DNA of 64,000 bases. Origin: Podarcis muralis (taxonomy: Eukaryota). The notes under the pieces are model-generated. The model did no database searches, had not been told where the DNA came from, and was given only the letters and a program-made list of their open reading frames with translations. How positions within the stretch are numbered: position 1 is the stretch's first letter; each line of letters starts with the position of its first letter. The stretch covers positions 99,634,001-99,698,000 of the forward strand of contig NC_135657.1 in the NCBI RefSeq assembly GCF_964188315.1, given 5' to 3'. A program made the position numbers and the translations under genes. Below, piece by piece: positions 1-64,000 of this stretch.

Positions 1-634
1 AAACTTCATTGCCAGATGTTCAAGACCAGACATTGCTGTTAGCTGTAATTTGCTAAGCAGACAAGTCAACAATCCTAGTGTCAAGGATTGGAAAGCTCTG
101 AAACGCATAGCGCGGTATTTGAAAGGCACTATGCATTACAGACTGAGATTTAACAATCAGAAGTCTGGTGGTCTTGAAATATTTGCAGATGCAAGTTTTG
201 GAAGTGACACTACAGACAGGAAAAGTACGTCTGGAGTTTGCTACATGTACAATCAGGGTCTGTTTGATTGGTCATGCAAGAAGCAAACAACAGTTAGCTT
301 AAGTACTTGTGAAGCTGAACTGAATGCACTGTCTTATTCACTTAAGGATTGTGAATGGTTGATACAATTGTGCAAAGATATGAAAATTCCTGTCAAATGT
401 CCAATCCAGGTTTACCAGGACAACAAAGCATGTTTGGCTTTGCTGAAGTCTGAAGGTTGTAAGCAAAGCACGAAGCACTTGCAATTAAAGTTGCAGCATG
501 CTAGGGAATGTATTCAGAAGGGACTCGTAACGGTGTCCTATATGCCAGGTAATGAAATTCCTGCTGATGTATTGTCCAAGATTGTATCAAGGGATCAACA
601 CTGTACCTATGTGCAGAAGTTGGGTTTGTACTGA
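1..634 (+). mobile_element. Ty1/copia LTR retrotransposon, 3' end of pol (RT C-terminus plus RNase H), open to the stop at 634
   Basis: The open frame carries copia RT/RNaseH motifs: WKALKRIARYLKGT, FADASFGSDTTDRKSTSG, KQTTVSLSTCEAEL, YQDN, KHLQLK, ADVLSK. A polypurine tract and an LTR follow. Confidence 0.93.
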
Positions 635-681
635 TATTGTACGAACACGCTGCCCAGTGATGTTCACAGAAAGGGGGAGGA

Positions 682-994
682 TGTTGGTTTCTGCTTTCCT
701 TCACTGTGCAGCGAAAGGGCTTGTCACGAGACAGGTGTTTACATTCCACAGTCTGTACTGTTGGAGTTTCTCACGGGAAAGGGAGACTGGATGTGACGTA
801 CACTGGTTTCCTGTTTTTCACTCTGTGTGATTCTCTCCAAGCTGTCGAGGAGAGAGGATGCATTTTCTGCTCCGGCAGAGGCAAGATGTCTTTCTGTAAT
901 ATATCAGCTTTGAACTGTAAATAAAGCAATATAGAGTATGTAGTACGTACTCCTCATCCTTCCGCTGGGCACGGAACTCTGCTTTACACTAACA
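682..994 (+). mobile_element. 3' LTR of the copia element
   Basis: Preceded by the PPT agaaagggggagga (668-681). Termini TGTTGG...CTAACA form an imperfect inverted repeat; AATAAA at 920-925. Confidence 0.85.
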
Positions 995-1204
995 GAGGGA
1001 ACCACCAGAAGGTCCTCGGAGCTGGACCTCAGCTGAACGATGGGGGTGGAGACGCTCCTTCAGGTATACTGGGCTGAGGCCATTTAGGGCTTTAAAGGTC
1101 AGCACCAACACTTTGAATTGTGCTCAGAAATGTATTGGGAGCCAATGTAGGTCTTTCAGGACCAGTGTTCTATGGTCTTGGCCACTCCCAGCCAACCAGT
1201 CTAG
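995..1204 (-). mobile_element. L2-type LINE fragment, apparently the copia insertion target
   Basis: gagggaaccaccagaagg is the reverse complement of ccttctggtggttccctc, found in the L2-like 3' end at about 62530. Family assignment is from recognition. Confidence 0.55.
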
Positions 1205-1500
1205 CTGTAGAGCTCAACAACTCACTTTGTCTCTGGTATTTGTAATATGGAGACTGGTTTCTTAAGACAGCTTGAATGAAAGACAGGATTTCTTCTAATC
1301 CTCCAGTTTGCAGACCTGACCATGGGTGCATATTGGTTTGCTGGGTGGACAGAGCTGACCGCCATGTCCAGGAATGTGTTTTCCTTTAATTGTTGGGTGT
1401 TCACAAGAACACTGGATCATAACTCTCTTTCCCCCTCTTTCCCTGAGTTTTTCTATATTCTCCCTGGTAACTTGGTTTTCTGCCCTATAGATTTTTCATC

Positions 1501-4500
1501 ATGAGTGTGGACTGGATTGGCTTTGGTTATGCTGCGGTTGTGGCTCTCGGAGGTGCTGCAGGATATATTCGCAAAGGTAAGCACTGGAATTGTAGAATAC
1601 ACACACACAAAATAGAGTCTTCTTTCCCATTCCTTCTTGGATCACATTCCAGTGGTGTAGTAAGAATCATGTGAAACACTGAAACAAGACTGAAATCCAG
1701 AAAGCCTGTCGGATTTCAACCAGATCAGAATAAAATCTTAAATCTGGTCTGGTCAGATTATCTGATTGATTGGTTGATCTTCAATCTCGGAACAGTTGTA
1801 GAAAGGAGTGGAGGGAAATCCGAACATGCAATATACATTTTAAATAAATGTATTTTAAGTTTACCAAAAAGTGACCGTCATATTTCAAAAAGGCATTGTA
1901 GAAGCATTTCCATTTATTTTTCAGTTTTCTGCATATTTCCTTTTCCCCCTCTAAGCTTGATCTATTGTGATATCATTGTGACAGGCAGCAAAATCTCCTT
2001 GGTGGCTGGCCTGTTCTTCGGCTTGATGGCTGCTTATGGCGCATATTGGGTAACTCACGACCCCAGAGATATAAAGATATCGTTGTGTAAGTATCCTGCT
2101 TTCTGGAAAAGGCAGTGCACGGCAAGTTTTAAGAGGAAATTGAAATCTTGCTTTGAACGTAGTCATCCTAAAACAAATGATCATAAACTGAAAACAGATA
2201 GCCGTAAAATGGGAAGTACCTTTGTAACAGCTGCAGGTATTGACTCAAAATAGTCAGTCACCTCCAGTTTTAACTGCTTCATTTGGCTCCAGGGAGCATT
2301 TGGACTTCCAGTGAGTAAATGTTTTCTTTAATGTTAGGAAATGTTTCACATTTGGCAACACTAATCGATGGTTCAGCTCTTCCATGTGCAGAGCTATAAT
2401 CTATTTACATAGCACCAGGGTGGATTTGATTTAAATCAAATCAGTTTAAATCACGATTTAAATCATGATTTAAATCACTAGCCAGTAAGATTTAAATCAT
2501 TATTTTTTACAGAAAGGCTCATTCTTGCCGGTATAATCTTAATATTTACAACCAGATGAAGGTTTCCTTTTTGGAATAATTAATTTTCAGAGTCGTTTTT
2601 ACAGTTATATCAAAAATTACTGATTTGGTTATACATAGACAGATAATTATGAAATTATTGTGAGCTTTGATAAGTTATCTGTTTATATTTTTGACAACTT
2701 TTCTGCTGTACTTTATTGGAAGGAGAAAAACAATCATTTCCTTAATAACAATTTAAACAACTTACCATATTTTTCGCCCCATAGGGTGCGCACCGACCCC
2801 TCTCGCTCTCCAGGCTTCAGTGAAAGCCTGCATTCGCCCCATAGGACACACACACACATTTCCCCTTCACTTTTGGAGGGGAAAAAGTGCGTCCTATAGG
2901 GCGAAAAATACGGTATTTAACTAAAACAATCATATTATAGCATATTTATCCATGTTTGTTAACTCATGTGGTTAAACATTTTTTGGAAAAAACCCGACAA
3001 TTCAGACTGAGTTTTAGCACACATGAAAAACTTAAAACAAATCCTTATTTCCTGATGGATAGCCTTTGGACTATAATGTAACTTAAATAGAAAACTATCT
3101 TTAGAAGATTTTTCCTCCAAAAGCATTTTATTTTAAAAATTCAATTTAAATTTTAAATATCCGACTAAAAATTGTAAATATCCGATTAAAAATTTTAAAA
3201 ATCCAATTTAAATAAAAAAATATGTTTTTTAAAAAAAAATTAAGAAAAAACATTGATTTTTATCCACCCTGCATAGCACTCACCTGAGCCTTGCAGAGCT
3301 GTGCATCATGAGGATAGAGCATCCTTCACTGGTCTGGTACCACAACTCCCGTCATCCTTGGCCACTGAGCACGCTCTGTTGTTGTTACGTTTTGTTGTCG
3401 TAAACCACCCTGGAAACATGGCTGAAAGGCAGCATTTAAAAACCCATAGAATTAATAATAACCTAATGCTTGTATGTATGTTTGCAGTCACAGCTTTCCT
3501 CCTGACCGTTGTAATGGGAGTGAGGTTTAAGAGGACCAAGAAGCTAATGCCAGCTGGAATCATAGCAGGCCTCAGGTAGGTAAATAAAGAGAGAGTCCCC
3601 TTTTTACTCAGCTGCACTCCAGTCAGCACATACCTGAGAGAGTAAGCAGCCTTGAACACTGGGGGACTTACTCCAGAGTAAGTAAGCATAGGATTGTATT
3701 GCACACAACTTTAAACCATGGTCAGAGAGCTGCTGGTTGCGAATCTGTCTCTTGATTATAGAACTAGTTCTTAGGTGACAAAAGTCGTGGCAGTTGCATC
3801 CCTTACACAAGCAGAAAGGGTCCATCTGTGAGGTCTCAGCAGAAACTCTTGCCGGAAGAACAGGAGGCGACTTTTCTTCCACAAGCACTTTTTCTTCCAC
3901 ACTGTTCCCTTCGGAGCTGGCTTCAGGGAGCAGCAGGATATTGGGGAAAGTTTGCCTGTTGCTGGTTGCAAACCACAGCATTTCATAGTTTTCTGAGACC
4001 AAATTCTGTGTGTTCTGTGATTTTGCAGCTACACTGAGGTACATGATCTTATATTGGAGATACAGTTTCCAATATTGATTTTATATTGGAGATATAGTTT
4101 CCTGACCTTAAAACAAACAAGCAAGTTTCTTGTTTTTTAAGAGTAGGAAGCTAGGATTGAGAGTACATCATCAATAGGTTGAGAGAATGTTATTTCATAT
4201 GTGGTCAAAGAGTATTGGGCAGTGGCGTAGCGTGGGTTGTCAGCACCCGGGGCAAGGCAAGTAATTTGCACCCCCTAACCCGTGGATTTTAGCAGGGGCA
4301 GAGAGCTGCGAGTGCGAGCGCCCCCCCCCCAGATGTCGCGCCCGGTGCGGCCGGCCCCCCCCTGCACCCCCCACGCTACGCCACTGGTATTGGGAAATAA
4401 TTCATAATGAATTGGGGGGGGGGAGGGAAAGGTTAAAAGTACTTTTCCAAAAAAAACCACACCAGAATCTTTTTTGTTGGGGATAATCCAGACAGAAATT

Positions 4501-5258
4501 CCTAGGTGTCAAAAAAGGTTATTTATGTATGCCACAGCTGCTGCCCATGTTTTGTTAGCCCCAAAATGGAAAACGAGCGAGGTCCCAACTAAAGAGGAAT
4601 GGCAACTTAAACTGGTGGAATGTGCGCAGCTTGCGGACCTAACATATAGAATAAGAGAACAAGAAGAACATACATTTTTGGAAAATATTTGAGGGGAAAT
4701 TGTGTGCACTCGAAAACGTGGGCAGCATTAAGATAAATTCAACCGTGTAAATAAGTTTTGATGGATGTAATAATGGAATACTGAATGGTTTAGTTTATGT
4801 AAAATATGCAGGGATTTATGATAGGCAAAATGAACCATGGAAAGAGAAGAACAGAAGTCTTTGATATTTTAAGGTTGTTTAAATGAGCATTCTAAATTGT
4901 AAAACAGAAAATTTAAGAGACAGAGAGAGAACATCATCAGTGCCTTGTAAAACTGGGGAGAGGGGGTAGTTTTGTCCAGCCTTTTTTTGCTTATCTCTAT
5001 GATTTGAAGAATAACTAAATGCACACATTTGCATAGTTTGTGCAGGTCACGGAATTCAGCTTTTCTGAGCAGGGACTTTGGGTTACCTTGGTGTAGGGTT
5101 TTGTTTTTTAAAAAAAGATTAGAGTACACATAGTCCTAGATATGGAAATGTATCTTTCACGTCTCAACTGGCAGCATGCTTGCTAATTTCACTCTCTCTC
5201 TCTCTCTTTTAAACATAGCCTTCTGATGATCTTGAAGCTTGTTCTTCACCTGGTATGA
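1501..5258 (+). CDS. TMEM14A: Transmembrane protein 14A (4 coding exons, 101 aa)
   Basis: Exons 1501-1576, 1985-2086, 3488-3575, 5219-5258, all GT-AG, 306 nt in total. Translation: MSVDWIGFGYAAVVALGGAAGYIRKGSKISLVAGLFFGLMAAYGAYWVTHDPRDIKISLFTAFLLTVVMGVRFKRTKKLMPAGIIAGLSLLMILKLVLHLV. An acceptor before 1491 implies an upstream non-coding exon. Candidate AATAAA at 5982-5987. TMEM14A is also the human neighbour of the GSTA cluster. Confidence 0.95.
2416..3271. mobile_element. Non-autonomous hAT DNA transposon
   Basis: TIRs CAGGGTGGAT...ATCCACCCTG; exact 8-bp TSD CATAGCAC (2408-2415, 3272-3279); subterminal ATTTAAATC repeats. Confidence 0.9.
2765..2913. mobile_element. Tc1/mariner-pogo-type MITE nested in the hAT element
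   Basis: TIRs ccatatttttcgcccc / gggcgaaaaatacgg flanked by TA; related to the 18911-19169 copy. Confidence 0.8.
4220..4386. mobile_element. hAT MITE
   Basis: 17-bp TIR CAGTGGCGTAGCGTGGG...CCCACGCTACGCCACTG; 8-bp TSD GTATTGGG (4212-4219, 4387-4394). Confidence 0.92.
4450..4860 (+). mobile_element. L1-clade LINE 3' fragment (ORF2 C-terminus plus 3'UTR)
   Basis: ORF 4474-4692 (LGIIQTEIPRCQKRLFMYATAAAHVLLAPKWKTSEVPTKEEW) resembles the C-terminal region of non-mammalian L1 ORF2. Confidence 0.75.
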
Positions 5259-6107
5259 GAGACCAAAGCAGCAAGAAACAGCATTTGTATAATTTTACAT
5301 GAACAAGCAACAATTCCTTTGTATTTTTCAATGTATATGTAGGAAGATCAAGCACTTTTGGGGGGTTAATGACTACTGCACAAAAGGCAGTGTTACGTTT
5401 TTGTGGATTTGGGGCTACATTCTTTAAGTTGCATTAGTGTTTTCTCTAAGTAGCATTTTCTTGGGCTGTGGTCCTATACCCCTGGGAGCTATTGACCTCA
5501 ATGGCATTTATTTCTGATTAGAAATGCATACGATTGTTTGTAATTTTTGTTGGCATCTATGTTCTTGTTTAGACAAGTGATTGACTTGTCCTTTAAAGAC
5601 GATCCAAGTTATTTTTTAATTTTTTTGTGGAGCAGTGAGATTTCAGTGATGCCTTACTCTTAACAGTAAGAAGTACACCATCAGAAATAATGGGAATCAC
5701 AAGGCCATTGAAACTCAGACTCCTGCTCTGTGGCATATGCTTTGAATTCATCTGCAGCCCTGAATGACAATTTTGCAGACATGGAGATTTACAAAACACG
5801 AAATAGAGCATTGCAAACATGCATACATAACAATTTTCATTATCTTATTATCTTGTACTGAAGCTCCCTGATTAATAGACATATCTGATGCATATAGAAC
5901 TAAAAACATTTTTTATTGCCGAAACACAGGAAAGCTTTGTTTCCGTCCAGAAATCCAGAATATGGAAACTGCCAAAACTGAAATAAAGACGTTTAATATA
6001 TTGAAGGCATGTTCTCTTGTCTTAACTGCTGACATTGAAAAACTTCTTGAATTCTTAGGATGATGTAGTATAAGTAACCAGAAGAGAGCTTTTGTGATTT
6101 TACTACT

Positions 6108-6470
6108 AGGTAAAGGTAAAAAGGTTAAGTCCAGTCAAAGGCAATGATGGGGTTGCGACGCTCATCTCACTTTCAGGACGAGGAAGCCGACATTTGTCCA
6201 CAGACAGCTTTCCGGGTCATGTGACCAGCATGACTAAACCACTTCTGGTGCAATGGGGCACTGGCGGAAACCAGAGCGCACAGAAAAACGGTTTACCTTC
6301 GTGCCACAGCAGTACCTATTTATCTACTTGCACTGGTGTGCTTTCAAACTGCTAGGTTGGCAGGAGCTGGGACAGAGCAACAGCTCACCCTGTCGTGTGG
6401 ATTCGAACCACTGACCTTCCAATCAGCAAGCCCAAGAGGCTCAGTGGTTTAGACCACAGTGCCACCCACG
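6108..6470 (-). mobile_element. Sauria SINE
   Basis: Full-length Sauria SINE motifs with an (ACCTTT)n tail; 8-bp TSD TTACTACT (6100-6107, 6471-6478). Confidence 0.9.
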
Positions 6471-7075
6471 TTACTACTTGGTGTGACTTATGTTCTGTGT
6501 CCTTCAAATGTTGTATTGTCACCACTCAGGAGTTTTCAGGTGAACTTTGGAAGAGTTCAGAATCAGGCCAAAGTCCTCACCACTTCATCATCCTGTTGTC
6601 ACAGTAATCAGCCAGAGGCCTATTCGAACCCCCAAAACAGGAACTGAGCACAAGCACTCTACTCACTTGCGATTCCCAAGTCTGGCATACAGTTTGCCCT
6701 AAGTACCATGTATGCTTTTCACATGTTTTGTTTAATTTTTTAAAAAAATAATACCATGTGGAGGGATCAGGTCCATGGCACACTGGAAGAGAAGGCTAAC
6801 CCATTCCCTCTACTGAGTCTTGATGGAAACCCACTGCCACCTGCCAAAAGATGCTTCCTGCATGAACGGCATATGGGGGGCATTTTCTTTCAGGATGGGA
6901 CGAAGCCTTAACTCCCTTCTCCCTGTTTGTCATGAGCCCAATCCTGATTTTGCTCTGCTTCAACTGCTGACCTCGGAGCTAAAGGGAGACATATGATTCT
7001 CTCCAACAATGTCCAGTGTCGCAGCTAAATTTCTGCTCCAGGGCGAAACTTAATTCTGCACTCCAAACACCTATA

Positions 7076-7301
7076 CAGTGGTACCTCGGGTTACATACGC
7101 TTCAGGTTACAGACTCTGCTAACCCAGAAATAGTACCTCGGGTTAAGAACTTTGCTTCAGGGTGAGAACAGAAATTGTGCTCCGGTGGCGCGGTGGCAGC
7201 GGGAGGCCCCATTAGCTAAAGTGGTGCTTCAGGTTAAGAACAGTTTCAGGTTAAGAACGGACCTCTGGAACGAATTAAGTACTTAACCCGAGGTACCACT
7301 G
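7076..7301. mobile_element. Tigger/mariner-type MITE
   Basis: TIRs CAGTGGTACCTCGGGTTA...TAACCCGAGGTACCACTG; a near-identical copy lies at 37861-38086. Confidence 0.9.
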
Positions 7302-7832
7302 CACTCAGATTATGATCTGAAAGGAATGGTACAATTCCTTTCCCTCTTGTGTTTCTTTAACTTGAATTAACCACCCTGTTTTTTTGCTTGACTTAGACAC
7401 ACTACAGTATTTTCATTCTCTCTCCCCCCACCACCACCATCCCAACCTTTCACCCTGTCAGACACTTGGTTACATAAGTGCCAGGTTGCTAGGCTGATCA
7501 TTTGGTGCCCCCCCCCCCTGCAAAATGTCCCCCTGTGTCCCTTTAACATTCCGTGAACCTTTGCCCAGACTGTGCAGAGCAGGCCTCTGAAACCAAATGC
7601 AACCGTTTTGTAGCATCCAAACACAAAATGGCGGAACATTTATTCACTCTGCTCGGTCAGAAGCCCATTGGGTTCAATGGGACTTGCTCCTGATAAGTAT
7701 AGGAAGGCTGCCTGAGGAGGCTCAGTCATGGAAATGCTATTCACCCCCCATGTTCACTATGTCGGCGTGACAATTTACAGTGGCACAATGACACACAGAG
7801 CTATATATAGTGGTCACCAGACATAAGCTTTG

Positions 7833-7833
<1 letters not shown>

Positions 7834-7869
<36 letters not shown>

Positions 7870-7878
7870 TGTGTGTGT
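7834..7878. repeat. (CT)n-(GT)n compound microsatellite
   Basis: Read directly from the sequence. Confidence 0.9.
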
Positions 7879-8074
7879 AAGTGCTCTCAGATTTATCTCC
7901 AGAATCGATAAACAGCAGTAAGACAGTCCTTTCTGCATTTGTTCAACAGCTTAATTTTAAACCAGCTATTAAACTGCTGAGTTGTACTCATTGTATCTCC
8001 AAGGCCAGAAAAGTTGATAATTAATTCATGCAGTGAGTTTTGCAACATTTTTTTGAAAAAGACAACGAACTAAC

Positions 8075-8740
8075 TGGATAGGGTCAAAACAAGATTTAAA
8101 AAATCCTTCCAGTAGCACCTTAGAGACCAACTAAGTTTGTTATTGGTATGAGTATTTGTGTGCATGCACACTGTGTATCTTTTTTTTAAAAAAAAAAAAT
8201 TTTTATTGAGTTTCTTTTCTTAAAGTCATAGACACAAAATTAGGGTAAGAAAATACAAGAAACAAATACAAAACCTAAATAATAAAAAGGTCATTACAAT
8301 CCAATTTTCAGTAGTTTTTTCAGTATTCCAAATGGACTTCCCCACATCCTCCCGACTCTGCGTTCTTTGTAGTAAAAATTTCAGCAATTTGTTACCCTGT
8401 TTCTTAACTTACTGTATCTTTCAGTTATTATGTTTCTAAGTTCACAATATTATATCCCACATGCACACTGTGTATCTGAAGAAGTGTGCATGCACACAAA
8501 AGCTCATACCAATAACAAACTTAGTAACAAACTTCCAGTAGCACCTTCGAGACCAACTAAGTTTGTTATTGGTATGAGCTTTTGTGTGCATGCACACTTC
8601 TTCAGATACACAGTGTGCATGCACACAAATACTCATACCAATAACAAACTTAGTTGGTCTCGAAGGTGCTACTGGAAGGAATTTTTTAATTTTGTTTTGA
8701 CTACGGCAGACCAACATGGCTACCTACCTGTAACTAGAAC
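8075..8740. mobile_element. Penelope-like element pLTR relic, inverted-duplicated (palindromic)
   Basis: Two head-to-head units of ttccagtagcacctt(a/c)gagaccaactaagtttgttattggtatgag...gtgtgcatgcacac. The end ggcagaccaacatggctacctacctg is typical of squamate Penelope repeats (recognition). Contains hammerhead-like cores. Confidence 0.7.
8181..8459 (-). mobile_element. 5'-truncated L1-type retroposed insertion
   Basis: Poly-T at the left edge; 18-bp TSD CATGCACACTGTGTATCT (8163-8180, 8460-8477). Confidence 0.8.
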
Positions 8741-9443
8741 TATAGATAGGGTCAGCCACTAAAGTCTGGCAGAGCACCCAGTCATTTTCCCACTTTGCAT
8801 AACAGACAGAACTTCAGCAGCTACAGTTTTCCATTACTTCATAGCGAATTTTGCAGCTGTGGAAGGCCACATATTTAATAATGTAAGCTGGCGTATTCCA
8901 TGCATTATACTGAATGCACACAAGGCAGGGAGCGTGTCCACGGAACATGTCCGTGCTGCAGGTGGAGTTAGCTCATGTAGTCCTATTAAGCCATGTCCCA
9001 AACTCCCAATAGGAAGATTTATGGCTCTAAATCGGGGTGGGAAGCCTGTGACCTTCCACATGTTGTCAGACTCCAAATACTGTCAACCCCCATCCATCAT
9101 GGCCAATGAACAGAGATGAGGGGCGTTGGAGTCTGACAACTACTGGAGGGCCATAGGCACAGAAATCACACATCAATACTTTTATTTCTTGTATTTATAA
9201 AGTGTGCAACCTACTCAAACATTCCAAGCCGACAGTATTATTGTAGGTCATGTGTAAGGTTGCCAACTCTGGCTGAGGTAATTCCAGCATAGAGTTTTCA
9301 AACTGAGATTGAATTTCGGCATGTTTCATTACCCTTCTAAATGCTGGTTAGAATTCACAGAATTCTTTCACCCCTTTAAACAGTAAACCCTGGGGAGCTA
9401 CCAAGATAAAGAAGCAGCATAAATTGGAACCTCCTAATGCTCT

Positions 9444-9805
9444 GGGACGCGGGTGGCGCTGTGGGTAAAACCTCAGCGCCTAGGACTTGCCGATCACATG
9501 GTCGGCAGTTCGAATCCCCGCGGCGGGGTGCGCTCCCGTCGTTCGGTCCCAGTGCCTGCCAACCTAGCAGTTCGAAAGCACCTCCGGGTGCAAGTAGATA
9601 AATAGGGACCGCTTACTAGCGGGAAGGTAAACGGCGTTTCCGTGTGCTGCGCTGGCTCGCCAGATGCAGCTTGTCACACTGGCCATGTGACCCGGAAGTG
9701 TCTCCGGACAGCGCTGGCCCCTGGCCTCTTAAGTGTGATGGGCGCACAACCCCAGAGTCTGTCAAGACTAGCCCGTACGGGCAGGGGTACCTTTACCTTT
9801 ACCTT
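9444..9805 (+). mobile_element. Sauria SINE
   Basis: Runs gggacgcgggtggcgctgtggg...cctttacctttacctt; the flanking duplication taatgctct(ggg) occurs at 9435 and 9806. Confidence 0.92.
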
Positions 9806-10810
9806 TAATGCTCTGGGTAAGTGGGGGAAAGGATAAACACAGGTTAAATGCAGGCCCAGTCTTGTTTGATGACACAAGGCTGACAAATTAAGAAGGCTGA
9901 GAAGTGGGATTCTCTAGTTTTAGTCTAAAGCAAGTATATTCCATTACAGGGATTAATATAGTACTTCTCTGAAATGATCATTTGCTTTGTGAATATTCCA
10001 GTTCTCATACTGTATCATCTATTTGGCTGGAGGGTGAAAAACAAACCCAAGGAGTGGCTCAGTGACTGCTTACCCTGATATAATACTGTTGTTTTAAACA
10101 GATTAGTTCCTTGTTAAGTGCCCATGGCAACTTTGGAAAACAAATAAATGTGGGACAAAAAATATATATAACCCTTTACAATATTCTACTTCTAAGGCAA
10201 ATCTACCGATTAAAACTTTTAAAGGCATGGGAGTTTTGCATCACGATGGTAACACTTGTCCTCAGGCCCTTTTTGCAGAGAGGTGAGTGGTGGTCATGTA
10301 CCCATTGCTGAGAACAGTCCTCTGTTTTGGGGGGCTGGGGAACCTGTGGCTCTCTGTACATCAGCCACATGGGCTAGGCTTCCCTGTTCTATTCAAGGGA
10401 CTGACCAGTTCAAGCCCTTCAAATATAAAGAACCCTAAGAAAGACGAGCAGGGATCTTGGAGGTGCCCATCAGAAGCTGGCACATGGGCAATGTTTCTCA
10501 TTTGGCAGCACTCATTGATGGGGCTGTGGGATGTAAGAATCATGTGCAGTCAAACACAACATGGGTAGACATGAAGGTTCTCTCAGTCCTCCAGCCAGAA
10601 CTTCCTGCTTTCCAGGACTGAGACGAAACTTCCTATGTGCAACTTGAGATGGGTGTGGCCTCTCCTGAAGTAGAAAGAACCAGAATCACAGGCTGGTGGC
10701 AATCTTGTCTCTCTCGTCTTTATCGATGCCATCTTAACAACAGCACTACTAAGATGCACCCTTGGCTCCAGGCCAAGAGAAGAAAAAGGGGGCTTTCTCC
10801 CATAAGGAGA

Positions 10811-11163
10811 TAGGTAAAGGTAAAGGGACCCTGACCATTAGGTCCAGTCGTGACCGACTCTAGGGTTGCGGCACTCATCTCGCTTTTTTGGCCGAGGGAG
10901 CTGACGTACAGCTTCTGGGTCATGTGGCCAGCACGACTAAGCCGCTTCTGGAGAACCAGAGCAGCGCACGGAAACGCCGTTTACCTTCCCGCCGGAGTGG
11001 TACCTATTTATCTGCTTGCACTTTGACGTGCTTTTGAACTGCTAGGTTGGCAGGAGCAGGGACCGAGCAACGGGAGCTCACCCCGTTGTGGGGATTTGAA
11101 CAGCCAACCTTCTGATCAGCAAGTCCTAGGCTCTGTGGTTTAACCCACAGCGCCACCCACGTC
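10811..11163 (-). mobile_element. Sauria SINE
   Basis: Full-length reverse-complement match to the other copies. Confidence 0.92.
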
Positions 11164-12816
11164 ACCACATTTAAACTATGTTGTAACCTTTTAAGTCTGC
11201 CTTCTGGAAACCTTTGTGTGAACAGATGATCACTTGTGAGTAAACGTTTTATGCTTTACAGAAGACTGTGTAGCGACTTATTTTAGGGAGGATTAAATGG
11301 GGGAAATACCAGGAAATATTTACAGAGACTCTAAGGAGTCTGAGCAAGCTATCTGCTGTGTGTGTGTGTTTAAGAAAGGAGAATGTTAACTCTGCTGATT
11401 TTGTTGAACTTGTAAAGACAAGTTGGGATAGGATATCTTAGACAATATATCCTTCCCCCGCATCCCTAAACATCCCCACAGGGGCTGCCCCTTCTTGTAC
11501 GGAGCTCAACTCCCCTGCACTCACCAGAGCCTTGCACAGCTTTGTACTGTATTCTCATCATTTCTGACCACTGGCCAAATTTACTCTGCTGGCTGTGACT
11601 TGCAGGTTTCCTTTGAACTGTGGGTGGAAGGGAGATGAACACAGCTTTTCTATTCCAGTGTGGACTTTGACTCCCCGACTGAATTGGGCAGCTTCCAAAG
11701 CACTTTGCCCTTGAGATAGGCCATTTTCTAAAATGCCAAATTGGAGTCGGAACCAAAATCTGTGATCAGCACATACTGAAGCATGTAAGATCATGAGAAG
11801 TAGGGAGGAAAACCATCCGGGTTGAGATCTAAGCATGCTTACGTGAAATGAGTAAGATTTCCTCCTAAAATCCATGTTTCACAGAGAGATGCATGCCAGC
11901 AAACAGTCGTAATAAATACAGCTCAACAGAAAAGAAAGAAATGCATTTTAATTGTTAAGGCAGTTATCCTTGGTAATGATTGAGTTACTACATAGTAACA
12001 AATTCAGTGCCTGAACAGATTTGTGTCGTAGGTCAAGGAAGACAAAGGATAGTTTAGTAACATAGTAATAATCACTAACAGTACATATGACTGCCTTTGA
12101 CATGATTCCTACATTTCTCCTGCTGCTGCTCATCTGAAGACATTCTAAGTGGCACATAACCAATTGTTTGTTGACCCTGGCAATGATTTCCAACGAGGGA
12201 CAAAAATTTAATTTAAACATTTTATCCAATTTTTTTGGTATGTGAATGCATAAAAATCGAAAGGCCTCTGAGTACTTTGCATAAATCTAACTGGATGTTG
12301 GGGTTGATATTATAGTACACAACAACTGATTTCTCAAAATTAGTACATAGCCCTGAAATTCATGCAAAGTGTTGTAATTCAATTTTAAAGCCTTGTTTGG
12401 ATCTACCTGGGTTCTCAAGCATCAAAATCATGGACTCCCCACATGTTTAGCATAAATCCCGATTAATGTAATTGAACTACTTTTGCCACCAGCAAGTTCT
12501 ATGTCTGTGCTAATACTGAAAGAACGCACTTTTAGTCTGGACTGAGCAGCATGAAGGGTCTATATAACCCCCTCATTTTCTTATCCCAAATTGGTTTGGA
12601 CATTATTATTACCCATGATCATGCCAGGTTTCCGAAAGCATGCCCCCTGACCAGAATGGATTTAAAAGTTGAGTTAGATGTGGGAGTAACTTTTCACAGA
12701 ATTTGTAATAAAATATCAAGGTGGCTGACAAAAAGTTAGCAAGGTGTATGTGGAGAAGCAGTATAAATCAAGAAAAATAAGGCCACTGTTTGCAGTGATT
12801 GTCGTAGCTCAAGTGC

Positions 12817-15800
12817 TCAGAAGTTGAAAATCTTCCTGATCTGTACAATATACTTTTCATCAAATGGGGGCTTCCTCTGGCTGCCAGGCTGCAAGAATTT
12901 CTTAATTGTAGGGATGTTGCTTACTCTTGTCTTGAAGGCCTAGATGAAAAAACAAGAATCTCCTCTAAGAATAAGGAAAAATTTCCCAACATAGATGGGC
13001 TTACATTTGAGAAAAAGACCCCATCCTTCAGCTTCAAATGTTTGCTTTCCTCTTCCCTCCCCATTCCATTTTCCTTTTGAATCATTGTGAACTTTGGGCA
13101 GGGGTTTTGAAAATGTTATATGTTTTCACATGAATTGTTGTTGTTTCTAGACATGTACAGTGGTACCTCGGGATGCGAACGGGATCTGTTTCGGAGCCCC
13201 GTTCGCATCCTGAACAGATTGTAAGAGGCAACAGCGCATCTGCGCATGCGCGTGTCGCCGCTTCCGCGCATGCGCGTGACGTCATTTTGACCGTCTGCAC
13301 ATGTGTGAGCGGCGAAACCCGGAAGTAACGCGCTCTGTTCATTCCAGGTCGCCGTGGAGCGCAACCCGAAAATACTTATCCTGAAGCGTATTTATCCCGA
13401 GGTATGACTACTGAAAATGGAATTCTTTGATTGTCAAATTCTGAGTCGTTGAAATAAAGTTTTAAGTGCTATTATGACATGGGAGTTTTGAAAAGCAACC
13501 AATCTGCTTAATAATAAGCAGGGGCATATTTTTACAAGCATTGTAAAAGTATTCAGAGATAATTATACACATGAGTCTAAATCAGTGAAAGAATGCATCT
13601 ATGGAAAAAGATCTGTGGTCCCATGGTGTTGAATCCACATGTGAAATCTGAACTTTCTCTATAGTCTTTCTACAAGGCCCCCTCCAACTCTATGATCTCA
13701 TGAGCCATTTTTAGTCAGGTTGTCTTGCCATGCATCAAACTGAGGCAATTCTAGCCAGGAGATGAAGCACTTTTACCATCAAGCAAAGTAGATGCAGAAG
13801 TCTAGATGCCTGCTCCACAGAAACTTCCAGATGCCTGACATAAGGACATAAGACATATCCCCCAGATGGCCACTTGGACTTGTCTCATACACTACCATAA
13901 TCACCATCATATAGATGATGACAATCTAAGTGCGGCACACTCCTATGACTGAAGTTTATCCAGTTGCTGTATTTGCACTCTGTGAATACACACAGTCTTA
14001 CAGTTTACGTTCCATCTCATATCTCAGAACATGTCCTAGTTCACTCACTTGCAGCAGAGGAAACGCAGAAAGAACATCGGGCTTCATCTCTTCGACCATC
14101 AGAATAGCTTCAAGCAGATGGACATCTGCCCAGCTGAACTTCCCACCAACAAGGAAATCTTGTCCATGATCTTTTAAAACCTGTGGCATACAAAGAAATA
14201 GAAGTCAGTGTTGAGGGTATGTAGACCCCTGGCTCAGACTGGGCAACAGAGGCTCCTTGTGGATTATTTCTGCTTCTTTTGTAATTCAGACATGTAAGGC
14301 TGAGAGGCAGGCAGGGACTGTCCCATGAGAGTAGCCACTTGGCTTTTTCGTTCAAATATACATTTTACACACTTGCATGTATCCCACTGCATAACACCGA
14401 AAGGCCCTCATTGCTGTGATCCTCTGCTCAGTAGCATTGGAACTTGACATTGGGGTGGGAAACCACATATTTGCTGGACTCCAGCTCCCATCAGCCCTAG
14501 CCATCATGGCCAATGGTCAGGAATTAGGAGAGTTGTAGTACAAAATGTTGGTAGACTTGTAGGTTTACTATTCCACATTTAAGTGCTTCTGCAGAATTTT
14601 GCTACTGCTTTGGATGGTTCCCCCCATACACCTTCAGCAGTTAAGATCTAGTTGCACATTCTACGTTGCTACCTGACAAGCCCTTACCTTTTCATAAACT
14701 GGGAAATATCTGGTTGTGGCCCTCTCAAACATTAGGCTGGTCTGCTTTTCTTTGTTCTCAGGGGGCTGGAAAGGGAGGGTCATTATCATCCCCATCAGAT
14801 CAGTTGTTCCTTCCACGTACATGTCAATCCTGAAAGAAGCCATTAGAACAGTTACTTTCTTTTTTGTTCTTCTTCTTGTTGTTGCTGTCAATCAAAATAC
14901 AAGAAAATCAAAATATAATTACAGCATATTATACGCCCCAAAATTAGAAATACATTAACAATATAACGTATACAGTAAATAAAAAATAGAAACAGATTCA
15001 ATGATGCTGTTTATCCAAATAGAAATATATATATAATTACTTATGTGACTTTTACCATTCCTAAATTTATATGCAGGTGAAAAATCATGACCAGCTCTAA
15101 TACATTTCAGCAGCCCTGTGGAAGGACATATATTTGTGCAACCAGTCAGTTGCAACCCAGCATGAATGATGGGATCTTCCACACATGTATGGAAGGTTAG
15201 CATATGGAAGGTCAGCAGGCATGATGCATGATGTGTTTGGCATTATCATGTTATTGGACAGTTTCCCTCCCCAAGGAGCTTTAGTCTAAATGTTCTTGTA
15301 AGAATCACATTGTGACATTTAGCTCTGGGAATATAGAGATACATAAACAGAAAGATGATTGAATGTTTGCAGTTCAGGGCAGACATTCTGTGTTTTCAGC
15401 TTCTGTCAAGAGCTGGCTTTCTATTCAAAAATAAACCTAGGGTGAATTCTACATGTTCATAAGTACAGTGCTCTCTCCTTCAGGTCCTTCCCGTAGAGGT
15501 TGTGCTTTGCGGCGATGTAGCTGAGAATAGCTCGCGTCTGCACCATCTTCATCCCATCTATTTCCACCATGGGCACTTGCTGAAACAGGAGCTGTCCATC
15601 TTTAAAGGAGAAAAAGATGGGGATGAATGATTAGACAAACTTAGATAGTTTAAACTAGTACTTCAAATTGATTCAGCCTGCCTTCTTTGAAAGCTAAAAC
15701 TGAAGTATAGCACTCTCTAATAAGGATCACATCTCGGTAGAGCAGCTTTCTTTAGGAAAATGCGGCTCCCCATTGGTTTGTATGATTCAAATAGAGACGT

Positions 15801-15975
15801 TGTTTTCCATTCCAGCCTGTTTTCATTCCATACACTGTTTCTATTCATCATTCATTTCTCTGTCCATTGTAATGGGATTTAAAAAGATTTTTTATTGAAA
15901 ATTTTTGAGATACAATACAATAAAAAACAAATTAATAAAAAAGAGGAAGCAAAAGGAAAACAAAAAGACAAAGAA

Positions 15976-16045
<70 letters not shown>

Positions 16046-18495
16046 ATACAAAGCCCTTTTTAGGTGGATCTTAACATTTATCTCACACAAAAGTGGATGG
16101 ACCCTCCCAGATCTCACTGGGGGGATCCTCCTTTCCCTGCCTCTCACGCAGGATCATTCATCAGCAATCCATTACTTTCCCACAGTGATAAAATTATGTA
16201 ACTTACAGAATTAGTTACATAGCTTACATTGGTGTTCCGTTACGTCATCCCATTCATTTTGGTGCGACGTAAACTCAAGACAAATGGGGTGTTTGTAAGT
16301 ACTTTCATACTGTTTTCAATGTTGTGTTTTAATATTGCAACCCCCTTTTTGGGGCCTTAGGTTGAAGAACAGGCGGGAAATAAATAAATATAATCAATTA
16401 TGTATCATATGCGGAGAGAAAGAAACAACAGTGAATACCAGTCATATTAAGTGGATTGATTTCCATTCTGGACATGGGCAAATATACCAAGCTGGCAATT
16501 TCTGCTCCCACTTCCATTTCTGTTGAAATTCTATGACATCCCCAAATCCAAATTCCTTTGTGTTTCCCCTGTGCAAGCAAAAACCAAACCATATTTTTTT
16601 TTACCCATGAAAATAACAGTATTTGTAGACTATGATGTGGACCCCAACACTAAGTGATTTCTGAAGTGTTCATTTAAAGAATCAATGGGGGCTCCCCCTT
16701 AATTCTTTAAATATATCAGTCCCATGTAGAGAACACCTTCACCCATAGACTTACTCTTCCGTAATTTTTCCAAGTCTTCATTTGTTTCAATAAATTGTTC
16801 TTCAAACTGAAACAGAATAGAACAAACAGAATCATGTTTGCTTTTCATGTCCTAATTATCTTGAGAGAAATAGATGCTTGTCATTTTCCTTGACTTTAAA
16901 AGCACCTGGAGCTTGGGGGACTGTTTTGAAAACCTGCAAAATGCAATGCAGCCATTAAATTCCTTTCCCCCTGCCTCACTGCTGTATCCTCGTATTGATT
17001 CATATTACAAAAAGGATGGTTGGGATGAAAAGGGCCCCTTTGTCTTGGCAGAAATCATGCGCTTGGTCAGTATACAAGGCAGAGTTTCTTTCCTATGTTT
17101 ATTTTCAGCGTGCCACACCATTCATACGATTCTATTGCTTGAAAGGACTTCAAAAGACAAACCGTCCAACCCACTGAAATGAGATCATGTTGAAGATTCT
17201 GAATCATTCCCAGAGACACATTTGTCTTGGCCTTCCCTCTGTAGCTGGGGAGTGTGATCCCTCTCTCTTATATATAGCATTTTCTATTATGTCAAAAATA
17301 AATTTTTATATATTCTAAAATACACCCACAGGTTCTCTGTTTTTGAAATATATTTGGAGTCGAGAGTGGATTTCATGCTCTTTATTCAGCTCATAGTGGT
17401 GAGGAAGAATGGAAATTCCCCTAGAATGTCTGCTTTATATACATTATTTACACAGCGGGCCCCACGTGATTGGCTAATTCCGGGATTCTTCTGTAGGCCA
17501 GTCAGGTTGCGGATTCACTTCCACCTGGAGCTGGATTGGGTGGCTCCTGTGGACCAGACTGCTGCATTCTGAATCCTATTGTTCTAGGACCAATCAGACT
17601 GCTGCATTCTGAATCCTATTGTTCTAGGACCAATCAGACTGCTGCATTTTGGATCCTATTCAACTCAGTACATAACAGGTTTGCATGTATTTCTCTGAAC
17701 TATATGGCTGATTAGATGACCTATATTCACTTGCCTGGGAGTACAGCCCACCAAACTCATTGGGATTCCCATTTAAGTCAACATGTATAGGATTGTGCTG
17801 TATGATTGAAAACAAACAACTGTCCCTTGAATTGGCAGCCAAATAGTTTTATTACTTGGGATAGAGGTTTTCCTATGCAGCTAGGGCTGCCATACATCTG
17901 GGGAAACCTGGACATGTCCTCTTTTGGAGGGCCGACATGCCGCTGCCAGCCTGAGCTGAGGACTAAGAGGTGCATGGGTGTGGCGGCAGCCCCAGCTCAG
18001 ACTGGCAGTGGCTCGGGCTGTCCTCCTTTTTGCTCTTCAAGATATGGCAACCCTAGATTAACATCAGAGTCTTGTGGCATCTTAAAGCTGCACTGAGTGG
18101 CTGGGGCAACCCAGTCAGATGAGCGGCATATAAACAATAACAACAACAACTAATAATAATAATTTTAGTATGGCATAATTTTTCATGGACTACAGTCCAC
18201 TTCATAAGATGCTTAAAACATTCTCCTGAGTTGCAGTAGAAGTGTATGTGTTTGTGTATACAGACACACAAACGTACAGAGAGAATTGTGTTAATAGCAC
18301 AACATACTGCACATATATTTAGCTGTGTGTGCAAAAGAGGCCATTCATCTTAACTATTGCTAGTTCATTCATCCAGCATTGCCTCCCCGCTTTTATGGTC
18401 ACACAAACCTCCACTCCAGCTGCTGCAAGGAGCCAGCGTATAGATTCCATCTTCCCTCTCCCTCGAACATAGTGCAACTTGGGTTTCCCAGCCAT
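12817..18495 (-). CDS. GSTA: Glutathione S-transferase alpha class, copy a (6 coding exons, 222 aa); paralogue number not assignable
   Basis: Exons 18495-18409, 16806-16755, 15599-15467, 14829-14688, 14180-14049, 12939-12817 (87/52/133/142/132/123 nt = 669 nt), with GT-AG boundaries inside the CDS and no premature stop. Starts [29 protein letters not shown], contains [18 protein letters not shown] and FSWAD, and ends [18 protein letters not shown]. Candidate ATTAAA at 11952-11947. Confidence 0.95.
13158..13410. mobile_element. Tigger/mariner-type MITE (GSTA-a intron 6)
   Basis: TA-CAGTGGTACCTCGGGAT...ATCCCGAGGTATGACTA, with a degenerate right TIR. Confidence 0.8.
15979..16046. repeat. (GAAA)n microsatellite inside an AT-rich L1-3'UTR-like tract
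   Basis: Read directly from the sequence. Confidence 0.9.
17344..17677 (-). mobile_element. Solo LTR (probably Gypsy-type) in GSTA-a intron 2, sense to the gene
   Basis: The minus strand reads TGTTATG...TATTTCA, with about 2.7 tandem 40-bp CCAAT-containing repeats (17553-17660), TATATAAAG at about 17441-17433 and AATAAA at 17386-17381. The TSD is only imperfect. Confidence 0.75.
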
Positions 18496-18910
18496 CTTTT
18501 CAGCCTTCTACTTTGTCAAGTACTGCACAACTGGGTTTCGCAGTAGAACAATGTTATGGACTGTCCTAAAATGGAAGATACAGAAAACTGGGGATCAAAC
18601 AGACAGAACATTGGAAGTGTTGGGATACAACTCCGCTTGTATTGGAGGCTGGTGGGTCTGCACGGGGAGAAAGAAGATAGAGAGGAAACCTCATGGCTTC
18701 CTAGATTGTCCTTTAACATGTGCTGACCTTTCCTCAGGTGCTAGACTGATGCACTCACTCTTGCTGACCTCATTTCCTACGGCTCCCTCTTATCTTGAGA
18801 GAGGAGACATTGTTATGTTTCTCTTGCTGAGAACAAAGAGCAGGCATGGCACTCTTTTTCTCCCTCCACTTTAGTTAGCTAGAACTAGGATCTTTTCTAT
18901 CAAGCATGTA

Positions 18911-19169
18911 CTGTATTTTTCGCTCTATAAGACGCACCAGACCACAAGACGCACCTACTTTTGGGAGGAGGAAAACAAGAAAAAAAATATTCTGAATCCC
19001 AGAAGCCAGAACAGCAAGAGGGATCGCTGCGCAGCGAAAGCAGCAATCCCTCTTGCTGTTCTGGCTTCTGGGATAGCTGCGCAGCCTGCATTTGCTCCAT
19101 AAGACACACACACATTTCCCCTTACTTTTTAGGAGAGAAAAAGTGAGTTTTATAGAGCAAAAAATACGG
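18911..19169. mobile_element. pogo/mariner-type MITE with an internal perfect hairpin
   Basis: TA-flanked TIRs ctgtatttttcgctctata / tatagagcaaaaaatacgg; internal 28-bp inverted repeat at 18997-19024 and 19046-19073. Confidence 0.85.
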
Positions 19170-19482
19170 TATTTCCTTTAATAAACTTGTCTTTCCTAAA
19201 CTCAGAGCCTCAGTGTGATTGCATCAAGGGTAAGGCATGCTCCTCATTGTTAAGCTCAGCTTTTAATGATCATGCACTTAAACTCCATCTCCCATCATTC
19301 GGCAGGTAGACTGCTCTGACTTTGTGCTGGGTGGCAGTTTTATCTGTCGAATTTCCACCTCTCATACAGTTGTTAAAGGCACAAAGCATACAGTTATCCA
19401 CCTTTCAGGCCTTGGAAATAGAATGGGGATGTATGACTAAGCAGATCTGAGTAGCTTAAAACTGAGCTGTTGAACAAGCACA

Positions 19483-19626
19483 CATAGAATCTTAGAATTG
19501 GAAGGGACCACTAGGATCATCTAGTCCAGCCCCCTAAAATTCAGGAATATTTTGCCCAACATGAGTCTCGAACCCACAACCCTGAGATTTAGAGCTTCAT
19601 GCTCTACCCACTGAGCTATCCCAGAC
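19483..19626 (-). mobile_element. tRNA-Lys-derived SINE with CR1-like tail
   Basis: Minus strand reads GGGATAGCTCAGTGGGTAGAGCATG...GGTTCGAG (A and B boxes), then GGACTAGATGATCC...CCCTTCCAATTCTAAGATTCTATG. Confidence 0.8.
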
Positions 19627-20559
19627 CCTCTTTGCTTCTCTGCAGTTTCTTTGTTGATTTTGGATCTTTCTCTCAGGTCAGATACACAGAGTGAACTATG
19701 CCACCAACCCAAGTTCTTGTAGCTGCTCCCTCTCTGTCCTTCTTCCAGCTTTGGATTGGCTATGGAGAGGGCCAGAATTGATCTCAGAGGCTTGCAGTTG
19801 ATGATGAACTGCCCTGAAACCTCTGGGTATAGGGCGGTAAATAAATGCAATAAAGAAATAATAATGGTGATGATGATCTGTTAAATACAATCTGGATTTT
19901 AGTATGCAGCAGCATGACCTTGCAATTAAGTTAACCATTTACCTTAAGTACGGGTTTATGTACCCTGAACCATTTGATAGTGATAGCTGTTGCAACCAGA
20001 GCAACCAACGTTTGAACTGAACACAAAAAGAGTTCTGCTGGATTAGGTCAATGGCCAGCATCTTGCTCTACAGTGCCTAGCCAGATGTCTATGAGAAGCT
20101 TGCAAGCAGAACCTGGGGGGAAAAGTACTCTCCCCTCGTATTGTTTCCAGTAACTGGTATTCAGAAACAGGCTGCCTATGACAGTGGAGGTAGAATTACC
20201 TCTGTGTGATCAGACCATGGACTTCCTCTTGAGCTCACCTTTGCTTATAACATTGCCTGAACTATTGCCTCTGTGTGACCTGAACTTGGACTGTCTCTTG
20301 ACCTTGACCTTGCCTGAATTACTAGCTGGGTGTCCAGTACCTGGACTGCTTTGTGGCCTAATTATGGACCCTTCCCAGCTGAGAGACCTGGCCTGGAACT
20401 CTCCCAATCTTCAGCTTCATTGAATGTCCTCAACTTCTATCATTATGAGGGGGGGGGGGGTGTCCTCTATCCACTTTCTCTACACCATGCATAATTTTAT
20501 ATACATCTATCATAATTTTATACACCTCCATTTGCTCCTGTAGCTGTGCCTTTAATGGT

Positions 20560-20965
20560 CACGTGATGTCCTATAATAGTACTACTCTCCTCTGCCTTGG
20601 TCAGTACTGTATCTGGAGTGCTGTATCCAGTTATGGACACCACAGTTTAAGAAGGTTATTGACAAGCTGAAACGTGTGTAGAGGAGGGTGGGCAAGTTGA
20701 TACAGGATCTAGAAAGGAAGCCTTATGAGCAGGCATAAGCAAACTCGGCCCTCCAGATGTTTGGGGACTACAACTCCCATCATCCCTAGCTAACAGGACC
20801 AGTGGTCGGGGATGATGGGCATTGTAGTCCCAAAACATCTGGAGGGCCAAGTTTGCCTATGCCTGCTTATGAGGAACAGTTGAGAGAGCTAGGTATGTTT
20901 AGCCTGGAAAAGAGAAGACTGAGAGCCCTTCAAATACCTGAAGGGCTGCCACATGGAAGATGGAG
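20560..20965 (+). mobile_element. CR1 LINE fragment interrupted by a hAT MITE
   Basis: CR1-like text (ctggagtgctgtatccagttatggacaccacagtttaagaagg...agcctggaaaagagaagactgag) is split at the duplicated CTTATGAG. Confidence 0.75.
20730..20865. mobile_element. Palindromic hAT MITE
   Basis: CAGGCATAAGCAAACT...AGTTTGCCTATGCCTG, near-fully palindromic; 8-bp TSD CTTATGAG (20722-20729, 20866-20873). Confidence 0.92.
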
Positions 20966-21339
20966 CAAAATGTGCCCAAGGCCCTATAAACTAGGGATTG
21001 TCATTTGATATAGCATGCCTGTTCATTCAGCTTTCATTCAATCTTGAACCCCTCCCGGTTCACTACAGTTTCAGCATTTTGTTGTTCTTGCAGTTTGCTG
21101 TGCAGCAGGGCCTGTAATCCATTTAGAAATGTTTGAGCCAACTTATGTAACAAGGAGGTGTCCACTTACGAAATCAGCTGGGTTCTGTAACCTGACTTCT
21201 CTGACTCATATCAGATGTGCATATATACTGCATGGGTTGCAATGTGAATATGCAGAATACTGTCTTGATACATTCCCCTTTCGTTTCCCCGCAACCTGCT
21301 GCCTGAGTGTGTTCAATGTGTTTGGTCCTTCGTGTTTTC

Positions 21340-21600
21340 TTTTTTTATATAATAAATAATTTCTATTAATTTTCCAGCATACATTTATAATATCCAATCT
21401 AAATTTATCACATATTTTCTCTTTTGGACTTCCTTCAGCCTCTCTAACAATCATCCATTATTCAATTTTTTAATTACACATTTCCTAATTTTTATGTTGC
21501 ATTATATATACCTTCACCCTCTTATTTTTCTTCAACACAATATTCCTCAAACATTCACAGAGCTTCTTGATCGTGTTTTCTGCTTTGGGTTCAAAAGAGC
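21340..21600 (-). mobile_element. L1-type 3' end fragment
   Basis: The minus strand ends in an A-rich tail and has AT-rich L1-3'UTR-like composition. No TSD was confirmed. Confidence 0.5.
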
Positions 21601-22980
21601 ACTTGCCATTCTTGTTGGAAGTGGTCTAGACACCTCAGGTTATTACAGCTAGCCAGTGGGGGGCAGTTGCCCCACTTTTGTGGTGCCTATAGCCCCTCTG
21701 GACAGCAATAATATGGTAGCACTGGGAAAACCCTGCAAAACAAACCAAGGCTGAATAAACCCAACACGAATGCACTATTATTGTGTCAGAACATACTGCA
21801 CAATACAGCCACAAAAAACCACCAGCAGTCTGGAGGGGTCTCTTGTCTCCCAGGTCCAACACTTCAATCGCTACACCACACTGAAAGTTGTTTGTAAGAG
21901 AGGATTTTAAAAAATAAAAAATAAAGGGAGGGAACACATTCTTCCCCCACAGATTTATAGCTTGGACAGAACTATCCATTTGGTAATATGTATGTGTGAA
22001 TTGAAAACTGCGCGCTTCCTAATTTGAGAAGAAATTAAAATGTTAAACAGCAAATAGAACTTCTGAAACAATTGGTTTCCTTAAAGGTCGTGGAAGGAAA
22101 GTTTCCCCTCCTCCTCCTAGGAGCCATCTGAGACTCCCCAAAAGGTTTCCAGGAAAAGTCGTCCCTAACCGCTTCCCCTCTCTCTTGGCATATTACTATT
22201 GTCAGCTTGTTCTTGTAGCAGATGGTAAATTGTTCCAATTAATTCTCTGCGAAGCCCGCCTCACTTTCTTCCCTGCAACATACCACAAAACCCCAGAATA
22301 GTGGACCTTGTTTGCTTTATCCAGCTTCTTCCCCGTTCCTCTTTTTTTCCCTCCCAACACCCTTCACAGCTCAGTAAAAGAAACTCCGGTGATCCAACGT
22401 CTAAGTTTGCAGTTATTTCCCAGCCACGATATATTCCCTATCAAAGCTGCCTATCCAATTTGCTTACCCAGCTAGATTTAATTCTTGCTAACATTTGCCT
22501 TCACCTTTTTAGATTCTACTTCTCGACTCTCTAAAATCCCTCTTTCCCCTTCCCCTTCCCCAGCACAGCAAGCTAGCAACATGCAAACTTTGGCAGATGT
22601 CAAGTTTATTTTAAACAGCTGAACTACTGGCCCCATTTCCCCTCCCCTCCAGCCCTCGTTTATATGGCAGGAAAGCAGCGTCTGATCCTGAACAGTTACT
22701 TCCAAGCTTCTTGTTTTGACTTCCCTTCCACCCACTCGACTGTAGTTTCTGCAATCTGCTTTCCTTTCCCTCCACGCTTTAAAATCCCACCGTCCTGCTT
22801 TCGAAAAGAAAAAAAAAGCCCTTGTTCTCCTTTGCCCATCTCTACTGCAGCTAATGTCTGCTAAAGTGGATTTTTTAAAAATGCAAATCTGTCACCTTTG
22901 CTGCACTTCTCCCTGGTTTAAATTACTTCCCACATAGCTGAGTGCAGAAAGCAAAGCACCTCACATTTTCCAGTACTAAC

Positions 22981-23280
22981 CTCCAAACCTGAATCCCCTT
23001 CCAGGGTCTAGGCAAAGAAACTGAGCTTCAAAAGGCTTTACTTGGTTTGGTTTTGGTTTTTGTTCCACCTTCTCCGAAGATTTGCAGGGGGGGGGGGCGT
23101 TTATCCTGTGACAAAAGCACAACGCCTGCTGCACAGATCCAATCAGCTTTGCCTGAGTTGCCCACAACTTTCTGACACCCAGCCTTTCTCGCCCACCCTT
23201 GCAGATGGGGAGGAGGAAATCTCTGCAGCGTCAGGACTCAGCTGTACAGTAGTCCTATAAAATTCCTGAGGCGTGGCTCC
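22981..23280 (-). promoter_or_regulatory. Predicted promoter and non-coding exon 1 of GSTA-a
   Basis: Collinear homology with 38980-39217 upstream of GSTA-c (ttcctcctcccc, gggtgggc, tgcaaatcttc.gagaaggtggaacaaaaacca, ccctggaag.ggattcagg). Conserved donor GAG|GTTAGT at 22980. Confidence 0.65.
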
Positions 23281-24161
23281 GCTCTGAACAGAGAATATTC
23301 TGGATACTAGTTTATTGTGGACAGAGTTCACTTCATCAGACACTTTCTATGTTATCCTTTGTGTGTGTGTGTGTGTGTGTGTATGTGTGTAAAAAAGATA
23401 AAAATTGAAATGCTCATACACAGTGCTATTTTTGTAGAAAAACAGGTGCCAGAGCTCACCATAAACTTCTCCCCATGTTCTCTTAGAAGGACGATGGCAC
23501 CCACCTGAGAGATGGTGGAACTGAGTTCTAGCAAGTTCCGGCTGGGGGAGAAAGCCCTGCTCATATGCTGATAAATTGTAAAATGCCTCACCGCTTCCCT
23601 CTTCCAGCACCCATTCCCCTATTGCTATTGAATTTGTAAAAAACAGTTATGTGGGTGAGAAAACCTGACTGACAAGACTTGTTTTGCAAGATAGTCATTT
23701 GATTGGATTGGAAAATAAAAATATTGCTCAGAGGAAAACAGAAGGGGAGAAGAAAGACCTTATAATCAAGGCTTTTTTGTGTTGAAAGTGCTTACTGGTA
23801 CGGAGTAGTGGCCATCTTTTGCTGCCCGTGGCAGCCATTTTGCGCTGGCACCCATGGCACTTTTGTCAGTATATGAGTACTGGCACCTCTCTTTCTTTCT
23901 TTTTCAACCAAAAGGTTATGATACTACGATCCTACTACGTATAGCCCCGCTGAATCCAGTAAAGCAATCTTGATTTTTGAAAAAGACTCCTTTCATTCCT
24001 CACTTGAAACAGACAGTATTGATCCCACCAGGAGGAAGAGAGGAGCAGAAGCCAGGACAACTGTAAAGCAGGTAAATGTTTTGCCACCATTTCTCTGCTT
24101 TGCTCCCTTCTGAAGGGACAGGGGAGATGTTGGAGCATCCATGAAGGACCCTAGACCCAGA

Positions 24162-24382
24162 TGTTAAGTTGTGGGTGAACATATCGGACGACACAGCGAT
24201 TCTTCAAACAGCTCTTGTTTATTCACAAGCCAGAACAGAACTGAACTGAAGGGTTCAGCCAACCTGCTTATATAGAGCTCAACTACAAGGCAACAGTAAC
24301 AACTTTCTGTAACTATCCAATCACTGAACGTCACTTTCAATTCCTTATTTGCATATGTGGACCTGAGTGAAAACTATCTACA
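24162..24382 (-). mobile_element. Probable short solo LTR
   Basis: TG...CA termini; the minus strand has an octamer (24347-24354), CTATATAAG (about 24267-24275) and AATAAA (24223-24218). No TSD was found. Confidence 0.55.
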
Positions 24383-25743
24383 GTATGCCCCTGCTGGCCC
24401 AGGGTGAGAACTTCAATACATAACACCAGACACTGCCGATTTGCAGCAGCTGGCCTGATGACAGACTTCTGGGCTAGGTTAAAGCGAGGGAATTGCTGGG
24501 TTGAAGGGGATTGCTTTTGGATGGTGAGATCTGACTTTCCATTTGCCTGGACCACATGCAATTGCATGTGGACCAGATAATGCACTACCATCACTGAACA
24601 ACAGCTGTTCCTAGGCCTACCTCTTTTTGCCACTCCTAAGAGGGTATTTTCGGATGTCAATGTAAGTACTCTCCCCGTAATTTCATTGGTGTCGTTTTCT
24701 ACCCCATACGAAAATAGTAACAGGGCGTAATCCTGTGATATAATATTGTGGTCAGTGCAGCAATGGAACAAATCATGTGCTTTTCATGTGAAAATAAATG
24801 ATCTGAGCATTATTTTTTTAAAAAAACAACAACCCATGCCTGTCATCAGGGATTTGGGTGAAGAGAACATGAAGGGTGTTTCACGCATGACGCAGAAGGA
24901 AGCATCTGGCACCATATTTATACCTGGCAGAAAGCCACAGGTCCTTTCAGTCTGATAATAGTATAGAAGGTGTAGCTTTGGCATTTTAAAACTGAATGGT
25001 AAGACAGTGGAAAGAGACTTCACCAGAGTAGCTGGAATTTCCTAGGCTGTAGGACTTTTTAAGGCACAATTTCTTTCTGTGTGGAGAAAGAGATCGGATA
25101 AAGCAAGTCTTTGCAAAAGGTTAGTACTGGATGTTTGAAGTAAGTGACTTTTTCAGCCTTAGCATGTGCAATTCTATACAGGTCTACCACAAAGTAAGCT
25201 CCATTGCAGCCAATTGAACCCAGTGTGGATATAGGATTGCAGTTTAAGATACTTTAAATTATCTGCTGTGTGGGTTATGAGTTAAATATTAACTTCAAAA
25301 AGCTACTTGGAGCAATGCAATGATTTTTTTGCAGTTTGCTGACTTTGCAGTGCATTTGCAGAGCTTTGACACAAGGAAAGAGGGGGAAATTAATTGCATT
25401 TTAATCTACGAAAGCAGGGCAAGTGGAAATAAAGCATGGGGCGGATTAGCCAGGGCAAAGAGTGAAAGCACAGGATGAGGGAGAGGAAGGGAAGATAAAG
25501 AGTGGCTGAAATTCAGCTGGATGAAAGCAAAGAGAAGGGGCTTGGGCATGAAATGTGGTTCAGAATGGCATGTTTTGTTTTGAAGCAAAGCCACAGGTCA
25601 GAGAGGAATGTTCCCTCGTGGTGTGAGAAGGGGGATTTCATATGGTTTTCTGTTGCTGGAGGGAGTGGAAACATTGTTGGAGCTCTTGTAGAAGAAAGAC
25701 ATTGCTGAAAAAAGCCAATTTGGAACAGACTACCATCATTTTA

Positions 25744-26093
25744 GGGATGCGGGTGGCGCTGTGGGTTAAACCACAGAGCCTAAGACTTGCCAATCAGAAG
25801 GTTGGTGGTTCGAATCCCCGCGACGGGGTGAGCTCCCATTGCTCGGTCCCTGCTCCTGCCAACCTAGCAGTTCGAAAGCATGTGAAAGTGCAAGTCGATA
25901 AATAGGTACTGCTGCAGCGGGAAGGTAAACGGCGTTTCCATGCGCTGCTCTGGTTTGCCAGAAGCGGCTTAGTCATGCTGGCCACATGACTCGGTAGCTG
26001 TACGCCAGCTCCCTCGGCCAGTATAGTGAGATGAGCGCCGCAACTCCAGAGTCAGTCACAACTGGACCTAATGGTCAGGGGTCCCTTTACCTT
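25744..26093 (+). mobile_element. Sauria SINE
   Basis: Full-length; 13-bp TSD TACCATCATTTTA (25731-25743, 26094-26106). Confidence 0.95.
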
Positions 26094-27097
26094 TACCATC
26101 ATTTTATGGGGGCAAAATAAAGGCTGTAAAAATCCCACAACATATTTTTCTGGGAATAAGCACAATTGAATTCTGCGGCACTTGTTTCTGTATAGGACTT
26201 GGCTGCATAAGACGGGAATCCCTAAACACACTTTCCTGCAAGTGAGTGCCACTGAGTATCATGGGACTTGCTTCTAAGCAAACATGCATAGGATTGTGTT
26301 GTAAAAAAGTTGTGTTGTGTTGAGTTGAGTTTCCATGTCACCATTTTAATATTATTATGCGCCATTATTTATATCTATTGCAAAATGTCCTTAAATTTAG
26401 GATTGGTTTCTGCATACAACAAAACCTGTTGATTTGATGTCTGTACAGCTTGCAATAAATAAATAATTACGAATATGTTGATTTTCTGCATACTGTTAAA
26501 TGCAGATAATACAAGAATGGAACATGTGCAGTTTTGGAATTTTTAATGCAAGCCAAAACAGCTCATGACCCCCCGAGAACAACTTGGGTCGCCCCTCAAG
26601 GCCCTTTGCTCCTTTCAGTTGGCCCCAACTGCAAATTTTCATGGTCCACCCAACCACCCATCTGAGTCCAGCTGCAAACCTCTGAATCTCATGATCTGCC
26701 AAGAAAGCATCAGCATGTGAAAACAGCTAAAGGCGAGGGAGTATTTATTTAAGGTGAAATAACTAGATAACCTCAATGAAACAAATATAAAAGAATGGCA
26801 AGGCTCACAATTTTGCAGCTGCCGTACTGGATTTGGACCTTAACAAGTCCTAAACTGCCTGCAGGGGGACTGTTTGCATTGCTTTTCCTCTTACAATTAC
26901 ATTTAACCTTTCTGTTGTGCTGTGGATTTCATTCCAGTCTTAAACGATGCGCTGCCTGGGCATGTAGAGCTGGTAAAAGCTTTTGAACTGTGACATGTTT
27001 GCAGAACAGTGATCTCGTTCATTCATTTTTGAGGGCAATGGAAATCTTGGTGTTTGCTTTAGATTAAGTTTTCATCAGCCTTTGAGCATTAATACCT

Positions 27098-27107
27098 GTG
27101 ACTCAGC
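27098..27107 (+). promoter_or_regulatory. Candidate antioxidant response element / AP-1 site (GTGACTCAGC) upstream of GSTA-b
   Basis: Matches RTGACnnnGC with an embedded TGACTCA. This is a motif match only. Confidence 0.45.
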
Positions 27108-27275
27108 CTCGGTTGACTTGCTTCATAGTAACTCCCAAGCCACTGTTCTTTTCTCCCTCCAGGGTTCTCCTTTGTGTCAGGTATAAAAAGCAAGATGATG
27201 TGGCTCAGACATAATGATATTGAGCTGAGAAACCACCCTAGTCATGTTTCCCAGCTCAAACACCATGGGAACGTT

Positions 27276-28980
27276 GTTGTTTTTTAAAAAAAAATCATAT
27301 TTATTGAAATTTCCAAAATACAAAAAGTAAAAATAAAACAAAAATAAAATACATTTGAAACCTTACTTTCATTACCCACTTTCTGGGACTCCCCCATCCC
27401 CCATCCCTACCGTATTCCCCTTTCATAACGTTGGTTCTACAAGCTCTCACTCCCAATTTAAAACTTAATTTGTTTAACCCAATATTCAAATTTAAATTAT
27501 ACAATCATCGTCATTACCTTAAATAAAAATCAAAGATTCTCTCCCCAAGGTCCACCCCATTTTCCTTCCACGAATTCCCTTTTTTTTAATAAAGACGCCC
27601 CAACAAAGTATAAAAAGCTATATAAAGATATAAAAGATAAAAGGTATATAAAAAAAAATTTCAAAAAATAGTTACACAGCCTTTGGATTCTAAATCTCCC
27701 CCCCCCCTTCCCCGGTTTGAATTCCCCATGTCCATCAGTCTGTCTGTTGTCTGCCTGGAAATCTTAGATCCATAATCAGATTTTTCCCCAGTTCCACCTT
27801 GCCAGTTTTTTAAAAGTTATTTTTATGGTGTTTAACTTCAAACATCCAATCCAAAAACGGCCCCCAAGGGCCTTTAGCTTCCTTGGTCCTTAAGGCTCCC
27901 CCCATTGTTCTTTCCATGTTGTAGTCAAGTTTCTTGTCTTGTTCCGCTGCTAAAACATTCTAATTCAGAAATTTGGTACCTCTACAGGGGTTGTTGTTAT
28001 TCAGGAACAAAAACTTACGTCCAGTCCCTTCCTTTCTTCAATAGAAAATTCTATTGTCTCCTTTAATGTAAACACCCCTGTAGACAAAATACTGTTTCAG
28101 TTTTGCAGCTTTCCCAGGAGATAACAAGTCCTGTACAATTCCAAGAGTATTTTTCCACTTACGACCATCTTTGTAATGTCCCGAAGCCCCTCTAGGGGGA
28201 TTGTAGTAACTTTGTTTCCTCTGATCCAAAAGTCCGATTGTTGTTCCATATTTTCGACATTTTATATCCAAATTGTAACAAATTGTAACGAAATTAACTA
28301 GCAAAGTCCTCATAGCAGAGTCCTCTTTGAATTTTCCGACTTTGACAGCTACTTTGACAGCTGTCAAAGTCTCCGTCTCTTTTCACCAGGCTCTCTCACA
28401 AATCGCCCCGGTTCCCGGGGGGGTTACGTTTTCCTTCTCACTCCACTCTTCTCCTCCAGCACAGTTCTTGTAGTTTCCCATCGTGGAATTCTTAATTTTT
28501 GTCAGAAATACGCTTCTCTCTAGACCTTGATTACCCAGTCCTTGTTTTAAAATGCTTACAATAGGGAGGGGGACTGACTTCCTTTTTGGATCCCCCCCAC
28601 TCGTGCCAAATCCGAAAAAAAAATTCCTTTCCCCCCCTCCTTTTAAACCCGGTTTCCAAATTACTCACGGGTTGTTGTTAAAAGTCCGAATTTTCAATGG
28701 AAGAAGGATGGCATGCGGCTTCGATCGGCAGGGAAAGCAAAGGACTCAAAGCACCACGCCACTCCCCGGCACCCGATCCGTAGCCTTTAAAAAGGCTCCT
28801 TCACGAGTCGGGAGGGCGCTAACGGTGCCAGCCGAGTCACCCATGTCCACGGGCTCCGTGCCCGTGGTTTTTAAGGGTCCCCGCGTCGCCGGCGCGGTAG
28901 GACCCAGCCCCTGCCGAACAGGCTCCCTCCGGAGCTCGGAGGGAGTCCGCCATTCGGCGATGGCGCCAACCCGGAAGTCC
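27276..28980 (-). mobile_element. 1.7-kb internally deleted / non-autonomous L1-type element retaining both ends
   Basis: 15-bp TSD CACCATGGGAACGTT (27261-27275, 28981-28995). The minus strand starts GGACTTCCGGGTTGGCGCCATCGCCGAATGGCGG (CpG-rich, ETS/YY1-like) and ends with AATAAA (27305-27300) and an A-rich tail. There is no RT-length ORF. Confidence 0.82.
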
Positions 28981-29267
28981 CACCATGGGAACGTTTTTTA
29001 ACCTGTCAATATATAAGCACTGAAGGCAAACATGTGAAGAGAGGAAGGGAGGAGGAAATGCACATTGCACATGCACACTGCTCATTCTCGAGCCACTAAA
29101 CAATGGTTTGTTGTTTCTTTGTCATTCGAACTTGGTTTAGGGGGATGGGGACTCAACTGAGGGTGCAGTCGGATGTGGGGAATGCTGCATTTGTTTTCCT
29201 GATTATAAGGCTAGCACTGCTCTCCCAAATTCTAAGGTTCCATTTATACTGCATTACCTATTGTGTT

Positions 29268-29575
29268 GGACGCGGGTGGCGCTGTGGGTTAAACCACAGA
29301 GCCTAGGACTTGCCGATCAGAAGGTCGGCGGTTCGAATCCCCATGACGGGGTGAGCTCCCATTGCTTGGTCCGTGCTCATGCCAACCTAGCAGTTCAAAA
29401 GCACATCAAAGTGCAAGTAGATAAATAGGTACCGCTCCGGCGGGAAGGTAAACGGTGTTTCCGTGCACTGCTCTGGTTCTCCAGAAGTGGCTTAGTCATG
29501 CTGGCCACATGATCCGGAAGCTGTACGCCGGCTCCCTCAGCCAATAAAGCGAGATGAGCGCCGCAACCCCAGAGT
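29268..29575 (+). mobile_element. Sauria SINE (3' tail missing)
   Basis: Matches the other copies up to caaccccagagt. Confidence 0.92.
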
Positions 29576-29747
29576 TGCCTTTCCATCTGTGCATAATACA
29601 TATTCTCTTTGTTTTGCTCCACCTAATCAAACTTTTCAGCAAAATCGTACCTGCGTGGTTGTGCACACAATTGGTGGTATATATTTAATTAAACTTTTTC
29701 TTCTCCCCATTAAATGGCACTCATCAGGAAACCAGCAGCTTGGAAAT

Positions 29748-32700
29748 ATGTCTGGGAAACCAAAACTGACGTATTTTGAAGGCAGAGGAAGAATGGAGTC
29801 CATCAGGTGGCTCTTAGCAGCAGCTGGAGTGGAGGTTGGTTGCTTATGTTTGGAAAACTCCCCTTACACCAGATTGCTTGTGAAATTTGCACTATTGTGT
29901 GCTCTGAGCTTTGAACAGGAGATTTCACAATTCACAGCTCACACTCTTTGCTATTTCTGTATCTACAGAAGAGCCAATGCAGTACCTTTATGCAATGAAA
30001 AGAACTGGCATGACACAGGAATGAAAATAACTTGATCTGTTTTCCTGTCTTTTTCCAGTTTGAAGAAACGTTTTTGAAAACAAGAGAACAGTATTTGAAG
30101 TTAATAAAAGGTAAAACTCACGGTGCAAACCTATATATGCCTATTCAGAGGGGAAACCTACTAAATTCAGTGGGGCTTAAGCCCAGATCAGTTTTTTGCT
30201 ACACATGCATCTTTTTCTCCAAAATCTGGAAATACCATTTGACATGTTTGACAAATACGTCCTCTGAAACGGCAGTCAAACTCCATTCATTTGTTTAAGG
30301 ATAACCTTGCAGGTGGCTTGCACGTCCAACTAAATCTGAGCAAATGCCTGAAGCTTTACTTATAACCTGGATTTAAGGCTGTTGACAAGGGGGTTAAATT
30401 GATTGTAACTGCACTATAAATGCTAAGACTTTATAAGCATATATGGTGCAGCTATGATCAGTTAAAAATACAAATATTTAGGTTACAAAACTATAAAAAT
30501 AAAGAAAATTTAAGCTTGCAAAACAATAATTACCACATGGTTAGGGTAGAACGACATGTCAGTGACCACTTATCCCCAGTGTAAATATGACATATCGGCA
30601 AAAGTCGGAAACTGGAAGATAACTATAGCATGTACACGAAAATCGATTTCAGATTTGAAATCAGCATTGAAAGAACGTATAAGAACAATTGAAAAATCTC
30701 ATGCAACAGAAAATGAAAAAAAAAATTGTTGGAGATCTGGACGGGGGAAACATAATTAATATTCTCCCCAAAATCTGTAATATTCCTCGGTGCAAAAGAT
30801 CTTTCAAATTTTATTGCGTGTTACATAATCCAGGCTGCAATCCACAAGCTCTTCCTTGAAGGCAGTTTTAAATGGGCTTGAGTACCTGGGCTGTGGGTTA
30901 GAATATTGTAACATGCCTCATTGGAACAATTAGCTTTATTTTGCTTGGTGTATTCTTTGGGGGTGGTAGATTATAAAATGGCCCCAGGATCTGACATTCA
31001 AATGGCCTGAGCATGTAGAAATCTGTCCAGATTTAAAGGTGTGGTTGATTCTTGGAATGCTGCAGAACCCATGGGAAGCTGGAGGTTTGAATCATATGCA
31101 AAACAGGGCCTGGGTTAGAAAATTTACTTCTAAGCAATGTTTTCGAATCCTTTTAATTATTTTAAGCATTGTTTAGCCAAAAAGGTTCCCAAAGTGGCTT
31201 ACAGATCTTGAAAATAAACAAGACAGTTCCTGCTCTCAGGCTAACAGTCCAAAAGATGTGACAGAAAAGGAAAAAGGTGTTGGGCAGAGAAGAAAATAAG
31301 CAAAAAGCTGATACCAGTTCTTAGTGCTACTAGGTAAAGGTAAAGGGACCCCTGACCATTAGGTCCAGTTGTGACCGTCTCTGGGGTTGCAGCGCTCATC
31401 TCACTTTATTGGCCGAGGGAGCCGGCGTACAGCTTCCAGGTCGTGTGGCCAGCATGACTAAGCCACTTCTGGCGAACCAGAGCAGCGCACGGAAACGCCA
31501 TTTACCTTCCCGCCAGAGCGGTACCTATTTATCTACTTGACTTTGACGTGCTTTGGAACTGCTAGGTTGGCAGGAGCAGGGACCGAGCAACAGGAGCTCA
31601 CTCCGTTGCGGGGATTCGAACCGCTGACCTTCTGATCAGCAAACCCTAGGTTCTGTGGTTTAGCCCACTAGTTTCTTCTAAAAAGCCAAAAGGGGCTGGT
31701 CTCTCTGCAGAACTAACATAGGAGCTCTAGCAAAGCACTTTATGCTATGCTGAGCTGATTTCCCCCAACTCTGCAAACTGTGTAAAGTATTGGTTGTTTT
31801 TTCTATCTCAGGTTGGGAGCTTGATGCAATCTTGTGTTAGACACTCACACAGGTGGCACCTGGGAAAGGTGGGAGAGCTTATTCAGTGAGTCGAATGTTG
31901 GACTCATTAGTCACCATAGCAGGGAGAAGTCAGCTTTTCTTCTCTGACAACGGAAGAGCCTCCAGTCTATTTGGAAGGTTGCACACACATTCCAGGCATG
32001 AGATACGTTACTAAATGATAGTACTGTAGATTGAAATTTCTCTTGGCTGTTTGCCATATGGCAGAAAGTGAGGCCACGCGCTAGCTTTGAAAGTGTTTCA
32101 CTGTGGAGGAATCTTGCCACATTTCCTTAATCTCACAGAATAACTGCTTTGGAAAGATGAATGACTTTGCTTTTGCTTTTTTCCTTTGCTTCCTAAAGAT
32201 GGATACTTGCTGTTTGATCAAGTCCCTCTGGTCGAGATGGATGGGCTGAAGCTGGTCCAGACCAAGGCCATCCTCAACTACATCGCGGGGAAATATAACC
32301 TCCATGGGAAGAACCTGAAAGAAAGAGCACAGTACTGTATCATGGTTCACCATACTGTACTTGATAGCTGCATTAAAAGACTCCAGTGGCGTTAACAGTG
32401 TTTGCACATGCTCACAAATTTGCATTGCCTAGGAAAGAGGAAAAAGGCTGTGAGAGGCCAAGGAAAAGATATTCTGGAAGATTTTGGCTTCTTGTTCTAA
32501 CACCCATCCCATATGTGTGTTCATCCGGTGTGTTACATTTTATGGGTGATGTCCAGTGTTGATCACACTCAGTGTTGATCACACTGAAATCCATGAGCAA
32601 AAGGCCACTGATTTCAATGGTCTCCTTGTTCTTCTATGTATGACTAACCTTGGCTTTTACCCTAACATCCTACTGTTATGTGCTCTCACTTTAGAGTGTC

Positions 32701-35700
32701 AAGGAGCAATATTTAGAGGTTCAGCTTCTTTTAGGATGATGGAGAGGGAACCCTGGAGGCTTATGTAAATAATGGCATTATTTACATATCTAGGGAAGCA
32801 GACAGCCTTTCCACTAGCCAGTAGCAGCTCCCTAGGCAGCTATTTCTGCAGCTTCCTTGAAATAGCTCCTAGGTTCAGCTAATTCCACTTAGAAACTTCC
32901 AGTTCTTTCTCTCTAAGGGGGTTCAGATAACCGATAAGCATTGAAATAATGCATAAGGATAGGTCAACAGGCCACATAAGCTATTTTCCCAAGAAGTTCA
33001 ATCTAGCAGATTAATTTTCCTTACCCATGCCTGCCTTGTCCTCACAGCATTGACATGTATGTGGAAGGAACCATGGACCTGATGGGCATGATTCTGGTGT
33101 ATTCTTTCTCTCCACCTGAGCAAAAGGAGAAGCAGCTTGCTTCTGTTCTTGAGAAGGCCACTACCAGGTACTTCCCAGTCTACGAAAAGGTATGACAACA
33201 ACGATTCCCATTCGTAGCTACATCAGGGATGGGGAACCCAAAGCTGAGTGACACATTACCCAGGACCAGCCTGTGCCTTCTAGATCTTTTGGACAACAAT
33301 TCCCAACTGGCAGGGTATTTCAAGGACCAGTCCTTACCCTCTCCTTCCGGGTCTTCAAGAGTTTATTTGCAGTGCCTTGTCCAACTTTATGTTACCAAAT
33401 CAATGGTTGGACTAAATCAGTGCTTGGGGTTGTCCCTTTTTTTGTTTTCAACATCATCACTTGATAAAGATTTGCATAGCTGGGAATATAGATTGCAGGG
33501 AGAGGGCTAGATTTCTCCCTCCAGGCATTCAAGTCCAGGTCTTCTCAGCCTTGGCTGCCAAGTGATGGCCGTTCCACCAGGCATCACTTCTGTCTAGTAA
33601 GTCTCTCTGTAAACTAATAGTGATCTCAATTCTTTGAGTGCTGGTTTGTATGCAGCCAAAATGGCATCACGCAGACATATGAGGGAGGCATCAGCATGCT
33701 TTGGGGAACCCCTGAGGTTTTCGCAAAAACAAAATCTCTTTAGGTGGGGGGGGGCACTAAGGCAGTTTTTTAAAAAAACAAAACAAAACACCTTGAAACA
33801 CCAAGAAGGGGCAACGCATGGTGTGCTGAGTGACTGGGGAGCTGAAAATGAGGATGGGTAGCTAGAATCTTCTACCCTGCAAATTCTGATGATTCCCTCA
33901 CAGCTGGGGGGGGGGGTGTTTCACCTGCATTATCTCTTATTTGAGCCTGTCTCACCTGGTGCTGCCTGTAAGGGAGAGGGGTGGGGAGGGAGCTATCAAG
34001 ATCTGCGTAGCACATATGATGTTTGAATAGAAGTCGGCCACACTATCCCAAAACTCCCCAGCAAAATTAAAAGTACGTTCTTTATTTTTGTTTTCTAGGC
34101 CCTGAAACAGCCTGGACAAGAGTTTCTCGTTGGTAATCGCCTCAGCTCTGCAGACGTACAGCTGCTTGAAGCAATCTTAATGGTAGAGGAGCTAAAAGCT
34201 GATGTTCTTGCACCCTTCCCTCAACTGCAGGTAAACGGTTGGTCGAGTGTGTTGCGCATAATTCTGCTCCTGTCATGTCTCAGAATGCGTCGGTTCTGAC
34301 CTCTGGATTGATGTGTGTAGAATTCAACTAAGGCTAAACTTGACCCTTCTTTCTTTCTTCTTTCTCTCTTTGGCGATCACTCGTAGCCGAGTAAGATTGT
34401 CTTCCATAAACACAGTTTTAACAATGAGTCCGTAAGTGACTGTGGAGGCCAATTCTGGATCCACACGTCCTTCCACAATGGGGACATTGGTTTCTGGGTG
34501 GGAGTTGATCACGGTATGGATTTGCCAAGTGTGCCTTCCTCTTAGCACATTTCTCTCTTGCATCCTGAGTTTGAGTGTCTTCAAAGCCCATGGCACCTTT
34601 GGTAAAGGCTGTTTTCCAACTGGAGCGCTGGCCTGCGAGCGCTCCAGTTGGAGAACAGCCTTTACCAAAAGCTTGACCCTTACACAAGGGACTATAATGA
34701 TTCCCTATCTGGGCAACTGATTCCAGGAAGCTGCCTTCTAGAAAGTCAGACTGTCAGTCCATCCAACTCAGTTTTGTCTACTCCAACTGGCCAATTCTCC
34801 ATAATTTCAGACAGGCGAACCTCTGAGCCCCACTTGGGGATTGAACCTGGAACCTTCTGCATACAAAGCAGAGGTTGTACCATGGATTTATGGCCCTTCC
34901 TGCTCCTTCCCTGCTCCCTCTCAGCATGTTGGATGAAGGACTCTGGGCAGGGTACAGTGACCTCTCTTTGCTCCTCTTCCTCACCCCCGCAATCTTTAGG
35001 CAATGTGCTGTGACCATGATTCACTGATTTTTGCAGTGCTTGATTGTTAAAACAACAACAACAACAACAACCCTCAAAGCTGTCAACTCAGTGGTGTTGA
35101 TGTGATGAAGCGAGCCAAGGGAGAAACCAGACCACTGTGCCCACCTTCGCTCCCCACACTTCTCAAGTCCTGCTGCTACCTTGACGCAGTGGCTCTCTGA
35201 CACTGTTCTTGGCAGACTGGCAGGGCCTAAGTGCCAGTGGTGTAGCGTGGGTTGCTGGCACCTGAGGTGGGGCAAGTGTTATCCCCACCATCCGGTGGAC
35301 TGGGCAGCTGGTGTGAGGGCATGTGCTGGGGTGTGTGTGTTTGCACAGAGTCTGCAAGGAGGATGAACAGAGCCTGCCTCCAATAGGCTCTTCGCTGGCT
35401 GCTTCCATCCACCTGCCCTCTAAAGCAACCCACCCACTGCCTCAGCTGCCAGGGCTCTGTGCCTGTCTTGAGGGTGCCTGGTTGTGCCCCCTCAAACATG
35501 TGCATCCCAGGCCACAGTCCCCCTGCCTCCCCCAAAGGCACACTCCACAGAGCTGCTTCCCTGTGCACAATCCCCATCTTGTACTATTATGTTTGCGTCT
35601 CGAGGCCCGAAGACCCACCCCCAAAATAAATACACACAGACACTTATATTAGTTTAAGTTTTTTGGGCAAATTTTGGCCACAACTTTATTGAAATACAAT

Positions 35701-37483
35701 CACGTGAGCGGTATTGGCTTAGGCATTGGCTCCCCACTATAACTGACTCCACCTCTCAGGGTGATCGACCAATGGGGTAAACCAAATGAGGGAGCAAGGT
35801 CGATGAGGACCAACCAAAGCTCACCCCTGGGTTCCTGTGGTCCTGGCATGGCCCTTGCCCCTCAAGCAGACTTCAGACGAGATCCAGGACCCCCAGATTC
35901 CTTTAACGGAATACCCAGTTCCTGGAGGGGCAGGTGATGGCCGCACCTCCCCTCCCCACAATCCAACTGAGCCAATGCCTAACCACCACCTTACAAGTTG
36001 TGACGATTTGCTAAGGGGTAGGCGAAAACCAAATGGCTAAAAGCCAATCTGCCAAATGGAAAAAATTCCTACCCAGCCCCTGTTCCAAAACAGGTGACCC
36101 AAACCAAAGCAAGGCCAAGTGACTCTACCTAAACTAGGGAGGGTGGGCGGGTGTTCAGCCGTGCAAATGCAAGTGCCCCACTTGCATAACACTGCTGCTT
36201 TTAAAGCCCCTGGGATCACGCCACCTACTGGCTATTGGCTAAAACAGCCTGGCATGATCCCAGGGGAATGGCCAGGACTTCCTGCTCCTTCCTCTCCACC
36301 ACCATTTTAACCCTGTCAGGTGAGCTCTTGGGTCCTGAGTGCAACCAGGACCCTCTGTTATGAGGATCCCATTTACTTGCAAGCTGCTGTCTGTTCTGAA
36401 TCCAAGTGTACGGAGTCATTTGGATTACTCCAGACCTTCTGCCTGAAAGGGTTTCGCGCTGGTTTGTACATGAATTGAACCAGATTATCTTCATTAGTGC
36501 TGTGAATCAAGACTGGAGTAGGGATAGATGAATCTGTTAGATTCAAGTTGTCTCTGTTTCTCAGTTTTCCAATCTCAGGTGGAGTTTGCTACCTTTCCAG
36601 GTTTTTTCCACCAGGTTTTTTTAGTGCGCATATTTCTTAACATGGAGATTATTGTATCCAGTGCAGTAGCCTAATACGCCCACCTTTGCAAGTGATTTCC
36701 CCTAATAGAAATCATTTGGGGAACTCATCGTCACTTACAGTATATGCGATTTTTGTGCACTTTTCTCTAAAAATTCCATTTTTGTGGCGGGGAAAAGTTC
36801 ATTTGGAGAAGCGCATAGCAAAATGCAAAGAAGCGCAAATGCTGAAGGACAGTTTCTTGTTTCGTGGAACATGAATTATGCTATTTATCCTTAAAATGCA
36901 AATTTCTCCACTATCCTTAGGACAAATGGGAAGAAGTGAAATTTTTCTGGGGGGCGGGTGGCAGCAGGAACATGTACTCAGGAAGATACACCCTAGGGAA
37001 GTTCCCACATAGCTCCAGCAATGTGCCCAGAGGCTTCCACTTATGCAGCTGATTGCAGCATCTGGTTTCCATATCAAAGAAGTGGACCTTTTTGGCAGAT
37101 TTAGATGTTGGCACCAAAGAGTGGGATCTATTCAGCGGGGAGCAGCAACCAGACCTTGTGGATATTAGCTTTTTTATATGCAGGGCAAATCTCTCTTTCG
37201 GATGGTTGCTTTATATTGACACAATTCCTTTCTAAACAGATCTTCAGGTTGTATTTTCAAAAATCCTTTTCAAAGGATGTTGCTCTATACTCAAGAAGCT
37301 ATTCTGTTGCTTAGGGGGGGAAACTTCTTTGCTTTATTTGTTCATCTTTTGCTCTAGGCTTTCAAAGCAAGGGCAAGCAATCTTCCCACTATAAAGAAAT
37401 TCCTGCAGCCTGGAAGCCAAAGGAAACCGCCCCCTGACGATGCATATGTCGCAACTGTGCGTGAAGTTTTCGCGAGTGAATAA
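29748..37483 (+). CDS. GSTA: Glutathione S-transferase alpha class, copy b (223 aa; GSTA4-like active-site signature)
   Basis: Exons 29748-29834, 30059-30110, 32199-32331, 33048-33189, 34099-34230, 37358-37483 (672 nt), all GT-AG. Starts [29 protein letters not shown] and ends [25 protein letters not shown] at 37669-37674. Confidence 0.95.
31331..31668 (-). mobile_element. Sauria SINE (GSTA-b intron 3)
   Basis: Reverse-complement match from the aggtaaaggtaaagggaccc tail to near the 5' end. Confidence 0.92.
34345..34650 (-). mobile_element. RTE-clade LINE 3' fragment
   Basis: ORF 34418-34687 ends [22 protein letters not shown], the C-terminal C2H2-like motif of RTE proteins; GA-rich tail. 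Confidence 0.8.
34726..34900 (-). mobile_element. Degenerate tRNA-derived squamate SINE (Squam3-like)
   Basis: Minus strand reads ggaagggccataaatccatggtacaacctctgctttgtatgcagaaggttccaggttcaatcccc...gtctgactttctagaaggcagcttcc. Family assignment is from recognition. Confidence 0.55.
35235..35550. mobile_element. Degenerate hAT MITE related to 4220-4386
   Basis: The left end cagtggtgtagcgtgggttgctggcacc matches; the right end is decayed. Confidence 0.45.
35660..36370 (-). mobile_element. Unclassified LTR-like repeat, copy 1
   Basis: Shares collinear motif islands with 52608-53405. The minus strand has CCAAT (about 36238), TTTAAAA (about 36205) and AATAAA (35690-35685). Boundaries are uncertain. 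Confidence 0.45.
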
Positions 37484-37860
37484 GAAGCATTGCACCAGAT
37501 TTTTAAGGCTACTTGCCAGAGTCACTATGACTGCTGAAAGCCAGTGGGCCTGTAAATGAAATGATTGTTACCTCTCATGAAAAAGCAATAAGTGGCGATA
37601 CGGAATGTTGAGCAGATGTTGTTTCTGTGCATGGGGGTAAATTGATTTAATGTATGTAAAGTGCCTGCATTAAAATATTCAACAAGAGTGTGTTTTCTTT
37701 TGTACTGCAAAACGACACGGCTACTTATCTATTTATTTATTTATTCGTGCAAATATTTATAGCTTCCCATCTAATGCATTCCTTTTACTCGGAATGGCTC
37801 ACAATAGTATTTTTTTTAAAAAAACAACAACCTTGACATTCATAATAAAACAACTATATA

Positions 37861-38086
37861 CAGTGGTACCTCGGGTTACATACGCTTCAGGTTACAGACT
37901 CCGCTAACCCAGAAATATTGCTTCAGGTTAAGAACTTTGCTTCAGGATGAGAACAGAAATTTTGCTCAGACGGCGCGGCAGCAGCAGGAGGCCCCATTAG
38001 CTAAAGTGGTGCTTCAGGTTAAGAACAGTTTCAGGTTAAGTACGGACCTCCGGAATGAATTAAGTACTTAACCCGAGGTACCACTG
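37861..38086. mobile_element. Tigger/mariner-type MITE
   Basis: Perfect TIRs and TA TSD on both sides; sister of 7076-7301. Confidence 0.92.
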
Positions 38087-38979
38087 TATTCCAACAGCCA
38101 TAAGAACAACATCAACCTATTAAAATAGGACTCTAAACAGGGTTCACCATAGAAAACGTCATTTTTCCAGCACAGTAGAAGTGGGCGAGAACAGGAACGT
38201 GTTCAGCAACCAATGGAAAGCGGCAAGGAAGAATGTGAAAGGAACCTCATGTATTCCAGAATTTGGATGCAGCCTCTCAGAAAGCCCTTTCTTTTGGCCC
38301 AGCCAGTTGTCTCTCCAGTGTGGGGAGATGGCCGTTGTCTCCATGCCCTGCTTTCAGGTTTCCCATTGGCCCTTGGTTGGCCACTGAGACAGGATGCTGG
38401 GCTAGAAAGGCCTTTAGTGTGACCCAAGCAGGGCCCTTAAACAGGCTCAGATGGTCCTTCTAGTGACCTAGTCATGAGCCGTTTAGCACATCAAGGTCGT
38501 AACCAGCATTTTGAATTGTGCCTGGAAAGGAGCCAGGAGCCAGTGCAGCTGTTGTGCTTCTTTGTCTGGCACAATTTCTGCAGATTATATTTTCCCTTCC
38601 TATCCCTGATATTACCTAATTACTACTGTTTATTAAATTCTAGTATTCCCGAACAGGCTCTATAACAGTATCATAGCCCACAGATGCTGTATTTTGCCTT
38701 GCATGCATGGGGAGTCAGATTCTGTGAGCAGAAAATAATCCATTTGAGATGGGCTAATCTTACAGAATTTTGCAGATAAATAAAGTAAATAACAGGATAA
38801 AAAGTGTCTTGTGCATTGAGGACTAATTGACTAGAGGTTTTTCCCCCAGTGTCCGTGTGACTGTAGCACAGATGGATTTGTTTCTCTGTGTGGATACATA
38901 TATTTGGTATTTTCAAAACTTTCCACAAGGGTCTTTTGTGCTGCGCTGTGCTGTGTAACAGAGTAGCATAGCTACGCTT

Positions 38980-39217
38980 CAGGAATGTGAAAAGGCCTGG
39001 CCTTGGGGGGACTTCCTCCTCCCCTCAGCAAAAGGGTGGGCAAGGGAAACCCCCCTGATTTAGCAGCCAGGCAAAACTGTTTGGACTTGTTCAGCAGCAG
39101 CTTTATTTAATCGCAGATGCAAATCTTCAGAGAAGGTGGAACAAAAACCAGCAAAGAAAAGGCAGAGCTCAGTTTCTTTTGCCTAGGCCCTGGAAGTGGA
39201 TTCAGGTTTGGTTGGAG
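38980..39217 (+). promoter_or_regulatory. Predicted promoter and non-coding exon 1 of GSTA-c
   Basis: Homologous to 22981-23280 (minus). Contains the GT-box gggtgggc and the octamer ATGCAAAT; donor GAG|GTTAGT at 39218. Confidence 0.65.
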
Positions 39218-40352
39218 GTTAGTACGGGGGGGGGGGGGATTACTTACACACTCAGTCATCTGGTAATAATTGAAAAGAGGGATGAGGAACCAAAGGTGGC
39301 CAACTGGCATTTCTATCCAGTTTGGCACACCTTAAATGCAATTCGGTTGCACTTTGATTTTAGTGGAGGTGAGCGACGGAGAAGCAGGGGGCTTTTAGAA
39401 AGCAGAAGGGTCGGGTGTTGAAAAGAGAGGAAGGGGCAGAAGGGAAAGGGGTTTGAGACGTAGAAGTGGAATCCTGAAAGACAACAGGGGCAATTAGTTG
39501 GGTCAGCAAGTTGGATAGAGGAAAGGAAATACTGTGGGGTAACTGCAAACGGAGAAGTTGAAAGAAGCAGAGGTTGCTCTCCTGAGATGTGAAAAATGGT
39601 AGGTGGGAAGGGGAGTGGGAAGTGGCTGGATAAAGAGAACAACACCCACCATTTTGAGGTCTGGGGGATAAGCAGGAGGAGTCCAGAAAATGAAGCATTG
39701 CAGGAACGAGCTTACATTAATAGTATATCAGGAGACAGGGGTGAGCTTTCCCTGGAAGGACTATTGTTCTGTAACTGCATGGCAGCCAGAAATTCAACCA
39801 GAAAGCCCATTGCTTTGTCAGTGGGGCAGAGTGAGAGAAAAGCTGTCGGTTTTCTGGTGCTCTGGCTGCCAAGAATAGAAGCTCCTAGTTGGCAGCAATC
39901 ACCTCTGCAGATTAAGAAGTCTAAAAATAATGTGTTCTAATGCTGTGAAGCTTTGTGCGTACACTTGAGAGTAGCTTGTTCTAGTGGTACTTTCTTAGTG
40001 AACACACTTAACACCTAGGCTAGGCCTGAACATTATTATCAGTTTTAAGAGGGCTGGTTATGCTTTGCCCGCCTTGCATTTGCAGTGCCAAGAGAAGAGG
40101 GGAGCTTTGATGTTTATATTGACTTGGATCCTAAGGCAGGTTAACTCAAGAGAAATTCCCTATCCCTTGTAGGTGGTGTAAGGGATGGAAGGATTAACCA
40201 AAATCAGACTTCAGTTCTAGGATAACTTAAGGAAGTTGATGGAAGGAAACATGGGCATAGTCAAGGGGAGGGGGAGGGCATACTGAAGGGGACCCTCTAG
40301 GTCCACAAATAATATTGAAAAGCATTGAATGGACTCAGTTATCTGAGGTTCT

Positions 40353-40392
<40 letters not shown>

Positions 40393-40426
40393 CAGAAGCC
40401 TGCCCCCCGCCGCAATGTCCTATTTA

Positions 40427-40778
40427 AAGGTAAAGGGACCCCTGACCATTAGGTCCAGTCGTGACCGACCCTGGGGTTGCGGTACTCATCTCGTTTTATT
40501 GGCCGAGGGAGCCGGCGTACAGCTTCTGGGTCATGTGGCCAGCATGACTAAGGTACTTCTGGTGAACCAGAGCAGCGCACGGAAACGCCGTTTACCTTCC
40601 CACCAGAGCGGTACCTATTTATCTATTTGCACTTTGACGTGCTTTTGAACTGCTAGGTTGGCAGGAGCAGGGACCGAGCAATGGGAGCTCACCCCGTCAC
40701 GGGGATTCGAACCACCGACCTTCTGATCAGCAATTCCTAGGCTCTATGGTTTAACCCACAGCACCACCTGCGTCCCAT
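40427..40778 (-). mobile_element. Sauria SINE (GSTA-c intron 1)
   Basis: 13-bp TSD AATGTCCTATTTA (40414-40426, 40779-40791). Confidence 0.95.
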
Positions 40779-41203
40779 AATGTCCTATTTACAGGGTATT
40801 TAAACTCGTGATTTCCTAAAGAAAACTCAATAACTTTGGCTGCTCTGCCTTCTAACAAGAATCCTGGCTACGCCCATTAGAAGGAAAGTTTCTACTCCTC
40901 TTCATTCCCACATCAGCCACTCATGCTGGAGCATTGTGGAGGGTCCACATTGTTTAAGAGGACCCTCTGATTCTCGTTACACACTTTGGAAAGAATATAT
41001 CTATAACTGCCAAACATATAGGATCGATTACAATAGCAGACATGCAAAGTTAACAATCTTCTTTAAAACTTGGGGAGAGTCAGTGACATGATTACCTAAA
41101 TAAAGGTGCTTGCTTGGCATAAGTTGTTCAGAAGTTGCAGTCTAGTTGCAATAGCTATCCCTATGAAATGGACCAGTTCATACATGGTCAATGGTTAACT
41201 TAT

Positions 41204-41214
41204 TGCAATGTCAT
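41204..41214 (-). promoter_or_regulatory. Candidate ARE (ATGACATTGCA) in the GSTA-c 5' region
   Basis: Full RTGACnnnGCA match on the minus strand. This is a motif match only. Confidence 0.35.
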
Positions 41215-41746
41215 GCTACAATGTGCTAAAATCCAGAAGGAATGAATCCTCAGTCGGAAGCCTCTAAAATTACAGGTGCCCCCCAGAGAGATTATTTCTG
41301 ACCCTCTCCCCATCCAATCCAAATCTGGAAGAGGGACAAGGAAAGAGCAGCATCTGTGGCATCAGGCTACAAAAAGTTGGATGGGGGGCATAGTTCACTC
41401 TATGTAAAGATCCAAAAACAATTTTTTAAAAAACAGCAGAGAACCAGACATGTGCGCAATAGTTCAACACCTCAGTTTTAAGGCTGGTGCTGCTGGTGCT
41501 TTGTGCATTGAACAGCTTCAGAAGAGGCAAAAACCCAATGGATAAATTTCACCCTCAGCATGAAGCTAAAGTAGTGGGGGAAAGTCTACCTGCTGAAGCA
41601 TGAGAGTTGGAGTTTAACTGCAGATGTTGAGCTTAAAAATAAATCTCTGTTTTGGGGGAGCATGTTTTACCATCGATGCAATTGTACTGAGACTTGATGA
41701 GTTTAGGAAAATAAGAAAGCCAAGTTGATGAATGGAAATAATGCTT

Positions 41747-42019
41747 ACTGGAAGGACAGATCGTGAAGCTGAGGCTCCAATACTTTGGCCACCTCATGAG
41801 AAGAGAAGACTCCCTGGAAAAGACCCTGATGTTGGGAAAGATGGAGGGCACAAGGAGAAGGGGACGACAGAGGACAAGATGGTTGGATAGTGTTCTCGAA
41901 GCTACCAGCATGAGTCTGACCAAACTGCAGGAGGCAGTGGAAGACAGGAGTGCCTGGCGTGCTCTGGTCCATGGGGTCATGAAGAGTCGGACACGACTAA
42001 ACGACTAAACAACAACAAC
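41747..42019 (+). mobile_element. BovB (RTE) LINE 3' end
   Basis: ORF KLRLQYFGHLMRREDSLEKTLMLGKMEGTRRRGRQRTRWLD; (CAA)n tail; 6-bp TSD ATGCTT (41741-41746, 42020-42025). Confidence 0.92.
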
Positions 42020-42610
42020 ATGCTTGATAGGAAAGATCGTACTTCTGTCTAACACAGGTTGCAAGGAGCCTCGCTTGTTCTTTGTTCTCAGTAGGAGAAA
42101 CATATAAAGATGTCTCATCTCCCAAGGTAAGGATGAAGAAGTAGGAAAATAAGGTCAGCAACCATGAGAGGATCAGTTGAGAACCCGAGGACAGGTCAGG
42201 TCAAAGAACAGTCTAAGAAGCTTGAACTTTCCTCCTTTTTTTGGATTATATTTTATTACATTTCAACATTTTTAGCATATACAATCAAAACACAATTTCA
42301 TATTTTTGTCAACTTCCAATGTATTTTTCCATGGAGTTGTTGTTTCTTTCCTTCTGCTGAACCCTCTCTTCTATCTATCAAATCTTAACCACAATATTGT
42401 GTGCAAACCTACCAGCCTTTAGTACAAGCTGAGTTGTATCCCAGCACTTTCGACACTGAATGTTCTGCCTGTTCGACTCATGGCCGTTTCCCCCTATTCT
42501 AATGCATCTTTCTCCCGCTTCCATTTTTAGGACAGTCCACAATACTGTTCTACTGTGAAGCTGTTCAGTCAATTGTGTTGTGCTTGACAGAGTAGAAGAC
42601 TACCCAAACG

Positions 42611-45600
42611 ATGGCTGGGAAACCCAAGTTGCACTATGCTAATGGGAGAGGGAAGATGGAATCCATCCGTTGGCTGCTTGCAGCAGCTGGAGTAGAGGTT
42701 TGTGTGCCCATAAAAGGAAGAGGCGGGGCAATGCTGGGTAGATGAACCAACAATGGCCAAAATAAATGGCCTCTTCTGCACAGGAAGCAGAAGATGCCAC
42801 AGATGTCTTATCAACATAACTGTGTGCGCGCATGTTCCTGTATATATTGTTATATGCATTTATATATGTGTGTGCTTCAGCTCAGGAAAACTACAGAAGC
42901 ATATGATGAAATAGAGTGTAGTCTTTCAAAAATTCGGTCCTGCTTATGTCACTCAAGCAGTGAAGCCAATTTCCACCCACTTTTAAGGGTGTGGGTTTCT
43001 CAATTCTGGGTGCTCATACGCTGTATAGGAAATATCCGTCCCCAGGAAGCAAACGATTTGGCTGCCAATTAAAAGACCATTTTTTCATATTGACTCATAC
43101 AGCGGAAGCCAATGCATGTTCACTTAGATGTGAGTCGCACTCAGCAGATATAGGACTGCAGCATCAATCATCTGCTAGGGAACCTGCGGCTATATTTTAG
43201 AATATATAATTTCCAACGTAATAGAAATGTCACCAGTAAGAGAGGGGAATCATAATGCAGTTATACCTCAGAAGTTGAACGGAATCGGTTCTGGAAGTCT
43301 GTTCGACTTCCAAAACATTCAGAAACCAAGGCGCGGCTTCCGATTGGCTGCAGGAAGGCACAGAACCCACGTCGGACGTTCGGGTTCCAAAGAACATTTG
43401 CAAACTGGCCAAATTGTTCAGCTTGCAAAGTGTTCGACTTCCAAGGTACGACTGTATTCCACAGCTACAGAAAGAGGGCCAAGGGGAATTGGATGTCTGG
43501 CATTGGTTCAGAGTCCTCCATCTGGGTCTTATTTCAATGGGTTGAATGGCTTGTCTTTGGAAGCCATTTTTAGGAATATGCTTATATGAATAGCGTGGCT
43601 AATCTGCACAATGAAAACAAAAATAGTAAAGAAAATATGCATTGTGTAGAGTCTGAGCATATGATTTCTGCAAAGACAAAGAGCCCATTTTCACCCAACC
43701 ACTGCTTCTCTAATAGAAATCAGTTCAAATGAAGGGTACGGATTGAGAAAAATGAAACTTAAAAACAGTTTTTCAAAAATTTCAAGAAGCATCAGCTGCT
43801 CTTAAACTAAAATAAAAGATAAGTATCTGTTAATTATTCTCTGCAAGGTCAGCAAAGATTTGTAAAGTTAAGATAATTTTTTTAAAAAAATTGGCTGCTT
43901 TGTTTCAGTTTGAAGAAGAATTTATAGAGAAAAAGGAAGACTTGGAAAAATTACGGAATGGTAAGTCTATAGGTGAAAGTGTTGCCCGCATGCGACTGCT
44001 TTAAAGACTGGCTCTGTATTGACTGAATCTGTTAAAAATAAAAACCGCTTTGTCCTGGGGTCCACGTCAGTGTCTACACATAGTTATTTTCAGGGGTAAG
44101 ATTGGTTCAGTCTTCCCTTGAACTAGAAAAACAATAGGGAATTAGGATTTAGGGATGTTGAAGAATTTCAAGCAAAGTGGAAATGGGAGGGGAAATTGCC
44201 AGTGTTTGCTTATTTGTCTCATGTCCAGAAGAGAAATCAATCCAGTTAATGGGATTAAACCTGGATAGCTTAGTTGGTTAGAGCAAGGTGTTGATAAACC
44301 CAAGATTGCAGGTTCCCCGTGTGGGACAGCTACACATTCCTGCATTGCAGGGGTTTGGGACAAGATGATCCTCAGCGTCCCTTCCAACTCTACAATTCTA
44401 TGATTGGTATGCACTGTTGTTGCTTTCTGTCCACAGATAATAAATAAATGATTGTGCCATTCATTCATTCATTCATTCATTTATTCATTCATTTCCTACC
44501 CTTCACCATAAGGTCCCGGGGTGGGTTACAACATTGAAACACAACATTAAAAACAATTTGAAACAATGTATACACACATGAAGGGACGCGGGTGGCGCTG
44601 TGGGTTAAACCACAGAGCCTAGGACTTGCCGATCAGAAGATCGGCGGTTCGAATCCCCGTGACGGGGTGAGCTCCCGTTGATCAGTCCCTGCTCCTGCCA
44701 ACCTAGCAGTCCGAAAGCACGTCAAAGTGCAGGTAGATAAATAGGTACCGCTCTGCCGGGAAGGTAAATGGCATTTCCGTGCGCTGCTCTGGTTCGCCAA
44801 AAGCGGCTTAGTTATGCTGGCCACATGACCCGGAAGCTGTACGCCGGCTCCCTCGGCCAATAAAGCAAGATGAGTGCCACAACCCCAGAGTCGGTTATGA
44901 CTGGACCTAATGGTCAGGGGTCCCTTTACCGTTTATACACACATGAGATGTATACACACAGAGACACACATTTGTGTTGCGCTTCCTTTGCATTAGAAGG
45001 AATGAGATGGCGTAATATAACGACAATATGATTTACACAATGAGTTATGTAAGTCACGTAATTTCGCCAATGATGAACAGAATAGAAATAGCGCATGGAA
45101 CAAATACAGGGTGGAAATAAAACGATGCCTTTCCATGTTCCTATTTGAGCTGTGCAGACCAAAAGGGAGGCAGATTTTCCTGAAGAAAGATCTGTATCAG
45201 AGACTTAATACACCATTTTTAACTTTCAAAGAAGGCAGTCTGAATCGATCTGAAGTATTGGTTTAAGCTGCTTAAGTTGGTAAGGACTGAATCACTTATC
45301 CCACACCCGCCCTCTTTTTTAAAGATGGACAGCTCCTGTTTCAGCAAGTGCCCATGGTGGAAATGGATGGGATGAAGATGGTGCAGACGCGAGCTATTCT
45401 CAACTACATTGCAGCAAAGCACAACCTCTACGGGAAGGACCTGAAGGAGAGAGCACTGTACTTATGAACATGTAGAATTCACTCTAGGTCTATTTTTTTA
45501 ATAGAAAGCCAGCTCTTGACAGAAGCTGAAAATATGGAATGTATGCACTGAACTGCAAACATCCAGCTATCTTCCTGCTTTTGCTTCTCTGTATTCCTAG

Positions 45601-48600
45601 AGCTAGAGCTAGCTATGTCACAATGTGACTCTTACAAGGAAATTTAGGCTATAGCTACTTGGGGAGGAAAACCGTACCATAACATGGTAATGGCAAGCTT
45701 AACATAACTGTCAACTTTCCAACCATGTATGGAACATGCCAGATTGAATATCAGAGAATGGAAAGACACTGCATATGTTATGTTTAATACAGTGTTGATG
45801 TTTCTCTTATTTATGTTGTAATTATGATATGATCTAATTATATATAGATTGACCTGTACTTTCACGATAATAATTGGGTGGTAATTTCTTGTCTAAGGAT
45901 ATGCAGTGTTAAAATGGGAAAACGGGAAGCCACCAGGGGGTATTGTTGTTGCTGTTGTTGTTTAGTCATGTCCAACTCTTCGTGACCCCATAGACCAAAG
46001 CACACCAGGCACTCCTGTCATCCACTGCCTCCTGCAGTTTGGTCAAACTCATGCTGGTAGCTTCGAGAACACTGTCCAACCATCTCGTCCTTTGTTGTCC
46101 CCTTCTCCTTGTGCCCTCCCTCTTTCCCAACATCGGGGGGGGGGGGCAGGAAGTCTAATAGGAATAGATGGAGAAAATATGTAGAATATGCGTATATGTA
46201 TTGAAACTTTGGAAAAATAAAAAATAAAATAATAGTAATAATAATAAAGCAAAAAAAAGAAAAGAAATAAGAGAAACTAAGAAAACAAAGCCTGAAAGTA
46301 ACTGTGCTAATGGCTTCTTTCAGGATTGACATGTACGTAGAAGGAACAACTGATCTGATGGGGATGATAATGACCCTCCCTTTCCAGCCCCCTGAGAACA
46401 AAGAAAAGCAGACCAGCCTAATGTTTGAGAGGGCCACAACCAGATATTTCCCAGTTTATGAAAAGGTAAGGGCTTGTCAGGTAGCAACGTAGAATGTGCA
46501 GCTAGATCTCGACTGCTGAAGGTGTATGGGGAGATCCATCCATAGCAGCAGCAAAATTCTGCGGAAGCACTTAAATGTGGAATAGTGAACCTACAAGTCC
46601 ACCAACATTTTTTGGGGGTAGTACAACTCTCGCCGCAACCCCAGAGTCGTCTGCGACTGGACTTAACTGCCAGGAGTCCTTTACATTTACCTTTTTTACA
46701 ACTCTCCTAATTCCTGACCATTGGCCATGCTGGCTAGGGCTGATGGGAGCTGGAGTCCAGCAAATATTTGTTTTCCCACCCCAGATGTCACGTTCCAATG
46801 CTACTGAGCAGAGGATCACAGCAATGAGGGCCTTTCGGTGTTATGCAGTGGGATACATGCAGGTGTGTAAAATGTATATTTGAACGAAAAAGCCAAGTGG
46901 CTACTCTCATGGGACAGTCCCTGCCTGCCTCTCAGCCTTACATGTCTGAATTACAAAAGAAGCAGAAATAATCCACAAGGAGCCTCTGTTGCCCAGTATG
47001 AGCCAGGGGTCTACAAACCCTCAACAATGACTTCTATTTCTTTGTATGCCACAGGTTTTAAAAGATCATGGACAAGATTTCCTTGTTGGTGGGAAGTTCA
47101 GCTGGGCAGATGTCCATCTGCTTGAAGCTATTCTGATGGTCGAAGAGATGAAGCCTGATGTTCTTTCTGCCTTTCCTCTGCTGCAAGTGAGTGAACTAGG
47201 ACATGTTCTGAGACATGAGATGGAACGTAAACTGTAAGACTGTGTGTATTCACAGAGTGCAAATACAGCAACTGGATAAACTTCAGTCATAGGAGTGTGC
47301 CGCACTTAGCATGTCATAATCTCGATGTTGGTGATTATGGTGGTGTATGAGAGCAAGTTCAAGTGGCTATCTGGGGGATATGTCTTATGTCAGGCATCTG
47401 GAAGTTTCTGTGGAGCAGGCATCTAGACTTCTGCATCTACTTTGCTTGATGATAAAAGTGCTTCATCTCCTGGCTAGAATTGCCTCAGTTTGACGCTGAT
47501 GCTAAGACAACCTGACTGAAAAAGGCTCACGAGATCATAGAGTTGGAGGGGGACTTGTAGAAAGACTATAGAGAAAGTTCAGATTTCACATGTGGCTTGA
47601 GGACCATGGGACAATAGGACCACAGATCTTCTCCTTCCCATAGGTGATTGAATGTGAAAATTATTGTTACTGTGTTCATTAATCAGTCAGAATCTTTATT
47701 TGCTTGTGTGGGAATGTTCAGGGAAGTAGGAGAGGCTATATTGTCTGATAATAGCCTTTCCAACTTGTGTTAACAAGTTCACAATTTTAGCAGAGTAACA
47801 TTCCCCCTTTTAAACTTGCAGCAGATGTGTTTGCTCAGGCTCGCTAAAGCCTCTATAAAAACTGTTCTGGTATTTCCCCCTCATTCCCTCATAAAAGATA
47901 AGACACGACACAGTACTTCTATAAAAGTATAAAAAGGTTTACTCACACATCATTCTGTTCACAATAGGATCCCAGAAGGCATACTTAGCTTACCGTAGAA
48001 AAGTAACATATACCTGGAAACTATCTCATAAGAAGACAGTACCTTTTTTCCCTTTCTTTTCTTTCTTCCCCCCCCCCCTTTTTTTTTTGTCCTCTCTTGG
48101 CTGGAGCCAAGAGAGCATCTTTGGCTAAGCAGATGTTGCTTCTTTGATGCATGTAGTCAAAAAGAGAGGGAGATGGCTGCCCTGTGCTTTTGTTGTTACC
48201 TGCACAGGTGAGGCCACATCCACTTCAAGTCACATGCAGAGGAAATCTGTCCCAGCCCAGAAGGAAACAGGAAGTTTACCTGCTAGCTGGACAAACATTC
48301 CTCCCCATGTGTAAACATGTTCACTCTAGGAATGTTGTACTTTACTGCTCTTGTGTTTCACATCCCACAGTTTGAAGGAATGGGATTTCTATTATAATCA
48401 AACCAGCCTTTTACCCAATTTTATTTTATGAATCTGAAATAAATAGGGAAGGGAACAAATTGAGACCCCCACACACACATTACTAATAACCCCATGTAGT
48501 ATTTATGGGTTTTGTTTTTTAAAAACTTTTTATTAACACATACTGCACTACTTCATTAATTTAGACTCATGGGCTTAATTTTTTCTGTATGGTTTTTGAA

Positions 48601-49407
48601 TGCTTGAAAAACAAGGTACTGCTTATTAATGAACAGATAGATTGCTTTTCAAAATTCCTCCATCAAATGAGCATTTAAAAACTTTGTGATTTTAAACTTT
48701 TATCCTATGATAAAATAACTGCTTGGAATGACATAATCTTCAACACATGCACACAAAGCACTGCACACATATTGAAAGTAAAAATGGCCCTTGCCCCCAA
48801 GCTTGCAATGATACACATGATACAAAAGGAAAAAGGAATGGGGAGGGAAGAGGAAAGCAAACATTTGAAGCCAATAGATGGGGCCAGGCCCAGGGGTGGA
48901 GGAACCCTCTCTGGCACCTGGGGTGGCACAGCCTGTACAGCCTGTGCATGTGTGGCATCTCGTGCGTGTGCACTCCTTATGGAATGCCGCACATGCGCAG
49001 TCCATATGGGCTGCCACTCGCCCATGGCAACCATACGGACAGCGCACGAGAGCGGCAGCCCATATGTATGGCACACGCCCTCTGCCGCTCTACAGCTGAG
49101 GTGAGGCAGGGGCCATTTTGTCACCCCTGCCAGAGTGGCACCTGGGGCAGAACGCCCCCTCCCTCCCCCTTCCTACACTCCTGGCCAGGCCGGTCTTCTT
49201 CTCCCATATGTGAACTGCATTTTTTTGTAAGTCTATCTATGTTGGTACCTTTTTCTTAGAAGTGCTTCTTGTTTTTCAATCTAGGACTTCAAGGCAAGGG
49301 TAAGCAACATCTCCACAATTAAGAAATTCTTGGAGCCAGGCAGCCAGAGGAAATTTGAATTAGACAACAAGGCTCTTCAAGAGATCAGGAAGATTTTCAA
49401 CATCTGA
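42611..49407 (+). CDS. GSTA: Glutathione S-transferase alpha class, copy c (222 aa; closest paralogue of copy a)
   Basis: Exons 42611-42697, 43909-43960, 45325-45457, 46324-46465, 47055-47186, 49285-49407 (669 nt), all GT-AG. Starts [21 protein letters not shown] and ends [24 protein letters not shown] at about 50003-50008. Confidence 0.95.
43258..43454. mobile_element. Degenerate Tigger/mariner-type MITE
   Basis: cagttatacctcagaagttgaac...ttcgacttccaaggtacgactg-TA. Confidence 0.7.
44262..44405 (+). mobile_element. tRNA-derived SINE with CR1-like tail
   Basis: ggatagcttagttggttagagca...cccttccaactctacaattctatgat; related to 19483-19626. Confidence 0.7.
44582..44933 (+). mobile_element. Sauria SINE (GSTA-c intron 3)
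   Basis: 13-bp TSD TATACACACATGA (44569-44581, 44934-44946). Confidence 0.95.
45944..46135 (-). mobile_element. BovB 3' fragment (GSTA-c intron 4)
   Basis: Reverse complement of the 41747-42019 text with a (TTG)n tail; absent from GSTA-a intron 4. Confidence 0.85.
46632..46696 (+). mobile_element. 5'-truncated Sauria SINE (3' 65 bp only)
   Basis: gccgcaaccccagagtcg...tttacatttacctttt, flanked by the 10-bp TSD TACAACTCTC (46622-46631, 46697-46706). The empty site is present in GSTA-a intron 5. Confidence 0.85.
48891..49183. mobile_element. hAT MITE (GSTA-c intron 6)
   Basis: Imperfect TIRs CAGGGGTGGAGGA...TCCTACACTCCTG; 8-bp TSD GCCAGGCC (48883-48890, 49184-49191). Confidence 0.85.
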
Positions 49408-50827
49408 GAACATCTGCTATGATGATCACTACAAATACTGGCATGATTTTAACAAATCTGTGTGACTTCTCTTTTACTAGTTGGAGGATTAACAGTGTAG
49501 TCCTATTCATGTCTATTCAGCATTAGTTCCATTTGAATTCAGCGTAGCTTACTTCTGGGTAAATGTAGGTATAGGATTGGAGCCTAAATCCGTAAAATAG
49601 TATTTCCTCTTGGTTCCATAATCTCAAATGCTTTTGATTGCAAACTCATGAAAAATGTAGTAGATGAGAACTCTCTTGTGAAGATTCTGAGGCCTCCTTT
49701 AGATATTAGTCTAATGCAACCTTCCCAAACCTGGTATGAAACCTTCCAGGGGTTTTGGACTACAGCTCCCATCAGCCACAGCCAGCATGACCAGCAGTCA
49801 AAGAATGAAATTGCTAGAGCCAGCAAACATTTGATATTGTGCAAGGATTTTTTTCAGCCGGAACTCACTGGAACTGAGTTCCGCCATCTCTCTGGTGCAT
49901 TCCAGAGTTCAAGTGCTATGGAGCAGGGGATCACCATAATGGCACTGTGTAAATCCACAAAAGGAGATGATGATAATACTGTGTGATGGTACAATAAAAT
50001 GAAATAAAGCATTCTACAGCGTTTGTACTTCAGTGCCATGTACTTCAGTACTTGAGCTGTGAATAACATGTCTGTTCTGTCATGACTAGTTCCTGTTGTG
50101 CTTTGCGTAGATGTATTGGGATCTGTGTGGTCTGCTGGATTAGAGGCAAGCAAAAGATATCCTATTAACGTACTCCCTGCCAGAAAATGACCTGTTATCA
50201 TAGCCTTCTACAGCAATTAGACTGACCAGCCATAGCAGCAGTTCTTTACCAGTCCACCATGCTATCCTCAAGGAACGTTCTTCTCAGTTTCATGATTTGT
50301 CACAAATTTGTAAAAGCCAGACAACAAATATGTGATTTTCACTTGATCATCCGGATCAGGTATCTTACATAACAAATCAAGAATAATTTCTGGATTGCCT
50401 GTAGAAATCCAGTTTTGCATACCTTTAATTGTATTGATCTATTCTGCCCAACCCCCATCAAAAGGTGGGTGGGACCAACAGGGAAGCCCTGTGTATTTGA
50501 CCTTTTTCTGTATTTTGTGGCTAGCAGCTACAACCACAGACTGCAGTGGCCTCCTGCCCAGTTATACAAAGGTTTCAGTTGAATATACAGTACTAAGACC
50601 AGGAATGTTTGCCCTCAGTGCAGCTGTACAGATTTACAATAAACCGAGTTGCATCATGTTACGCAAGCGTGAGACAACCTTTCACATTGTGAATTAACTT
50701 TGAGTGACTGATTTGTTGTAGGTGAAATGTCTCACGAAAGGCAGAGTAAGTGTTTTTCTATTTGCAATAGTGAGTTTCTGCTACAGATAAGCTGTTCTCT
50801 CCTCTTGGAAGGTGGAGCTTCTGAGCT

Positions 50828-50910
50828 TTTATAACCCTGAGCCACACAAGTTCGGGGCTCTTTCTGCTTGAGAAGAACTTCCACTTGTTCAGGACTTGCA
50901 GCAGGTTAGT
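50828..50910 (+). promoter_or_regulatory. Candidate TATA box and non-coding exon 1 of GSTA-d
   Basis: TTTATAA at 50828-50834, followed about 70 nt later by CAG|GTTAGT (50905), the same donor hexamer predicted for the a and c first exons. Confidence 0.45.
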
Positions 50911-51933
50911 ATTCTAAGGTAAATGATTGCTTTGGAGAGTCATTGCTCAAGAGCAACACCCTGGACAGAGAAGTAGTGCAGGGACAATTTCCAAAGACCT
51001 CACCTCTGCCCAAAGGTTTTCTTCTTCTTACCCGCAGAGTACTAAAGGTTTGTGGGTTGGGGAGGGGGGCTACTGTAATCCTCAGAACAGAGACATTTCC
51101 CTTTGGACAGACCAAAGGCAGGAGTTCTAAAAATAAAATGGGGTTGGTCTTTGTTGCATCTCAGAGGAAAAAGAAATCTTGGGTAAGAATGGGAGAGAAA
51201 TTAGATTCATTTAAAAAATAGTAACTCACCAAATTTCATTTCCCAAAAACATAGCTATCCCTTGAAATTTGACTGCAGTTCTCCAGCCAAACAATGTGTA
51301 AAAACACATATGGTGAGGTATAATGTGCATATAAATGCATATATTATTGAAAGGAATGTAGAAAATGGGTGTGGTTATCCAGGGTTGAGGAAGGTGTAGA
51401 TGCCATCCAATTGTCTTAGGGACTCCAGTCTGGATTTGCTTAGGGTTTAATACTTAGCCTTTTCTTCTTCCTAAGATATCCCACAAGGCAATGGAGGTTT
51501 AGGGTCAGAGGCTACCTCCTCCTAGATGTGTTACCTTCCCAGATTGATGAGCCCCACCTGCCCCTCACTTCCCTCTACAGCATGTGCAGAAACCGCCTTC
51601 TTGACCCTTGGACCCACTGTTGGTCTCATCCCTCAACCTGCCCAGAGCCTGTCCTTGCGTAGAGGGGAGGTGCCTAACTCACATGGGTTTGAGACCCACC
51701 AGCTATCCTTACCTGGTTGAGCCAGCCAGTCAAAGAGGTGGTGCTTCAGATGTGATTCATCACTACAAAGTCCCATCATCCCTGGCGGCTGGCCATGCTG
51801 GAAAGCCATGTGCCTGAGGAGATGAGAGGCAGCTGATGGCAATGGCAATGGTACGAGTACGAGGGGGAAGTTACAATTTTGTGGCTCTGGGAACATGGAC
51901 CGTGGCTGTCCAAGAGGGGGTGATAGTCATAGA

Positions 51934-52075
51934 TCATGGGTAGGCAAACTAAGGCCCAGGGCCCGGATCCGGCCCAATTGCCTTCTAAATCCGGACCATG
52001 GATGGTCTGGGAATCAGCATGTTTTTACATGAGTAGAATGTGTCCTTTTATTTAAAATGGATCTCTGGGTTATTT
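51934..52075 (+). mobile_element. Left end of a truncated hAT element (Charlie-like)
   Basis: catgggtaggcaaactaaggcccagggcccggatccggccc...; no right TIR. Family assignment is from recognition. Confidence 0.65.
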
Positions 52076-52260
52076 GTGAGTGAGGTGCCTGCTTTATTTG
52101 TTAAAAAATAAACCAGAAGGCTTTAATATGAAATACTTCCTTGCTGTAAGCAATCACCAGAGCACCATTTTGAACAGTTGTCCTGGTTTCCCTATCAAAC
52201 ATGACCTCTCAATCTCTCTCTCTGTCTCTCATCATAACAGGAAAGCAAACACTTAGGAAC

Positions 52261-55200
52261 ATGGCTGGGAAACCTAAGCTTTACTACTTCAATGGAAGGG
52301 GCCGAATGGAAAGCATAAGGTGGCTGTTGGCTGCCGCAGGAGTCGAGGTTGGTTTGTCTTCAGAATTTCTCTGACAAAGCACCTTTGCCCCACCCCAAAA
52401 AAAGAATCAAGGGAACTGTTGTTTTTCCAGCATTCTTATATTTCAGACAGTTTCCAAATTTGGGTCCAGCATTATCATTTGTGAGTGAGGTGCCTGCTTC
52501 AGGCGGGGGATTTTATCTATCCTGGAAGGGGCAGCTAATTGATGAGTTATCTTCATTCATTATTATTGTACTTTTGCTGCTAAGTAGGGGAGGAGGAGAC
52601 ATGATTGTGTGGACAGGCGGAGTCACCCAAACCCTGGGCGGCCCCCGTGTGGAATAACGACTCAAGACAACGTGCTATGGGATTAAAATTGGCCATAACT
52701 TTATTATGTTTCAGATGTGGGTAGACCTTGGCTCAGGCATTGGACGTTTATCCCTCCCAGTCCCCCGCCAGGGATCTGGGGAACATCAGGGTTATCCAGT
52801 GGGGGGGGGGCTGGCTCTGGAGAACATATGTTCAAGCAGAGAGAGCCTGCCCCCATTACGCCGCCGTCGCAAGGAAAGCAATGACAACCTCCAGGCGTAC
52901 GGCCGAAGCCTCCCCTCAAACAACCCCTTTAACGGGGAACCCTGGTATCGCCGCTGCAAAGAGTAGGGGGGGGGGCATCACCGCTGAACGCCCCCCCCCC
53001 ATTTAGGGAAGATAGACTAAAGGATTCCGCCCAAGGCCTGATACTGCCAAAGTTGTGACGTTTTGATATAGGAAAGCAGAACATGCCAATGCAGGAGAAT
53101 TCCTTTCCGACCCTTCAACAGCGACCTTGACATAGTAGCACCTGCATACCTGTGAAGAAAAGGTTAACCTGCAAAAGAAGTCTTAACTGAGGGTGGGCAG
53201 AGTGGGAGAAGCTCTGGAGCCAACTGACAATTCCCATGTAAGATCTTCCCCCTACTGTGTGGGCAGGTGGTCCCTCCCCCTAACTGGCCTGATCACCTTG
53301 GCAACGCCTCCCCAGGCGGGATTGGGCAACTGGCTGAGGTAGGCAGAGACCTCCAGGTATCCCACCTGGGGAAGGCGAAGCCAAGCCTGTGCTAATGGTG
53401 CCACATAGGGTCCAGGGGGCTGCACGCGACCATGAAAAGGGTGCCCTCCCCCATTTAATGTGGGGAGCGGTCATTGTGGGATTTACTGCTTCAAGTGCTA
53501 AAATGATATGACTAGCCTGTAGTACTTGATTTGTGCATGGGAAACATTTGTTGTTTTGTCCCAGACAGAGAAGATTATTGGGTGGGCTGGCCCGGAATTC
53601 GGCTGTGAAAGGGGATTTTTCATTAAATTTTGAAAACTTGAAAGGCCCTGTGTCATTTTTGGAGCCTGAAATTATTTCATGAGACCCTTGAAATATTCTG
53701 CCTCTTTTATTTTTTAGTTTGAAGAGCAATTAATTGAGACAAAAGAATATCTAGAAAAATTAAAGCATGGTGAGTATGTTATCTGAGTATCAGTGGGACT
53801 GTCTTCTAGTACAGTAAAGCCTTATAGTCTTCATAGCAGGGGTTTTCAAAGTGGACTTGTTTCTCCAGTTCTGCATTATGCACACTTTCAGGCAGGAATA
53901 TGTGTCAATACACAGTTGTGATCTGGTTATATTGCCTTTCCCCCTCTTCTTTGAAAGAAAAGAGAGTTATTCAGATACCCACAACACATACCACTCAACT
54001 CTGCATTGTGCAGAATGGTTTGCTTGTTTTTTAGCTGGAGAACAGAAGTAGCTTAAATAACATACAAAACTAGTTTCCAATGTGTGATTGCTGTATTAAT
54101 TTAGCACATGTTCTGCAAAAGGGTTTTGAGGGAAAAGCAGAGGCAAACATGATTATCGCAAAGGCACAATGTAAAAGTAAAGTCTCAAAATCAAAGCATG
54201 GCTTGGGAGATGCTCCTGAAAATTTACTTTCCATAGTAATTACCTGGGAGGATGGACTGATTTCTCATCTTCCTTTCACAAGGTGGAGACCTGCTCTTTC
54301 AGCAAGTGCCCATGGTGGAAATGGATGGGATGAAGATGGTGCAGAGCCGAGCTATTCTCAACTACATTGCCGCCAAATACAATCTCTACGGGAAGGACGT
54401 GAAGCAGAGAGCACTGTAAAATTCCTCTGCGGTTGGTTACTAAATGCATACTTTGGTTGGCTGTACATGATATAAGATCATCTTTGGTCTGTCATATGAT
54501 CTACTGACGAGTTATGAGTCAGCATGTTTCATCTTGGGCAAGAAAGGGTCCAGTATGAGGTAATTTGACCTCCCAGTCCCAGCAAAGTTCATGTGGACTG
54601 GTTCCTTGGAAATCAATGAATTTTCATGTAATCCCAATAGGAGATTGGGAGGTCATTGTCCCTTCCCAATGTTTGGTTTGGGGGGGGGGGTTCTTGAGAA
54701 TGTATAAAATTGATTTTTGATATAAGGCTTTCCTTATAAAAGGTGTAGCTGGTGAAGATCACTATAATGTCAAGCAAATTATAGGGGCTTTTGTTGCATA
54801 GAGAGAGGCTCTTTCCAGGGAAAATGCCCTTTCTCCAACATACAGAATCATTGTACTTGTTTTTCTGCTGGGTCATCACACATTTTTGCCTGTGACATTA
54901 CTGCCCAATTCCCCCACAAGGTTTTGGCTCTGCATTATCATAATTAGTACTATTGCTGTTGCTGCTGCTACCACTACTGTTTTTCTTGTTTCAAATTTTT
55001 TTATTAAATTTTCCAAATTTTACACAACACAAAATAACAAAAAACAAAACATACAAAAAACAAAAACAAACATACATTAAAAACTTCTTACAGATAAAGA
55101 TCCAAATTACGTTCCATTATTGAGAGACTTCCTCAAATCCTTCCTAACTGATTTTCATTAAATCTCATTTTAGCAATTTTCCAATATCCACTTTCTAATA

Positions 55201-56612
55201 AAATTAACCTGTTCAAATTACTAATTTCCTTTCTTTCCATATTATTCTTAATCCATAATCTTATACAACCACTACTGTTTTTCTTATTATTATCTGAATA
55301 CGGGAGGAGGAAACACTTTCTCTTTCAAATAGGATTGATATGTATTGCGAAGGTGCTATGGATCTGAATGAATTGAAAAAGATGCTTTCCTTCAAGCCAG
55401 CTGACAGCAAGGAGAAGGAGTTTGCAAATGTTATTGAAAAAGCCACCACCAGATACTTTCCAGTCTTTGAAAAGGTATGGGGTGAAGGAAACTTACAAAC
55501 TTTTTAACACAACAAAGTCACCTATGCTCAGCTGGAGTTGGCAGCTGGTAATGTTGATAGGACTGCTTGGCTCATCAGAAATCATTTCCTTATTGCTTGT
55601 ATTTTCCAAGCTTCTGAGCTAAAAGTAAAAAAAGTAAAACAAAAAATTAGCTATGTGAGAGAAGATCAGGAATCACACACAGTGTTCGTTTACCATGTGA
55701 ACTCTGATCTCAGAATCTGCCCTGCCTCATTGAAACATGATAAGCAGTTGTTTGGGAAGAGGGAATGTAATGATCAAGCTTCTCTTTCTTAGCCAGCTGT
55801 TTGTTAGAAGACATGAATCAGAACTGATACAAGTACGCTCAATCTCCTGATACAATATAATCTGGACGCGTGATATTCAAAAGTGGTTCAGATATAGATT
55901 CTCCATTTTGTGTATGTACCTGAAGTACATTTCCTGCTCTATAGGTCCTCAAAGATCATGGACAAAATTACCTGGTAGGAAATCAGCTCAGCAGAGCAGA
56001 TATTCAATTGCTTGAAACCATTTTAATGGCAGAAGAGCTGAAGGCTGATATTCTCTCCAAATTCCCTCTTTTAAAGGTAAGCATGCTTACTGAAGCATAA
56101 GCAAAGTTCTAGTATGGCACTTTTATTCTTTGCATATCTAAAACACCATTGTCTCTGGATTTCTATTGCACAAAGTCTAAATCACACACAGGAGGCCCAC
56201 ATTCATGGATAAGCCTTCTGTGAATTAAATTTAGACACAAACAGGTAACCTACCTACGATTATAGACCTGCAATGTAGCTCGAATGTTGACCTCCCTCTC
56301 CAAAGGTGCATGCCTGAAATAATTGGGTTTAGCGTATGTACAAAGTTTGAGTACATATAAAGTTTATCACTTGTATTTTCATTATTGACTATGAAAGCAT
56401 AGTAACTGGTAAGCGGCAAATGATTATTTGGGGATGCCACCATTTCTCCTTTGCTCTACTAAAATATTTTGCTCACTCTCTCTCTCTCTTAGGCCTTTAA
56501 AGAGAGAATAAGCAACATCCCGACAGTGAAGAAATATCTGCAGCCTGGTAGTCAAAGAAGACCACCAGCAGATGAAAAGGCTATTGAAAAGGCAATGAAA
56601 ATTTTCGCCTGA
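52261..56612 (+). CDS. GSTA: Glutathione S-transferase alpha class, copy d (221 aa; GSTA1/2/3-like helix 9)
   Basis: Exons 52261-52347, 53718-53769, 54283-54415, 55333-55474, 55945-56076, 56493-56612 (666 nt), all GT-AG. Starts [21 protein letters not shown], contains LSRAD, and ends [24 protein letters not shown] at 56785-56790. Confidence 0.95.
52608..53405 (-). mobile_element. Unclassified LTR-like repeat, copy 2 (GSTA-d intron 2)
   Basis: TGTGG...CCACA termini; motif islands collinear with 35660-36370; AATAAA on the minus strand at 52705-52700. No TSD was found. Confidence 0.5.
54988..55267 (-). mobile_element. 5'-truncated L1-type insertion (GSTA-d intron 4)
   Basis: 18-bp TSD ACCACTACTGTTTTTCTT (54970-54987, 55268-55285); T-rich left edge. 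Confidence 0.82.
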
Positions 56613-56982
56613 ATCATGGCTGAGGATCACAGATGATGCACTATTGTATTCACAGGCAATGGGCGAAAACTGAAATGGGGCCACAATGGCACAGTGTAAA
56701 TCCACAAAGCTACAGTAGGAAGCAAAATAACTAACAGAACAAAAGGAAGTAGTGATAATACTGTGCTGCATTACACTAAAATGAAATAAAGCATTCTACA
56801 ACTTTTGTATTCTGGTTGTTTTAGTTCCAGTATGACGTCATTTACATTAATCTTAAACAGCAGGGGAACTCATAAGCAGCCTTGTCATACTTTTTGTTGT
56901 TGTTGTTGGAATTGGAGCTGACAACCGACAGTTTACACCTACTCTCACTCTCACACACATTTCAAAGTATAATATCCTAATA

Positions 56983-58446
56983 CAGTGGTACCTCGCAAGA
57001 CGAAATTAATTCGTTCCGTGAGTTTTTTCGTCTAGCGAATTTTTCATCTTGCGAATCACGGTTTCCCATAGGAATGCATTGAAAATCAATTAATGCGTTC
57101 CTATGGTCAAAAAAAGTCCAAACAAAGCCAAATTTGGTACAACAAGAGTTTATTAAGTGCTCTTTAAAGTCACACATACTGTAAAGAGCATTTCAAAAAT
57201 TGAAGGAACAATAAATTAAGTTTCTAAACATGACAGAAAAACATTTAAAAATCAACAAAGTGTACAGTACATTTTCTAAGACTCTGGGGGACAACTCGAA
57301 GAAGGTTCCTCTTCCACTCTTTGCTTCTTGCTGAAGAACCTGTCCATGGTCTGCTGCTTCATCCGCCTTTTCAGCACCTCCCTGAAAGGCGACATGACAT
57401 ATCAAAAGTGTTCACAAGGTCATGTGCCATGTGCTTGTCAGGGTGGTGCCGCTGTGCAAAAGCCTGCACATCCTTCCACTTCAGGGAAATGTCCCTCAGT
57501 TCTTTGGAGGACAGCCGTTCCTCAGTTGCTTCCTCCTCTTCCAGCGAGGCCTGCTCCTGCGCAGCCTCTGCCTGCAGTTCGACCAGCTCCTGGGTGGTCA
57601 GCTCGTGGTCGTGCTCCTCCACCAGCTTGCTGATGTCCTCCTCTGTGACCTCCAGGCCCATGGTCCTCCCCAAGGCAACAATGTCCTGCACCACTGTTGA
57701 CTCTGGTGCATCAGAGTCACTTGGTGCCACACAGTCCGGCCACAGGCTGCGCCAAGCGCAATTCAAATTTCTCTGGCTGATCCCGTTCCATGCCGTGGTG
57801 ATCATCTTCAAGCAGGTGACGATGTCGAAATGGTCCTTCCAGAATTCCCGCAGGGTGATGGTGGTGCAATCAGTCACCTCGAAGCATCGCCTGAAAAGCT
57901 CCCCCAGCCCCTTCCCAACTTTTGCAAACCCCTCCCCAACTGTTCCCCCAGCCCCTGCCCAACTGTTGCAAACCCCTCCCCAACTGTTCCCCCAGCCACC
58001 CAGCACACAGAAATTCAAATCCAGATTTTTTTAAAAAAAACAGCAGAGTGGCCCAATGGTCACAAAAAATCATAAAAATGCAGGAAAAAAACACACAAGC
58101 TTCCAGATTCTTGCAAACCCCTCCCCAACACCAAGTCCTTGAATTCCAAACACCCCAACCCAAAATCCAAAACCCCCCAAAAAAGTTTTAAAAGCTTAAC
58201 TTACCAAATGGCTGCAAAAGAAGTTTTGGAAAAGCTTCAAAAATCACCAAAGTCTTTAAAAACCTCAAAAAAGGCTACTATGTACACTGCGTTCTATGAG
58301 TTGCTCCTTGAAGTCAAGTCGCAACTGTATTAACGGTGTTAAGAAAAAGGAAACAAACTTGCAACACGTTTTCGTCTTGCGAAGCAAGCCCATAGGGAAA
58401 TTCGTCTTGCGAAGCAACTCAAAAACGGAAAACCCTTTCGTCTAGC
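56983..58446 (-). mobile_element. Internally deleted Tigger/pogo DNA transposon with a transposase remnant
   Basis: TA-CAGTGGTACCTCGCAAGACG left TIR. ORF 57371-58018 contains Tigger-like C-terminal text (TLREFWKDHFDIVTCLKMITTAWNGISQRNLNCAWRSLWP...ELTTQELVEL). The right subterminal repeats are present but the terminal TIR is missing. Confidence 0.88.
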
Positions 58447-58709
58447 TAACCTAGCAGTTCAAAAGCACACCAGTGCAAGTAGATAAATAGGTACCGCTAT
58501 GGCAGGGAAGTAAATGGCGTTTCCTTGCACTCTGGTTTCTGTCATGGTGTCGTGTCCCGTTGTGCCAGAAGCAGTTTAGTCATGCTGGCCACATGACCCG
58601 GAAAGCTGTCTCTGGACAAACGGCGGCTCTCTCGGCCTGAAGCAAGATGAGTGCCACACCCCATGGCCACCTTTGACTGGACTTAACCGTCCAGGGGTCC
58701 TTTACCTTT
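58447..58709 (+). mobile_element. Sauria SINE, 3' two-thirds
   Basis: taacctagcagttcaaaagcac...ggggtcctttaccttt, fused directly to the Tigger end. Confidence 0.88.
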
Positions 58710-59131
58710 AACTTTTGCTCTTCAGTAGAATCTAAAGGTGTTTCCAATAAACAAAAAGGCTTGACTTCACAGGCTCTTGGAATGAATGAAAGTAATAATC
58801 TATTCTGCCTGAGATATTTGGCTTCATGCCTCTGACACATTTTTATTTTATTTTAATATAATTATCTCTGCTTTCCTAGAGACTTTGTCCTCTGCTTTTG
58901 ATGAACCATTATAATAGATCAGGATTTCACTTTAAAGCATAGCTATATACTCCAGGGAAGCTATTTATTTCCATTATCCCAAGACTGTAGCATCCCCTCT
59001 GGACCTTCCTGGTCTCTGCTTGCTGGGCTCTAGGCATTTAAAGGTTAGCTGTGCAAGTAAGCTGTGTGTAGATCAAAATAACATCAGCTCCAGAGAGCAA
59101 TTTTCCTGCCTGGTTGAAGATAACCAACACT

Positions 59132-61050
59132 ATGGTAAGCATCCTTTCCTATTGTCTTGCTTTGACAACCACAGCTAATGAAAGGAAGGGAGGCAGGTGG
59201 CATAAATGTACAAAACGTATTCATGGTGTAGAGAAAGTGGATAGAGAGAAGCCTTTTTTTGTCCCCTTCTCCTAATACTGGAACTGACAGACAGCCAATG
59301 GAACTGACTGATGGTAGACCCAAGACAACACACAGCTCATTTATGGAACTCACTGCCACAAGATGTGGAGACATGGCCACTAGTTTATAGGATTCGGAGA
59401 CATCATCACTGGGGAATGTCTTATCATTGGCTACAAGTCGTGACAGGTATGGGGAACCTCTAAATTCAGAGGCACATGTTGTTGAATACCAGCCCCTGAA
59501 AGGAGAGGGCTGTTGCCTTCGGACTCATGATTGTGGGCTTCCCAGAGGCATCTGGCTTTGCCATTTTGGAAATAGGATACTGAGACTGAAAGGACTTTTG
59601 ATCTTATCTGGCAAGGCTCATTTTGCAATATTATGTAGTAGCAGGCTAAAAAAAGAAAGGTATAAGGGCACAAAATACTCTGTCATTCTATGTAAATGAC
59701 TACAAAAGTCAGATGATTTGCCTGTCTGTCTCTTTCTCTCCAGTACGGATTCATCAACACTTGCCTGAAGTCTCTTCTAATAGAGAAATTTGGTGAAGAA
59801 ACCTGGGAACATCTCAAGTGAGTATGTGTACCTTTCCGACATTGTACGAGTGAGATTTGAAAACTTAAAAGTCAAGCAGGGGATAATTCTTTCAGTTATG
59901 GATACACTAGAGAGAAACACGGAAAAAAGAAGATCCTTGTTGCATCTTAAAGACTAACAGATTTATTGTGGCATGAGATTGTGTGGACATTTGTCCACTT
60001 CATCAGATTCATTCAGAAAGCTGCATCTGACATGAAGCGAGCTCTAGTGTGAAATTTGTTAGGTCCACAAATATTTAGAGGGCCACAGTTAACATTTGGG
60101 AAGGATAAAAAAAACAATTCAGAATGGGTTCAGCAACATCTCTGGCAACTGCAGTGGTACATGCGCCCTATTTTTGTTTTATACAATTCATGCATGTTCG
60201 TGCATGTTTCACAGTAGGCTCCATCTTAAAAGAGGCATTCTCTCCTGTTGGAGAGAGAAGGGGAAATTCCTGTTTTTAAGAAGGTGCCTGCCAACTGTGG
60301 GTTTGTAAGCACTTGAAGAACGATTTTACTGGGTTAAAAAAACCCCAAAAATCTCTCTCTAATTCATTTTGTGTACATTTAAAATGGTTTTAAGAAAATT
60401 ATGCAAGTAACATTGCAGTCTTCCTTAAAAGTTTTGCATTGATATATTTTTAAGTAGATTGTACACATCGCACAATAAATCATGCTCTCCGTTTCGTTTT
60501 ATATTCAGATGCTGATGTTAGTTTTGATGCTTTTACAGGACAAAAACTGGGATTGAAGACACCTTTATGACATACACAGTGTATGATGATGCTGTCACAA
60601 TGAAGCTGGTCCAAGAAACCTGCAAAACACTAAGTTGTGAAACATGTTCTGGTTTCATTTATTATATTTGCATTCTTTTAATTTTGCCTTTTAAAAATTC
60701 TCTTTCTGGCTTTTAATTTACTTTGATGTTATGTTTAACTGTATTGTTTGGTTTATATTGTTTTATCTTATGGAATAAGCTTAGTTTAGGGACAAAGAAT
60801 TGTGCAACCCAATTCTGAATGTGTTTTCTGCCGCCCTGGGTTCTTTGGGGAGGAAGGGAGGGATAGAAATACAATCAATGAATAAATAAATAAAATACTG
60901 ATGGACAAGTAAAACATGCAACATGATCCAAGGAATGTTTACTCAGAAGTAAGCTGCATTATGTTCCATTGGACTTAGTCCTAGGAAAGTATGTATGGGG
61001 TACAACTTAAATTCAATTGCAAATTGCACTTGTTTCTAGGCAAATGGGCA

Positions 61051-61098
<48 letters not shown>

Positions 61099-62785
61099 TG
61101 TCGTGGAAGTAAGTCCCATTGGACTTATTTAAAGTGGGCCTGTCAGCTTCATCAGTGGAGCATGGTGCCTCTGCCTTGACTCCAGATGAAGGCCATGGGG
61201 TATCCTTCCCATTCAGGGGTGTGGAATCTGTGGCCCTCCAGAAGTTGCTTTCATCCCTGATCGTTGGGCTAGCTGGCTGGAGCTGGCTGAAGTTGCCGTC
61301 CCATTACACCTGGGGGAGGCTGCAGGTTTCCCACCCCTGCCTTAGCTAATCATCCAGTTCCCTCATCAGCTGCACTTTTTGCCCACCAAAACAGCTAAAT
61401 GGAGCTCCTACTGAAATGCAAGAACTAGCCTTGCGATTGACGTCTCTGCTGTCCCGCCCATTGCCCTGTGAGAACTGTACACATTTCTCTGAATGGAGAA
61501 ATTTTGTGAAGAAAGTCATATGATACTGGGGGCATTAACAATTGCTAGGGTGTTGCGTTGAGGGGGGGGAACAGGCAAGTCTTCTTCATGGCAAAAGGTA
61601 TACTTTCTGCTGTGCGCAGGTATGTCTCCTTCCTGTCCTCTGCCAAACGCAATATTAGTGCTATGCCATGCCACACACTCTCCTCACATCACCAAACAAG
61701 GGGTAGCTAGGTTGGCAGGAGCAGGGACCGAGCAACAGGAGCTCACTCCATCACAGGGATTCAAACCGCTGAGCTTCTGATCGGCAAGCCCTAGGCTCTA
61801 TGGTTTAACCCACAGCGCCACCCGGGTAGGGTCGACCATATGTTTCCTGGCAAGAGAAGAGATCTTTCTGAGCAGCTGAGAGGTCTCTGCATTCAGACTA
61901 GGACGTTGGCCAGGCTTGTGATCTTTTGAGAAGGTGTAATGGCTGGATTTTGCTCATGCTCAGTGCTTAAGAGCGATTATTCCAACCCTGTTATTATTTG
62001 TTCATCTCATTTATTTCCACTCAGAGCTGTCAGAAGAGGTAGTGCTCAAACTTTTTGGGGAATACTTTTTCAGTTTCTGTAAGATGTCTGGATACGACAG
62101 AATGCTACGGACCCTAGGAGGAAATTTGATGGAGTTTATCGAGAACCTTGATGCCCTTCATAGCTATCTTGCCTTGTCCTACCAGGTACCTCCTTTGCTG
62201 TGTAGACACAATTCTGAAAAGCCCTTTTAAGAAAATACAAAATAAACAATTTTAGAAAGGGGGGGGTGAATGTGTGACCTGGACCTGGCCTGCCAGTCCC
62301 TGGCAAAACTGAGGGCTTCTTTTCCCTATCACAATGCTGAGGTGAGGGGAAAAGTTTAATCTGCTCATTCTACCTGGGATGGTGTGATACAGCACTGTTC
62401 TCTACTGGGGCAGTTTGATAAGTTTAAAGTCCACCTCTCAGCTTAGTACTACGACTGGGAAACCTACAATGACAATACAAGAATTACAATACAATAATTG
62501 TTCAGTCCGGACACTGAGATCCAGCGCCAAGGGCCTTCTGGTGGTTCCCTCACTGTGAGAAGTGAGGTTACCAGGAACCAGGCAAATTACCTTCTCAGTA
62601 GTGGTGCCCAACCTGTGGAACTCCCTCCCATCAGATATCAAGGAGATAAACAACTAACTTTTAGAAGGAAGCCCTGTTTAGGGAAGTTTTTAATGTTTGA
62701 TGTTTTATTGTGTTTTTCATATTCTGTTTGGAGCCGCCCACAGTGGCTGGTGAAGCCCAGCCAGATGGGCAGGGTATAAATAATA

Positions 62786-62823
<38 letters not shown>

Positions 62824-64000
62824 AAAGCAAAACTGAATCATTTTTCATTCCTCCTCTTGGCCGCACAAGAGAAAGAGAGTAGAGGGAGAAGTATGTGATG
62901 TAACATGAAACTGTGGTTAAGCATTACGACTGAACTCCACACAGGCATTTTGACGCTGAAAAGTTGCCTGGGAAGGGAATGTGGTCCTTGTTTGGAGAAA
63001 GCCCGCTCTCCCCCCCCCCCTTAACAGAATTGTCTCAGAGGCGCTTGTCCCAAGGATGTTAGGAATGCATCTTTTAAGAATGTTGAGCATAACTATTGTG
63101 TGTAGGATTCCCCCCCAAGAAAATAAAGCAATAGTTTTTCTACTTAGGAAATGAATGCGCCATCATTCCGAGTAGAAAGAACCGATGGGATGTTGTTGCT
63201 CCACTATTACTCCGACAGAAAAGGCCTGTATCATATTGTCCCAGGTATACTACAATATCTTGTTCCTTGTCACGTTTTGCTCTGTAAACCTTTTCATAGA
63301 GGGTAGAAAATACGTTTGCACTAATGAACTACCTGTTTCCTATTTTGGGACAATTCCTCCTTCCTCTCCAGTGGTCCTTATGGCCCATCCCACATTGTTC
63401 AACAGGGTTCCCCTCCCTGAGTGCAGTCTCCATGAAGAGAATTCCACCTAAAAAGCCAGAATGCTTCAACCCTAATTGCTAGAGGAGAGGGAAGTCTGGG
63501 CATGTGTGAAGAAGGAAGTATGGAGCATTGTGTTGGTCCAGGAGCGCCTCTTGATTAATGCCAATTGTCCGAATTATGGAGGAGCCAGCCACAAGTCATG
63601 CCTGAGGTGGAGGCTGGTCCATGGCAGCAACACACTCCCAGGCCGCACCCGCTCTGCCTTTCAAGTTGGCAGACACGGGTTTGCGTGGCACAGTGGGATG
63701 CAGTGAGCTCCCCAGACCCCACTGGGGAACATTGCCAGGAATTTTGCCTCATAAATCCTGGCTTTCCCCTGCCTGAACCTGAGGAGCAACCACCATTGAC
63801 TCATGACGTGACCGGAAACACAAACGATTATTCTTTCTTACATAGGAATCCTTGAAGCTGTGTCAAGAGATTTCTTTGACAGCGAAGTGACGCTGAAGAT
63901 TCTTCATCAAGATCTAGAAGAGGAGCGCACTGGGAAGAAAGAACACGTGGTGTTTTTTCTTTCGCAGAATGAGAAAGAAGCAAAGAATGGGATCGAAGAA
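59132..64000 (+). CDS. GUCY1B2: Soluble guanylate cyclase beta-2-like subunit, N-terminal H-NOX domain (partial; continues past the window)
   Basis: Exons 59132-59134 (ATG|gtaagc, inferred), 59744-59817, 60539-60633, 62025-62185, 63148-63244, 63846->64000 join in frame: MYGFINTCLKSLLIEKFGEETWEHLKTKTGIEDTFMTYTVYDDAVTMKLVQETCKTLKLSEEVVLKLFGEYFFSFCKMSGYDRMLRTLGGNLMEFIENLDALHSYLALSYQEMNAPSFRVERTDGMLLLHYYSDRKGLYHIVPGILEAVSRDFFDSEVTLKILHQDLEEERTGKKEHVVFF. The proximal His103 and the Y-x-S-x-R heme motif are present. The sequence is beta2-type rather than beta1-type; orthologue versus paralogue status is unresolved. Confidence 0.88.
61054..61093. repeat. (TA)n microsatellite
   Basis: Read directly from the sequence. 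Confidence 0.95.
61706..61824 (-). mobile_element. Sauria SINE, 5' third only
   Basis: Reverse complement of the head region up to ccaacctagc. Confidence 0.85.
62497..62823 (+). mobile_element. L2-type LINE 3' end with a (TAG)n tail
   Basis: ccttctggtggttccctcac...gcccaacctgtggaactccctccc...gggtataaataataaa followed by (gta)n at 62788-62823. Confidence 0.7.

Follow-up and report, generated by a model that had tools for sequence, protein, structure and literature searches.

Evidence for repeated gene conversion between the inverted paralogues GSTA-a and GSTA-c of the lizard Podarcis muralis

The stretch of Podarcis muralis DNA analysed here (the window, 64,000 nucleotides) contains four intact GSTA genes, named a, b, c and d. 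Their coding exons measure 87, 52, 133, 142, 132 and about 123 bp (n = 6), a layout that we take to be the usual one of vertebrate GSTA genes, and the junctions between coding exons are AG/GT throughout in all four. According to the gene models, GSTA-a and GSTA-c have 222 codons each, with the reading frame intact, distributed as follows:

12817-18495, minus strand: coding exons of GSTA-a, namely exon 2 (18495-18409), exon 3 (16806-16755), exon 4 (15599-15467), exon 5 (14829-14688), exon 6 (14180-14049) and exon 7 (12939-12817)

42611-49407, plus strand: coding exons of GSTA-c, namely exon 2 (42611-42697), exon 3 (43909-43960), exon 4 (45325-45457), exon 5 (46324-46465), exon 6 (47055-47186) and exon 7 (49285-49407)

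The strands, minus for a and plus for c, were missing from the first-pass annotation of this DNA. The product of GSTA-a is identical to P. muralis XP_028578210.2 (P0311) and that of GSTA-c to XP_028578205.2 (P0320). Pfam domains were located in GSTA-a at residues 6-76 (GST_N) and 100-192 (GST_C), and the top PDB matches were chicken GST A3 (1vf1, E = 1e-104), GSTA4-4 and human GSTA1, pointing to the alpha class. Judging from domains, size and PDB matches taken together, the genes of the window are predicted to encode alpha-class cytosolic glutathione S-transferases (GSTA).

GSTA-a and GSTA-c are old inverted paralogues, whose duplication is older than the split between Podarcis and Zootoca. 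The arms of the inverted duplication can still be traced for about 10 kb (12774-23086 vs 49450-39118), the alignable non-coding DNA of the two genes is 79% identical, and dS between them reaches 0.33 in exons 2, 3 and 7. Homologues in other lacertids were searched with exon 4, then with a full-length bird GSTA (P0001:1-222) and then with Zootoca P0243. The orthologous loci compared were those of both a and c from Zootoca vivipara and P. raffonei, and of a alone from Lacerta agilis and P. lilfordi; protein searches found no annotated c protein in the last two species. Longer isoforms (P0319 and P0314) led to the P. raffonei c and P. lilfordi loci, and proteins alone (P0316, P0270) represented the older P. 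muralis reference.

A stretch of much higher similarity interrupts this old divergence. The first-pass annotation had proposed a conversion tract at 13600-14860 in a, with its partner at about 46290-47640 in c, and these coordinates proved good to a few bases:

13596-14860, minus strand: proposed conversion tract in GSTA-a, made up of exons 5 and 6, the whole of intron 5 between them, the final 31 bp of intron 4 and the initial 453 bp of intron 6

46294-47646, plus strand: partner tract in GSTA-c, delimited by BLAST and alignment, containing about 65-80 bp of additional, c-specific intron 5 sequence near 46632-46696

Self-BLAST paired 13596-14537 with 47646-46697 (93.9% over 958 columns) and 14528-14859 with 46631-46294 (94.4% over 338 columns), whereas the remaining collinear blocks of the two genes are 66-79% identical. 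Counted on alignable columns without gaps, identity is 96.3% in the tract (47 mismatches in 1256) and 80.2% outside it, with identities taken from the collinear BLAST blocks. A global MAFFT alignment of whole introns was also tried and rejected; it aligns unrelated DNA by force, and the identities of 40-60% that it returns are meaningless. Non-coding columns alone are 95.5% identical in the tract and 79.0% outside (Fisher p = 1e-39), in agreement with the earlier impression that intron 5 and the beginning of intron 6 align almost throughout and introns 1, 2 and 4 only in patches. For intron 5 by itself, 507 aligned bases give 95.9% identity, with the c-specific 65-80 bp as a single indel. This extra stretch is also present in P. 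raffonei c, intron 5 measuring 583-589 bp in the c genes against 507-514 bp in the a genes. A tandem-repeat search found no tandem repeats inside the tract. The tract introns have a GC content of 0.43-0.47, only a little higher than the 0.34-0.44 of the other introns, and this supports no claim of GC-biased conversion.

Silent sites follow the same profile. Between a and c, dS is 0.054 in exons 5-6 vs 0.33 in exons 2, 3 and 7, and it is also lower than the dS of 0.12-0.15 that separates P. muralis and Zootoca orthologues in the same exons. A recount of the differences per exon returned exactly the earlier figures (9/87, 7/52, 4/133, 1/142, 2/132 and 24/123 for exons 2 to 7), and all three differences in exons 5-6 are synonymous, as had been claimed. 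In a max-chi-square scan with 1000 permutations, the observed value was 202 and the permuted maximum 20 (p < 0.001), and a GENECONV-like test on the coding sequences of the four paralogues gave p < 1e-4 for the a-c pair. Block identities, dS and the scan all reveal the strongly non-uniform divergence along introns and silent sites that the first-pass annotation had described. There is thus a local excess of similarity between a and c, silent and intronic sites included, with sharp borders, as looked for in gene conversion.

Assemblies are well known to be prone to error at inverted paralogues 30 kb apart, and cross-copy polishing or filling, or a partial repeat collapse, might in principle create such similarity. 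Nevertheless, the two copies stand some 50 substitutions, the 65-80 bp indel and several small indels apart within the tract. Moreover, their copy-specific states are common to the matching P. raffonei orthologues, and the same pattern is found in the independently assembled genomes of Zootoca and P. raffonei. On this indirect evidence, we regard an artefact as very improbable.

The tract is delimited on each side by sequence that one copy does not have in common with the other:

14861-15236, minus strand: 5' border, part of intron 4 of a without alignable counterpart in c (c 45697-46293)

47647-48543, plus strand: 3' border, c-specific sequence of intron 6 without counterpart in a, partly old

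about 47717-48369, plus strand: Podarcis-only insertion of about 650 bp in intron 6 of c, within the 3' border sequence

At the 5' border the homology between a and c ends in P. muralis and Zootoca alike, and each copy still aligns with its own orthologue. Past the 3' border, a 13597-13456 rejoins c 48544-48685 at just 75%, and in Zootoca this border lies at the same place (position 443 of intron 6 in a, position 390 in c). Each end of the tract falls on an old structural heterology between the two genes.

The same block is raised in the three species for which both loci were compared, to 86.5% in Zootoca, about 92% in P. raffonei and 94-96% in P. muralis. In the quartet formed by the two genes of P. 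muralis and Zootoca, 25 sites of the whole tract group the copies by species, five by orthology and none in the third way; for exon 5, intron 5 and exon 6 the counts are 23 by species and zero by orthology. Outside the tract the ratio of species to orthology sites is 1:248 in intron 2, 1:173 in intron 3, 1:101 in intron 4 and 0:15 in exon 7. The 25 species-pattern sites run contiguously from 14817 to 13788, with no orthology-pattern site between them, and are followed by the five orthology-pattern sites. Fifteen states are private to the a/c pair of Zootoca and four to that of P. muralis; no state is private to a cross pair, for instance P. muralis a plus P. raffonei c. Derived states common to both paralogues of one lineage therefore occur in contiguous blocks and not scattered.

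Trees of separate regions with lacertid orthologues bore out the conversion proposed in the first-pass annotation: paralogues group by lineage in the tract and orthologues group together in the flanks. The tree of the tract core unites Zootoca a and c (100/99), and the monophyly of a is rejected (p-AU 7.7e-6), whereas the flank trees set a apart from c (100/100) and the Zootoca clade is rejected there (5' flank, p = 1.7e-41; intron 4, 1.5e-4; 3' flank, 1.3e-5). Tract and flanks are thus phylogenetically incongruent, the AU tests rejecting the alternative topology both ways.

These patterns bear on whether a constrained element in intron 5 or early intron 6, such as an enhancer, a splicing element or an intronic RNA, could have kept the copies similar through purifying selection and no exchange. 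The tract is indeed centred on two constrained exons, and a mir-5408-like match lies at 14465-14548. This match is below threshold (26.8 bits vs a gathering score of 90) and at chance level, and an Rfam scan of 12500-16000 returned no family at threshold. Purifying selection cannot generate derived states common to the paralogues within a lineage. In addition, P. muralis and Zootoca orthologues differ in the tract by 5-7%, more than the paralogues within one species, dS in exons 5-6 is on a par with the intron divergence, and intron 5 does not align to b or d. Selection of this kind is, accordingly, a highly improbable cause of the similarity.

The cross-species data also allow the exchange to be resolved into layers and smaller patches, to which a probable island in exon 4 can be added:

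13760-14860, minus strand: tract core, whose homogenisation postdates the Podarcis/Zootoca split according to the 25 species-pattern sites and the Zootoca a/c clade

13596-13759, minus strand: older 3' layer of the tract, where a and c are still about 92% identical and sites follow orthology

14653-14846 at most and 14680-14778 at least, minus strand: P. muralis-specific patch in exon 5, delimited by derived-state sharing

14238-14465 at most, minus strand: candidate for a second P. muralis-specific patch, in intron 5, with the dinucleotide 14284-14283 private to a and c of the window

15442-15611, minus strand: probable second small conversion island, in exon 4 of a, with exon 4 of c (45325-45457) and a few flanking bases as partner

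The sites of the 3' layer (13734, 13727, 13629, 13628 and 13605) follow orthology, indicating that exchange there is older than the Podarcis/Zootoca split. In the exon 5 patch, the derived states at 14778, 14730, 14706 and 14680 are common to a and c of the window and absent from both P. raffonei genes, b and d serving as outgroups to polarise the three exonic sites (14778, 14730 and 14706). This patch also contains the longest stretch without a difference between a and c (161 bp, 14813-14653). At 14817 the derived state, again judged from b and d, is common to all Podarcis genes and L. agilis a. The P. muralis-specific patches rest on four to six sites, and the states at 14730 and 14706 recur in L. 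agilis a and Zootoca c, respectively, possibly through some homoplasy. The evidence for the intron 5 candidate is weak, as its dinucleotide may represent one mutational event. At 14730 the a and c genes of the window both encode Met, and the corresponding proteins of the older P. muralis reference both have Ile; this Ile/Met difference and a Ser/Asn difference at 15521 separate the older from the newer reference individual at both loci.

Exchange has been recurrent and layered, with an older layer reaching the 3' border, at least one tract-wide event after the Zootoca split and small species-specific patches. Most of the similarity between a and c of P. muralis is older than the P. muralis/P. 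raffonei split, and the P. muralis-specific patches are small. In a simpler history, one ancient conversion (or else a partial re-duplication at a later date) would have preceded the lacertid radiation, and the copies would have diverged independently ever since. Such a history agrees with the presence of a tract with the same borders in three species, with the site patterns within Podarcis, where P. muralis and P. raffonei group mostly by orthology (20 vs 6 species-pattern sites), and with the older 3' layer, which it does match. It is at odds, however, with the Zootoca clade and the rejected a-monophyly in the core, with the uninterrupted run of species-pattern sites, with an a-c identity that varies among species and with the P. 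muralis-private derived states found in both copies. For these reasons we consider a single ancient event very improbable.

In exon 4, the interval 15611-15442 has two species-pattern and no orthology-pattern sites, orthology sites being dense on either side, and dS between a and c is 0.07 vs 0.33 in exons 2, 3 and 7. The interval probably represents another small conversion island, whose signal is weaker than that of the tract. In exon 7, 13 of the 40 residues differ between a and c, with a dN/dS of about 0.64. Exons 5-6, and probably exon 4 too, encode a helical core that is kept nearly identical in both enzymes, and exons 2-3 and especially 7 diverge freely.

Taken together, the step in identity, the permutation tests, the incongruent trees and the runs of sites support the reading of exons 5-6 as converted, and repeated interlocus gene conversion between the old inverted GSTA-a and GSTA-c is very probably the best explanation of our data. 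Non-reciprocal ectopic conversion would repeatedly overwrite one copy with the other within a 1.26-kb block of uninterrupted collinearity, from 31 bp 5' of exon 5 to about 450 bp inside intron 6. The likely route is repair of double-strand breaks templated by the inverted paralogue, either on the same chromatid or on its sister. Heteroduplex or synthesis tracts would be blocked by the old indels and unalignable DNA of introns 4 and 6, and, because they could not pass these heterologies, exchanges would end at the same borders in different genera. We infer that heterology, rather than selection, sets the borders of the tract.

A non-reciprocal copy bounded by heterology would look alike in sequence if it arose by replication-based template switching between the inverted arms (MMBIR/FoSTeS type), and inverted repeats do promote fork-associated template switches. 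Yet the border junctions have no microhomology scars or insertions, the tract is precisely collinear, recurrence at one block is usual for homology-driven conversion and nothing in the sequence requires template switching, which makes it an improbable substitute for recombinational conversion.

As to the direction of conversion, P. lilfordi a has c-type states at about 14064-13911, and Zootoca a has c-type bases at 14862-14861. The P. lilfordi patch, hinting at transfer from c to a, and the two Zootoca bases are the sole pointers; the direction of most other events is inferred, and for the tract-wide ones no outgroup aligns in the introns that would polarise them. Flanking sequence on the 5' and 3' sides of a and of c remains linked in three species, and in L. 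agilis and P. lilfordi GSTA-b is oriented relative to a as it is in the window; hence the inversion expected as a crossover product has not been fixed in any of them.

Tentatively, and with rather more doubt than confidence, we suggest that conversion may still be ongoing in P. muralis. The core (exons 4-6) would then be homogenised and variants would spread to both loci, so that both have the same polymorphisms, of which the Ser/Asn and Ile/Met differences would be two examples, while selection for different substrate pockets, together with heterology, might keep exons 2-3 and the C-terminal lid helix of exon 7 apart.

Gene conversion is documented in the primate mu-class GST (GSTM) cluster (PMC5918908), which likewise is a cluster of detoxification GST genes with islands of paralogue similarity in sliding windows, conflicting regional trees and multiple events, before and after speciation. 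The GSTM case differs in involving mu-class genes and direct segmental duplications that flank GSTM1 and are tied to a deletion polymorphism, whereas the lizard genes are alpha-class and inverted, and their exchange is intragenic (exon 5 to intron 6), with no deletion or inversion seen. Primate class I alcohol dehydrogenase paralogues reportedly undergo conversion as well (PMC3409193). They too are clustered xenobiotic or metabolic enzymes in which conversion obscures the history of duplication, an effect to be expected here too if exons 5-6 were used alone, but they belong to another enzyme family and are tandem direct repeats, unlike the inverted lizard genes. A review on Drosophila reports ectopic conversion between duplicates, inverted ones included (PMC3924832). 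The general process is the same and is expected for closely spaced duplicates, also when inverted; those invertebrate duplicates are mostly young, whereas the lizard pair is old (dS 0.33) and its exchange is confined to an island. In the GOT1 paralogues of Tigriopus, conversion is reported to coexist with islands of persistent divergence (PMC3728101), and homogenised and persistently divergent segments likewise form a mosaic within the lizard pair; Tigriopus is a copepod and the gene a different one, and selection has a candidate role at exon 7 of the lizard genes.

Searches of the literature turned up no account of GSTA conversion in squamates. Considering that conversion in clusters of detoxification genes, GSTs among them, is well documented (PMC5918908), the lizard genes are a new example of a well-known process and not a new mechanism. 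They do provide a clean natural example of how conversion persists between old paralogues (dS 0.33) as an island of homology fenced by indels. Trees or dates of lacertid GSTA genes drawn from exons 4-6 would mislead, as a and c appear there as young species-specific duplicates. GSTA-a and GSTA-c also constitute a tractable pair of enzymes with a common core and different N-terminal and C-terminal parts.

The window, which contains no N bases, holds four intact alpha-class glutathione S-transferase genes, GSTA-a to GSTA-d (hereafter a to d), each split into six coding exons (87, 52, 133, 142, 132 and 120-126 bp):

18495-18409 (exon 2) to 12939-12817 (exon 7), minus strand, GSTA-a
29748-37483, plus strand, GSTA-b
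42611-49407, plus strand, GSTA-c
52261-56612, plus strand, GSTA-d

GST_N and GST_C were detected with Pfam, and the closest solved structures are chicken GST A3, GSTA4-4 and human GSTA1. The products of a and c are identical to the P. muralis RefSeq proteins XP_028578210.2 (our protein P0311) and XP_028578205.2 (P0320), respectively. These two genes are transcribed divergently, with b sitting between them, and occupy the two arms of an ancient inverted duplication, whose self-BLAST blocks still chain 12774-23086 to 49450-39118. A fifth lacertid GSTA paralogue from outside the window, P0209 (P. muralis A0A670I3P2), matches none of a to d, indicating that the GSTA cluster reaches beyond the window.

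The first-pass annotation had proposed, from the sequence alone, a conversion tract homogenizing exons 5 and 6 of a and c. Its hand-counted differences for exons 2 to 7 (9/87, 7/52, 4/133, 1/142, 2/132 and 24/123) proved exact, and the three differences in exons 5 and 6 are all synonymous, as it had claimed. In self-BLAST, a 13596-14537 pairs with c 47646-46697 at 93.9% identity and a 14528-14859 with c 46631-46294 at 94.4%, the remaining collinear blocks showing 66-79%. Over ungapped alignable columns, this tract (a 13596-14860, c 46294-47646, from exon 5 to early intron 6) has 47 mismatches in 1256 positions (96.3% identity), against 80.2% outside it; for non-coding columns the values are 95.5% and 79.0% (Fisher p = 1e-39). 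A max-chi-square search with free breakpoints picked 15598-13594, that is, exon 4 to the end of the tract, with a score of 202, the highest of 1000 permutations being 20. The GENECONV-type check that had been suggested, a fragment test run on all four paralogous coding sequences, was likewise significant for a versus c (p < 1e-4). By the Nei-Gojobori method, dS for this pair falls from 0.33 (exons 2, 3 and 7) to 0.07 (exon 4) and 0.054 (exons 5-6), so that silent divergence in exons 5-6 agrees with the 4-5% seen in the introns of the tract.

The tract is sharply bounded. In the sliding-window plot, identity abruptly reaches 90-100% at a 14860 / c 46292 and drops abruptly near a 13600 / c 47646, with no gradual decay to the 75-80% background on either side. 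The borders coincide with the following heterologies:

14861-15236, a intron 4 at the 5' border, about 375 bp without alignment to c
45697-46293, c intron 4 at the 5' border, about 600 bp without alignment to a
47647-48543, c at the 3' border, about 900 bp missing from a

Beyond the 3' border homology returns at only 75% (a 13597-13456 = c 48544-48685). With structural differences at both ends, the tract is thus an enclosed island in which collinear homology runs uninterrupted. The Zootoca a-c alignment stops at the same 5' and 3' places, indicating that both border heterologies are older than the Podarcis/Zootoca split; a later insertion of ~650 bp in Podarcis c intron 6 (about 47717-48369) is missing from Zootoca c.

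Several repeats lie in or around these regions. Part of the c intron 6 insertion region (47707-47987) resembles 11192-11480 at 75%. An inverted 197-bp repeat with 90.9% identity, probably a transposon fragment, has one copy upstream of c exon 2 (41824-42020) and the other in c intron 4 (45944-46138), within the sequence lacking alignment immediately 5' of the tract. A 230-bp direct repeat with 93% identity occurs to the left of a (7072-7301) and just downstream of b exon 7 (37857-38086). A SINE-like family of about 350 bp is present in at least 10 copies on both strands, including:

10815-11163, 25744-26095, 29268-29575, 31335-31668, 40425-40775 and 44585-44933, younger copies, mutually 88-91% alike
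6148-6467, 9444-9800, 58445-58710 and 61706-61823, older copies

Extra loci (n = 5) were brought in from related species: a and c of Zootoca vivipara (L001, L002) and P. raffonei (L003, L005), and the a locus only for Lacerta agilis (L004) and P. lilfordi (L006). The a-c block is 86.5% identical over 1286 columns in Zootoca, with flanks at 68-78%, and is raised to about 92% in P. raffonei. In the P. muralis/Zootoca quartet (a and c of each species), almost every informative site outside the tract groups by orthology, with orthology and species counts of 248:1 (intron 2), 173:1 (intron 3), 101:1 (intron 4) and 15:0 (exon 7), against 0:23 in exon 5, intron 5 and exon 6 together. The whole tract has 25 species sites, 5 orthology sites and none of the third pattern, which serves as homoplasy control; they form a clean run, all 25 species sites falling within 14817-13788 and all five orthology sites within 13734-13605.

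A maximum likelihood tree computed for the core tract from eight sequences and 1100 columns (14860-13760) places Zootoca a sister to Zootoca c (100/99), and a topology uniting all a genes is rejected (AU p = 7.7e-6). For the 5' flank, intron 4 and the 3' flank, the trees separate a from c with 100/100 on a long internal branch, and grouping the two Zootoca genes is rejected (p = 1.7e-41, 1.5e-4 and 1.3e-5, respectively). Orthologues grouping in the tract had been named as the refuting outcome, and the opposite was obtained. A SINE-like copy in L. agilis a intron 6 (about 14805-15044 of L004) disturbs the tract alignment there. Such incongruence between tract and flank trees is the defining mark of interlocus gene conversion, a reading that is real and well supported by the identity step, the site patterns and the trees. 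Purifying constraint might keep a and c alike without exchange, but it cannot yield derived states common to paralogues within one lineage, nor make paralogues more alike than orthologues; moreover, no Rfam family reached threshold in 12500-16000. At the level of the assemblies, a collapse is very unlikely, given some 50 substitutions and a 65-80 bp indel between the a and c tracts, copy-specific states that the P. raffonei orthologues share and recurrence of the pattern in three assemblies.

The exchange is layered. In the 3'-terminal part of the tract (13759-13596) a and c are about 92% identical, yet sites follow orthology, which places homogenization there before the Podarcis/Zootoca split. 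A single ancient event accounts for this layer alone. In the core, at least one round of homogenization postdates that split. With exonic sites polarized by b and d as outgroups, a derived C at 14817 common to Podarcis a and c and L. agilis a places one event on the Podarcis/Lacerta side. From the end of exon 5 through the first half of intron 5, only 0-4 sites per 100 bp separate Zootoca a from Zootoca c, against 7-13 between either of them and Podarcis, suggesting that Zootoca had an event of its own.

Within Podarcis, tract sites mostly group by orthology (20 orthology versus 6 species), so most of the a-c similarity in the window is older than the P. muralis/P. raffonei split. In the core-tract tree the c genes of these species form a clade (99/98), with path lengths of 0.055 from a to c, 0.028 from P. 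muralis to P. raffonei and 0.067-0.071 to Zootoca. Smaller patches are more recent. States at 14778, 14730, 14706 and 14680 are common to a and c of the window and absent in both P. raffonei genes, the three exonic ones being derived by comparison with b and d; these states fall in the longest a-c identical run (161 bp, 14813-14653), and this recent patch accounts for exon 5 differing at only 1/142. The dinucleotide 14284-14283 is likewise private to a and c of the window, and P. lilfordi a has c-type states at 14064-13911, an apparent c-to-a patch. States found in exactly two of the eight sequences unite Zootoca a/c (15), the Podarcis c pair (6) and P. muralis a/c (4), and never cross pairs such as P. 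muralis a and P. raffonei c (0).

Two other exons deserve comment:

15467-15599 in a, 45325-45457 in c and 54283-54415 in d, exon 4
12817-12939 in a and 49285-49407 in c, exon 7

Between 15611 and 15442 the P. muralis/Zootoca quartet has no orthology sites and two species sites, with orthology sites dense to either side, and the a-c dS of exon 4 equals 0.07 in each of the three species. These data suggest a second, exon-sized conversion island at exon 4; the counts there are low, and constraint on this exon is strong. Relative to a and c, exon 4 of d shows 10.5-12% divergence, against 25-35% for other d exons; the GENECONV-like permutations gave p = 2e-4 (c-d) and p = 0.012 (a-d), and the likeness does not extend into the introns. 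It reflects either an older exchange of exon 4 only or very strong constraint. Exon 7, past the 3' heterology, is the most divergent a-c exon (24/123 nucleotides and 13/40 residues; dN 0.21, dS 0.33, dN/dS about 0.64) and is homogenized in none of the species examined.

Variation within P. muralis was addressed with the old reference, compared at the protein level only (P0316 for a, P0270 for c). With its third codon base at 14730, one codon encodes Ile in both genes of the old reference and Met in both of the window; in exon 4, the states of a Ser/Asn codon (15521) are swapped between the genes, reading Asn (a) and Ser (c) in the old reference and Ser (a) and Asn (c) in the window. Both differences may be polymorphisms common to the two paralogues, as might be expected from conversion among segregating alleles, and they offer a lead.

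A crossover within the tract would invert the b-bearing interval and leave a and c with each other's 3' ends. This inversion is fixed in none of the species compared: a-type 5' and 3' flanks stay linked in P. muralis, P. raffonei and Zootoca, and in L. agilis and P. lilfordi b is divergent from a and the intergenic region collinear. Replication-based template switching between the copies would leave the same sequence outcome as gene conversion.

Our literature search found no published report of GSTA conversion in squamates. Gene conversion is well documented in clustered detoxification genes such as the primate GSTM cluster, studied, as here, through sliding-window islands and region-specific trees (PMC5918908). 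Other reports describe conversion cases among primate class I ADH genes (PMC3409193) and Drosophila duplicates, inverted ones included (PMC3924832). The exchange between a and c is no new kind of process, and represents a new example of a known one.

Follow-up and report, generated by a model that had tools for sequence, protein, structure and literature searches.

The 3′ end of the window (the whole stretch of 64,000 nucleotides of Podarcis muralis DNA analyzed here) very probably belongs to the lacertid GUCY1B2 orthologue, of which it covers the 5′ third, with a rearrangement on the 5′ side of the gene as the explanation of its neighborhood. The gene is already known: it is the expected lizard orthologue, and it is annotated in the sister species P. 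lilfordi.

Six exons, the first coding ones of a gene for a soluble guanylate cyclase beta subunit, occupy region 59132-64000 of the forward strand. Every intron follows the GT-AG rule, and the reading frame is open throughout exons 1-6. The elements of the gene model, together with a repeat lodged in one of the introns, are as follows:
59132-59134, forward strand: exon 1, whose coding part is the ATG only, with the donor gt at 59135.
59744-59817, forward strand: exon 2 (YGFINTCLKSLLIEKFGEETWEHL), from the exon model and Pfam HNOB, with a spliced joint 59817>60539.
60539-60633, forward strand: exon 3, from the exon model, Pfam HNOB and splice evidence.
61677-61857, reverse strand: tRNA-like SINE, a dispersed copy in intron 3 without a role in the coding function of the gene.
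62025-62185, forward strand: exon 4, with the codon of the proximal haem-ligand His at 62159-62161 (LDALHSYL), from Pfam HNOB (E 1.8e-12) and translation.
63148-63244, forward strand: exon 5, where the haem-propionate motif Y-x-S-x-R takes the form YYSDR (63205-63219), from Pfam HNOB (E 1.6e-7) and translation.
63846-64000, forward strand: exon 6, incomplete at the window end; its P. lilfordi counterpart is about 60 bases longer.

The P. lilfordi protein (P0395) begins M-YGFIN, and its residue 2 falls at exon 2. The Pfam HNOB profile covers exons 2-5 in the order of the profile, and the N-terminal H-NOX domain carries both the proximal His and the YxSxR motif, as in the GUCY1B2 group. The closest solved structure is the H-NOX domain of GUCY1B1, with whose residues 65-112, His105 included, exon 4 can be aligned. 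Exons were searched singly. The original prediction of a beta2-type cyclase with an open frame, the proximal His and YxSxR is confirmed over about 195 codons; because the window stops within exon 6, the term “intact” is established for those codons only. Read depth over the SINE was thousands of times above that of adjacent bins in all four runs, and ARAGORN detected no tRNA gene within it.

Assignment of the gene required a distinction that annotation does not make. Vertebrates have two old beta2-type clades, A and B. Clade B contains mouse and rat Gucy1b2 (P0423, P0358) and zebrafish gucy1b2 (P0339), while clade A, which had no mammal among its best matches, is named “beta-2” by NCBI in anole and chicken. 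NCBI names fail to separate one clade from the other. When the exons were compared one by one using tblastn, the window gene proved identical to the Podarcis lilfordi protein CAI5769453.1 (locus L006) at 192 of 199 residues. Identity was 85% with Elgaria, 78% with tuatara and 75-77% with turtles, the clade B crocodile protein and zebrafish, compared with only 65-67% with squamate members of clade A. Because of the contrast between about 98% and 85% identity to P. lilfordi and Elgaria and 65-67% to clade A, we consider the window gene a true GUCY1B2 orthologue. Alignment revealed clade-specific residues common to the window gene and mouse Gucy1b2, and at every site of the clade A signatures EKYGEE, FLTFEVY, LKQFGEYFFEFCKRSGYDHML, LSLSYQ, SMHLHYY and IIGAAALDFFN the window gene has the residues of clade B.

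A maximum likelihood tree was built with 66 proteins, using P. lilfordi P0395 as a proxy for the window gene and invertebrate and Ciona beta-1 proteins as outgroup. SH-aLRT values were 99 for clade A and 80 for clade B, the latter a moderate value for the entire clade; within B, tetrapods reached 99 and squamates 100. The Podarcis protein is nested among the squamates of clade B, the clade that also includes the mouse, rat and zebrafish proteins.

Two other identities were considered and discarded. Exon 4 yields bit scores of 54-56 against human GUCY1B1 and 88-100 against beta2-type proteins, a difference that argues against a beta-1 gene. In turn, a search with crocodile P0032, which led to clade A alone, had suggested that the window gene might be an odd, divergent copy, an impression corrected by the alignment. 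A protein search with exon 4 returned chiefly single-exon ORF fragments of short contigs, and few full-length representatives were of use.

The original prediction had offered two options: a translocated GUCY1B2, or a second beta2 paralogue lost by mammals and distinct from the true GUCY1B2. The tree and the per-exon identities, which place the gene in clade B, favor the former. We give the latter hardly any credence. A paralogue of that kind is real, as clade A extends from sharks to birds with no mammal among the best 120 matches, and the names in databases would not tell it apart; however, it is a different gene. The window sequence is 85-98% identical to squamate clade B and 65-67% to squamate clade A, its P. 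lilfordi orthologue falls in the same clade as mouse Gucy1b2, and RNASEH2B lies downstream of GUCY1B2 in the collinear P. lilfordi locus. Furthermore, the lacertid clade A gene is a separate one, carried in P. lilfordi by a different chromosome record (OX395130.1) from that of GUCY1B2 (OX395128.1). Since the window gene is orthologous to the gene studied in mouse and zebrafish, it does not represent a new class of gas sensor.

The gene is transcribed, as indicated by two junctions in runs presumed to be RNA. The spliced joints 59817>60539 and 63244>63846 (GT..AG) are present in contigs of run X17, and the second joint was also found in one raw RNA read of run X23; the runs with spliced contigs contain intronic sequence too. 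These are the two joints observed, and the exon 1-exon 2 junction is not among them. One contig of run X17 starts 77 bases before exon 2, which raised the possibility of an alternative start in intron 1. This start was rejected because the sole in-frame ATG reads into a stop, and the upstream extension is more likely a retained intron or pre-mRNA.

Expression of the window gene is close to zero in two bulk RNA runs. Such scarcity could be expected of a decaying or recently disabled copy, with open 5′ exons, disrupted exons past the window and no working cyclase as a product. In addition, GUCY1B2 has been pseudogenized in several primates (PMC7555810), and the protein collection lacks clade B proteins of other RefSeq-annotated lacertids: the 90% cluster of P0395 contained none, whereas clade A proteins of such lacertids were found. 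GUCY1B2 may be unannotated or flagged defective in other lacertid annotations. We nevertheless regard decay as improbable. Two junctions are correctly spliced, and exon codons are identical to those of P. lilfordi at 562 of 573 nucleotides (about 98%, with 4 amino-acid changes in 191 codons) whereas intron identity is 94-96%. Comparison with P. lilfordi gives a dN/dS ratio of 0.15, from 4 non-synonymous against 7 synonymous changes (binomial p 0.003 versus neutrality), an estimate based on 11 differences which demonstrates, at the level of sequence comparison, purifying selection on the window exons. Besides, no part of the P. lilfordi gene is missing: it encodes HNOB, HNOBA (E 1.2e-48) and Guanylate_cyc (E 1.1e-70) domains and a CaaX box (C-terminus CVLF), and in the tree its branch is of unremarkable length.

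Upstream of the GUCY1B2 orthologue, the window contains, at about 2.0 kb, an exon resembling TMEM14 (Pfam Tmemb_14) and, after it, four GSTA copies, one on the reverse strand (12.8-18.5 kb) and three on the forward strand (29.8-37.4, 42.6-49.4 and 52.3-56.8 kb), with a GST_C match within the cluster. Neither ORF 50-634 nor the overlapping long ORFs of 57321-58034 gave any Pfam match. The elements between the last GSTA copy and the cyclase gene are the following:
about 56493-56612, forward strand: last coding exon of GSTA-d, located by a tblastn search in which the peptides of the final exons of GSTA-b and GSTA-c from the window served as queries.
56785-56790, forward strand: AATAAA poly(A) signal of GSTA-d, located by pattern scan, 2347 bases before the cyclase ATG.
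56988-58444, no strand assigned: repeat-rich intergenic stretch, unaligned with P. lilfordi in a blastn comparison of L006 with the window.
58995-59131, forward strand: conserved, CpG-poor 5′ flank of GUCY1B2.

The distance of 2347 bases agrees with the 2.3 kb originally predicted between the GSTA-d poly(A) signal and the start of the gene. The predicted contrast with the human upstream neighbor also holds, as the GSTA cluster adjoins the gene. The window is collinear with the P. lilfordi locus from GSTA-d through exon 6, with 94-96% identity (94% in the GSTA-d region, as far as 56987), and neither sequence is gapped. Except for dispersed repeats, the blastn alignment is broken between 56987 and 58445, and no C13orf42-like coding sequence was found in 56988-58444. 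At the other end of the intergenic stretch, dc-megablast aligned 9560-9865 of the Elgaria locus (L004) with 58995-59327 of the window at 67% identity. The CpG observed/expected ratio in 58995-59131 is 0.0-0.15, and this flank is probably the 5′ UTR or the core promoter of the gene. The alignments confine the rearrangement junction to the interval from the AATAAA at 56785-56790 to position ~58995.

Comparison of gene order among reptiles places this junction in evolutionary context. In P. lilfordi, the order is a GST gene, GUCY1B2 and a convergent RNASEH2B. A C13orf42 homologue, GUCY1B2 and RNASEH2B follow one another in Elgaria, Hemicordylus, Phrynocephalus and Pantherophis. In Crocodylus, C13orf42 lies upstream of GUCY1B2 and no downstream gene was called within the flank; Chrysemys P0309 came without a gene record. 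Convergent RNASEH2B was thus found 3′ of the gene in P. lilfordi and in the four non-lacertid squamates; the window ends before that point. Because C13orf42 is the upstream neighbor in those four squamates and in Crocodylus, the GSTA adjacency is best viewed as a 5′-side breakpoint of the lacertid lineage, not as a general sauropsid location. Our proposal is that ancestors of the lacertids underwent a chromosomal rearrangement with a breakpoint between C13orf42 and GUCY1B2, which would have attached the TMEM14A-GSTA block upstream of GUCY1B2 while RNASEH2B stayed 3′. The old neighborhood was exchanged on the 5′ side alone, where the GSTA cluster replaced C13orf42: RNASEH2B, near which a separate GUCY1B2 was to be sought according to the original prediction, is still convergent just downstream of the collinear gene in P. 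lilfordi. Breaks in gene order like this one have occurred often as squamate genomes evolved. Literature searches on reptile GUCY1B2 synteny, on the two beta2 clades and on C13orf42 with GUCY1B2 retrieved no paper.

An adjacency of this sort might also be produced by an assembly misjoin at 56.8-59.0 kb, a stretch rich in dispersed repeats that is the sole part unaligned with P. lilfordi; the reads mapped to the window covered 58600-64000. A misjoin is, however, very unlikely, as gene order and orientation agree in the independent P. lilfordi assembly GCA_947686815.1, where a GST gene ends about 4 kb before GUCY1B2 in a stretch without N, and the window is likewise free of any N. We thus retain a lacertid rearrangement as the origin of the GSTA neighborhood.

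As for function, we infer haem binding, ligand, catalytic activity and prenylation, as well as integrity of the exons beyond the window. The window exons encode an H-NOX domain predicted to bind haem. On the model of GUCY1B1 structures and of rodent beta-2, the His of LDALHSYL would hold the haem iron, and the Y, S and R of YYSDR the propionates. The gas acting at the haem might be NO, or the protein might respond to falling O2 as in mouse, where Gucy1b2 reportedly shows such a response and is said to be a low-oxygen sensor of olfactory neurons. The signal would then be relayed via HNOBA/PAS and a coiled-coil to a class III cyclase domain with production of cGMP, and membrane anchoring would come from a CaaX box at the C-terminus. 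The HNOBA/PAS, cyclase and CaaX parts fall beyond the window; the P. lilfordi orthologue, with ~98% identity in the exons common to both, has them. Subsets of olfactory neurons express the gene in mouse and zebrafish (PMC4480006).

The consequences of these observations are small: a known gene in a reshuffled neighborhood is an ordinary event. Still, the lacertid breakpoint between C13orf42 and GUCY1B2 provides a clean synteny marker of the lineage, and users of reptile and bird “GUCY1B2” annotations should determine the clade first. A broader and tentative speculation, which we consider possible but doubtful, is that the name GUCY1B2 or beta-2 covers two ancient genes, both present in the first jawed vertebrates, of which mammals keep only B, birds apparently only A, and reptiles, amphibians and many fishes both, and that the GSTA move altered regulation in lacertids. 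If so, avian and anole “GUCY1B2” would not be orthologous to mouse Gucy1b2, and clade A would be an uncharacterized, slowly evolving gas-sensor candidate. If the GSTA neighborhood altered expression, lacertids would offer a natural experiment on Gucy1b2 regulation. At the clade A loci of Anolis and alligator, only an unnamed downstream gene without Pfam match was seen.

Among known systems, GUCY1B1 (PDB 6JT0 chain B, 5MNW) shares the H-NOX fold family with the window gene and is clearly more distant. Beta-1 lacks a CaaX box and forms heterodimers with alpha subunits. Clade A proteins such as Zootoca XP_060130208.1 (P0180), P. lilfordi CAI5775576.1 (P0475), Anolis P0178 and chicken P0174 have the same domain order as clade B (HNOB, HNOBA, Guanylate_cyc), with the His, YxSxR and a C-terminal CaaX; according to the tree, however, they form a separate clade older than the split between sharks and bony vertebrates, with none from mammals among the best matches. 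The sister-species orthologue, P. lilfordi CAI5769453.1 (“guanylate cyclase soluble subunit beta-2-like”), has an equal order of GST and GUCY1B2; its locus differs from the window in SINE insertions in the introns and the intergenic stretch, and in containing the complete gene instead of exons 1-6. Mouse and rat Gucy1b2 and zebrafish gucy1b2 belong to the same orthology clade as the window gene, and identity with the mammalian proteins is 72-76% over the H-NOX part. These proteins share with it the H-NOX residues KLFGEYFF.FCKMSGYDRML, LALSYQ, MLLHYYSDR and EAV..DFFD, and the proximal His and YxSxR are identical. Convergent RNASEH2B downstream and the C-terminal CaaX, known for lacertids from the P. 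lilfordi orthologue, extend the likeness; the difference lies upstream, where the GSTA cluster takes the place of C13orf42/FAM124A.

The cyclase gene was delineated by reading positions 58000-64000 of the window and translating candidate exons. Upstream of it lie a TMEM14-like exon and four alpha-class GST copies, the last of which (GSTA-d) is the immediate neighbour. The relevant features are as follows:

near 56493-56612: last coding exon of GSTA-d
56785: AATAAA of GSTA-d, 2347 bases before the GUCY1B2 ATG
59132-59134, + strand: GUCY1B2 exon 1 (sequence reading and translation); the ATG is its sole coding sequence and is followed by a gt donor
59744-59817, + strand: GUCY1B2 exon 2 (translation)
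60539-60633, + strand: GUCY1B2 exon 3 (translation)
62025-62185, + strand: GUCY1B2 exon 4 (translation)
63148-63244, + strand: GUCY1B2 exon 5 (translation)
from 63846, + strand: GUCY1B2 exon 6 (translation), continuing past the window end
58600-58780, 61677-61857 and 62401-62762: dispersed repeats, at which the summed depth is very high in each of the four sequencing runs

All GUCY1B2 introns in the window are GT-AG and their phases are compatible upon translation; hence, the part of the frame within the window is open for about 195 codons. Exons 2 to 5 matched the Pfam HNOB profile in order (E 1.8e-12 for exon 4 and 1.6e-7 for exon 5), and the best solved-structure match was the H-NOX domain of GUCY1B1, residues 65-112. 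Translation places the codon of the histidine that, by homology, is the haem ligand at 62159-62161, within LDALHSYL of exon 4, and the propionate motif YYSDR at 63205-63219, in exon 5. The original prediction of an open-frame cyclase with a proximal His and a YxSxR motif, starting about 2.3 kb past the GSTA-d poly(A) signal, thus holds in all details open to checking within the window. A side observation concerns the 63214-63216 region, exon 5 GLYHIVP: in the element GL[C/Y]HIVPG, lacertids and zebrafish carry Tyr and most beta2-type proteins carry Cys, at a position that protein alignment locates a few residues past YxSxR.

Transcription was examined by placing four runs on 58600-64000. Contigs from X17, a run whose library type is guessed to be RNA, contain two GT..AG joints (59817 to 60539 and 63244 to 63846) exactly at the exon 2/3 and 5/6 borders. 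The latter joint was also found in a single raw read from X23, a bulk RNA-seq run; the first mate of this read lies on the - strand, which is what a + strand RNA would give in a stranded library of the usual kind. Elsewhere over 58600-64000 the depth of the two bulk runs is near zero, indicating that GUCY1B2 expression is very low there. No exon 1/2 junction was seen in the four runs. X17 also contains some intronic sequence, with 77 bases of intron 1 (59667-59743) joined to exon 2, which is then spliced to exon 3. We read this sequence as pre-mRNA or a retained intron; an alternative start was considered and discarded, as 59667-59743 has no usable in-frame start.

The identity of the cyclase was investigated by similarity searches run exon by exon, without joining the exons. 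An exhaustive protein search with exon 4, followed by inspection of cluster names, pointed to proteins of beta-2 type. When crocodile P0032 was used as the query of a word search, it retrieved a large, well conserved family (80-87% identity among sauropsids), to which the window gene shows only 65-73% identity, squamates included. The reason is that alignment splits beta2-type proteins into two groups, and the window gene shares the diagnostic residues of the second. Group A comprises crocodile P0032, anole, fence lizard, bearded dragon, Zootoca, chicken, turtle, Xenopus, gar, sturgeon, shark and coelacanth; group B, in the same alignment, contains deer, jerboa and one frog protein. With members of group B as queries, word searches extended this group to sharks, ray-finned fishes (including zebrafish gucy1b2), coelacanth, lungfish, amphibians, turtles, crocodile, tuatara, many squamates and mammals (including mouse Gucy1b2). 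The best protein match was P. lilfordi CAI5769453.1 (192/199), followed by Elgaria (85%), other squamates (74-83%), tuatara (78%) and turtles, crocodile and zebrafish (75-77%).

In a maximum-likelihood tree of 66 proteins, with CAI5769453.1 representing the window gene, clades A and B received SH-aLRT supports of 99 and 80, and the branching of both matches the species tree from cartilaginous fishes onward. Within clade B, whose branches are longer than those of clade A, support was 99 for tetrapods and 100 for squamates, and Podarcis falls inside the squamates. No mammal was found in clade A, either in the tree or among the best 120 matches, and no bird in clade B among the best 120 matches, though turtles and crocodile rank high. 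These patterns have the appearance of reciprocal losses. Placement in the tree makes the window gene the true orthologue of Gucy1b2. The idea that it might be a second beta2 paralogue lost in mammals is contradicted by both tree and identities; the paralogue absent from mammals is a different gene. A separate beta2 gene does exist, as the clade A protein of P. lilfordi (CAI5775576.1) is encoded on another chromosome record (OX395130.1 vs OX395128.1). The NCBI name 'beta-2' denotes clade A in anole, chicken, green turtle, bearded dragon and Xenopus, and clade B in zebrafish and mammals. The A/B split, together with the apparent reciprocal losses and the inconsistent naming, is the most interesting by-product of this analysis, outside the finding itself.

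Purifying selection appears to act on the gene. In a comparison of 573 in-frame exon bases, window and P. lilfordi show 11 differences, 7 synonymous and 4 non-synonymous (dN/dS 0.15; binomial p 0.003 vs neutral expectation), and exon identity (98%) is above intron identity. CAI5769453.1 is complete, with HNOB, HNOBA and Guanylate_cyc domains, and is 81% identical to the Elgaria protein without large gaps. In cluster look-up it was the sole member of its 90% cluster, and all proteins contributed by Podarcis muralis, P. raffonei, Lacerta agilis and Zootoca belonged to clade A. In the RefSeq annotations of those lacertids, the clade B gene may have been left unannotated or marked as defective.

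In P. lilfordi, a GST gene on the same strand ends about 4 kb upstream of GUCY1B2, which spans 15.5 kb and is directly followed by a convergent RNASEH2B. This locus aligns with 50821-56987 of the window at 94% and with 58445-64000 at 95-96%, with breaks only from differing repeat insertions. As neither sequence has gaps, the GSTA-GUCY1B2 junction is present in two independent assemblies. Elgaria, Hemicordylus, Phrynocephalus and Pantherophis also have RNASEH2B downstream of GUCY1B2. Upstream on the same strand, all four, as well as Crocodylus, have a C13orf42 homologue, which was called by a tblastn search with jerboa C13orf42 as query (E 1e-23 to 1e-34); hence, adjacency to GSTA is not the general sauropsid location. 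The same search detected no C13orf42-like sequence in the window or in the P. lilfordi locus. The order in human 13q14 (RNASEH2B, GUCY1B2, C13orf42, FAM124A) is the same. Translocation of GUCY1B2, as originally proposed, is therefore right in part: the gene is the orthologue and its 5' neighbour C13orf42 has been replaced by GSTA, but RNASEH2B is still downstream in P. lilfordi. These arrangements are most simply explained by a single rearrangement in the ancestry of lacertids, with a breakpoint between C13orf42 and GUCY1B2, which would have placed the TMEM14A-GSTA block 5' of GUCY1B2. Several database entries are fusions of C13orf42 and GUCY1B2 or bear the C13orf42 name (an Eleutherodactylus protein of 910 aa, a Crocodylus protein of 886 aa and a jerboa cluster), because both genes lie head to tail on one strand.

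The junction falls somewhere within 56.8-59.0 kb, in repeat-rich DNA. In this spacer, 57321-58034 holds two long overlapping ORFs on opposite strands (237 aa, +; 215 aa, -), lies in a stretch without alignment to P. lilfordi and is probably a decayed transposon; the minus-strand ORF had no Pfam match. The repeat copy at 61677-61857 resembles a tRNA-derived SINE. One repeat of roughly 350 bases has at least 8 further copies in the window and occupies different intron sites in P. lilfordi. At the opposite end, a 194-aa ORF at 50-634 on visual inspection resembles the end of a copia-type retrotransposon polyprotein, with no Pfam match at E 0.01.

A literature search found no paper on GUCY1B2 synteny or on the two clades. 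The window gene belongs to a known, annotated family and shows a lineage-specific change of neighbour; GUCY1B2 itself is annotated in many reptiles. Mouse Gucy1b2 has been linked to low-oxygen sensing. By homology, the H-NOX domain would bind haem via the conserved His and the Y/S/R triad, and ligand binding would alter this domain and be relayed to the C-terminal cyclase domain, raising cGMP. The C-terminus of CAI5769453.1 is a CaaX box (CVLF), which suggests prenylation and membrane attachment. The orthologues in mouse and zebrafish are markers of a small olfactory neuron subset (PMC4480006).
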